Origin: Bdellovibrionales bacterium
GTDB taxonomy: Bacteria > Bdellovibrionota > Bdellovibrionia > Bdellovibrionales > JAMPXM01
Assembly: GCA_043732445.1 (NCBI GenBank)
Contig: JAYTHQ010000190.1
Coordinates: forward strand, 1-34,389
Direction: 5' to 3'
Length of the DNA stretch: 34,389 nucleotides
Position numbers and translations under genes: made by a program. Below the pieces are notes generated by a model, which did not search any database, was not told the DNA's origin, and saw only the letters and a program-made list of their open reading frames with translations. Positions 1 to 34,389 of the stretch are shown here, one piece after another. Numbering within the stretch: position 1 is the stretch's first letter; every line of letters starts with the position of its first letter.

Positions 1-612
1 GTTGGTTCAGCGGTCACGATTGCGATGTGGTCGGTTCCGAAATTCATTATCAGTTTTTTTTGGGATAAGCGTTGCACCGCTTTCGTCACGCAAATGGTCG
101 ACGGCATGACTTTGATGGCGAACGGCGTGAAGGCCGGACTCTCCGTTCAGCAGTGCATGGAGCGGATCCAGGAAAATATGCCAAACCCGATCAGCCAAGA
201 GTTTGGTCTAGTTCTTTCACAAATGCGACTCGGCCGCGGCATGTCCGAGGCTCTCAACGATCTTGGTACGCGCCTTCCTCGACCCGACGTTCAGATGTTC
301 GTCACGAGCGTAAATATTTTGAGCGAGACCGGCGGTAACATGGCAGAAACATTCCAGACCATCACGTATACGATTCGTGAACGGCAAAAAATCGAAAAGA
401 AAATTGAAGCGATGACCGCACAAGGCGTCGCGCAAGGCGTGATCATCACACTCATTCCTTTTGCCCTTTTGGTCGTCTTCTTCATCGTGGACCCTACTTA
501 TGTCCAGCCGCTCTTCACCACGACCCTCGGACTCATTGCCCTCTTCGTCATGCTAGCCCTGCAAACTATCGGTGGCTTGATGATCAGGAAAGTTGTTAAA
601 ATCAACGTGTAA
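1..612 (+). CDS. Tad/Flp pilus assembly platform protein (TadB/TadC, T2SS-F family), 5'-truncated by the window edge
   Basis: The frame is open from base 1, with no stop before the first ATG at 25. The translation has T2SS-F-like segments (GGNMAETFQTITYTIRERQKIEKKIEAMTAQG) followed by C-terminal TM helices. Stop TAA at 610-612. Confidence 0.8.
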   Translation, partial: VGSAVTIAMWSVPKFIISFFWDKRCTAFVTQMVDGMTLMANGVKAGLSVQQCMERIQENMPNPISQEFGLVLSQMRLGRGMSEALNDLGTRLPRPDVQMFVTSVNILSETGGNMAETFQTITYTIRERQKIEKKIEAMTAQGVAQGVIITLIPFALLVVFFIVDPTYVQPLFTTTLGLIALFVMLALQTIGGLMIRKVVKINV

Positions 613-637
613 GGCAAAGAAGAGAAGGAGTTTTTCG

Positions 638-2311
638 ATGCAGCGTTTATTGCTGATCTCGCTTTTATTTTTGGCAACGTTGATCCCGCAAAAGGGACAG
701 GCGGTTGTCGACATGAAGAACGCAAACTACAGCGACTCATGGTTAGATCTTTCGTTCAACGGCAGCGGTTACGCACTTCGCGTGCAACGCTTCTACAACA
801 GCCGTTCGATTTTCTCAGGCATCTTTGGCTTCGGCTGGTGCTCAGAATTCGAAACGAATATCGAGAAAACTCCCGAAGGCCGCTTGAAACTCGTTGAGTG
901 CGGAGCCGGTCAGGAGACCATCTACTCGCCGGCAAAGTTCGATGCGAAAAGCATGGATCGGTTAATCGATCAGCTGATTGCGCACTACAAAAAATCAACT
1001 CCCGGCGCGACTGAAACGGGCGCAACGACTTTGCGCGAGCAGCTTCACAACTCCGCGGATCTTCGCAGCGAGTGGGCGAAGCACGCTGGCATCGCGATTC
1101 CCGACGTAAAGAAGAACGTCGTCTACTCTGCCGACAATCTTGAAGTCGAAAAGATCGTTTTCGATGGCACGAATTACGTTCGGTCCCTCGCTGATGGAAC
1201 CGCTCAACGCTTCGATGCGAGTGGCCACCTAGTGCTGATGAACGACAAAAACGGCAATAACTTGAAGCTGTCTTATGCCAACGACACGCTCCACGAGATC
1301 GTCGACAACACCGGCAAAAAGCTCACGTTTACGTTTAATCAAAACAAACGCGTGAAAGACATTACCGGCCCAGGCGGCGCGAAGGCTGAATATAAATATA
1401 AGGGCGAGGATCTCGTCGACGTTCGCAATATGTGGAAAAACAAGTACACGTACGATTACGACGAAACGCACAACCTCACGAAAATTAATTTTCCCGATGG
1501 AACATTCAAGGCACTCACCTACAATCAGAAACAAGATTGGGTGACGTCGTTCACGGATCGCGCTGTGGGCGGACCGGCTTGCGTGGAGACTTACAAGTAC
1601 GAAGTAAACAAGAACGATCCGAAGAATAACTTCTGGTCGACGGCTCTCAAAAAGTGCGGCGGCGAAGTGAAAAATGACGCTCGCTTTGAGTTCTGGCACA
1701 AAACCCGCGCCGACGGAAAAAAGTATCTCGCGCGTGTTTTAACAAAAACTCTTTCGAATACTCTGGACGTGACTTACCACCCTGACCTCGGTCGTCCAAC
1801 GTCGGTGAAAAAAGACGGCGTCGTTACGACGTTTGATTATTATCCAAACGGCCTTGTTCGCGAGAAGACGACTCCGAACATGCGTCTCGCGTTTGAGTAC
1901 AAAAACGATTTCAACAAAGTTTCGAAGGTAGCGACAGACTTCCTCGATGCGAAAGGAAAAGTCGTTCGTAAACGCCAAACAGATTTCACTTACGATCCGA
2001 AAGCGAATTTGGTCGCAGCCCAGAACTCCGACGGACAATCAGTGAAGCTGACGTACGACGGCCGCGGTCGCATCGCGACTATTTTAGATCAGGCGAAAAA
2101 AGAAGTCCTCGTGAAGTGGGATGAAAAAACCGGCAAGCCTGCGCAGATCACCCGCCCCGGCGTCGGAACAATTAAACTCACGTACAAAGCGAGCGGCGAC
2201 ATCAATAAAGTCGATAGCCCAGACGGCCCGACAGTTGCGAGCCAGATCGCAGTTAGCTTCAATAATCTTTTAGACATCATCGCCCCGGCGACGTCTGAAT
2301 TGAACATGTAA
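638..2311 (+). CDS. exported YD/RHS-repeat protein (557 aa) with no recognisable C-terminal toxin
   Basis: ORF 593..2311. Preferred start is ATG 638, preceded by GGAG at 627-630. Sec signal MQRLLLISLLFLATLIPQKGQA. YD repeats present (YTYDYDETHNLTKINFPDG, FTYDPKANLVAAQNSDG, LTYDGRGRIATILD). Confidence 0.85.
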   Translation: MQRLLLISLLFLATLIPQKGQAVVDMKNANYSDSWLDLSFNGSGYALRVQRFYNSRSIFSGIFGFGWCSEFETNIEKTPEGRLKLVECGAGQETIYSPAKFDAKSMDRLIDQLIAHYKKSTPGATETGATTLREQLHNSADLRSEWAKHAGIAIPDVKKNVVYSADNLEVEKIVFDGTNYVRSLADGTAQRFDASGHLVLMNDKNGNNLKLSYANDTLHEIVDNTGKKLTFTFNQNKRVKDITGPGGAKAEYKYKGEDLVDVRNMWKNKYTYDYDETHNLTKINFPDGTFKALTYNQKQDWVTSFTDRAVGGPACVETYKYEVNKNDPKNNFWSTALKKCGGEVKNDARFEFWHKTRADGKKYLARVLTKTLSNTLDVTYHPDLGRPTSVKKDGVVTTFDYYPNGLVREKTTPNMRLAFEYKNDFNKVSKVATDFLDAKGKVVRKRQTDFTYDPKANLVAAQNSDGQSVKLTYDGRGRIATILDQAKKEVLVKWDEKTGKPAQITRPGVGTIKLTYKASGDINKVDSPDGPTVASQIAVSFNNLLDIIAPATSELNM

Positions 2312-2322
2312 GGATCGATAAG

Positions 2323-2598
2323 ATGAAAATGATTTATACCCTCACTTTTCTCGTCCTTCTTGTCGTCGCGGCCCCTAGATTTGCCAAAGCCGTTTCAGGA
2401 GACACGAATCATATCGCAAGTGAAAATCTCGAAACGGTCGCCGAACACTCGTCGGATGGCGCACGCGTCGGAACCTATTGTGCCCCGTGTGGAAAATATG
2501 TCATGGGCGGCGCGATTACCGACGGCGGAGCTATCCATCCGGTCGGCGAGCCAGTGAAAACCACCAAGGGCACCGGCAAAGCCAACAGCTCGAAGTAG
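2323..2598 (+). CDS. small exported protein (91 aa), Gly/Thr/Ser-rich with a CxxC; candidate hit-locus (Bd0108-like) protein
   Basis: AGGA lies upstream of ATG 2323. Signal peptide MKMIYTLTFLVLLVVAAPRFAKA. The mature part is low in hydrophobic residues and contains CAPCG. It starts 11 nt after the YD-repeat gene. Confidence 0.6.
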   Translation: MKMIYTLTFLVLLVVAAPRFAKAVSGDTNHIASENLETVAEHSSDGARVGTYCAPCGKYVMGGAITDGGAIHPVGEPVKTTKGTGKANSSK

Positions 2599-2620
2599 CT
2601 TCTCGGATATGTTCGGCTCA

Positions 2621-2673
2621 GGTGCCACCTTCCTTTACGAAACGCAGCGCGTTTCGTAAAGGAAGGTGGCACC
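2621..2673 (+). terminator. 25-bp perfect inverted repeat with a 3-nt loop; probable transcript-end hairpin
   Basis: ggtgccaccttcctttacgaaacgc (2621-2645), agc, gcgtttcgtaaaggaaggtggcacc (2649-2673). It begins 22 nt after the stop at 2598. No immediate T-tract; a second short GC hairpin plus TTTT follows at about 2680-2697. Confidence 0.45.
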
Positions 2674-2867
2674 TCCGGACCGGCGGGCCGGCGAAGTTTT
2701 CGACAGCTGGTGAAACGCTTGGTCACTCTGACCGACACACCCGCGAAATCTCAAATTGAGACACACCATTTCTAATAGCTTCGAGGTCACGGGATTCGGC
2801 GGGCACATGTTTCGTATTACTGATTAGTACGAAGTTAAAAGCGCCGTCACCGTCTCAGGAGCCACCG

Positions 2868-3149
2868 ATGAAACAAGCCCTCCTCGCCCTCAGCCTGCTT
2901 CTCTCGTTCAATGGCTTCGCGGTAGCAGCGAACCAGCCGCCTGCGGCCTCTAGCTTTGAGGACCCAAACAACGTTTATTCTGAAGTTGGCACCACGTACC
3001 AAGCCTCAAAAAAGAAATTGGGCGGGTGCGCTGCCACAGCCCCTGGCGATACCGCTAACGCGCGCTTCATTCGAGCCAACGGTTTTGCCGTCGACACGCC
3101 TGAGAACAACTCATTCACGCGCGCCGCTAGCTCACGTTCTTCTATTTAA
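2868..3149 (+). CDS. small exported hypothetical protein (93 aa)
   Basis: GGAG lies upstream of ATG 2868. Signal peptide MKQALLALSLLLSFNGFAVA. No recognisable domain. Confidence 0.55.
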   Translation: MKQALLALSLLLSFNGFAVAANQPPAASSFEDPNNVYSEVGTTYQASKKKLGGCAATAPGDTANARFIRANGFAVDTPENNSFTRAASSRSSI

Positions 3150-3158
3150 ATTGATAGT

Positions 3159-3566
3159 TTAGTTGGTTGAATCGTCTTCGTTAGAATCGGCAGGTACCGA
3201 CTCAGCGTTTGGCGTTGAGCGCTCATTTCGCTCACGCTCGCGGGCCTGCTTTGACTCGCGCTCTTTTTGCCGATGATACGCGGCACTTCTCTTAATCTTA
3301 AACCACTCACGCGACGCCTGCGCCGAAGCCGCATCTGGCTCTGGCGGCTGATCGCTGCCGATGAGGCTTGCTACTCCCCGCTTAGCTTCAGTGCCAACCT
3401 TCACCGCGCCCTCGGCAACATCTTGCAGATGGTGAGAGATCGGCGAATGGTGGATCCAAGTCATCGCGTGACCTTCCACCGTGCGCTGGCCGATTCTTAT
3501 TTGCAAAAGCACGACGATCGCGACCGTCACGATCAAACACTTTAAAACGAAAATTAAATCACCCAT
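3159..3566 (-). CDS. membrane-anchored hypothetical protein with a highly charged C-terminal tail
   Basis: ORF 3159..3590. Preferred ATG at 3566 overlaps the upstream response-regulator stop by 8 nt (ATGGGTGA). N-terminal TM segment LIFVLKCLIVTVAIVVLLQI, and an Arg/Glu/Lys-rich tail. Confidence 0.55.
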   Translation of the reverse strand: MGDLIFVLKCLIVTVAIVVLLQIRIGQRTVEGHAMTWIHHSPISHHLQDVAEGAVKVGTEAKRGVASLIGSDQPPEPDAASAQASREWFKIKRSAAYHRQKERESKQARERERNERSTPNAESVPADSNEDDSTN

Positions 3567-3933
3567 GAGTTCCTCCGCTGACGCTTTCACGAATCACTTT
3601 AACAAGTTCCTCTGCCTTAAAGGGCTTCACTAAATAACTGCAACATCCAGCTTCGAGTGCGCGCATGACGAGCGTGTCTTGGTCAGCGGTCGAAAATGCG
3701 ATGAGTTTTATTTTTGGATGAAGCGCCGTGATTTCCTTTGCCGCCTCAATCCCACTTTTATTCGGCATAATAATATCAAGCAGCATCACATCCGGTGAGA
3801 GCTTCGTCGCGAGCGCAACGGCCTCGTTGCCGTCGGTCGCCTCGCCAACTAACTCGATTTGATTCGAGTCAGCCACGTGTCTTACGATTTCGCGAATGAA
3901 GGGGGCGTCGTCAGCGACGATCAAACGAATCAT
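3559..3933 (-). CDS. single-domain CheY-like response regulator
   Basis: All canonical receiver residues are present: DD (ADDAPF), phospho-acceptor Asp in MLLDIIMP, Thr/Ser in AFSTAD, Lys in LVKPF. No output domain. Confidence 0.9.
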   Translation of the reverse strand: MIRLIVADDAPFIREIVRHVADSNQIELVGEATDGNEAVALATKLSPDVMLLDIIMPNKSGIEAAKEITALHPKIKLIAFSTADQDTLVMRALEAGCCSYLVKPFKAEELVKVIRESVSGGTHG

Positions 3934-4018
3934 GTGATAAGTTTACGATGAGTCAGGAGGCTTTGGCTCTCGAGCTTCAGGCGATCTAGATCTTCGTCGG
4001 ACTTAAAACCAGCAAACA

Positions 4019-5083
4019 CTAATCAGCCCAGGTGTAGCCGAGCTGAAAGAGCGTAAATGTGCTGGTCACCGACACGTTCGTTTGACGGGCTCCGGCGATT
4101 GGATCGGGTATGCTGGTTGAGCCCGAGAAAAGGTTCTTCTCGACTCCATAAGAAACTTTCCAAAAAACCGATTGCGTACTGTCAAAGCGGTACCTAGCTC
4201 CAACATGAACGCCAACCGATGTTGTTTGCGCTTCGTCACCCGTTCGAAATTCAGTCGCGGCACTGGTCTCACTGTGTCGAAGCTTGGGACCAAATTCGCC
4301 CCCAAAAGCCCACGATCCAAAACCCGATGTCGGAACCTCAGCGTCGAGCAAAAGAAATAGACCCGACGTCGCTAACTTATTTCGGAAAATAGAATCGCTC
4401 GGAACTCGAAACTGAAACTCGCGGTAATCGAGTCCCAGCCGCAACATCGGCGCGAGGGATCCCACACCGAAGAAGTGACGGCTTTGCGCACCGACTGAAA
4501 ACCATTGGTCAGAGGCGCTGGCATTTTTTGTATTGTCGAGCGAATCCGAAATGCTTCCATTTAAGCTTCCGAGAAAACTCGTATGTAATCCAAAGCCTGA
4601 TGAAACCCAGACTCGTGCGTCGATATTCATGACCGGCGCATTCAAAAAGTAATTTCTCGGTGCAAACGTCGACTTGGATTCGCTGTACAGATAGCCCGGC
4701 GCAATTGAAATCTCGAGCATCGTGCGACGCCGATCATCAATCGAAACTTTTGCGGCCGCGGGCTCATCGGCTTGATCGTCGGTCACGTCGTCGGTGCCGG
4801 CTTCGCCGTTTTGGCTTTCTGTCACCGCGACCGGAGCGGGGGCCGGAGTCGCGGCCGTTGGCGGAGCTGGTTTGACGTCTTTGTGTGGCGTAGCTATTCT
4901 CTCATCATGGTGAACAACCTCCGAGCGAGGACGAACCGTGTAGCGGCCAGAATCAAGTCCGTTATCGCGAACGTTTGCGCGAGGGCCACTGTTCAATAGC
5001 ATCGCTGACGACGGGTCGATTTGTGCTTCAACCCTCGCAGATAAAATGACGATAAAACTGGCCAGGAACAGAAAGAAACGCAT
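4019..5083 (-). CDS. exported protein with a Pro/Ala-rich linker and a C-terminal beta-barrel-like domain (putative outer-membrane protein)
   Basis: ORF 4019..5134 (TTG). The first ATG at 5083 gives signal MRFFLFLASFIVILSARVEA. PAPPTAATPAPAPV linker. The C-terminal half has an alternating amphipathic strand pattern. Confidence 0.65.
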   Translation of the reverse strand: MRFFLFLASFIVILSARVEAQIDPSSAMLLNSGPRANVRDNGLDSGRYTVRPRSEVVHHDERIATPHKDVKPAPPTAATPAPAPVAVTESQNGEAGTDDVTDDQADEPAAAKVSIDDRRRTMLEISIAPGYLYSESKSTFAPRNYFLNAPVMNIDARVWVSSGFGLHTSFLGSLNGSISDSLDNTKNASASDQWFSVGAQSRHFFGVGSLAPMLRLGLDYREFQFRVPSDSIFRNKLATSGLFLLLDAEVPTSGFGSWAFGGEFGPKLRHSETSAATEFRTGDEAQTTSVGVHVGARYRFDSTQSVFWKVSYGVEKNLFSGSTSIPDPIAGARQTNVSVTSTFTLFQLGYTWAD

Positions 5084-5154
5084 CAGTTTCTTTTCGGATT
5101 TTGAACTCGCCGTCTTGATTGCTTTCAGTACCAAGCTTAGGCAAACTAGACTCT

Positions 5155-6798
5155 ATGTTGTCGCTAAAAAACAAGCTGGCGTCTTTGATCATGGTCGCTC
5201 TCGCGACCCTCACTTTCACGACGAAGGTCGAGGCTCAAAGCTCTAATCCCTTGATCGAGCAAAGCGCGACTTACGTTAGCGCGGTCGACGAAAGCCTGAC
5301 GCTCCGTCGCGTTGCGGTCTTACCGGTTGTCGACAACGTCGGTGGAATCTACGCGCGCCCGATTGAAGCGCAGTTGATTTCTTTGGTTCGCGACTCGCAC
5401 CGCTGGGACCAAGCTGACGTCGCCATTTCTAGTGCGATGCCAAGCGTTTCAGAACTCGAAGAAAAGACAGCGTCTTTTCAAAAACTCATCAAAAATCTCG
5501 ATGCCGACGCGTTTTTCGTTGCGGCGGCCAGCCGCGGACCGAACGGGCTTTCGCTTCGGCTCGATTTATTTCTGAAAAAAGACGGAAAACTTCTCGCGCA
5601 AGAATTATTAAAAGAGCACCCGCGCACCGAAATTCCGCAACTCAAAGAGCAAGTTAAAATTCTCTACGACCGCTTGGTCGCCAAATTGCCGTATCAAGGC
5701 CTAATTCTTAGCCGACAAAATAATCGAGTGACGATCAACTTAGGAAAGTCCGACGGACTTAAAAAAGATCAAATCGTTTCCGCTGTTCAGATTATCACCG
5801 TTACTCGCCATCCAAAATTCGGTTTTTTGCTTAGTACCGATAAAGAAATTCTCGGACGAATTAAAATACTGAAGGTCGACGACACACTCAGTTTTGGCGC
5901 CATCATCAGCGAAAGAGAACGTGGCGCGATTCGGCGCTTTGCCAAAATCACAAGCCTTGAAGTCGTCAATTACGGCGATCCCAATTCTTTGAGCCCTGAC
6001 GCAGACAAGGATTTAAGCAAAAGGCCCGACGCCGGCGTCGCGTTCGGCCAAGATGCGAAGGAATGGGTTCCGGCAAAACCGCCTGCGTTTGGCGAAGTCG
6101 GTGGCCGCCTCGGACTTGGCATTTACAACACGAGCTTAAATATAAATTCAGGTTGTTGCGAGGCGAAGAGTGCCTTCTACCCGAGCCTCGCTCTTCATGG
6201 TGAACTTTGGCTGACTCCGCAATGGATCGCGCGCGCCGAAATTATACAGGGCGTACTTTCAACACCTAATCCACGTGCCGGATCGACCCCTGGTGACTTG
6301 AATCATTCTTACTCTCGCTATTCGCTCGTATTTGGTTACAACTTTCTTTTGCACGATGATTTTTTTGGACCGAAATTGCAGCTCAGTGCAGGCCTTGCAA
6401 AAGCGAACATGTTTGTCGACGACAGCTCACCGCGCTCACTGACCTCCACATCTTTTAGCGGCCTTGAAGTCGGCCTGCTGGGCCTTTTCCCCGTCACCGA
6501 CGAGAAAATTTGGTACTTGGGCGGTAAATTTAATCTCTTCCTCTTCCCGAAAATGTCCGAATCACCGATCACGTCGGGCGGCGACCCAAAAGCAAGCATT
6601 GCCGACTTCTCGATTTTTGTTCAGAAAAAACTCGGGCAAAATTTAAGGGCCGAGGGTTCTCTTGATTTCTCTCTTTACTCGGCAAACTACAGCGGCGACG
6701 GGAATCGGCTCGATCCCACGGGCACAACGCCAGAAACCGCCGGCAGTTTAAGCCAGCGCCACACCATCTTGAGCGGCGGCATCGTCTACATGTTCTGA
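5155..6798 (+). CDS. outer-membrane beta-barrel protein with an N-terminal periplasmic domain
   Basis: The first ATG at 5155 gives signal MLSLKNKLASLIMVALATLTFTTKVEA. An RVAVLPVVDN-type N-domain is present. The C-terminus ends in GGIVYMF, a typical OMP terminal Phe. Confidence 0.7.
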   Translation: MLSLKNKLASLIMVALATLTFTTKVEAQSSNPLIEQSATYVSAVDESLTLRRVAVLPVVDNVGGIYARPIEAQLISLVRDSHRWDQADVAISSAMPSVSELEEKTASFQKLIKNLDADAFFVAAASRGPNGLSLRLDLFLKKDGKLLAQELLKEHPRTEIPQLKEQVKILYDRLVAKLPYQGLILSRQNNRVTINLGKSDGLKKDQIVSAVQIITVTRHPKFGFLLSTDKEILGRIKILKVDDTLSFGAIISERERGAIRRFAKITSLEVVNYGDPNSLSPDADKDLSKRPDAGVAFGQDAKEWVPAKPPAFGEVGGRLGLGIYNTSLNINSGCCEAKSAFYPSLALHGELWLTPQWIARAEIIQGVLSTPNPRAGSTPGDLNHSYSRYSLVFGYNFLLHDDFFGPKLQLSAGLAKANMFVDDSSPRSLTSTSFSGLEVGLLGLFPVTDEKIWYLGGKFNLFLFPKMSESPITSGGDPKASIADFSIFVQKKLGQNLRAEGSLDFSLYSANYSGDGNRLDPTGTTPETAGSLSQRHTILSGGIVYMF

Positions 6799-6805
6799 GG
6801 GTTAT

Positions 6806-7393
6806 ATGGCCACAAAACGTAAAACAAAAACCTACCGGACTCAGCGTCTTGAGCTCCGTGAACTTCGCCTCAGCGATTGGAAAGCCTGGAACGACACGCA
6901 AATCAAACGTCTTCCAAAGCAAGATGAGTGGGATCAGGGATTGCTGCCGGCAAGAAAGCTAGCGCGTGAGTCTTATCGAAAAAATTTGCTAGCGCAAAGA
7001 AAGCGTTTTAAAAAATCAGAGATTTATCTCTGGTCGATTTTTATAAAAAAAACGGGTGAGTTCGTTGGGTGGATCGATATTAGCGCGATAAACCGCGAAC
7101 CCTACTCGGTCGCAAATCTGGGTTGGTACGTGATCAATATCTACCGAGGGAATGGCTATGCCAAGGAGGCGACGTTGAAACTTATCAGTTTCGCTTTTGT
7201 CGATTTGGGATTTCATCGCCTTGAGGCCTCGATCGATCCGCGAAACACGGCCTCTATCAAAACCGCAAAGTCATGCGGACTTCATTACGAAGGTCTCAAG
7301 AAGTTTTACCTGAACAACGGCGACGGCTGGAAAGACCACGTCGCCTACATCACTACGCCCGAATTATTTTACGAAAGCGCTGCGGGCCGCTAA
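6806..7393 (+). CDS. GNAT family N-acetyltransferase (RimJ/RimL-like)
   Basis: LELRELRLSDW N-terminus, and the acetyl-CoA motif region YRGNGYAKEATLKLISFAFVDLGFHRLEASIDPRNTASIKTAKSCG. Confidence 0.85.
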   Translation: MATKRKTKTYRTQRLELRELRLSDWKAWNDTQIKRLPKQDEWDQGLLPARKLARESYRKNLLAQRKRFKKSEIYLWSIFIKKTGEFVGWIDISAINREPYSVANLGWYVINIYRGNGYAKEATLKLISFAFVDLGFHRLEASIDPRNTASIKTAKSCGLHYEGLKKFYLNNGDGWKDHVAYITTPELFYESAAGR

Positions 7394-7598
7394 AGCCCGC
7401 AACCGAAAATGAGGCCTCATCAGTCTCTTTGATATTCCCTAGCGCGTTGCGAGTGAGTGTTGGGAATTCGAAAAGCCAAGACCCGAACGGATCGCTCAAA
7501 AACTTCTGAATAGTCTGATCCAGATTTTTGTTTGCGACACCCTCGGTGTTTAAGCCTGTGCGACGGTCTGGTCGGATCTCTATATCTTTGTTTGCCAC
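7353..7598 (-). CDS. small hypothetical protein (81 aa)
   Basis: GTG at 7598 is preceded by a strong SD, GGGAGG (7604-7609), with 5-nt spacing. The 3' end overlaps the convergent GNAT gene by 41 nt. No recognisable domain. Confidence 0.35.
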   Translation of the reverse strand: MANKDIEIRPDRRTGLNTEGVANKNLDQTIQKFLSDPFGSWLFEFPTLTRNALGNIKETDEASFSVAGFSGPQRFRKIIRA

Positions 7599-7721
7599 AA
7601 TGGCCTCCCTTTTAGGTTTATAAATCAAATAGTATTATAAACCCGAGGTGCCTAAAAAGTTCGCGTAGTGTTCGTGCTGTTTTCGACAATAAACAACGCA
7701 GAAATGTCTCGGCGAGAGGAA

Positions 7722-8177
7722 TCAGAGGCGCTTTTCCATTTCAATATTGCCGCGCTCGTATTCGGGATGCTGACCAACGCTGATGACGGTATACCCATGC
7801 TTCAAGTAAAGCGCGATCGCAGCTTCAAGTTCTGTATTGGAAACGAGGTAGATTCGCGTCGCACTTTTCTCGCGCGCCCACGCTTCGGTGAGTTTCATAA
7901 TGAGATCACCTAATTTTTTACCGCGATGATCAGGCTGTACAGCCATCTTGGCTATCTCGTAACCACCGTCACTCATCTTGATCATCGCAGCAGTTGCGAT
8001 CGCTTCACCTTTATCAGAAACGATAAAGAAAACTTCACCGCCGCTTGCGACAATAGCTTCAGGATTCGAAAGCTGCTCGCGATCTTTCTTCTCAACTTTG
8101 AAATAGTGCTCGATCCACTCAAGATTCAGATCGCGAAACGCATTTTTATATTCAGGTAGGTACGTCGTGACTTTCAT
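7722..8177 (-). CDS. GNAT family N-acetyltransferase
   Basis: 151 aa. Motif A region VQPDHRGKKLGDLIMKLTEAWAREKSATRIYLVSN, followed by AIALYLKHGY. Confidence 0.85.
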   Translation of the reverse strand: MKVTTYLPEYKNAFRDLNLEWIEHYFKVEKKDREQLSNPEAIVASGGEVFFIVSDKGEAIATAAMIKMSDGGYEIAKMAVQPDHRGKKLGDLIMKLTEAWAREKSATRIYLVSNTELEAAIALYLKHGYTVISVGQHPEYERGNIEMEKRL

Positions 8178-8202
8178 GCGCCGTCATCTCACTCCGCGAG
8201 CA

Positions 8203-8243
8203 CCAAAAATGCAAACGGCTAGAACGGTTTCCCGATCTAGCCG
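8203..8243 (-). terminator. rho-independent terminator of groEL
   Basis: 8-bp stem cggctaga (8216-8223) / tctagccg (8236-8243) with a 12-nt loop. On the minus strand it is followed by UUUGCAUUUUU. It lies 66 nt downstream of the groEL stop. Confidence 0.6.
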
Positions 8244-8309
8244 CTGAAAGAATCCAAGCTTCTTCGTTAACGGAGGGAGCTGGCGCCTAAAGGCCGCACC
8301 CCACCTAAA

Positions 8310-9980
<1,671 letters not shown>

Positions 9981-10028
9981 TTAGTAAATATTTTTATTTT
10001 AAATACAAAAAAAAGATTTCAGATCAGT

Positions 10029-10334
10029 TCAGTTGAAAACGCCGAGAACGTCTTCTTCTTTGATCATCAAGAATTCTTGGCCATCGAGTTTCAAGTCAGT
10101 TCCGCCGTATTTCGAGAACAAAACTTTATCGCCGACTTTCACTTCGAGCGGCAAAACTTTGCCGTCTTCGAGGATGCGGCCTTTACCCGTGGCGACGACT
10201 TCGCCGCGCTGAGGTTTTTCTTTTGCGGTATCAGGAATAATCAAACCGCCTGCAGTTTTCTCTTCTTCAGCCATGCGGCGAACAAGAATGCGATCGTGAA
10301 GTGGGCGGACTTTCAGGTCCGAAGACTTAGCCAT
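10029..10334 (-). CDS. groS: co-chaperonin GroES (Cpn10)
   Basis: 101 aa: [14 protein letters not shown]...[26 protein letters not shown]. It lies 66 nt upstream of groEL. Confidence 0.98.
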
Positions 10335-10367
10335 TGAGAGGAACCTCCATAAGAGTTTTGAGAACCC

Positions 10368-10395
10368 AATATGAAGTCCCTCAAGCGGGAGTCAA
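10368..10395 (-). promoter_or_regulatory. candidate groES-groEL promoter
   Basis: The minus strand reads cCTTGACT-N16-CATATT, which also fits a sigma-32-like CTTGA..N13..CTTCATAT. GGAGG SD at 10344-10348. No CIRCE inverted repeat is seen. Confidence 0.35.
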
Positions 10396-10451
10396 GGCGA
10401 TGCGGCCGATTTTTCTAGAAAGGAGCTCCGTCGAGGCCCGAGCGCCTCGCG

Positions 10452-10928
10452 TCAATCTCGTAAACGAGTCGGTTTTGCCTGGCTAGAAGGGGCTGCCAAG
10501 AGCGGAAGCGAGCTCTCTGACACTTGAGAGCCAGCTGAGAGCTGTTTTTGGTAAGCCATCATCAGGTCCGCGGTTTCTTCGGCCGTTAGCTTTTTCGCGG
10601 CGTCCAAGAACGACGAACGGTCCTTTAGCTGGCTTACGTAAAGAGTAAAGTAGTCACTAATTGTTAGCTCTTGAGCGATCTCAACGTTGAATTGTGCCTG
10701 CTGGAGCTTCTGATCGCCTCGGCCAAACTTCGACGGCGGGGCTTTCATGGGCGCCTGGAGATCGGCCTGAAGTTTGTCGAGATTTTTGCGCGCCTCTTCG
10801 ACTCGGGCGCTTTTCCAACCCTGAAAGCCTGAGATTCCAGAAGAGTTAATCTCCGCGTGCGCCGACGTCATCGACGTGTTGGTTGTCAAAAGTGCCGCCA
10901 AAAGTAAAAGAGCGAACGCGCGTTTCAT
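10452..10928 (-). CDS. exported hypothetical protein (158 aa)
   Basis: Signal peptide MKRAFALLLLAALLTTNTSMTSAHA. Predicted helical, with no recognisable domain. Confidence 0.6.
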   Translation of the reverse strand: MKRAFALLLLAALLTTNTSMTSAHAEINSSGISGFQGWKSARVEEARKNLDKLQADLQAPMKAPPSKFGRGDQKLQQAQFNVEIAQELTISDYFTLYVSQLKDRSSFLDAAKKLTAEETADLMMAYQKQLSAGSQVSESSLPLLAAPSSQAKPTRLRD

Positions 10929-11087
10929 CGATTGTTATTATATCAATGTTGATGCCACCCGGGAACCGTTGCCTATTTGTTTCCACGCCATTCAGGCGAC
11001 CATTTTGGTGAAAACCAGAGCCGCGATTGAGCCCCCGAAGCTAGGCCCTCCGTTTCCGGAGTTGACGGGCTCGGAGAATTCCCCGAC

Positions 11088-11948
11088 ATGTATGCGATGC
11101 CACTCAAAGTCGCTGCCGTTCAATATCCGCTCGCTGAAGGCCTCAAGGTCGATACGTTCTATGCGAAGATCGGGGCCTACTTGGCCGAAGCTGCGCAAGC
11201 GGGCGCGGAGCTCGTCGTTTTCCCGGAGCTCATCACTCTCGAGTTGGTCGATTGGCAGTCGCCAATCAGTGACGTCGACCAGCTGATCGCGATCGCAAAA
11301 GATTTTACGCCGGCCTACTTTGAATGGCTCACCGTCCAAGCGAAGAGTTTGAATATCGCAATTCTTGGCGGCACGTCGCCACGAGCAGTAGGCGATGCAA
11401 TCTTAAACACATCGCCTTTGGCATTCGCCGACGGAACACTGATCATGCAAGATAAACTCTTCCTCACACCCGACGAGAAGGCTTGGGGCTGGACTGGTGG
11501 AGACACTCTCCGGGTGTTTGAAGCCGCTTGGGGTAAAACCGTGATCGCGATTTGTTTCGATTGCGAGTTCCCGCTCGTTTCGGGATTACTCGCGAGCGAA
11601 CGTCCCGACATGATTCTTGTGCCGTCTTGGACCTCAACACATTCCGGATTAAACCGGGTTGATTTTACCGCGCGCGCTCGCGCGGTCGAACACTTCGCTT
11701 ACGTGGTGAAGACAGGAACGGTCCCTGATTTGAAATCGACTCTGCCTCATTACGGACAGGCGAGCCTTCATACTCCGCAAGAAAGTGGTTTTCCAGTGAA
11801 GCCGAATGAGGGCTACCTCAACGAACCCGGTCTCGTTTACGGTGAGCTCGATCTCGAATATTTAAGAGAAAAAAAATTAACGTCGGGCTATTACCCGAGC
11901 CATGAGCAGAGCCTTCGCGCGAAACCCGTTCTGCTCGCGCGAGGCTAG
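11088..11948 (+). CDS. carbon-nitrogen hydrolase (nitrilase superfamily), cytoplasmic paralog A
   Basis: Glu-Lys-Cys triad context: VVFPELITLE, MQDKLFLTPDE, ICFDCEFP. No signal peptide. Confidence 0.85.
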   Translation: MYAMPLKVAAVQYPLAEGLKVDTFYAKIGAYLAEAAQAGAELVVFPELITLELVDWQSPISDVDQLIAIAKDFTPAYFEWLTVQAKSLNIAILGGTSPRAVGDAILNTSPLAFADGTLIMQDKLFLTPDEKAWGWTGGDTLRVFEAAWGKTVIAICFDCEFPLVSGLLASERPDMILVPSWTSTHSGLNRVDFTARARAVEHFAYVVKTGTVPDLKSTLPHYGQASLHTPQESGFPVKPNEGYLNEPGLVYGELDLEYLREKKLTSGYYPSHEQSLRAKPVLLARG

Positions 11949-11952
11949 AATC

Positions 11953-12789
11953 TTACTGACAAGATGTGCGACCCAATACGTCGTCAATTTTGAAATTCGA
12001 GTTCGACGTATTTACACTTGCGAACTGGCCGCTACCGGCTGTCGCGATCTGTTGCATAATCGACTTTGCATTCACCGCATCCACATCAGTGTCGACGACA
12101 CTATAGAAGATCGTGCTGAGCGAAACGCGGCCCGGCGCTCGAGATAACAAATTAGAAACGTCCGAGTTCATCTGCGCTGAACGGAAGCTGCCGTTAATGT
12201 CCGTGTAATCCGTCGGTACTCCGTCACTCAAAAGTACGATGAAGTAGTGCGGCTGTTCGTTTGAGTTCACGTCCGGATCATTTGAGATCGCCGTCGCCGC
12301 GAGTGAAATCGCTGACGCGTATGGAGTATTTCCAGAATCCGAAGCGCCGTAGAAATTCGAGATCGCGGTACTCATCCGATTCGTATCGCTTGCAAACTGT
12401 GGAGTCGAATTTGAACCACCGTTGATGTAAGCGCGAGCTACATCGGCCGAGAACGTCGCAAAGCCCCAGCTAAAATTCGTCTTGTGACTATAAGTCGAGA
12501 AGAACGAGTTGATCGCGCCGCCTCGGAAGCTCTTATTAGGGTCCGTGGGCGGAGAGCTCGTGATGCTTCCGTTGACGTTATTATAGGTCGTATCGTGGTT
12601 TGAACCCGACGTATCGACGAGAAACATGATCTTCGTTTTACGATAGATCGTTTCGACGTTGCAGGTTGTGCCCGCTGGCGTGACCGCTGGGGCGCTGCCG
12701 CCCTCTTTAACTGTCGAGAAGTTAACTGGGCTACAGGCCGCGATCCCTACGGTCAGCGCCGTCATCACTAATAGCTTCAGCTTTTCCAT
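11953..12789 (-). CDS. VWA-domain lipoprotein
   Basis: ORF extends to 12816. ATG 12789 gives lipobox MEKLKLLVMTALTVGIAAC. MIDAS motif in IMFLVDTSGSNHD. Confidence 0.75.
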   Translation of the reverse strand: MEKLKLLVMTALTVGIAACSPVNFSTVKEGGSAPAVTPAGTTCNVETIYRKTKIMFLVDTSGSNHDTTYNNVNGSITSSPPTDPNKSFRGGAINSFFSTYSHKTNFSWGFATFSADVARAYINGGSNSTPQFASDTNRMSTAISNFYGASDSGNTPYASAISLAATAISNDPDVNSNEQPHYFIVLLSDGVPTDYTDINGSFRSAQMNSDVSNLLSRAPGRVSLSTIFYSVVDTDVDAVNAKSIMQQIATAGSGQFASVNTSNSNFKIDDVLGRTSCQ

Positions 12790-13026
12790 ACAGACACTCC
12801 TTCGTTCGAGAACCAAGACACACTCCTCCCTTAGTGCAAGAGTAGGGCGCCGGCTGGCACGGACGTCAGGCCTCGAAAAAAGCCATCAGATCCACTCCAG
12901 TGGTCCTCGCCTCAAAATAAGATGAACCGGACGAAAAGGGCGGCATTCCGACCTGTTGAACCTCTAGGCTCGGGGCGCAAAAAGGGTCACCCGAACAATC
13001 GTTGACCCCTTTAAAAGCCAGCAGGC

Positions 13027-13857
13027 ATGCTCTCGGCCGTGCATGAACTCCTGCTATTTTTCATCTCCATTGGTGCCGGATTTCTAGGCGCCATCCTCGG
13101 GATCGGCGGCGGACTGATTGTCGTGCCGGTGCTGACGCTTTTCTTTCATGTCGATATTCGTTTCGCGATCGCCGCAAGCCTCATCTCGATCGTCGCAACG
13201 TCGTCCGGAGCGGCGGCCAGCTTTCTTCGCGATCGGCTAACAAATTTACGTGTCGCAGTTTTGCTAGAGATCGGCACCGTCTTTGGCGCCATCATCGGAT
13301 TTCTCATTTCTAAAAATATTCGCTCGTCGGGGCTTTTTTTGACCTTCGGTTTCTTTCTCCTTTTTTCTGCCGTCATGATGTTACGAAAACGCGGCGACTC
13401 GGTTTCGACCAATGACCACCCTTGGTCAAAGAGACTGCGTCTAGCTGGCAGCTTTCCGCATCAAGGCGGCGAACATATTTCGTACGCCGTCGAAAATGTG
13501 CCCCTCGGACTAGCGCTCATGTTTTTCGCTGGCGCAATGTCGGCGCTTTTGGGTATTGGCAGCGGCATCTTAAAAGTTTTGGCAATGGACGGCGCCATGA
13601 AACTACCGATGAAAGTTTCGTCTGCGACGTCGAATTTTATGATCGGCGTCACCGCGACCGCGAGTGCGGGAGCTTTTTTAATTGAAGGCGATATTCATCC
13701 AGAAATTGCGGCGCCCGTCGCGGTCGGAATCATTATCGGATCTTGGGTCGGCGCGGCCGCCATGATCCGAATGAGGCCCGCTTTGATTCGAAAGATCTTC
13801 GTCGTCGTTCTCGGCATCATCTCAATTCAAATGATCGTGAAAGGATTTAACTTATGA
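13027..13857 (+). CDS. TauE/SafE (TSUP) family anion exporter
   Basis: 276 aa polytopic membrane protein with duplicated GIGGG / LGIGSG motifs typical of DUF81/TauE. Confidence 0.8.
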   Translation: MLSAVHELLLFFISIGAGFLGAILGIGGGLIVVPVLTLFFHVDIRFAIAASLISIVATSSGAAASFLRDRLTNLRVAVLLEIGTVFGAIIGFLISKNIRSSGLFLTFGFFLLFSAVMMLRKRGDSVSTNDHPWSKRLRLAGSFPHQGGEHISYAVENVPLGLALMFFAGAMSALLGIGSGILKVLAMDGAMKLPMKVSSATSNFMIGVTATASAGAFLIEGDIHPEIAAPVAVGIIIGSWVGAAAMIRMRPALIRKIFVVVLGIISIQMIVKGFNL

Positions 13858-14237
13858 ATCCGGCTCAAACTGACACCCGCCTTTTTTCGCTCGAACTCTT
13901 TATCGCAAAGTTCTTACGCTACGGAGTTCTCTTAGCTGGTGGCTTGATGTTTATCGGATGGATGATGCAAATCGATTTTCAACACGACACGTTTGCGGCT
14001 TTCAAGCAGTACCAACATCTTCCGCTAACGCAAGCGCTGGATGCTGCCTTTGCGAATCACGCTTACGGCTTGTTGGTGGCCTACCTTGGCCTTTTTGTTT
14101 TAATTGCGCTGCCAATTCTGCGAGTCGGTTTGACCGCGATTGTTTTCATCATCGAGAAAGATTATGCGCTCGCGGCGTGCGCGGCCTTAGTACTCAGTGG
14201 ACTTGCGTTGAGTTTTGCTCTTGGCTACGCGATCTAA
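13854..14237 (+). CDS. DUF1634 membrane protein (usual partner of TauE/SafE)
   Basis: ATGA start/stop overlap with the upstream gene. FLRYGVLLAGGLMFIGW motif. 127 aa with 3-4 TM segments. Confidence 0.7.
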   Translation: MNPAQTDTRLFSLELFIAKFLRYGVLLAGGLMFIGWMMQIDFQHDTFAAFKQYQHLPLTQALDAAFANHAYGLLVAYLGLFVLIALPILRVGLTAIVFIIEKDYALAACAALVLSGLALSFALGYAI

Positions 14238-15193
14238 AAATCCCACATGAGCGAGGCGATCGGCTCGCCCGTTAATTCATCAACTCTCGGAATGACCGCG
14301 GGTTCGAAGGCTGAGACGGAACGCTCCGACTTTTTATACCCACTTCCGGTCACTTCGTTCTTATGCGCCATTTTAACCGCGGATTTTCCAAAAAGATATC
14401 CGAGCATGAGGCCAATCGGATAATCCCCTGCCCAATGAATTCCATTGTTGACCATGCCGAATCCTAAAAGGCTCGTATAAACTATTTGCGTTGGCCAGAG
14501 CCACGATTCGTATTCAGGATAATTGGCGCGCAGAACCGTAAACGTCACGGTTGTCGTCATCACGTGCCCGCTTGGAAACGCATCGTGCTTGGTTCGTTCG
14601 CTATTGTAAGCCGCGAGGCCCGGAAATGGGTGCCAAGCGCCGCCGGGCGCGGTGCGCACCCCTGGATCTTCGCGACCGAACGAATACTTGAGAGCTTGTT
14701 CAAAGATCGTCGATGCTAAAAATCCGTTTAGCATTTCAATGGCCGTGTTGAACGGCCGCGTTCGGTCGCCGAAATATCCTGACGCCAGTAACCCTGTCGC
14801 AAGTCCAAGATGAATCCATCCGTCACCCAGGAAATAAAGTCCCGAACTCAAATCCGAAGGTCCCCACATTAAAACAAAGTCGCCGTAAACGCGTCCGTAG
14901 GTCTTCAATTGATCTTCGTTACTGAGTCCCCACCGCTGGCCGATCTTGGCCGTCGCTACATAAATGTCTTCGTCGTAAATTAACAGCGGTACCGTTGTTG
15001 CTCCGACCAGCACCCATTTCATTGCGCTCTCTTTATCGGTTCCCAAACGAAACGCATTCACAATCGTATCGGGTGTTTCGGTGATCATTTGATGGATCGA
15101 AAGACGATCCGACGCCGAGTCTTCAGCGCTAGCGAGAGGTGCCGCCAGCGAGAGACCGATGAACAAAGTTAAAATGCGCGAAGCCCATGTCAT
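14234..15193 (-). CDS. exported PAP2-superfamily phosphatase
   Basis: Signal MTWASRILTLFIGLSLAAPLASA. PAP2 motifs FPSGHV and GIHWAGDYP. Its stop codon overlaps the stop of the convergent DUF1634 gene. Confidence 0.75.
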   Translation of the reverse strand: MTWASRILTLFIGLSLAAPLASAEDSASDRLSIHQMITETPDTIVNAFRLGTDKESAMKWVLVGATTVPLLIYDEDIYVATAKIGQRWGLSNEDQLKTYGRVYGDFVLMWGPSDLSSGLYFLGDGWIHLGLATGLLASGYFGDRTRPFNTAIEMLNGFLASTIFEQALKYSFGREDPGVRTAPGGAWHPFPGLAAYNSERTKHDAFPSGHVMTTTVTFTVLRANYPEYESWLWPTQIVYTSLLGFGMVNNGIHWAGDYPIGLMLGYLFGKSAVKMAHKNEVTGSGYKKSERSVSAFEPAVIPRVDELTGEPIASLMWDF

Positions 15194-15229
15194 AGCGATG
15201 TTGTCCTCACACTAGAATCTCTGGTTTCA

Positions 15230-15266
15230 CGATCGCATGAAAGTGCTTTTCACTTTCATACGATCG
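15230..15266. promoter_or_regulatory. 16-bp inverted repeat (1 mismatch, 5-nt spacer) in a divergent promoter region; candidate operator
   Basis: cgatcgcatgaaagtg ctttt cactttcatacgatcg. It sits between the PAP2 start (15193, minus) and the transporter start (15342, plus). Confidence 0.4.
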
Positions 15267-15341
15267 GTTCTCGCCTAGTCATTGGTCGGCGTGTTAGCGT
15301 TAACCGAAACTTAAGAAACGATTCAAGCCCTGGAGTCACGC

Positions 15342-16571
15342 GTGTCCAAGTTTTTCAAGAAACTCAGCCTCACTCACTGGATCTTTATCGCGATGTTGAT
15401 CGGCATTGGGCTCGGCTATTTCTTGCCGGAATGGTCGCCCGGCTACAAAGTCGTCTCGAACCTTTTCTTGCGAATGATCAAATGTATCATCGCGCCTATT
15501 TTATTCGGTACGTTGGTTGTCGGCATCGCGGGTCACACGACCGATATGAAACAAGTCGGCCGACTAGCGCTCAAATCCCTTTTCTACTTTGAAATTGTGA
15601 CGACGTTGGCACTGGTATTCGGACTGGTGGCCGTGAACGTCATGGAGCCAGGCCGCGGGATTCAGCTCCCGCCAGCAACTCATACGGCTGAACCGCTCGC
15701 CAAACCGATGACCACACCGGAGATGATCGAGCACGTCGTTCCGAAAAGTATTGTCGAAGCCGCCGCCTCGAATGACGTTTTACAAATCGTCTTTTTCGCA
15801 GTTCTGTTCGCGATTGCGCTGTCGCAGCTACACGGCGTACACCGCGAGACGATGGTGAAGGTTTGCGAGAGTCTTTCAGAGACGATGTTTAAGTTTACCG
15901 GAATTGTCATGAAGTTTGCGCCGTTCGGCATCGGGGCCGCGATGGCGAACACGGTCAGTCATAGCGGTCTCGATGTGCTGTTGAACCTGGGCAAACTTGT
16001 TCTCACACTTTACGGAACCCTTTTCCTTTTTATACTCTTCGTTTTCGTTCCGATCATGCTGTTCTTCAAAATTCCAATTCGCAGATTTATCAAAGCCGTT
16101 CGCGAGCCCGCGATTATCGCCTTCACTACGACGTCTTCGGACGCGGCATTGCCCGACGCCCTTCAAAACATGGTGAAGTTTGGCGTGCCGAAGCGAATTG
16201 TTTCCTTCGTTCTGCCGCTGGGCTATTCGTTTAATTTAGACGGCTCAACTTTGTATCTTGCTCTCGCATCAGTCTTTTGCGCGCAAGCTGCCGGCATCCA
16301 CCTCACGATTCAACAACAGATCGTGATCATGTTTTCGCTGATGCTCTCGAGCAAGGGCGTGGCCGCTGTTCCACGTGCATCGTTCGTCATCTTGTCGGCA
16401 ACTCTCGTGACTTTTGGAATTCCAATCGAAGCGGCACTTTTAGTTCTAGGGGTCGATGAACTGATGGATATGGCGCGCACGAGTACAAACTTGGTCGGAA
16501 ACTGTTTAGCGTCGGCCGTCATGGCGCGCTGGGAAGGCGAGCTCTTGCTCGACCATCCAGAAAAAGTTTAA
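15342..16571 (+). CDS. dicarboxylate/amino acid:cation symporter (DAACS, GltP/DctA-like)
   Basis: 409 aa, GTG start. Family motifs FTTTSSDAALPDAL and SLMLSSKGVAAVPRASFVIL. Confidence 0.9.
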   Translation: MSKFFKKLSLTHWIFIAMLIGIGLGYFLPEWSPGYKVVSNLFLRMIKCIIAPILFGTLVVGIAGHTTDMKQVGRLALKSLFYFEIVTTLALVFGLVAVNVMEPGRGIQLPPATHTAEPLAKPMTTPEMIEHVVPKSIVEAAASNDVLQIVFFAVLFAIALSQLHGVHRETMVKVCESLSETMFKFTGIVMKFAPFGIGAAMANTVSHSGLDVLLNLGKLVLTLYGTLFLFILFVFVPIMLFFKIPIRRFIKAVREPAIIAFTTTSSDAALPDALQNMVKFGVPKRIVSFVLPLGYSFNLDGSTLYLALASVFCAQAAGIHLTIQQQIVIMFSLMLSSKGVAAVPRASFVILSATLVTFGIPIEAALLVLGVDELMDMARTSTNLVGNCLASAVMARWEGELLLDHPEKV

Positions 16572-16574
16572 GCG

Positions 16575-17183
16575 CTAGGTTTTTGATTCTGTCGACTGGG
16601 GCGGTTCAACAGCGTCGACCGAATCATCGAGTGGCGTTTTCTTTTTCAAAAAGATCCAGGCCACCCACAAAATGATCGAGAGAATAACGGCCGCGATGAG
16701 AAGTTCGCCGACGTGACCACGCCGCGAAAGCACTTGCTGGATTCCTTCGCCAAGGCCCCAACCGATTCCGGTAAATACCAGCGCCCAAACCGCGGCGCTA
16801 ATTACGTTCAAAATTAAAAAGCGAACGACCGGGTAGTGAGTCGCGCCGAGAACCGCTGGCGTCACTGTTCGGATGCCGTAAATAAATCTGAAAATCAAAA
16901 CGAAGAAAATTCCAAAACGATTGGTGAATTGTTGAATTCTCTCACTCCGTTTGCGCCACTTCGGATGTTTATCGATAAAGGGGCGACCCCAAATTCGGCC
17001 GCCCATGAACCAAGTCGTGTCTCCAAGCGTGCTGCCAAGAAAGGCTGCAAGCGCGACGCCGCGAAAAGTGAGTAGGCCCTTGTGCGCCATCGCGCCAGCC
17101 GCGACCACGATCGTTTCGCCTTCAAAAAAGGTCCCGATCGCGACGGCCCAAGCTCCCCAGTGAAGTACAAATTCTTTGAACAT
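16575..17183 (-). CDS. DedA family membrane protein
   Basis: WAVAIGTFFEGETIVVAAGAMA and GRIWGRPF motifs. The first ATG is at 17183; the ORF also extends to a GTG at 17216. Confidence 0.8.
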   Translation of the reverse strand: MFKEFVLHWGAWAVAIGTFFEGETIVVAAGAMAHKGLLTFRGVALAAFLGSTLGDTTWFMGGRIWGRPFIDKHPKWRKRSERIQQFTNRFGIFFVLIFRFIYGIRTVTPAVLGATHYPVVRFLILNVISAAVWALVFTGIGWGLGEGIQQVLSRRGHVGELLIAAVILSIILWVAWIFLKKKTPLDDSVDAVEPPQSTESKT

Positions 17184-17330
17184 AAAACTCTGATTACCTC
17201 GGGTCCAAAGTCTCACGAGGGCCGGTTCTGGGAAAGCAGTAACTCAGAATGAGACGACGATGACCCGCGTCGTTCAGCTGTGCGCGTTCTGGGCCGATAA
17301 AGATGCTGCCTGACACCCCTAGGAGAAACG

Positions 17331-17660
17331 ATGAGTCGCATCGCCAGTTTAAATTTTTTGATCTTTATGGCGCTCGCTTTTGCAGCACCATTCTTCACAT
17401 CTTCAATTTCACAGGCCAAACCTACTCGGGCCAAAACCGCACACGCCAAGGCGCATTCAAAAAACGCTCACCAAAAGGCCCACGCTAAAAGCACTTCTCG
17501 CAAACATGCGGCAGCCTCAAAGGAGCCGTTAAATCCTGAACCGATTGACCGCACACCGGCTAACGCGGCAATCCCGGCAACCGGCTACAAGCGCGCAGCA
17601 CTCTACATGGCCAAACACGACGGCAAAAAGTCAAAAAAGAAGAAGAAGCACACCGCTTAG
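17331..17660 (+). CDS. small exported Lys/His/Ala-rich basic protein
   Basis: AGGAG SD. Signal MSRIASLNFLIFMALAFAAPFFTSSISQA. AHAKAHSKNAHQKAHAKS repeat and a KKSKKKKKH tail. Confidence 0.6.
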   Translation: MSRIASLNFLIFMALAFAAPFFTSSISQAKPTRAKTAHAKAHSKNAHQKAHAKSTSRKHAAASKEPLNPEPIDRTPANAAIPATGYKRAALYMAKHDGKKSKKKKKHTA

Positions 17661-17939
17661 GCTTGGCGCCAATTTGGAGCCTGCTCCCCAAGCCAGACCT
17701 CGGCACGGAGCCGCAATTGGGCCTAGATTTTTACCGATTTTCTCAGCAAATCAGATTTTGATTTAAGACATTCGCCCAATATTTTCTCAGCCGCGCTAAA
17801 ACTGAGCTGCGCCGTTCAATTCCCGTCTTTTTTACAAAACCGTTTAATGTTTGGTCAGATTGTGGGCCCGCTGATCTCTGCGAGCAAAGTGGCCCTCGGC
17901 TTGCTCCTTTTCTGCCTAATGGTAGAAATAGGAGTGTGT

Positions 17940-19022
17940 ATGCGGCTTAGTAAATTGCCGACGATTTTGGCGTCCGTCTTTACGATGGCCATGACTTCGT
18001 CTGTTTCGTCTGCCGAGCCGGGCACGTGTAAAAATATGTTTAGTCAGTCAAAGTACACGAAAATTCGCAGCGAAGTTCGCGAGTTCAAGTTTGATCTGCC
18101 GGGCCTTAAAATCGCGAGCGTGACCGATCAGTCACTTTCGACCGGTGCCACACTTTTTCTTTTACCAGCGCATTCAACCGCTAACTACGACGCTCGCGGA
18201 GGCTCGGTTGCCGCGATTGAGACCACTCTTCTTGATGAATCATCCTACAGCAACGAAATCGACGGTATTCTCTTCGCCGGCGGCTCCACCATGGGTCTTG
18301 AAGCGACTCAAGGAGTTCGTCGCCGGTTATTTAAAGAGCGGGCCGGAAAAGCCGCCGATTTTGACTTTATTCCATCGATTCCAGGTGCTGTCGTGTACGA
18401 CTACGGTAACCGTATTGAGCCGTCACAGAAGAAATTAAACTTTCCCGATATCAAGTTGGGCGAGGCTGCATTTGATCAGGCGAAAGAAAATTCCATCCTT
18501 ATGGGCCGCGTCGGGGCAGGAACGTCGACGACCGGAAGTAAAATTACTGAGCCGGTTTGGGGCGGACAAGGGGCCGCGTTTCGCGAGATTAAATTTGCTG
18601 ACGGCTTCTCTTTCAAAGTTTTCACGGCCGTCGTCGTTAATGCCCACGGCGAGATTCATTTGCCAGAGGGTATTGTCTTGGACAAGGCGACTCTTAAAAA
18701 ATTACGCGAACAACCTCGCGTCCGCGCAACACGAAAAAATACGACACTCTCGATTGTCATCACTGACGTCTCTTTAGATCGTAGCCAACTGAAACGGCTC
18801 GCGAATATGGTTCACACCGGCATGGCCGCGGTTATTCGCCCGTTCCACTCTTATACTGACGGCGACATATTATTCGCGGTGAGCATGCATCAAAAACAAA
18901 TGCCGACGGAAGGCGCTTACGAGCGCGAAGAAGTCTTGCAGTTGAAAGCGTCTGAGGCGATGAACGAAGCCATCGTAAAGTCAGTCATGATATCTAACGG
19001 CGTTATTCAGAAAGCGCCGTAA
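17940..19022 (+). CDS. exported S58/DmpA (P1) family peptidase/amidase
   Basis: ATG 17940 follows GGAG at 17931-17934. Signal MRLSKLPTILASVFTMAMTSSVSSA. Family hallmark KNTTLSIVITDVSLDRSQLKRLANMVHTGMAAVIRPFHSYTDGDILFAVS. Confidence 0.8.
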   Translation: MRLSKLPTILASVFTMAMTSSVSSAEPGTCKNMFSQSKYTKIRSEVREFKFDLPGLKIASVTDQSLSTGATLFLLPAHSTANYDARGGSVAAIETTLLDESSYSNEIDGILFAGGSTMGLEATQGVRRRLFKERAGKAADFDFIPSIPGAVVYDYGNRIEPSQKKLNFPDIKLGEAAFDQAKENSILMGRVGAGTSTTGSKITEPVWGGQGAAFREIKFADGFSFKVFTAVVVNAHGEIHLPEGIVLDKATLKKLREQPRVRATRKNTTLSIVITDVSLDRSQLKRLANMVHTGMAAVIRPFHSYTDGDILFAVSMHQKQMPTEGAYEREEVLQLKASEAMNEAIVKSVMISNGVIQKAP

Positions 19023-19027
19023 AAAAT

Positions 19028-20014
19028 ATGGCGCGTGCGTTCGTTCTGATTTTTTCTATTTTGATCACCGCCCTTCAGAGCGCGTCTGCGGTGGCCGCAA
19101 GCCGTGTCTGCAGTGAAGTTTTCAAAGAGGGAGCAGTTGTCATGGACAGTCTTCGAGTTGCCGCCGTTCAATATCCGCAGGGCGAAGGTAAAACCTTCGA
19201 ATCGTTTATCGCAAAAGTCGAAGGCTATTTAATAGAAGCTAAAGAGAAGAACGCACAGCTCATCGTTTTTCCTGAGTTGATCACTCTCGAGCTAGTCGAT
19301 TTAAAAAGTAAGATCCCAGAGAAAAATCAGCTCGCTGCGATCGCTGACGAAGTCACGCCAAGGTATATCGCCTGGCTCAAGGATTCAGCAAAACGGTTTA
19401 ATATCGCGATTATGGGGGGCACAACTCCTCGTCGCGTCGGACTCTTGATCAAAAACACCGCCATCTTGGCGATGGCAGACGGTAAAACTGTCATGCAAGA
19501 TAAGATATTTTTAACTCCCGACGAAAAAGCGTGGGGTTGGTCACCCGGTGAATCACTCGAGGTCTTCAGCTCGCCGTGGGGCTCAACTGTTATCACGACC
19601 TGTTTTGACTGCGAATTTCCGATGGTCTCCGAGGGGCTTGTGAACGCTCGTCCAGATCTTATTCTCGTTCCAAGTTGGACGAGCTCCCTCTCAGGATTAA
19701 ATCGAGTTGATTGGACAGCCAAGTCGAGAGCCGTTGAACATTACGCCTTCGTCATTAAGACCGGAACGATTCCAGATCCAAGTTCGCAACAGAGTCATTT
19801 CGGACGTGCCAGCATTATCGGACCGCAAGACACCGGCTTTTCCACAGAAATAATCGAAGGTGAACTGAATAAGTCACAAATCATCATCGGCGATTTAGAT
19901 CTCGCCCAGCAGCGAAAGCAGAAGTCAGTTTCTGGCTATTATCCAGGCCATGAACAGCAGCAGCGCCGTACTCCTTTTAGCGTCCAAACAAAATATCCGT
20001 GGAAGACTCCATGA
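19028..20014 (+). CDS. exported carbon-nitrogen hydrolase (nitrilase superfamily), paralog B
   Basis: Starts 5 nt after the S58 gene. Signal MARAFVLIFSILITALQSASAVAA. Triad context FPELITLE, MQDKIFLTPDE, TCFDCEFP. Long runs are identical to paralog A. Confidence 0.85.
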   Translation: MARAFVLIFSILITALQSASAVAASRVCSEVFKEGAVVMDSLRVAAVQYPQGEGKTFESFIAKVEGYLIEAKEKNAQLIVFPELITLELVDLKSKIPEKNQLAAIADEVTPRYIAWLKDSAKRFNIAIMGGTTPRRVGLLIKNTAILAMADGKTVMQDKIFLTPDEKAWGWSPGESLEVFSSPWGSTVITTCFDCEFPMVSEGLVNARPDLILVPSWTSSLSGLNRVDWTAKSRAVEHYAFVIKTGTIPDPSSQQSHFGRASIIGPQDTGFSTEIIEGELNKSQIIIGDLDLAQQRKQKSVSGYYPGHEQQQRRTPFSVQTKYPWKTP

Positions 20015-21459
20015 AAAATAATTTTTCAACACGACTCACTCTGATTCCGGCTCTTCTCTGCGTAAACCTATTTGCGACGGTATTCGTCTCAACGGCTCGA
20101 GCAGAAACAACGGCTGGAACTTGCTACGGAATTTTCGATTCCGTTCAGGCACCCGATTTGGTCAGAAACTTACCTCCCAACCGTTTTCAATATTCATACG
20201 AGTCAGAATTTACGTTTGATGAGGCCGGCGCTCTATTGAGGGACTATGCACCGCTCCCGTCGGTTATTCCGCGCGCCACGTGGCATGCGATGAGTGACAG
20301 CGAAAAAATCTCGTGGCTCAAGCGTACATTCTCAAATCGACCAGAATACGCTACAGATGCTGGTCTTTACCTAGAACATCACGTAGACGGCATGCCCTCA
20401 CAACTGATTGTCGACTCGACCGGAAATCTCGAAATTGTTGTCGATCCACCACAAGCGACATATTTCGAATGGGAGAAAATCGTTGAAACTGTCGTCTCTC
20501 GCTACGGAGTCGGTTCGCAGCAAGCGATGGTATCGAAGGCCCGCAGCGAAGGCTTTTCCATTTCGAAGTCAGTCGCTCAATCAGTGAGGGAGAATCTCGG
20601 CTGGCTCGTTTACACAAATCTGTTCGATACAATCACAAAACTAGAATCCGGTGCCGAGAGATTTAAAAAAGATCAAACAAAATTGGTGGCGCAAAGCTTC
20701 GATCACCCTTTTCTTGGCCCGATGACAAAAATCAAGCGCGACTCACTTGAAGGCTACCTCAAGGCGAACGCCCGTCTGGAAAACTACGATGAGGATTCGA
20801 AACACTTTGTCAGAAAGAGCGACGCCTCGTTTAAATACACTGGCGGACCTTCTTATCGTCCTGACATTGCAGGACCAAATCGTTGGTCCTGGGAAATTAG
20901 AAATGCACACCGGGATCTCGACGATCTGAAACATAAAGTCCTACGCGATGTCGTTGCGCACGCGTCTGGTCTTGCTCCGTATGTGGCGTTCGCTGACGTG
21001 CCGGCGTTTGATAGTGTCGAGACTTTTGAAAGGCTGCCGGCCGAACTACAGACGACTTTAAAACGTCTCTTCCCCACAAAGGCAGATCCACGTTTTAGTT
21101 ATAATGAGAAAGAGCGAACGGCTCTTGAGACGTTCAGAAATTTCTCTCTCCCGTATGCCGATTTTCAAATTCTCGTAAAAGTGTTGGCGTCGAATGCGAC
21201 CGACGCAAACTCTTTAATTTTAAAAACTCGGCGCGCAAGGCTCAACTATGGTCGGGCGCTTGCCACGATCAGTTCAAAACTGAAAGCGGGCACTTTGACC
21301 GACCAACAGGCACGCGCACAAGTCATGGGTCATCTCGCTGTCTGGTCTGTCTCTTCGGGTCTCGCTTCTGCGTTTGAAGTCAAAGCTCGCGATTTGAAGC
21401 ACGATCCGCGCTTCACGGATGACGGTGGACCTGTGAAAAGCGCAGCGAATCTAAAATAA
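20011..21459 (+). CDS. exported hypothetical protein (482 aa) with glutamine-synthetase/amidoligase-like strand motifs
   Basis: ATGA overlap with the upstream stop. Signal MKNNFSTRLTLIPALLCVNLFATVFVSTARA. Motifs YSYESEFTF, DSTGNLEIVVDP and WSWEIRNAHRD. Confidence 0.6.
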   Translation: MKNNFSTRLTLIPALLCVNLFATVFVSTARAETTAGTCYGIFDSVQAPDLVRNLPPNRFQYSYESEFTFDEAGALLRDYAPLPSVIPRATWHAMSDSEKISWLKRTFSNRPEYATDAGLYLEHHVDGMPSQLIVDSTGNLEIVVDPPQATYFEWEKIVETVVSRYGVGSQQAMVSKARSEGFSISKSVAQSVRENLGWLVYTNLFDTITKLESGAERFKKDQTKLVAQSFDHPFLGPMTKIKRDSLEGYLKANARLENYDEDSKHFVRKSDASFKYTGGPSYRPDIAGPNRWSWEIRNAHRDLDDLKHKVLRDVVAHASGLAPYVAFADVPAFDSVETFERLPAELQTTLKRLFPTKADPRFSYNEKERTALETFRNFSLPYADFQILVKVLASNATDANSLILKTRRARLNYGRALATISSKLKAGTLTDQQARAQVMGHLAVWSVSSGLASAFEVKARDLKHDPRFTDDGGPVKSAANLK

Positions 21460-21496
21460 TATTAATTTTAATGATTTTATCCAACCAAGGATTTTT

Positions 21497-22987
21497 ATGA
21501 AAACGTCGACAGCCTCATACTTAAGAACACGGATCATGCCAGCGGTGCTGTTGCCGGCTCTCTTGGTCATGCAAGCACCGACGTCCGCTTTTGCGAACAC
21601 AAATATTTGTAGTTCGATTTTTGATCCGCACATCATCAGCGCATCGGCGGTTCGAGTCAAATCACAAGCGGCGGCGGCTTATGTGAGTCCTGCGGTAGAA
21701 GCCTACAACGTTTTAAAAAATCTATATGTGCCGGCTGGTACGGGTCTCGTAAAACCAATGATGGCTTTACTCAACGACGAGGCGCTCTCGAGTTTTCATA
21801 CAACACTAAAAGAGATTGCGACGACACTCCAGAAAAACGTAACCCTTTCAGTGACATCAACAAAAGCTGATTTTATGAATGCTCTCGTTGTTGCGACCGA
21901 AACTGAATTGACGAAAACAATGCCCGCTTCGGTTGCGGGTCAGCGCGCAGAACTTTTACGCGATCCGTCGCTGAATAAAGCAGAGTTGATGAAAGCCCTA
22001 GGTCAACTCTCGTCTTCAGAAAGTCTCGCGGCGTTGATCGGTCCGAACGGCATTCATGATGTTTCGTCGGATTCGTTGGTCGGACGTTACTTAAGTCTTT
22101 CTCAAGCCGCAGGTAAAACACCAACAACTCTTGTCAGCGAGTTCTCGAAAGGCCCTGGCTATGAGGGACGCGGCGGAGAAAAGCTTTTTATTTCAGTTGA
22201 CCAAACAACGCTTGCGGCAGCCAACGCCGCGTTCAACAGTAATCCGAATTTATTAATGCATAACCATACGCCCGGCCAAGGAACGTTGCACATGCTCTAC
22301 GACGCTAAAGACGTGAGCTATTCGTCGTTTGGGGGTGCTTCGGCTTTAACTTCACAACAAAATACAATTGTTCCTATGATTGTTTTGAGCAGCATTGAAG
22401 CTAGCAACGCGAAAAACTATTTCGCGCTGGGAACGCTGCAGAAATCATACGCTAAATATCCGTGGGGTTTCAAAAATCAATCGGCAGGCGCTGATGAAAC
22501 GTCATATTGCCGCGCTGGTGGTTATGGAAGCTGCACCCATTGGATCGGCGAGATGTCTCTCGGTCAAAAGTTTGTGTCAGACTACGCATTTCCAGGAAAC
22601 ATTGGAGATGACCCTTACGGACACCCTGAGCGCGGAGCCGACGGCGACGCCACCGGCGCATTGCGAGTGGGGCCGGTCGGAACTTACACACACTTCCGCA
22701 GCAGCACGGTCACGCCGATCGGCGATGTCACGCGCATTGACCGTTTAGCGCATATTGTCTGGACGCAAAACCTCGGGCGTGAACAGCTGTGGAGTTTGGT
22801 CGGCGATAAGGATGGGGAAGGTCTTAAAAATGGCGAGTGGGCAAACCCGGGCTGGGTTCTTTACAGCTTCTTGTCTCGGACGTCTCAAGATCGCGTGCCG
22901 GTTGTCTTGGTGATGCGTGCCGATGCATCTGCTCCGCTGACTCAAGCCGATCTCGATGCATTGAAACCATCGATCGCGGCTCGTTAA
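21497..22987 (+). CDS. exported hypothetical protein (496 aa) with a possible papain-fold Cys/His pair
   Basis: AAGGA SD. Signal ...LLVMQAPTSAFA. GGYGSCTHWIGEM, then RLAHIVW 73 residues later. Confidence 0.6.
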   Translation: MKTSTASYLRTRIMPAVLLPALLVMQAPTSAFANTNICSSIFDPHIISASAVRVKSQAAAAYVSPAVEAYNVLKNLYVPAGTGLVKPMMALLNDEALSSFHTTLKEIATTLQKNVTLSVTSTKADFMNALVVATETELTKTMPASVAGQRAELLRDPSLNKAELMKALGQLSSSESLAALIGPNGIHDVSSDSLVGRYLSLSQAAGKTPTTLVSEFSKGPGYEGRGGEKLFISVDQTTLAAANAAFNSNPNLLMHNHTPGQGTLHMLYDAKDVSYSSFGGASALTSQQNTIVPMIVLSSIEASNAKNYFALGTLQKSYAKYPWGFKNQSAGADETSYCRAGGYGSCTHWIGEMSLGQKFVSDYAFPGNIGDDPYGHPERGADGDATGALRVGPVGTYTHFRSSTVTPIGDVTRIDRLAHIVWTQNLGREQLWSLVGDKDGEGLKNGEWANPGWVLYSFLSRTSQDRVPVVLVMRADASAPLTQADLDALKPSIAAR

Positions 22988-22989
22988 CT

Positions 22990-23796
22990 TCAAGGCTGGC
23001 TGAAAGCCCCCGCCCATTGAACTAACTCGACGGCCAATGAAAAATCGGGACCGTCGGGATCGCTCAGATGGTAATACGCTAACCAATCAGCCGGAGCTTC
23101 TGGGTGAAATGCCGTAATGGCAACCCGGCCGCGTCCAAAAGTGGCCTGGAGCGCCATGGCTTTTTTCTCGCTGTCGCCAGGAAGCAGCGGATAATAGGCA
23201 AGGACTTCTGCGTTCGAAATCGAGGCCGCATTAAAATAAGGTCCGAGCTCCCAATAGACTGATCTTGGTTTTCCACGCCATTCGATATTGACGATTTTGG
23301 CGTGTAGAAAATCAGTCAGCTCATTGTCAAAAGAATCGTAGTAGTCGCTTCGACCTGGTAAGAGCCCAAGGCCCTGCGCTTCGAAAGGGCCTTTCTCGGT
23401 CATCCATCCAAAGCGTTCGGTCGCAAGAAAACCGCCTGCGCAAAAGCCAACGTAACCACCGCCGGTACGTACGAAATCCACGATCCAAGTCTGAAGCTCG
23501 GGTGCCATCATTCGTTGTTGAACTTTGGCTTCGCCGCCTGGCTGGATCCAGACTGACGGCACTTTCGATCGGGCTAACGATACGTCATTGGGTCCTATTA
23601 GGTGAACATCGTAACCCGCAGAGACGGCAATCGCGCGAGCAGCTTCGGAGCAACCTGTAACCAGCGATGTTTGAGGGCAGCTGCCAGGACCTGAATAAAC
23701 GTAAGCGATTGGCTTGGCCTGCGCCGCGACGGAAGCGGAAGTTCCAAACATGCTTATAACAAAAACGATCGAGAAATAAAGAGAAACGCCTGACAT
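22990..23796 (-). CDS. exported class-I glutamine-amidotransferase-like (BPL_N-type) protein
   Basis: Signal MSGVSLYFSIVFVISMFGTSASVAA. Nucleophile-elbow-like GGGYVGFCAGGFLA. WIQPGGEA motif. Confidence 0.6.
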   Translation of the reverse strand: MSGVSLYFSIVFVISMFGTSASVAAQAKPIAYVYSGPGSCPQTSLVTGCSEAARAIAVSAGYDVHLIGPNDVSLARSKVPSVWIQPGGEAKVQQRMMAPELQTWIVDFVRTGGGYVGFCAGGFLATERFGWMTEKGPFEAQGLGLLPGRSDYYDSFDNELTDFLHAKIVNIEWRGKPRSVYWELGPYFNAASISNAEVLAYYPLLPGDSEKKAMALQATFGRGRVAITAFHPEAPADWLAYYHLSDPDGPDFSLAVELVQWAGAFSQP

Positions 23797-24017
23797 GAGG
23801 GCCCCTCCTCGGAGTCAGCTTCTAATCGGCGTCCCAAGGTTAACGCTAAGTCGAAGAATCACGCTATTTTTTTAATGCTCACTCTCGATTTTGACGCCGA
23901 GAATAATAAAACTTTTAAAGATGTAGATCTATTTTGCGCAAAGAATTTTTAGCATGGCTAGATGATGAAACACTCGCGTAACATCGAACATCGTCGCTCG
24001 TTTGGAAGGATTCTCTC

Positions 24018-25010
24018 TTGTTCAACATACGAAAATCGAACCTCATAAAATCGTTCGCGTTTGTTCTTACCGCATTAGCGACCTCCCTTTCTGCTGCATC
24101 TCAACCGATAGAGCCGGTCAAAGAAGTTTTCTCGCCGCCTTCGCCGGCGCACCCCGAACAGTTTATGAAGGTTGCCGTTGTTCAGTGGAACTCGGCAGGA
24201 GCTACTCCGCTCGGCGCGAGTGCTGCTGAGGCCGGGGCTTACATGGACCGAAACCGCGCGGACATGGCGGCCCGGATTCAAACGGCGGCCGCAAACGGCG
24301 CACTGTTTATTTCTCTAAGTGAGTTTGCAGTCGTCGGGTACCCCGACATTCCAAATCTTCCACCCGAAGAAGACGATTTTCGAAATCGCGATGACATTCG
24401 GCCCTTCGTCGATACGATTCCCGGCTTATCAACCCAGTATTTTTCTGCTCTAGCGAAAGCTCATAAGGTCTGGATCCAATTTGGAATGGCAGAAGTCGAG
24501 ACTGGAACAGACAAGTATTTCAACACTGCCGTCGTCATCAACGATAGCGGCGAAATCGTCGCGACCTTTCGAAAAAACTCTCTCTATCAATTAGAAAATA
24601 ACTTTCTCTCGGCCGGCTCGAAGGCGGTCACCTTCGAAGCGCCGTTTGGACGCGTAGGACTCGTGATCTGCGCCGATATTTACAATCAAACGCTCTTAAG
24701 CCAGTACCGTGCTCTCGGCGTAAATGTTCTAAGTCTGAGCACAAGCTGGGCTCAAATGAATACCGGCATGTCGGTATTTTCTTCGGCTGCGCGTTCGATG
24801 GGTGTCTATGTTCTCGCGGCGAATCAAACTTACTTTCCTGATTCTGGCGTTATCAATGCTGACGGAACTCAGCAGTCACACATTCGGCAGTCGTTAGACC
24901 AAATTGCATACGGCTATTTACCGCTGAAGAACAGAGCGGCGCCAGCACCGGCTGCGACGCCACAAGTTCCAGCTTCCACGCCGGTCTTTTTCAAAAGACC
25001 CGGCAAGTAA
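24018..25010 (+). CDS. exported carbon-nitrogen hydrolase (nitrilase superfamily), divergent paralog C
   Basis: TTG start 7 nt after GGAAGGA. Signal ...FAFVLTALATSLSAA. Triad context LSEFAVVGYP, FRKNSLYQLE, VICADIY. Confidence 0.8.
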   Translation: MFNIRKSNLIKSFAFVLTALATSLSAASQPIEPVKEVFSPPSPAHPEQFMKVAVVQWNSAGATPLGASAAEAGAYMDRNRADMAARIQTAAANGALFISLSEFAVVGYPDIPNLPPEEDDFRNRDDIRPFVDTIPGLSTQYFSALAKAHKVWIQFGMAEVETGTDKYFNTAVVINDSGEIVATFRKNSLYQLENNFLSAGSKAVTFEAPFGRVGLVICADIYNQTLLSQYRALGVNVLSLSTSWAQMNTGMSVFSSAARSMGVYVLAANQTYFPDSGVINADGTQQSHIRQSLDQIAYGYLPLKNRAAPAPAATPQVPASTPVFFKRPGK

Positions 25011-26072
25011 TTACGGGGCTGCGCGGTTGTCAACTTTCAGCGTCGGGGAATTCCAGAGATTCGTTACGAAATCGAGCTTTCGTTTGATCTTTGGGTTCGT
25101 CTTTATCGCTGCCGTCATATCGAGTGTCGCTTCGCCTGGAATGACGATTTCGTAGTTTGGACTTTTCAATTCCAACATCTGGCGCCAAGCCCAGAACTCT
25201 GCAAAGTCTTCCCAGGCATTAAACGAAGAGTAAGACGTGATAAATGAACTTTTTTGAAGACTCGTGTAAATCTCTTTTGCGTCGCTCGGGTTTAAATACT
25301 GAGTGCAGTTGTAAAAGCAAAAGTCGTCGCGCTTAAAATAAGTCGCGTCCGCGAGTGGCGTGTTTGGCGACTCCCAGCTCAGGCGACTCCAGTCGCTCAG
25401 TCCGCCGGGACTATTGATCGTATTTCCGAAATCAATCAGGTGACCCAACTCGTGCATCAGCACGTAATAAAGACCATCGCTCGGAAGAGTCGATAACTTT
25501 AAGCCGTAACTAATTTGGACAAGTTTAGGGTCATTCGATAAAAAATTGGTCGACCCGTCAAATGCGAGCTGCTCTTTCCATGTCACGAGATCGTGTGTCG
25601 TCGGCTGCTGAAGAAAAGTCGCCTGGCGCATGCCCACGTAACCACCGACGTGGTGACCGAGAGAGTCTGTGACCGGGCTAGCGAAAGCCGTCGAGGCAAT
25701 GCCGTCAGAGAGAAAGATATGATCAAGCGAGCAGAGAGACGGCCGCATCCGATCGGGCATTTCGTCATAGATCGCCATTAAGGCCGGAACATACTGCGCA
25801 CCATTGGACGCGCATTTAATTGAATTATAATTTCGAGAAATTTGATCGGTGGTCGCCGTTGTTTCGCACACGGCTTGCGTGAGGTTCGCCTCACAATCCG
25901 CGCGCGTCTCGATAGTCTGCGCCGGCGCGCGACCCACAAGTTGTTCGCCTTGAGCGAGCACAGTAACGAAAAAATCATTTGAGAGTTGTCGACTCGAAGA
26001 CGTATCGGACTTTGAACAGGCCGACAGGCCTAAAAAACTAAGAACGCCGACGATCAGAACCGCGTTTTTCTT
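25011..26072 (-). CDS. zinc metallopeptidase lipoprotein (HExxH gluzincin-like)
   Basis: ORF extends to 26108 (GTG). Preferred GTG at 26072 lies 5 nt after GGGGGG and gives lipobox MKKNAVLIVGVLSFLGLSAC. HELGHLIDF plus a downstream WEDFAEFWA. Confidence 0.7.
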   Translation of the reverse strand, partial: KKNAVLIVGVLSFLGLSACSKSDTSSSRQLSNDFFVTVLAQGEQLVGRAPAQTIETRADCEANLTQAVCETTATTDQISRNYNSIKCASNGAQYVPALMAIYDEMPDRMRPSLCSLDHIFLSDGIASTAFASPVTDSLGHHVGGYVGMRQATFLQQPTTHDLVTWKEQLAFDGSTNFLSNDPKLVQISYGLKLSTLPSDGLYYVLMHELGHLIDFGNTINSPGGLSDWSRLSWESPNTPLADATYFKRDDFCFYNCTQYLNPSDAKEIYTSLQKSSFITSYSSFNAWEDFAEFWAWRQMLELKSPNYEIVIPGEATLDMTAAIKTNPKIKRKLDFVTNLWNSPTLKVDNRAAP

Positions 26073-26293
26073 CACTCTTGCCCCCCGAGTTAGGGGCAGG
26101 CTTACCACACTGGTTCCGAAATGGGACCTAGAAAACCTCTTCAGAAGCGACTTTCAGACCGCCAGATCAAATCCACTGAGTTTGATGGAGTTTTAATCGA
26201 GTTCGATCCGGCCCTCCTTAAACCTTGAACCGACTAACCCCCGTAGGGTCTATTCGCTGACGAAAAGCCCAACAAATAACGGAGACTTCGCTA

Positions 26294-26887
26294 ATGACTC
26301 TCGACCCGCGGGTTCTGCTTTACGCTTCGCTGAGCCGGCGCATCGGCGCCTTCGTCATCGATTGTTTCATTCTTTTTGTCTTAGGATTATTTGCGAGCCA
26401 GATCGTACCATTTCTGGGGACTGTCGTTATCTGGTTTTTCTACGCGCCGATTTTAGAATCTTCTGAGCTTCGAGCGACACTCGGAAAACATCTCATGGGC
26501 ATTCAAGTCGCTGACCTGACGGGCCAACGAATTTCGTTTCAGGCTTCACTGATTCGAAATGCTTTGAAACTCATATCGATGGCGATTTTATTTCTTGGAT
26601 TTGTATTCGCGCTCTTCTCGAGCCGTAAACAAACATTTCATGATCTCCTCGCAAATACGGTGGTCGTTTACGGTCGCTCCGAGAAAGCGGTCGCTGATGC
26701 CTGGACAGATTCAATCAAAGAACTCTTTCGCCGAGTCCAGTCTGAAGTCGCGCCGGCGTCGTCAACGACGGGCTCTGAACCAGCTGCCGATATCGCTTCG
26801 CAACTCGAGCGATTAAAGACAATGCTAGATAACGGCGCACTGACGGCCGACGAGTATGAAGCGGCCAAAAGAAAAGTCTTGAGCTAA
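26294..26887 (+). CDS. RDD-family membrane protein with a C-terminal SHOCT-like motif
   Basis: RRIGAFVIDCFILFVL and HDLLANTVVV (RDD). The C-terminus, LERLKTMLDNGALTADEYEAAKRKVL, is SHOCT-like. Confidence 0.7.
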   Translation: MTLDPRVLLYASLSRRIGAFVIDCFILFVLGLFASQIVPFLGTVVIWFFYAPILESSELRATLGKHLMGIQVADLTGQRISFQASLIRNALKLISMAILFLGFVFALFSSRKQTFHDLLANTVVVYGRSEKAVADAWTDSIKELFRRVQSEVAPASSTTGSEPAADIASQLERLKTMLDNGALTADEYEAAKRKVLS

Positions 26888-27142
26888 CGCTCGACAGTTT
26901 TGGTTAGAGACGAAGGTTGCACTGGCACCCGTCATTGAAAACTCACAGCGCTGATGTCCCAAAGTTCTCAATCGATTTCCAAACAGGAGAGTGCCAAAAT
27001 TTGGCCCAAGTGTTGAACGGTTTACTTCGATACTAAGCTGTCTAAACTCTCAACGGTCATTTAATTCATTTTGAAGGCGCGCACGCCTCTTGCTCATCGG
27101 TTTGCGTAACCAATGCTATCAAAAAAACTTTAGGAGTCTTTC

Positions 27143-28450
27143 ATGAGCTTCCGTATCTCTTCACTCGGCACTCTTGCCATCGCGACTGCCGCCCTCGTTG
27201 GCTGCGCTGGCCAAGGCAATCAACCAGCGGGCTTCGGCAACGGCGAGATCAACGCCGCAAGCATCGTAGCCACCAAGTCTCTCACGCCGCCTGCGAAGGC
27301 GCAGCGCCTTGCGGATACGTCGGAGCAACTTTTGTCGGTTCAAGGTTTTGACTACGCCAATGACGTAGCTGATCTCGCTTTGGCGCAAGACCCAACGAAC
27401 GTAAAAGCACAATTCATCAAAGCTATTTTGGGTCCAATCGTCGCTCAACGCGGCATCGCGGCCCGAGTTGCTCCGTTGGCAGCTCTTGATGCGAAAACAG
27501 ACGCTGGTTACTCTGACGTACTCGTGAAAATTGACGAAGCTCCAGATTCAACTTTAAAGACTTTCATCATGGATGGGCAGCCAGACATTAAGTCAGAGGC
27601 AGACGTTCAATCGCACCTCGACGCGATGGCCGATGCGTTCGGTAAAATTCGCCAGTTTGCAAAAGACAACAAAGGCGCTCAGATCACAATGAACGGTACG
27701 GATCTTATGTACCAAGCATTGATGGATCGTCAGCACGAACTCTGCACCGTTCAATCGGTCGGCCAGTACGTCTACAAATACGTTTGTCCGTCAGAAGTTA
27801 AAATGCTCCAGACGACGATTGACCGTGGCGACCTTGAAGTCATTCAACAGTACGCAGCTGGCATGGAACTCTATATGTCGCTCTACAACTCGTATGACTT
27901 AACGGGCTCGATCAAAGTTGCTCAAGACAACGCGGGCAAAAAAGGCCAACAGGCGTCGCCTACTGACATCCTCAATCAATTACTCTCTAATCCAAAGTTC
28001 GGTACGATCCGCGCTGGCAACGGCTTCGCGAAAGTGAAAAGCCTCGGCGCAGATGCGATCACTGGTATCCGTTGGGTTATGTCGAACCAATCGAAACTTT
28101 GCCCTATGGGTCAAGAGAACGCTCACAACCGTATCGGTTCACTCGTGAACAACGGAATCTGTGTTCCATCAACTCAACAAGGCAGCATCAATCAAGGTAT
28201 TCGCAAGGTAGAAGCAGCACTTGCTGGCGGCAAGGTAGCAGTGCCGGTCACGAGTTCGACTGGTACATACCAAACGGTCATGCAACCTTCGGCGATTCTC
28301 GATCAACCGATTGCGGATCTTCACTCGCTTGCACCTGTTACGACAAATGCGTGTGGCAAAATCACTGGCCTTGCTGACTCTTCACTTGGCGGTTTGTTCC
28401 CGAACAAAGACTTGAACGCGATTATCGCGCAAGGAAGTTCGTGCCCGTAA
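27143..28450 (+). CDS. hypothetical lipoprotein (435 aa)
   Basis: AGGAG SD. Lipobox LAIATAALVGCAGQ. Several Cys pairs. No recognisable domain. Confidence 0.7.
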   Translation: MSFRISSLGTLAIATAALVGCAGQGNQPAGFGNGEINAASIVATKSLTPPAKAQRLADTSEQLLSVQGFDYANDVADLALAQDPTNVKAQFIKAILGPIVAQRGIAARVAPLAALDAKTDAGYSDVLVKIDEAPDSTLKTFIMDGQPDIKSEADVQSHLDAMADAFGKIRQFAKDNKGAQITMNGTDLMYQALMDRQHELCTVQSVGQYVYKYVCPSEVKMLQTTIDRGDLEVIQQYAAGMELYMSLYNSYDLTGSIKVAQDNAGKKGQQASPTDILNQLLSNPKFGTIRAGNGFAKVKSLGADAITGIRWVMSNQSKLCPMGQENAHNRIGSLVNNGICVPSTQQGSINQGIRKVEAALAGGKVAVPVTSSTGTYQTVMQPSAILDQPIADLHSLAPVTTNACGKITGLADSSLGGLFPNKDLNAIIAQGSSCP

Positions 28451-28800
28451 CTTCTCGACCCGCTCATTTCTTGGCCCGCATTGCGACTACGGTCGTGTGC
28501 GGGCTTTTTTGTTTCACGGCTGACGCATCGTCGAAACTCCATCACTATTCAATGGCTGAATGTGCGAAGACCTTCTGTGTTTCGGCTGCCGGTGAGGCGG
28601 CCTTTATTTCTAACTTAAGTCCGACTCTCGCCGCCGAGAACGTCTCGCTTCAGATCGCCTCTACAACGGGAACTAAAAAGACTTACCAATGCTCGTCGAT
28701 GGCTTACCTGATGGAGTCGTCAATTTTAACGTGCGACTTAGCAGGACAAAAGAAGACCCTTGTCATCGACCTCGCCAACTCCGAGTTTCATTCTTACTGA
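28441..28800 (+). CDS. small exported hypothetical protein
   Basis: GTG start overlaps the upstream gene by 10 nt, after AAGGAAG. Hydrophobic N-terminus IATTVVCGLFCFTADA. Four Cys in the mature part. Confidence 0.45.
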   Translation: MPVTSRPAHFLARIATTVVCGLFCFTADASSKLHHYSMAECAKTFCVSAAGEAAFISNLSPTLAAENVSLQIASTTGTKKTYQCSSMAYLMESSILTCDLAGQKKTLVIDLANSEFHSY

Positions 28801-29294
28801 GCGTATGAGTTTCAGACATCGAACGGTATGCCTTCGCCACAACCGGATTTTCCTCCGCACTCTTCGTTGGGCGGTCTTCCTCCGGCAGAGTTCGTCAGAC
28901 GACAAGCTGCCTGAAACCAGAGCTCTCGAGTGGCTTGGTTAAAGGGGGGACCTCAGGATGAAAAGGAACTGGCAAAGAATGCGATCACACTCGCTCAGAA
29001 AAAAAATGAGCGTGGAAGTTATTTGGAAAATCGCCGAGGTGAACTCAAAGCGGAGTTTAGAAAGATCGTCCTCCATTGGCGAATTTCAGATTCCTTCACC
29101 GCGGAGGAAAAGGTTGCGTCTAAAGAAAATTGGCTCGGGAGGAGGGCGCAAGCGCAACTATCCGGAACCGTGTGGCAATCGATCACCTCAAGTAGCATAT
29201 CGTCATCGTCGAACGGCAGCACATCAAGGCTGCTTAATGCTTTCGCCATCGGCAGACGTCTTTACCGCGTCAAGACCGTCTGCACTGCTGACAT

Positions 29295-30863
29295 TTAGAA
29301 GAAGCAAGTAACAACGGCTTCAGATCGCCGGCGACGGAAGGCGTCGATCATGCTCTCTTGCCAAGAGATATTGAAACGCCCTAGATCAATTAGCGAAAAC
29401 CTAAAAGACGATCGATTCAATTTAAATGCGTGCGTCCCTAAGTAATGCTCGAACCGTCCCGATACTCGAACGCTTTCGCTAAATCGAATGTCGATGGCTA
29501 CTTCCGTCGAGGCCGCTAAACCCCAGCCGCTCCGATCACCCGTCTGAAATTGGCCACCGCTCCCCGAAAAAAGCAGAGTCGCTTTTAAGTCTGACGTGAG
29601 CGGCGCGAAAGTCCAACCGCTCCCTACTCGCACTTCTGATTCTTTGTATTCCGCATTTGGCGTCGACCAATCGCTATAGCCAATCGAAAGCTTTCGCGTG
29701 AACCCCGGCTCACCAAGAGATCCGCCTTGTCGAGAATCGAGATCAAAAACTGTGAAATCTCGCACAAGCGCGCGATCTTTATTTAGATTGAAGCGCGGTC
29801 GAAAGAAAATTAGCTCATCCGACCAAAATCGCGTGGGCTGACTACTCTCGAAAAGTCGGTACCCGGGAAAAATAGAAAGAATCGCATCACTATTCGTCGA
29901 ATCGTAGCCGGCCGACAACCCGCTGAGCCGATGCGCTCGCGGCTGAATTTCAGATCGCTTCGACGAAGCATAGACGTCAGCGTCAGCGTCAGCGGTTGTT
30001 TGCTCATCGGCGAAGTGCAGACGGCTCTTCCACTCCATCATATTGACGCGCTGAAATTCTTGAGGCGTTCTCGGCATCAGATAATTGAGTTCGAGCTGAT
30101 ATTCGATTCGCCGAGACGGCGAAAGCTCTAAAGCCTCAATGTCCATTTTGGCGCGAAGTTTATCTGCGCTAAGTCCCTTTTCAGCAAGGCCTGGATGGTC
30201 TCTTCGGTAGATCTCAATTTTGTGGAAGTCAGATGTCATCGTTGAAAACGACGAGATTCGACCGCACCTTGAGAGTCTTAATACGCTCTCAAGTGGAGTG
30301 ATGAAAAGAGCTCGGCCGCACTGATTTTCAGTCGCATTGTTAACAAGGCTGTAGACATAGTTTGAGCAATTGAGAAAAAAGAAATTATATGGTCTCTCGC
30401 CCTTCAACTCTTTTAGAGACTCGACCAACATCTTCTTTTTTTCGAACTCTGAGAGCGTAAGATGCGCGATTAGAAGATCACGGTCTTCTAAGTTTGAATC
30501 GTCAGATTTTCGGTGAAACTCAGTTAGTGCAAAGCCGCCCGGCACCGTCCCGAACACCGAGCGCGCTAGAAAGGCAGTCGCCTTATAGTCGCCAAAAAAT
30601 TCTAGCGCTAACGCCGAAGGTTCTGGATCTGCGTCGTTGTGAAAAACTAAAAATGAATGACCGAAAGACGAAACTGGTGACCGCGGATTTTCGGTAGCGA
30701 AAACCATCGAGACATGTTTAGCAGATTCGAGAAATTTAATTTTCTCGGCGTCGCTTGAGAAAAAGAAATCCGCGCGTGACGGCGTCGCCGCGAAAACTGA
30801 TATTAGAAGAATCATGAAATGTTTAACTGGAGCGGACAAAAATCTTCGCTCCCTCGCAGGCAA
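29295..30863 (-). CDS. DUF4105-type exported protein with a C-terminal beta-barrel-like domain
   Basis: SSFGHSFLVF and YNFFFLNCSNYVYS motifs. The C-terminus ends in TCFF. Start is ambiguous (TTG 30863, TTG 30839, ATG 30815). Confidence 0.7.
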   Translation of the reverse strand: MPARERRFLSAPVKHFMILLISVFAATPSRADFFFSSDAEKIKFLESAKHVSMVFATENPRSPVSSFGHSFLVFHNDADPEPSALALEFFGDYKATAFLARSVFGTVPGGFALTEFHRKSDDSNLEDRDLLIAHLTLSEFEKKKMLVESLKELKGERPYNFFFLNCSNYVYSLVNNATENQCGRALFITPLESVLRLSRCGRISSFSTMTSDFHKIEIYRRDHPGLAEKGLSADKLRAKMDIEALELSPSRRIEYQLELNYLMPRTPQEFQRVNMMEWKSRLHFADEQTTADADADVYASSKRSEIQPRAHRLSGLSAGYDSTNSDAILSIFPGYRLFESSQPTRFWSDELIFFRPRFNLNKDRALVRDFTVFDLDSRQGGSLGEPGFTRKLSIGYSDWSTPNAEYKESEVRVGSGWTFAPLTSDLKATLLFSGSGGQFQTGDRSGWGLAASTEVAIDIRFSESVRVSGRFEHYLGTHAFKLNRSSFRFSLIDLGRFNISWQESMIDAFRRRRSEAVVTCFF

Positions 30864-31052
30864 ACTCGCGCTCGCTTAGGCGAGTCGAAAGAAGCGCTCG
30901 AAGTCGCGCCTTGGCGCGCTCTAGGTCAGTTTTTTGACCTGAAAGAACCTCTGCCCCAGCGAGAAGCCTTTGGCCAGAGCCAAAAGCTTCATCAATAATT
31001 TTCGCATTATTTTTCAAAAAGTAAGAAAAGAGCCGCGGTGGGCAGCCCGCGC

Positions 31053-31520
31053 TTATTCCTTTGTCGCAGGCTTTGCTCGATGAGCTGGTTTTTTCGCTGG
31101 CGCTTGTGCTTCTTCGTTTTCTTCAGCAACCGGCGCAGCGGCAGCGGCTTCACGGTGCAAATCAAGATTCACGGTGCCTGGAGCGTATCTCCACATGCTG
31201 TCTGATGCGTAGTCTGTCGTCGAGCCAAAAACGCCGCCCGAAATGATGTTCACGAAGAAGACAGGTTCCATTTCCGAATCAAGAATGACGCGCGCGGGGC
31301 GGTAGCCTTCTTTTCGTACTTCAAGCGTCGCGGCAGTTTTTGAACGTTTGACGATGCCGGTGAAAGGCGTTTGACCGATCTTTGCGCCGTTCAAAACTAC
31401 ATCTGCATTGTCGACGTTTGAGTTAACAGACAGCGGTTGCGTGCTACCTTTCAAAATAGTCGCACATCCCTGAAGTCCCAAAAATCCTGCCAAAACAATA
31501 GCAAACGCGAATAGCTTCAT
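31053..31520 (-). CDS. PEGA-domain lipoprotein
   Basis: GGGAG SD. Lipobox FLGLQGC. PEGA-like NADVVLNGAKIGQTPFTGIV...LEVRKEGYRP. Ala/Glu/Lys-rich tail. Confidence 0.75.
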   Translation of the reverse strand: MKLFAFAIVLAGFLGLQGCATILKGSTQPLSVNSNVDNADVVLNGAKIGQTPFTGIVKRSKTAATLEVRKEGYRPARVILDSEMEPVFFVNIISGGVFGSTTDYASDSMWRYAPGTVNLDLHREAAAAAPVAEENEEAQAPAKKPAHRAKPATKE

Positions 31521-31833
31521 GACTCTCCCTAAAATGACAAATTGAAATGAAACTCAAACGTACCACAACCGGGCGAGCTGGCAATCTTGATATTGTCCTG
31601 TCAGATCAGCGCGGTCTGCTGGCGCAGCGCTACTGCCTCACCGGCGCCGGCTAAAGCTGGCAATGACACTATTCCTACACGGAAAACTCAATTGTTGCAG
31701 AAAGTTGCGTGCTGATTTGGCAGCTCGCCGCTCTCGTGGAGTTCTCAAAATCTTCGTTAGGTCGCAAGCCACAAAAAAAGCCAAACTAGGCCGCCTTTAG
31801 GAACGCTTTTTAGATAATGGGATTAGACCAAGA

Positions 31834-32220
31834 TCACGGAGCTTTGCAGTTTAGTGCGTTTACCGTTGTCGTCGTAGCACCATCGAAAATAACGGCGTTC
31901 CCCGTCCCGGTGTATCCACCGTCCTTGTTGAGTTTGATTGAAAGAATCAAAGACGATGTGATGACGCCATTTGCGTCAACCGCTACCGCGTTGACAATTT
32001 GAGAAATTGTAGCAGCGGGATCATTTACGTTCCCTAGGAAGTATGTCTCGCCATTCGTCGTCAGCAAGGGGAGGAAATCAACGCCATTCTTCTTAACAGA
32101 GACGTTTTCCCAATTTGAATGAGCGCCCGGCATCGCGACCGCAGAGATTTCGTAGTTTGAGCCGTCACAATGCAGAGCTGACGCGATTACATTGACCGGA
32201 AGTATGAGGGCGAACGCCAA
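31834..32220 (-). CDS. small exported hypothetical protein
   Basis: TTG start at 32220. A hydrophobic N-terminus and terminal Cys pair. The in-frame open region continues 7 codons upstream (see findings). Confidence 0.5.
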   Translation of the reverse strand: MAFALILPVNVIASALHCDGSNYEISAVAMPGAHSNWENVSVKKNGVDFLPLLTTNGETYFLGNVNDPAATISQIVNAVAVDANGVITSSLILSIKLNKDGGYTGTGNAVIFDGATTTTVNALNCKAP

Positions 32221-32501
32221 AACTGAGTAAGCAAATTTAATTTACTTCTCGGATAAATTCGATTTAGGTTGAACCCCGTTTGTAGACCGTCATTGCAACC
32301 GCAACAACTGACCACACAGACTTTGAATTTTTGTTCGAGGTTTCGATCAATAATTCCTCACGCTTTTACTAAGAGCTGCGCCGAAAAATATAAATATGAT
32401 GAGAGCAGCCAGCGCACAGCAAGTAGCCGCGAGGTCTAACGACCTTTTTGAATCTGACTCTGACGCTTTGAGTGGAGAAAAGTCGACGGGCACCTTAAAA
32501 A

Positions 32502-32576
32502 TGGCTCGGGAGGAGGGATTCGAACCCCCGACCAACCGGTTAACAGCCGATTGCTCTACCACTGAGCTACTCCCGA
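32502..32576 (-). tRNA. tRNA-Asn (anticodon GTT), CCA encoded
   Basis: Manual cloverleaf: acceptor TCGGGAG/CTCCCGA, D arm GCTC-AGTGGTA-GAGC, anticodon arm ATCGG-CTGTTAA-CCGGT, T arm GGGGG-TTCGAAT-CCCTC, then G-CCA. Confidence 0.93.
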
Positions 32577-32701
32577 ACATGAAAAGTGGAACGCCTAAAT
32601 TACGGGAGCGGCGGGACTGGTGTCAACCAATCCTGGCCGCCGCGAGGCAATTGTCGACCCAGAAACGTCCCGAACGGGTCAGCGCCTGACGCGGCCTAGT
32701 C

Positions 32702-33250
32702 TTAAGGTCCTTGGGACTTCAGATGAGCCAGCGTCTCCAGATCGGCAAAAGCCGCTGCTAATTCAGGACTCTCAAACGCCTGCCCAGCGAAAATAAAAAA
32801 AGCGCCGCTCTTAGAGCGCATCAACTGCTCATGCGTCCCATCGACGTATTCAAAGGTAACAAAAAGATTGGACGGATCTGGATAAGTCGTTTGAGAAACC
32901 AGATGCGCAGCCGCATTCGTCGAACAATGAAGACTGAACCACTTTTCAACATCCATATAGCCGATGTCTTCAGCATTTAAATTAAACGCCTGCCACCGCA
33001 TTTTTAAACCGTCTTTGAGTTCTTGAACCTTCCGCCCATCAGGCCAAACAATCGCACTCACACGAGTCCGACAAAGCTCAATTTTCAGAGGCACAGGCGG
33101 CGGCACCGCAACGCCCGTCGCCGGCGGAGCAATTCCAATCTGCTGCAGGCTCGCATTCACATGATCAGGCGACAGATGCCTAATGACATAAAAAATCATA
33201 ATCAGTGCAATGCCAAGAACGATGACTTTGAGATAAAGAAGTTTGCTCAT
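32702..33250 (-). CDS. membrane-anchored hypothetical protein (182 aa)
   Basis: N-terminal TM segment LKVIVLGIALIMIFYVI followed by a Pro-rich linker. No recognisable domain. Confidence 0.6.
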   Translation of the reverse strand: MSKLLYLKVIVLGIALIMIFYVIRHLSPDHVNASLQQIGIAPPATGVAVPPPVPLKIELCRTRVSAIVWPDGRKVQELKDGLKMRWQAFNLNAEDIGYMDVEKWFSLHCSTNAAAHLVSQTTYPDPSNLFVTFEYVDGTHEQLMRSKSGAFFIFAGQAFESPELAAAFADLETLAHLKSQGP

Positions 33251-33465
33251 AGAAATTTAATAGCACAGCGTCTACCACAAAAAAACAAGCTCCCCTCTCC
33301 CACTCCTCCGCAGCGCCAAGCGCGCAAGCTCCCCTCGGGCGTCCAGAGGGCGGAGCCCTCTGGTATTGACGACTGAAGCGAAGCGGAAGGAGCAAAGTCC
33401 TCGGCGAGAGCCGAGGCGATACAAACAGCCATCTTTTCGGGAGTGACGCAGTCACGGAAGAAAAA

Positions 33466-33542
33466 TGGTGCACCGGGAAGGAGTCGAACCTCCGACCACT
33501 AGATTCGTAATCTAGTACTCTATCCAGCTGAGCTACCGGTGC
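33466..33542 (-). tRNA. tRNA-Arg (anticodon ACG), CCA encoded
   Basis: Manual cloverleaf: acceptor GCACCGG/CCGGTGC, anticodon arm CTAGA-TTACGAA-TCTAG, T arm GGAGG-TTCGACT-CCTTC, then A-CCA. Confidence 0.93.
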
Positions 33543-33647
33543 ACTAAAAAGAGAGTCTTGTTATGTCGGCTCCGAACTGAGAAATCAAGCTCCCAGTCCA
33601 AGAATTTTAGGGCTACACTGCCAAATATTGCTCTTCAGGAGTTCGCC

Positions 33648-34235
33648 ATGACCAATCACGACGTTTGGACCTCAGCCCTTTCAGAAGCCCAACAGACAAT
33701 CCAAACATTTCTCGCCGATCCGGCTCAAATCGCGGCGTGCGAAAAGTTCTCGACACTGCTCACGGACACCTTCAAAAACGGCGGGAAACTCTTCACCTGC
33801 GGCAATGGCGGAAGCCACTGTGATGCCATGCATTTCGCCGAGGAGTTCACCGGCCGCTACAGAAAAGATCGGGCTCCTCTAGGCGCCCTTGCGCTCGGAA
33901 ACGCGCCGCATGTGACGTGCGTCGGAAACGACTACGGTTTTAACGAAATTTTCGCCCGCGAAATTGGCGGCATGGGCCGAAAAGGCGACATGTTAGTCGG
34001 CCTCTCCACAAGCGGAAATTCCGAGAACGTGATTCGCGCCTTTACGACCGCAAAATCGATCGGAATCAAAACCGTCGCACTCCTAGGTCGCGACGGCGGC
34101 AAACTAAAAGCGATGGCCGATCACTCGATCGTGATACCGGCAACGACCTCCGACCGCATCCAGGAGATGCATATCAAGATCATCCACACGGTGATCGAGA
34201 CGGTCGAGCGTCATCTCTTCCCAGAAAACTACTGA
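33648..34235 (+). CDS. gmhA: D-sedoheptulose-7-phosphate isomerase (SIS domain)
   Basis: ATG 33648 follows CAGGAG. CGNGGSHCDAMHFAEEFTGRYRKDR, STSGNS and DRIQEMHIKIIH closely match the GmhA sequence as I recall it. Confidence 0.9.
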   Translation: MTNHDVWTSALSEAQQTIQTFLADPAQIAACEKFSTLLTDTFKNGGKLFTCGNGGSHCDAMHFAEEFTGRYRKDRAPLGALALGNAPHVTCVGNDYGFNEIFAREIGGMGRKGDMLVGLSTSGNSENVIRAFTTAKSIGIKTVALLGRDGGKLKAMADHSIVIPATTSDRIQEMHIKIIHTVIETVERHLFPENY

Positions 34236-34297
34236 CGCCTGCCTCTGGCCTGTGGCAGTCTCGAATTTGCCTAATTAAGCTTTTTTGGCAAATCCAC

Positions 34298-34389
34298 GGA
34301 GCAGTGGGAGAGTGGCTTAATCCAATAGTTTGCTAAACTGTCGTACGGGGTAAACCCGTACCGGGGGTTCGAATCCCCCCTGCTCCGCC
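34298..34389 (+). tRNA. tRNA-Ser (anticodon GCT), long variable arm; the final A of CCA is cut by the window end
   Basis: Acceptor GGAGCAG/CTGCTCC, anticodon arm ATAGT-TTGCTAA-ACTGT, variable arm GTACGGG-GTAA-ACCCGTAC, T arm GGGGG-TTCGAAT-CCCCC. Confidence 0.9.

Follow-up and report, generated by a model that had tools for sequence, protein, structure and literature searches.

Probable orthologues of the Bdellovibrio hit gene pair terminate a Tad pilus operon of an uncultured member of the Bdellovibrionales

The first 2598 nt of a 34,389 nt contig from an uncultured Bdellovibrionales organism (the whole contig is here called the window; it belongs to a metagenome-assembled genome, MAG, of 446 contigs) probably form the 3′ part of an operon for a Tad (type IVb) pilus, closing with orthologues of the hit gene pair. 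It is through the hit locus that the choice of Bdellovibrio between predation and growth without prey has classically been approached genetically. In strain HD100, the locus specifies Bd0109, an exported YD/RHS protein described as WapA-like, and Bd0108, a 101 aa exported, disordered CxxC protein, and this pair ends the Tad/type IVb operon bd0108-bd0119 (PMC3818213, PMC4267844). As the window shows, another, uncultured family of the order has retained a recognisable version of the pair. The arrangement itself is not new, as arrays of short secreted genes beside Bd0109 homologues were reported in 2023 (PMC10469934), and no new kind of system is revealed. An earlier note, made from the window sequence, had proposed a Bdellovibrio-like hit module; the orthology of the YD-repeat protein, the synteny, the taxonomic placement and the position of the small gene bear this out, while a role in lifestyle switching would be an extrapolation from HD100, and only profile comparison relates the small protein to Bd0108 in sequence.

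Gene order and taxonomic range

The features of the locus are collected in Table 1. Positions 1–612 encode residues ~89–291 (the 3′ two-thirds) of the last Tad platform gene, the first ~87 codons of which lie on another contig of the same MAG, C40. In the numbering of the L077 orthologue, C40 stops at residue 87 and the window begins at residue 89. This abutting contig carries the remainder of the Tad cluster (TadE/F-like, CpaB, CpaC secretin and TadZ-CpaF ATPase genes), and in 76 loci the gene ahead of the YD gene shares 59–84% identity with the platform gene. Gaps of 25 nt (613–637) and 11 nt (2312–2322) separate the platform gene from the YD gene and the YD gene from the small gene, each of the latter two being preceded by its own Shine-Dalgarno sequence (AAGGAG and AAGGA, respectively) 8 nt upstream of the start. 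The ORF list and Pfam matches confirm this layout as it had first been read.

Table 1. Features of the hit-like locus and its flank in the window.
Feature	Position	Strand	Evidence and remarks
Tad platform gene end (T2SSF, TadB/C type)	1..612	+	Pfam PF00482, 6.5e-20; 5′ end open
YD/RHS protein gene	638..2311	+	557 aa, start MQRLLL; RHS_repeat, YD_repeat_2x, DUF6531
Small exported protein gene	2323..2598	+	91 aa; no Pfam match
Inverted repeat, 26+26 nt, 3 nt loop	2620..2674		100% complementary; 21 nt past small-gene stop
Second small exported protein gene	2868..3149	+	93 aa, AGGAG RBS, one Cys
Small membrane-anchored protein gene	3159..3563	-	tblastn matches at collinear place, 37 loci
CheY-like stand-alone response regulator gene	3559..3933	-	Pfam Response_reg 9.9e-26; CheY-type top match
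groES-groEL operon	8310..10334	-	NCBIfam GroEL 1e-260, GroES 5e-41

A groES-groEL operon had been noted about 5.7 kb away, and the NCBIfam matches agree: groEL (8310–9962, reverse strand) begins 5.7 kb from the small gene and is accompanied by groES (10029–10334, reverse strand). Synteny with Bdellovibrio extends over eight genes, from TadC through the YD gene, the small gene, orf143(-), the CheY-like regulator(-), orf371(-) and orf559(+) to groEL(-), an order that matches B. bacteriovorus YOA24, Bd16 and s4. Downstream of the Tad platform gene, the HD100 hit locus likewise has its genes in this order and on this strand, with collinear flanks as far as groEL. The CheY-like regulator is collinear in 52 loci and groEL in 31; Bd0102 of HD100 has been described as a chemotaxis factor (PMC5941755). 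Downstream of the regulator, and convergent with the array of small genes, lies the gene for the small membrane-anchored protein, whose product matches no Pfam or NCBIfam family.

Related loci numbered 79, and all are records of Bdellovibrionota/Bdellovibrionales, one of them carrying a Bacillota MAG label. The source genome belongs to the same order as the B. bacteriovorus-type genomes but to a different family, and differs from HD100 in being uncultured and smaller. The B. bacteriovorus-type match is located at ~100 kb of a complete 3.8 Mb chromosome.

The YD-repeat protein is a toxin-less orthologue of Bd0109

The product of the YD gene matches RHS_repeat (PF05593, 4.8e-12), DUF6531 (2.9e-08) and TIGR01643 (3.5e-14). 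Its N-terminus is of the Sec type, reading MQRLLLISLLFLATLIPQKGQA and then VVD; the hydrophobic helix ends at KGQA, directly before VVD, and sequence conservation begins at A22/V24, next to this putative cleavage site. Full-length relatives (43–78% identity) were found at all 79 loci. The comparison with Bd0109 suggested earlier gave 49–50% identity over residues 4–557 with the counterparts in B. bacteriovorus YOA24, Bd16 and s4, those of Bd16 and s4 lying at ~95–108 kb of complete chromosomes, and a search with a Bd0109-type profile recovered the window protein at E 3.8e-269. Across the phylum, the Bd0109-type protein is present at full length in 291 of 301 sampled genomes, and in 253 of the 257 of high quality.

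The AlphaFold2 (AF2) model of the protein (pLDDT 85) comprises a DUF6531-type N-domain, a helical insert, about half of an Rhs beta-shell and a C-terminal helix. Foldseek aligned it to RhsA (7q97) with a TM of 0.58 over 528 columns, and to Rhs/Tc-type shells at E 1e-20 to 1e-22, so that the beta-spiral shell fold of YD repeats is predicted to be common to this protein, RhsA, the Salmonella bongori Rhs core (8qjb/8qjd) and YenBC (4igl). A PDB profile search for a solved Bd0109 structure matched only Rhs and teneurin repeats.

Rhs-type repeats followed by a small gene are also the usual layout of a polymorphic toxin with its immunity gene, and the YD protein might be taken for an Rhs protein with a C-terminal toxin. 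This identity is effectively refuted, and we regard it as barely credible. A motif scan did not find the PxxxxDPxGL core-end motif, and with 557 aa the protein would form only about half a shell. Its C-terminus is not polymorphic: 57 invariant columns run along the whole length, up to P550, in 50 homologues, and the C-terminal helix is conserved among them. Furthermore, the protein encoded downstream is exported and predicted to be disordered, rather than a folded cytoplasmic immunity protein. The T6SS Rhs and Tc-toxin cocoons have about twice the shell length, an N-terminal plug or VgrG/PAAR adaptor, an aspartyl-protease core end, a toxin and an immunity gene, all of which are lacking here; the window protein is instead Sec-exported and linked to a pilus operon. 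It is, then, a Bd0109 orthologue, Sec-exported and conserved from end to end, and its predicted form is about half of an Rhs beta-shell.

The small exported protein and its relation to Bd0108

The small protein consists of a ~23 aa signal peptide, assigned heuristically rather than by SignalP, with cleavage between MKMIYTLTFLVLLVVAAPRFAKA and VSG, and a ~68 aa mature part. As had been noticed from the sequence, the mature part is rich in G, T, A and S (with a G/T/K tail), contains a Cys pair and has little hydrophobic core. Hydrophobic residues make up 18%, below 98.5% of 75 aa windows taken from long ORFs, and disorder-promoting residues amount to 73%; there is a single CAPC pair (C53-A-P-C56). 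In the AF2 prediction, whose low confidence (pLDDT 60, pTM 0.20) is consistent with intrinsic disorder, the only elements other than coil are the signal helix and, at CAPC (residues 51–60), a small hairpin. This hairpin parallels the residual structure detected by NMR at residues 56–66 of Bd0108. A Flp/Tad pilin was ruled out, as the 91 aa contain no G....E[YF] processing motif. The gene had been thought liable to be overlooked by automated annotation; this is not so, because its exact product is already in a protein collection.

Among Bdellovibrionales loci, a small ORF with a signal peptide directly follows the YD gene in 77 of the 78 that could be evaluated, at a constant distance of 10–25 nt from the YD stop. 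All 75 tabulated ORFs in this slot have at least two Cys; the Cys form a tight pair in 61 and a CxxC in 39, compared with 1.1% and 0.2%, respectively, of 75 aa windows of long ORFs. This is a ~50- to 200-fold enrichment over real proteins, and the pair sits at a near-constant relative position in nearly all loci (interquartile range 0.54–0.63). Sequence similarity is otherwise low: the window protein is only 14–31% identical to its counterparts, even in loci where the YD proteins are 60–78% identical.

Such divergence might indicate that the bd0108 ancestor was replaced by a non-homologous or de novo short secreted ORF. In that case the two proteins would have nothing in common beyond the generic, namely a signal peptide, low complexity and a Cys pair, and any role in switching may differ or be nil. 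In its favour, the 91 aa sequence retrieved only itself from 5.8 billion proteins in a word-index search, and mature-only searches gave no connection to Bd0108: jackhmmer begun from Bd0108 stopped at 18 Bdellovibrio-type sequences, and jackhmmer begun from the window protein found nothing. A full-length jackhmmer search, signal peptide included, did connect the two, but this link was discounted because the mature-only control lost it, and it is thus mainly driven by the signal peptide. In addition, the NPGxDPNEA motif (residues 32–40 of Bd0108), the conserved part that contacts Bd0109, is absent from the window protein, which has SGDTNHIASE at the aligned place; within the window clade, only a D is common there.

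Several observations nevertheless make replacement improbable. The 12-member clade of the window protein was compared with the 19-member Bd0108 clade using hhalign, giving a score of 24.3 (probability only 28–37%; P 1e-4 to 4e-4), far above column shuffles (mean 7.7, maximum 12.5, none of 100 reaching 24.3) and the reversed alignment (15.1). The alignment is in register at the Cys pair with its preceding Gly (G-x-CxxC) and at a downstream P-x-G. The similarity check of the small protein against Bd0108 therefore has a divided outcome, mature-only searches failing where profile-profile comparison gives a signal. Within the syntenic set, the mature window protein links to its counterparts at two loci (L069 and L013; E ~1e-4), shuffled sequences producing 0–2 such pairs, and similarity among the slot ORFs grades continuously through intermediate clades. 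The constancy of the Cys-pair position and of the spacing from the YD stop likewise stands against replacement. In B. bacteriovorus, the YOA24 slot ORF (101 aa) has N32, D36, A52, C56, C59, R81, K84 and Q101, matching all the residues named for Bd0108 (PMC4267844); in HD100, C56 and C59 form a disulfide-bonded CxxC.

The small gene is the positional orthologue of bd0108 in a collinear neighbourhood, and its product has the class-defining features, namely a Sec signal, a CxxC at ~55–60% of the length and a hydrophilic mature part of 65–80 aa for which disorder is predicted. It resembles HD100 Bd0108 also in size and in its G/S/T/K tail, and differs in lacking NPGxDPNEA and any similarity detectable by pairwise comparison. 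Perhaps, at somewhat short of even chances, proteins of the Bd0108 type, secreted and disordered, make up a single family that is ancient and evolves extremely fast, with a conserved Cys handle that docks to the shell. Such a family could have kept nothing beyond the signal peptide, this short disulfide handle in the form of CxxC, Cx4C or CC, and a basic G/S/T tail, and could have been co-inherited with the half-shell Rhs protein that is core to the phylum. The hypervariable remainder could then serve the predatory Tad pilus as a signal, or as a determinant of specificity, particular to each lineage.

Comparative papers based on BLAST have described the Bd0108-type protein as 'unique to Bdellovibrio' or 'absent' from many predators; epibiotic strains, SKB1291214, ZAP7 and KM01 are among the genomes said to lack it. 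The window and the 79 loci suggest that these absences largely arise because BLAST misses a small protein that evolves very fast, and whose sole constrained features are the export signal, the tight Cys pair and disorder; the search for its functional contact with the conserved YD shell is thereby narrowed. Bdellovibrionales MAGs from activated sludge (Water Res X 2023, PMC10469934) have two or three secreted ORFs of 57–133 aa between the Bd0109 and Bd0103 homologues, with marginal or absent BLAST similarity to Bd0108 (E 1e-13 to 9.9), exactly the pattern of the window. That study used BLAST and SignalP only; additions to it are the structure predictions, the profile-profile link with its controls, the near-universal tight Cys pair and the occurrence of the YD partner across the phylum. 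In other lineages, one or two small proteins with signal peptides come after a Bd0109 homologue in B. exovorus JSS (A11Q_2207/2208) and in Bacteriovorax marinus SJ (BMS_0182-0184; PMC4267844), as they do in the window. The small neighbours in Bacteriovorax marinus were judged to be without significant homology to Bd0108 (PMC4267844), while A11Q_2208 of B. exovorus, like the window protein, keeps the CxxC and lacks the N-terminal Bd0108 motif.

Possible function and the region downstream of the pair

By analogy with HD100, the disordered small protein would bind the YD shell protein weakly in the periplasm (PMC3818213, PMC4267844) and, through it, may tune extrusion and retraction of the predatory pilus. 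Should pilus state control whether attack phase gives way to growth, cells that have lost the small protein would more readily grow without prey. How Bd0108 connects to the switch is incompletely understood even in Bdellovibrio, where wild-type bd0108 is retained by some host-independent strains.

The pair might alternatively serve the Tad pilus in a general way, as parts of its structure or in its assembly (a tip, for example, or a periplasmic chaperone and its cargo), and be needed wherever a predatory Tad pilus is made, with host independence a side effect specific to Bdellovibrio. The occurrence of the Bd0109 type far beyond the strains known for host-independent variants would fit this, as would the co-transcription of bd0109 with tad genes and the reported failure to delete bd0109 in HD100. 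From B. exovorus, moreover, host-independent variants can be obtained only with difficulty or not at all, although this species has the pair. Such a role would be compatible with orthology, not opposed to it; we consider it rather unlikely, as 89% of HD100 host-independent isolates have bd0108 lesions, and the regulatory role is therefore real in HD100.

The HD100-type deletion site has a pair of repeats spaced 42 nt apart, and a search that recovered the 10 nt repeats at this spacing in the B. bacteriovorus gene, as a positive control, found no such pair in the window gene. It has only imperfect 11 nt (spaced 16) and 10 nt (spaced 105) repeats. By estimate, about one such repeat pair is expected by chance per 300 nt, and a 42 bp deletion hot spot like that of HD100 was rejected; because the window repeats are at chance level, no claim of slippage is made.

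As in HD100, a hairpin follows the small gene and is itself followed by a further small exported gene. The stem is a perfect 26 bp in the window, compared with 12–13 bp in the HD100-type locus, and hairpins of 6–14 bp occur at the corresponding place in most related loci. The region has an MFE of -69.4 kcal/mol (z = -8.1) and no U-tract, and an Rfam search placed it in no family, its matches being spurious hairpins that scored well short of the gathering cut-offs. Because the palindrome is unique in the genome, a dispersed REP-type element was ruled out. It is likely an operon-end terminator or a 3′ stabilising hairpin, and probably ends the operon transcript, so that the second small exported gene would be transcribed separately. 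No sigma-54 promoter with two or fewer mismatches was found ahead of that gene in 2600–2867, and window-wide counts were at chance. The gene forms part of the short secreted-gene array that follows the hit pair, and mature-only jackhmmer recovered its second-slot counterparts at L018, L047, L004, L069, L012, L009, L010, L001 and L011.

The Bd0109-type gene and its genomic setting

On sequence grounds, the YD protein of the window is the orthologue of Bd0109, the YD/RHS member of the host-interaction (hit) pair of B. bacteriovorus HD100, as the earlier note had proposed. With each GTDB species represented by a single genome, a scan gave 79 loci with relatives of this protein, almost all of them under the label Bdellovibrionota, Bdellovibrionales or Bdellovibrio, and identities were 43–78% over the full length. 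Full-length identity to three B. bacteriovorus strains was 49–50%, and in the two complete chromosomes (Bd16 and s4) the match lies at about 95–108 kb. Synteny with the Bdellovibrio hit locus was also confirmed, as tblastn searches with the neighbouring genes of the window revealed strict collinearity with these strains, in the order TadC, YD, small-gene region, orf143 (−), CheY-like regulator (−), orf371 (−), orf559 (+) and groEL (−). The coordinates and gene properties described previously for positions 1–2598 agreed with the ORF list, Pfam and NCBIfam, and NCBIfam placed groES–groEL about 5.7 kb from the hit-like module, as claimed.

Features of the hit-like region of the window
Feature	Position	Strand	Description
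Platform gene	1–612	+	ORF list, open at 5′ end; Pfam T2SSF (Tad/T2SS platform family)
YD gene	638–2311	+	557 aa; Pfam RHS_repeat and DUF6531; NCBIfam YD_repeat_2x
Small gene	2323–2598	+	91 aa; ORF list
Inverted repeat	2620–2674		perfect, 26 + 26 nt, 3-nt loop; 21 nt past the small-gene stop
Second small exported gene	2868–3149		mature-part homologues in the second slot of nine loci of the window's clade
371-aa exported protein gene	4019–5134	−	no Pfam/NCBIfam family; collinear in 39 related loci
559-aa protein gene	5119–6798	+	no Pfam/NCBIfam family; collinear in 45 related loci
groEL	8310–9962	−	NCBIfam
groES	10029–10334	−	NCBIfam

In an alignment of 50 YD sequences, 57 columns are invariant and range from V24 to P550, so the C-terminus is not polymorphic. 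The PxxxxDPxGL core-end motif was sought in the window's protein and not found. AlphaFold gave a confident model (pLDDT 85, pTM 0.74) that spans only about half of an Rhs shell, and Foldseek matched it best to Rhs cocoons (E ~1e-22; TM 0.58 to RhsA, 528 columns); a search of the PDB for a Bd0109 structure found none. Published Bd0109 is exported, has YD/RHS repeats that begin near residue 125 and lacks a protease or toxin part (PMC3818213, PMC4267844), and the window's protein agrees in its predicted export, its repeats and the absence of a toxin part. A profile search detected full-length relatives in 291 of the 301 Bdellovibrionota genomes sampled, and in 253 of the 257 of high quality, making the Bd0109-type protein a near-universal, phylum-wide core gene.

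The window is the entire contig C190 of an 87%-complete MAG (2.1 Mb, 446 contigs) from an uncultured bacterium. The 'Tad pilus end' recognised at the window start is real, since another contig of this MAG, C40, supplies the absent 5′ part of the platform gene along with other Tad genes. The two contigs meet within the T2SSF gene, with residue 87 at the end of C40 and residue 89 at the start of the window, and C40:3-5673 (reverse) holds the rest of the cluster: a TadE/F-like gene, CpaB, the CpaC secretin and a TadZ-CpaF-type ATPase. Among related loci, the Tad ATPase is about 737 aa in L016:2863-5073, L026:2863-5082 and L029:2842-5058, with what looks like a fusion of an N-terminal ParA/MinD-like (TadZ/CpaE-type) P-loop domain to CpaF, and the equivalent region of L077 consists of two ORFs.

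The small gene in the bd0108 slot

The slot directly downstream of the YD gene, occupied by bd0108 in B. bacteriovorus, holds a small signal-peptide ORF in 77 of 78 evaluable loci (a count that leaves out two contigs ending too early), usually after a gap of 10–25 nt; L073 is the sole exception. Signal peptides were called by a simple hydrophobicity and −3/−1 heuristic. Each of the 75 tabulated slot products has two or more Cys in its mature part. A tight pair (C-x0-5-C) occurs in 61 and a CxxC in 39, compared with background values of 1.1% and 0.2% in 75-aa windows of long proteins encoded at these loci. The relative position of the pair is 0.54–0.63. In B. bacteriovorus strain YOA24 (L026), a 101-aa ORF starts 19 nt after the YD gene and has N32, D36, A52, C56, C59, R81, K84 and Q101, all of the Bd0108 residues named in PMC4267844. 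In the window, the ORF list gives gaps of 25 nt (platform to YD) and 11 nt (YD to small gene). A good Shine-Dalgarno sequence precedes the YD gene as well as the small gene, and both products begin with a Sec-type N-terminus.

In its mature form, the small protein is rich in Gly/Thr/Ala/Ser and has one CAPC pair. The small hydrophobic core described in the earlier note was borne out by composition, with 18% hydrophobic residues, a lower share than in 98.5% of the 75-aa windows cut from long ORFs. The disorder prediction suggested there was run using AlphaFold with the clade alignment, and returned a mostly unstructured model (pLDDT 60, pTM 0.20) with a signal helix, a short hairpin at residues 51–60 around the CAPC, and nothing more. 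The protein is accordingly predicted to be disordered, mirroring the NMR picture of Bd0108, a random coil with residual structure at 56–66 around its disulfide.

Homology evidence is mixed. Pfam assigned no family to the 91-aa protein, and its sole match in a large protein search was itself. Full-length jackhmmer from Bd0108 picks it up by iterations 3–5 and recruits only slot ORFs among 4026 six-frame ORFs; with signal peptides removed the link is gone, so that much of the full-length signal is export sequence. Conservative mature sequences of the syntenic set gave 330 linked pairs, against 0–2 in shuffled sets, and connected the window's protein to L069 and L013 (E ~1e-4). It falls in a 12-member component and Bd0108 in a separate one of 19. 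An hhalign comparison of the two components was in register over an acidic D-rich motif, G-x-CxxC, a P-x-G segment and a basic tail, with a score of 24.3 and P of 1e-4 to 4e-4, but a probability of just 28–37%. Control scores were 7.7 on average for 100 column shuffles (sd 1.7, maximum 12.5) and 15.1 for a reversed alignment, in which the palindromic CxxC is retained. The NPGxDPNEA motif of Bd0108, conserved in B. bacteriovorus and contacting Bd0109, is absent from the window's small protein, as it is from the published B. exovorus homologue A11Q_2208. Small proteins are 14–31% identical where the YD proteins share 60–78% with that of the window, a striking contrast in rate. The best reading is that the window's small protein is probably a divergent Bd0108 orthologue; replacement of bd0108 in the slot by a non-homologous ORF is a less likely possibility.

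B. bacteriovorus bd0108 served as positive control: its 10-nt direct repeats CAAAGGCTCC and CAAGGGCTCC (L026:7866-7875 and 7908-7917) lie exactly 42 nt apart, matching the classic in-frame deletion of 42 bp (residues 73–86) that is linked to host independence. An equivalent slippage hot spot was sought in the window's small gene, with no evidence for one; its repeats are all imperfect, spaced 16 and 105 nt, at about chance level.

Functional readings and published arrangements

For the YD gene, this analysis establishes orthology and synteny; for the small protein, it establishes slot conservation, export signals, a Cys pair and, at the level of prediction, disorder. In HD100, Bd0108 and Bd0109 bind with a Kd of 45 µM and a stoichiometry of about 3:1. 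Extrapolating from HD100 work, the disordered small protein would bind the YD shell in the periplasm by a weak, 'fuzzy' interaction, and the pair would control pilus extrusion and retraction and feed back onto the choice of attack phase or growth. A serious functional alternative, compatible with orthology, is that the two proteins form a general Tad-pilus accessory pair, given that almost every sampled genome of the phylum has the YD protein and that bd0109 could not be deleted in HD100.

The arrangement is already known outside B. bacteriovorus: PMC10469934 (2023) described 20 Bdellovibrionales MAGs with two or three short (57–133 aa) signal-peptide genes between Bd0109 and Bd0103 homologues, their products showing marginal similarity to Bd0108, and PMC4267844 covers the B. 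exovorus and B. marinus counterparts of the pair. The modest additions made here are the finding that a tight Cys pair is near-universal, a link between clades at profile level backed by controls, the predicted structures, and the suggestion that published 'absences' of Bd0108 reflect divergence beyond BLAST and not loss.

The probable operon end and the genes beyond it

The inverted repeat after the small gene has no U-tract, occurs once in the genome and matched no family in Rfam; its region has an MFE of −69.4 kcal/mol (z = −8.1). Most related loci have a hairpin of 6–14 bp at the matching place, that of the window being far longer, and we read it as an unusually long form of an operon-end hairpin. 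Tight spacing followed by this terminal hairpin makes it likely that the small gene is co-transcribed with the Tad genes. In Bdellovibrio loci, the hairpin after the slot gene is an ordinary A-stem-T terminator of 12–13 bp. Many Bdellovibrionales loci carry a GTCTCA-N3-TGAGAC palindrome core directly 3′ of the slot gene (L009:8010-8040, L010, L011, L015, L007, L006, L004, L012, L018, L047, L069 and others), which might serve as a terminator stem typical of the lineage or as a binding site for a protein; the window does not have it.

A sigma-54-like promoter was looked for upstream of the window's second small gene and not found. Bdellovibrio loci have one or two extra small exported ORFs past the hit pair, of their own separate family (e.g., L026:8155-8355). 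Capeness et al. (2013) reported an HD100 'non-coding sRNA', up-regulated in bd0108 mutants, at roughly the place of this further small-ORF region, where RefSeq now annotates BD_RS00505, and the RNA may therefore be an mRNA. Between the hit region and groEL lie two large conserved genes, for the 371-aa and 559-aa proteins.

Follow-up and report, generated by a model that had tools for sequence, protein, structure and literature searches.

Sequence comparison indicates that in Bdellovibrionota a short, Cys-containing tag is added to the exported versions of otherwise unrelated enzymes. The tag has, across homologs, the lineage-specific consensus C-x-[D/S/N/E]-[L/V/I]-[F/L/M]; it is matched by no Pfam or NCBIfam model and no published description of it was found. 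Four tagged proteins are encoded next to each other in a 34,389-nucleotide stretch of DNA from a Bdellovibrionales bacterium (GCA_043732445.1 JAYTHQ010000190.1:1-34389), referred to here as the window. The most likely role of the tag, proposed tentatively, would be that of a common handle, by which the enzymes are captured through a disulfide on a shared partner or are joined to one another.

The first gene, g1 (17940..19022, plus strand), encodes an exported Peptidase_S58 (DmpA-type) protein of 360 aa (Pfam PF03576, E 3.6e-30, 106 bits against a gathering cut-off of 23.9), whose KNTTLS segment is kept among homologs. An AGGAG Shine-Dalgarno sequence precedes its ATG at 17940 by 6 nt, while none is present at 17847, where a longer ORF could begin. 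On the same strand follow g2 (19028..20014), an exported nitrilase-superfamily (CN_hydrolase) protein of 328 aa with 55 homologs (Pfam PF00795, E 4.8e-18), g3 (20011..21459), an exported protein of 482 aa from an uncharacterised family, and g4 (21497..22987), an exported protein of 496 aa with a conserved GGYxSCTHW segment. The family of g4 is also uncharacterised and is rare, with 21 homologs among 5.8 billion proteins; both g3 and g4 were defined as ORFs, and neither matches Pfam or NCBIfam models. A 5-nt gap separates g1 from g2, g2 and g3 overlap by ATGA, and 37 nt lie between g3 and g4. This spacing, together with the absence of plus-strand terminators between g1 and g4, makes co-transcription of the four genes plausible. 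ORF and Pfam/NCBIfam analyses confirmed the coordinates, spacings and four families given in the original prediction, which treated the operon as a functional unit.

The gene cluster is syntenic in many MAGs of Bdellovibrionota and gene fusion also occurs, which supports such a unit, but its extent is wider than 17940-22987. It additionally includes a BPL_N / class I glutamine-amidotransferase-like exported protein on the minus strand (22990..23796; Pfam PF09825, E 2.3e-17), whose gene is syntenic in L001, L006 and L007, and a second exported nitrilase-family protein on the plus strand, CN3 (24018..25010; PF00795, E 2.3e-24). The former lacks the tag and holds a conserved GPGSC-x(4-8)-C segment. 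Against the PF00795 gathering cut-off of 23.2, g2 scores 65.8 bits and CN3 86.6 bits, and neither nitrilase reaches any NCBIfam equivalog cut-off. The idea of one secreted toolkit acting on C-N bonds holds in part: the exported cluster is conserved but not universal, with the S58 member lacking a signal peptide in several relatives, and the proposed chemistry is backed by family membership for g1, g2 and the second nitrilase but not for g3 and g4, which matched no family.

Signal peptides were predicted with a heuristic of our own, based on n-, h- and c-region rules: a positively charged n-region, a hydrophobic core spanning 9 or more residues, with small residues at positions -3 and -1. By this heuristic, g1 to g4 and their homologs have the features of Sec signal peptides cut by signal peptidase I, and the predicted signal peptides in the window, all on the plus strand, span 17940-18014 (g1), 19028-19096 (g2), 20011-20103 (g3) and 21497-21595 (g4). 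The RR pair of a Tat signal (RR-x-F-L-K) is absent from the four N-termini MRLSKL, MARAF, MKNNFSTRL and MKTSTASYLRTRIMP. At 4-6 residues past the signal peptide, all four proteins carry the sequence C-x-x-[IVM]-F: CKNMF in g1 (18027..18041), CSEVF in g2 (19109..19123), CYGIF in g3 (20122..20136) and CSSIF in g4 (21608..21622), again on the plus strand. The Cys is mature residue 5 in g1, g2 and g4, and mature residue 7 in g3. The shared motif had been predicted with Cys codons at 18027, 19109, 20122 and 21608, and it is found exactly there. Conservation at the protein level, without a DNA-level repeat, had been predicted as well, and indeed no DNA repeat spans the four sites.

When all six frames of the entire window were scanned with a regex, C..[IVLM]F turned up within the mature portion of real ORFs solely at these four sites. 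With the amino-acid frequencies of the window, the motif is expected by chance with p = 1.1e-3 per protein (12-position window) and 1.3e-12 for four given proteins. That the motif was defined after seeing the sequences favours the reading in which the tags share no function at all and reflect chance, composition near signal-peptidase sites, or a copied N-terminal cassette that is now drifting. This is the least probable of the explanations considered and is regarded as highly improbable, given the chance value of about 1e-12 for the window observation and the homolog data. The tag Cys is invariant in 36/36 aligned homologs of g3 and 19/19 of g4, in sets that are deep (30-50% identity) and in which the residues preceding the Cys are variable. 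The closest representatives of g1 that have a signal peptide also have an N-terminal Cys, and the alignments show that orthologs in each of the four families keep the tag. In a logo built from 87 unique N-termini, 82% have L/V/I at position +3, and F occupies +4 in 68%, with L/M/Y in most others.

The tag is closely tied to export. Within the g2 family, 32/38 of the members that have a signal peptide carry it, as against 0/16 of those that lack one (Fisher p = 3.5e-9), and the absence of the tag from members without a signal peptide also argues against a motif devoid of function. The window provides a natural control, a g2 paralog with 58% identity (11088..11948, plus strand) that has neither signal peptide nor tag. 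The syntenic slot in L020 holds instead a CN hydrolase with both a signal peptide and the tag CGDVF, plus a g3 homolog with CADVF. A g3 paralog in L032 also lacks both elements, and in S58-nitrilase fusion proteins there is a single tag per polypeptide. The tag is enriched in the cluster families, as seen in a comparison of 34 of their ORFs with 98 other signal-peptide ORFs (15/34 vs 3/98, p = 4e-8). The original prediction of a shared tag stands insofar as the motif is selected, acts at the protein level and is linked to export. It extends beyond the four-gene operon, however: relatives also carry the tag on a protein with a Glu_synthase domain, on one with a HAD-like sequence motif and on further uncharacterised proteins.

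Tags found in the same genome resemble each other, as in the pairs CDGRMTAH / CNSRMTAH (L028), CQGLF / CQGLF (L009), CGDVF / CADVF (L020) and CSTVL / CAAIL (L026). Over positions +1 to +7, the mean BLOSUM62 score is 8.6 within genomes and 1.4 between genomes, and none of 5000 label shuffles reached the within-genome similarity (p <= 2e-4). Recent gene conversion does not account for this, since all synonymous sites able to differ do differ in the tag codons of L009 and L020. The signal-peptide hydrophobic cores next to the tags are also dissimilar between paired proteins, and both observations speak against a drifting cassette. Old conversion is possible in L028, where only 2/15 bases separate the shared RMTAH codons, five in number, of the two genes.

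The proposed handle would work as follows. After Sec export and cleavage by signal peptidase I, the tag would come to lie right at the N-terminus, with the Cys typically at mature residue 3-6 according to the predicted cleavage sites. It would then sit on a flexible tail, with a linker of variable length (10-68 residues) between it and the catalytic domain, and the hydrophobic residue and the Phe would form a short hydrophobic turn serving as recognition surface. The unpaired Cys would turn this contact into a covalent one, presumably by disulfide chemistry, so that the products of one cluster would be held together outside the cytoplasm, on a putative partner or by direct links to one another. 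The distance between Cys and domain indeed ranges from 10 to 68 residues among homologs, and the predicted cleavage leaves 2-8 residues ahead of the Cys. In AlphaFold2 models of g3 (pLDDT 88.6) and g4 (pLDDT 82.9), the segments around the tag Cys (residues 29-46 and 21-43, respectively) have pLDDT below 50, which suggests that the tail is probably flexible in both. The mature proteins g1, g2, g3 and g4 contain 1, 3, 1 and 3 Cys, respectively, the tag Cys being the sole one in g1 and g3 and in most g3 homologs; g2 and g4 hold further conserved Cys. The handle is favoured by the conservation of the Cys, by a tag that follows export and not a fold and occurs once per polypeptide, by the probably flexible tail, the unpaired Cys and the likeness of tags within a genome, and by carriers that are few and concentrated in one conserved cluster. 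Against it, some loci have a single tagged protein within 10-20 kb, tagged proteins occur away from the cluster in L018, and nothing conserved and non-enzymatic that could be a partner or scaffold adjoins the clusters in the neighbourhoods examined. Moreover, the tight placement of the tag beside the signal-peptidase site suits recognition at the membrane at least equally well.

This placement is what would be expected if the tag were a new N-terminal sorting signal, read by a dedicated machine at the inner membrane or in the periplasm that would send the enzymes on past the periplasm, to the surface, vesicles, medium or prey. Such a signal is possible and nearly as likely as the handle. It would be consistent with a tag bound to the signal peptide and the first few mature residues, with its restriction to a single phylum, known in culture from predators, and with its presence on many unrelated families, including normally cytoplasmic types such as nitrilases, the Glu_synthase FMN-domain protein, the protein with the HAD-like motif, and g3. 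Lineage-specific co-variation is likewise expected of signals and their enzymes. The signal of the MYXO-CTERM proteins has been stated to co-evolve with its processing enzyme (Haft, 10.1101/2023.06.07.544157), and the similarity of tags within a genome is equally expected of such a pair, which counts against the handle. However, the carriers are few (3/98 among signal-peptide ORFs outside the cluster families), no candidate sorting enzyme is found in any neighbourhood examined, and two homologs with a lipobox-like sequence hold the tag far from the N-terminus.

MYXO-CTERM and its relatives resemble the tag as short, lineage-specific signatures with an invariant Cys on unrelated exported proteins, expected to co-evolve with their recogniser. 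In contrast to the tag, which is N-terminal and not followed by a transmembrane helix, they are C-terminal and tripartite (motif, transmembrane helix and Arg-rich end), with Rce1-like intramembrane proteases as predicted processors. A C-terminal sorting signal was discarded for the window proteins, whose C-termini (...VIQKAP, ...YPWKTP, ...SAANLK and ...PSIAAR) have no hydrophobic helix and match no NCBIfam model. Similar in layout are PEXEL of Plasmodium and RxLR of oomycetes, short motifs placed few residues after the signal peptide of many unrelated exported proteins, in organisms living on or inside another cell. These are eukaryotic and unlike the tag in sequence and chemistry, and translocation into prey, like predation itself, would be no more than a possibility for the uncultured bacteria that carry the tag. 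A more specific version of sorting, judged unlikely, would be a Cys-dependent N-terminal routing pathway of Bdellovibrionota, in which Sec export of normally cytoplasmic enzyme types would be followed by a co-evolving machine that would pass them to the surface or prey. Its carriers would include nitrilases, the Glu_synthase-domain flavoprotein, the HAD-like-motif protein and g3, which may be glutamine-synthetase-like. If this is true, PEXEL and RxLR, as host-targeting motifs, would have an equivalent in bacteria.

In the lipobox system (Lgt / LspA / Lnt), as with the tag, numerous unrelated proteins are exported with an invariant Cys close behind their N-terminal signal peptide. The tag Cys differs in lying 2-8 residues past an A-x-A site of the signal peptidase I type rather than directly after the hydrophobic core, and it is the residues following it (+2 to +4), instead of those preceding it, that are conserved. 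Besides, ordinary lipoproteins with normal lipoboxes are found at the same loci, and two homologs seem to have both elements. A lipobox was rejected for the window proteins, in which positions -2/-1 before the Cys read GT, RV, GT and NI instead of [LVI][ASTVI][GAS]. The 87 homologs have S/A/T/Q/V/L and others at position -1 and P/N/L/S/K/G at -2; with position -1 this variable, the original view that the tags are not lipoboxes is upheld.

A lipobox-independent covalent modification of the Cys (acylation or another adduct), perhaps after N-terminal trimming, that anchors or alters the enzymes is considered rather improbable. It would suit an invariant, unpaired thiol on an accessible tail near the N-terminus, and in two proteins, P0102 (a g2 homolog) and the L012 g3 homolog, a lipobox-like sequence takes the place of the tag. 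The nitrilase superfamily includes Lnt and Nta1, which act on protein N-termini, and S58 enzymes are aminopeptidases. The exported cluster members that are never tagged, the second nitrilase and the BPL_N-like protein, would be the candidate installers. On the other hand, the best NCBIfam matches of this nitrilase are nitrilases and amidases, not Lnt, the S58 member has no signal peptide in several clusters, and the tag itself has no lipobox while the canonical lipoproteins of these loci look ordinary. The A-x-A site of signal peptidase I type between the signal-peptide core and the Cys also counts against it. Two homologs appear to have both a lipobox-like sequence and the tag, which speaks against the two elements being interchangeable; in these homologs the tag lies about 23-26 residues further in, which favours the handle over a plain lipid anchor.

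A latency or activation element could keep the enzymes silent until they are in place, acting as a redox switch or, in the form of a short pro-peptide, being cut off by one protease common to them all. This would agree with a conserved N-terminal tag in a low-confidence, probably flexible segment of the models, and the further conserved Cys of g2 and g4 could pair with the tag Cys. It is nevertheless very unlikely, as a second Cys is missing from g1 and from most g3 proteins, and the linker length is highly variable. S58 enzymes use a Ser/Thr nucleophile and nitrilases a Cys-Glu-Lys catalytic triad, chemistries so different that a single inhibitory mechanism is unlikely.

As for systems in which a common element gathers enzymes, the encapsulation peptides of microcompartments and the cargo-loading peptides of encapsulins are, like the tag, short, probably helical and terminal on unrelated enzymes of one cluster. 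They also share a poorly conserved linker, absence from paralogs outside the system, and a lineage-specific sequence. Contrary to the tag, whose carriers all have a signal peptide, these systems are cytoplasmic, without signal peptide or conserved Cys, and come with shell genes. No shell-protein Pfam family and no scaffold gene were found in the neighbourhoods, and an encapsulation peptide was rejected in spite of the similar layout because the carriers are exported and shell genes are missing. In dockerin-cohesin cellulosomes, diverse exported enzymes are likewise gathered by a common added module. Dockerins are duplicated modules of about 70 residues that bind calcium, are usually C-terminal and attach non-covalently to a scaffoldin with repeated cohesins, whereas the tag is N-terminal, Cys-containing and of about 5-8 residues. 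They were rejected since Pfam shows only catalytic domains.

Short terminal tags sort, anchor or assemble unrelated protein sets, as in the lipobox, LPXTG, PEP-CTERM and encapsulation peptides, and to our knowledge each new terminal tag has led to a new machine. The invariant-Cys tags known to us are either lipoboxes or C-terminal. The present tag, judged by its sequence, differs from them in that it follows a signal peptidase I site and has its specificity in the residues after the Cys. The enzyme set that it marks is compact and belongs to a phylum known, from its cultured members, for the killing of other bacteria; for such predators, as far as we know, the route by which hydrolytic enzymes reach their targets is poorly understood. 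As a sequence handle, it can be used for cargo listing, for localisation reporters, and for a search of the recogniser by phylogenetic profiling. Even if it only makes a disulfide-linked enzyme complex, this would still be an unusual assembly outside the cytoplasm.

With regard to the folds of the uncharacterised members, a Foldseek search of g4 against the PDB gave no match. A PDB sequence search with g3 was also without match, and its Foldseek matches, to Dop, an ACD domain and McsB, are weak hints of a glutamine-synthetase-like enzyme. Two weaker echoes of the tag had been noted elsewhere in the window. ECAKTF (28441-28800), which has Thr at the hydrophobic position and belongs to a protein with four Cys in its mature part, is probably due to chance. 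VKEVF, in the second nitrilase, is real and part of a family-specific segment, P-[IV]-x-E-[VI]-F-x-P, which is conserved after the signal peptide, never with the Cys, in a protein found in almost all related clusters.

The genes g1 to g4 encode exported proteins that share a short tag, C-x-x-[IVM]-F, placed just after the signal peptide. They are arranged head to tail on the forward strand and encode a DmpA-type peptidase (g1, 17940-19022; Peptidase_S58, Pfam E 3.6e-30), a nitrilase (g2, 19028-20014; CN_hydrolase, Pfam E 4.8e-18), and two proteins without a family match (g3, 20011-21459, and g4, 21497-22987). The start of g1 at 17940 has an AGGAG sequence 6 nt upstream, a site that the longer ORF from 17847 lacks, and the N-termini of g1 orthologs match the short form. 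The genes are separated by a 5-nt gap (g1/g2), an ATGA overlap (g2/g3), and a 37-nt gap (g3/g4), no intrinsic-terminator-like sites were found between them on this strand, and a single operon is plausible from this layout. Searches with g3 and g4 against Pfam, NCBIfam, and PDB sequences returned zero matches, PDB sequence profiles gave nothing meaningful, and profile HMMs of both proteins had no hits to the three remaining families better than E values of about 0.2-10, which probably reflect the common N-termini. The four families are unrelated.

Signal peptides and cleavage sites, both here and in homologs, were called by a heuristic of our own, which predicts a Sec-type signal peptide at the N-terminus of all four proteins, none of them with a twin-arginine motif. 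The predicted mature N-termini are EPGT-CKNMF (g1), ASRV-CSEVF (g2), ETTAGT-CYGIF (g3), and NTNI-CSSIF (g4). When the 34 kb were scanned in all six frames, these were the only four sites where C..[IVLM]F occurs in the mature part of a real ORF, and the amino-acid frequencies of the window predict such a motif 1.1e-3 times per protein, or 1.3e-12 for four given proteins. The common motif claimed in the original prediction is thus real in this window. Two weaker echoes had been proposed with it. ECAKTF, in the protein at 28441-28800 (+), has a threonine at the hydrophobic position and belongs to a predicted mature part with four cysteines; its resemblance to the tag is probably due to chance, and no homologs of this protein were found among the loci examined. 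The other, the Cys-less VKEVF of a second exported nitrilase (24018-25010, +), belongs to P-[IV]-x-E-[VI]-F-x-P, a conserved stretch that is a separate feature of that family. It is not a version of the tag, as PIKEVFEP is unchanged in locus L028 of a relative, where the other tags became C-x-x-RMTAH.

The motif is also conserved in relatives, as seen in alignments of orthologs. The g4 family is rare, with 21 proteins among 5.8 billion, and in an alignment of 19 of them (28-46% identity) the N-terminal cysteine is among only 33 invariant columns and is the sole one before residue 180. Of 39 g3 homologs, 36 were aligned and all 36 keep the tag cysteine, which in most of them is the only cysteine of the protein. 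Among 55 close homologs of g2, the Cys tag is present, by our reading, in 32 of the 38 with a signal peptide and in 0 of the 16 that begin directly at the catalytic domain (Fisher p = 3.5e-9). Among S58 representatives, those closest to g1 that have a signal peptide are mostly tagged as well (CGDIF, CPILF, CSLLF, CNNVL, CEAFL), and more distant exported S58 proteins carry no tag. A logo of 87 unique N-termini reads C, x, D/S/N/E, L/V/I (82%), and F (68%, the rest mostly L, M, or Y), with variable residues at positions -1 and -2 and an Ala-rich cleavage region upstream. The cysteine lies at a median of 3-4 residues past the predicted signal peptidase I site.

The lipobox is the known signal nearest in form, and its defining feature was looked for in the tagged proteins and not found: the residues before the cysteine vary, and an A-x-A site lies between the hydrophobic core and the cysteine. 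Two homologs with lipobox-like sequences, a g4 paralog in L001 (LYSC...CEGIF) and the protein P0060 (SLTAC...CAKIM), appear to be lipoproteins and hold the tag some 23-26 residues further in. Another lipobox-like sequence, which replaces the tag in the g2 homolog P0102, is encoded by a gene that stands alone, and not by a cluster in which lipoboxes have taken the place of all tags. A modification of the tag cysteine independent of any lipobox is a less likely reading of the tag.

Structure models place the tag outside the folded domains. AlphaFold2 models of g3 and g4 (mean pLDDT 88.6 and 82.9) fall below 50 around the cysteine, so the tag region is probably flexible, and the g3 model has a four-residue helical turn just after it (residues 39-42). 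The distance from the cysteine to the catalytic domain ranges from 10 to 68 residues. The low pLDDT, this variable linker, and the absence of the tag from paralogs without a signal peptide rule out a structural part of each domain. A role as a latency element seems improbable. Mature g1, g2, g3, and g4 contain 1, 3, 1, and 3 cysteines, respectively, and in g1 and g3 the tag cysteine therefore has no possible intrachain partner.

The models offer some hints on the enzymes themselves. In Foldseek searches of the PDB, g3 gave only weak matches, to Dop (E 0.24), the ACD domain of VgrG (E 0.63), and McsB (E 1.4), which we take to have a glutamine-synthetase-like or related kinase fold. Together with an E-x-E invariant near the N-terminus in the homolog alignment, these matches hint at a glutamine-synthetase-like enzyme, a lead rather than an assignment. 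An enzyme of this type would depend on ATP, although g3 is predicted to be exported. The g4 model combines a helical N-terminal half with an alpha/beta C-terminal half, and the family holds an invariant GGYxSCTHW and a nearly invariant H-x-H. Given the lack of both a Pfam family and a Foldseek match in the PDB, g4 may represent a new enzyme fold.

Within one genome, the tags look alike even between unrelated families. The nitrilase and g3 of L028 carry CDGRMTAH and CNSRMTAH, two different families share CQGLF in L009, other such pairs are CGDVF and CADVF in L020 and CSTVL and CAAIL in L026, and in L006 and L007 both g3 and g4 have C-x-x-x-[LI]-[IM]-x-L. Over positions +1 to +7, the mean BLOSUM62 score of cross-family pairs is 8.6 within a genome versus 1.4 between genomes, a difference that 5000 within-family shuffles of the genome labels never reached, in a set that was compiled by hand and includes the related genomes of L006 and L007. 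A DNA repeat or a recent gene conversion does not explain this likeness. As the original prediction had stated, no DNA repeats cover the four sites of the window, where the DNA encoding the motifs and their surroundings shows no more similarity than random sequences do (27 of 84 bases identical between g2 and g4). In L009 and L020 the synonymous positions of the tags differ, so selection at the protein level keeps them alike. In L028 an old gene conversion may still account for the similarity. Unrelated enzymes thus share a short conserved tag that is tied to export, bears an unpaired cysteine, and changes in step within each genome; the idea that it has no common function is very hard to sustain. 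Such co-variation is expected where one partner reads every tag in a genome, or where the tags bind each other.

The tag extends beyond the operon to which it had originally been ascribed, yet it is rare. In 313 kb of loci, a smaller scope than the whole secretome for which the enrichment count had been proposed, 15 of 34 S58, g2, g3, and g4 members with a predicted signal peptide have the strict motif after it, with 11 more having the cysteine only, versus 3 of 98 other ORFs with a signal peptide (Fisher p = 4e-8). Among the outside carriers is a 631-aa protein adjoining the cluster of L009 (4292-6187, -), with a glutamate synthase FMN domain (Glu_synthase, Pfam E 1.6e-30); its tag, CRELF, follows a Sec-type signal peptide, and a flavoprotein of this type would be an unusual substrate for Sec. 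L009 also encodes an uncharacterised 458-aa protein with the strict motif, L018 a 323-aa protein with the strict motif that looks HAD-like from its FDIDDN sequence and has no Pfam match, and L032 a further tagged protein of 338 aa.

The genome loci of g4 relatives (19) are all in MAGs, most of them labelled as Bdellovibrionota (Bdellovibrionaceae, Bdellovibrionales, Pseudobdellovibrionaceae, and Bacteriovoracaceae) and three, from two MAGs, under the older label 'Proteobacteria bacterium'; a metagenome scan gave only 7 loci. The families recurring around them are S58, g2-type nitrilase, second nitrilase, g3, g4 (one to three paralogs per cluster, often 2-3), and a BPL_N/glutamine-amidotransferase-like protein. 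The functional unit placed at 17940-22987 is therefore conserved across relatives and extends further, to about 17940-25010, since the second nitrilase and the BPL_N-like protein (22990-23796, -) belong to it. These two are always predicted to be exported and are never tagged, the latter having a conserved GPGSC-x(4-8)-C, and they are candidates for binding or modifying the tag. S58 and g2-type nitrilase are fused under a single tag in L006 (7615-9609) and L007 (3703-5718), and further fusions occur among S58 representatives (P0123, P0134), with the domains in either order, which argues that peptidase and nitrilase act together. The proposal of a single secreted toolkit has to be modified, because in several clusters S58 lacks a signal peptide next to exported, tagged neighbours (L001 11437-12333, L012 8418-9371, L014 6155-7054, L029 4304-5329, L030 13023-13982, and L032 11481-12398); in those genomes the pathway may span two compartments. 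L032 also has a g3 paralog with neither signal peptide nor tag (13657-14859).

A handle for covalent capture is the reading tentatively favoured here, based on the thiol left without a partner, a cargo set that is small and coherent in function, the single tag on fusions, and the survival of the tag on lipobox-like homologs. The cysteine would link each enzyme by a disulfide, either to a shared partner or to another of the enzymes, and the cluster products would thereby stay together outside the cytoplasm; no plausible partner recognising the tag was found in any cluster neighbourhood examined. Nearly as likely is a new sorting signal, in agreement with the close link of the tag to signal peptide and cleavage site and its presence on normally cytoplasmic enzyme types. 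Co-variation is also expected in that case, between a signal and its processing enzyme, as argued by Haft for MYXO-CTERM (10.1101/2023.06.07.544157). The tag is of a known kind, a short terminal tag common to functionally linked exported proteins. Microcompartment encapsulation peptides, dockerins, C-terminal Cys-containing sorting signals, and the PEXEL/RxLR motifs of eukaryotic parasites are near in logic but differ in position, chemistry, or cellular compartment. Neither Pfam nor NCBIfam holds a model of the tag, and NCBIfam scans of the four N-termini were empty at E <= 10. Literature searches covering signals of Bdellovibrio, motifs in secretomes, sorting signals, and clusters of amidoligase, nitrilase, and S58 genes turned up neither the tag nor the cluster, and a further one led only to a paper on C-terminal Cys signals. 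If a dedicated machine were found, the tag would constitute a new system.

The locus L020 is syntenic with the window backbone (groES/groEL, TauE, PAP2, SDF, DedA, a small basic protein, and an Mx1-like peptidase) and has no cluster at the site that it occupies in the window. Instead, a tagged exported nitrilase and a tagged g3 lie next to groES (9034-11416), the slot that in the window holds a g2 paralog (11088-11948, +; 58% identity to g2) without signal peptide or tag. The two slots form a natural comparison with and without the tag, and show that the cluster moves around the genome. Directly upstream of the operon, the window encodes a small exported His/Lys-rich protein ending in a run of lysines (17331-17660, +), whose conserved counterpart in L020 (17834-18127) occupies the corresponding place in the backbone. 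A further exported protein of the window, at 593-2311 (+), has the look of YD/RHS-type repeats.
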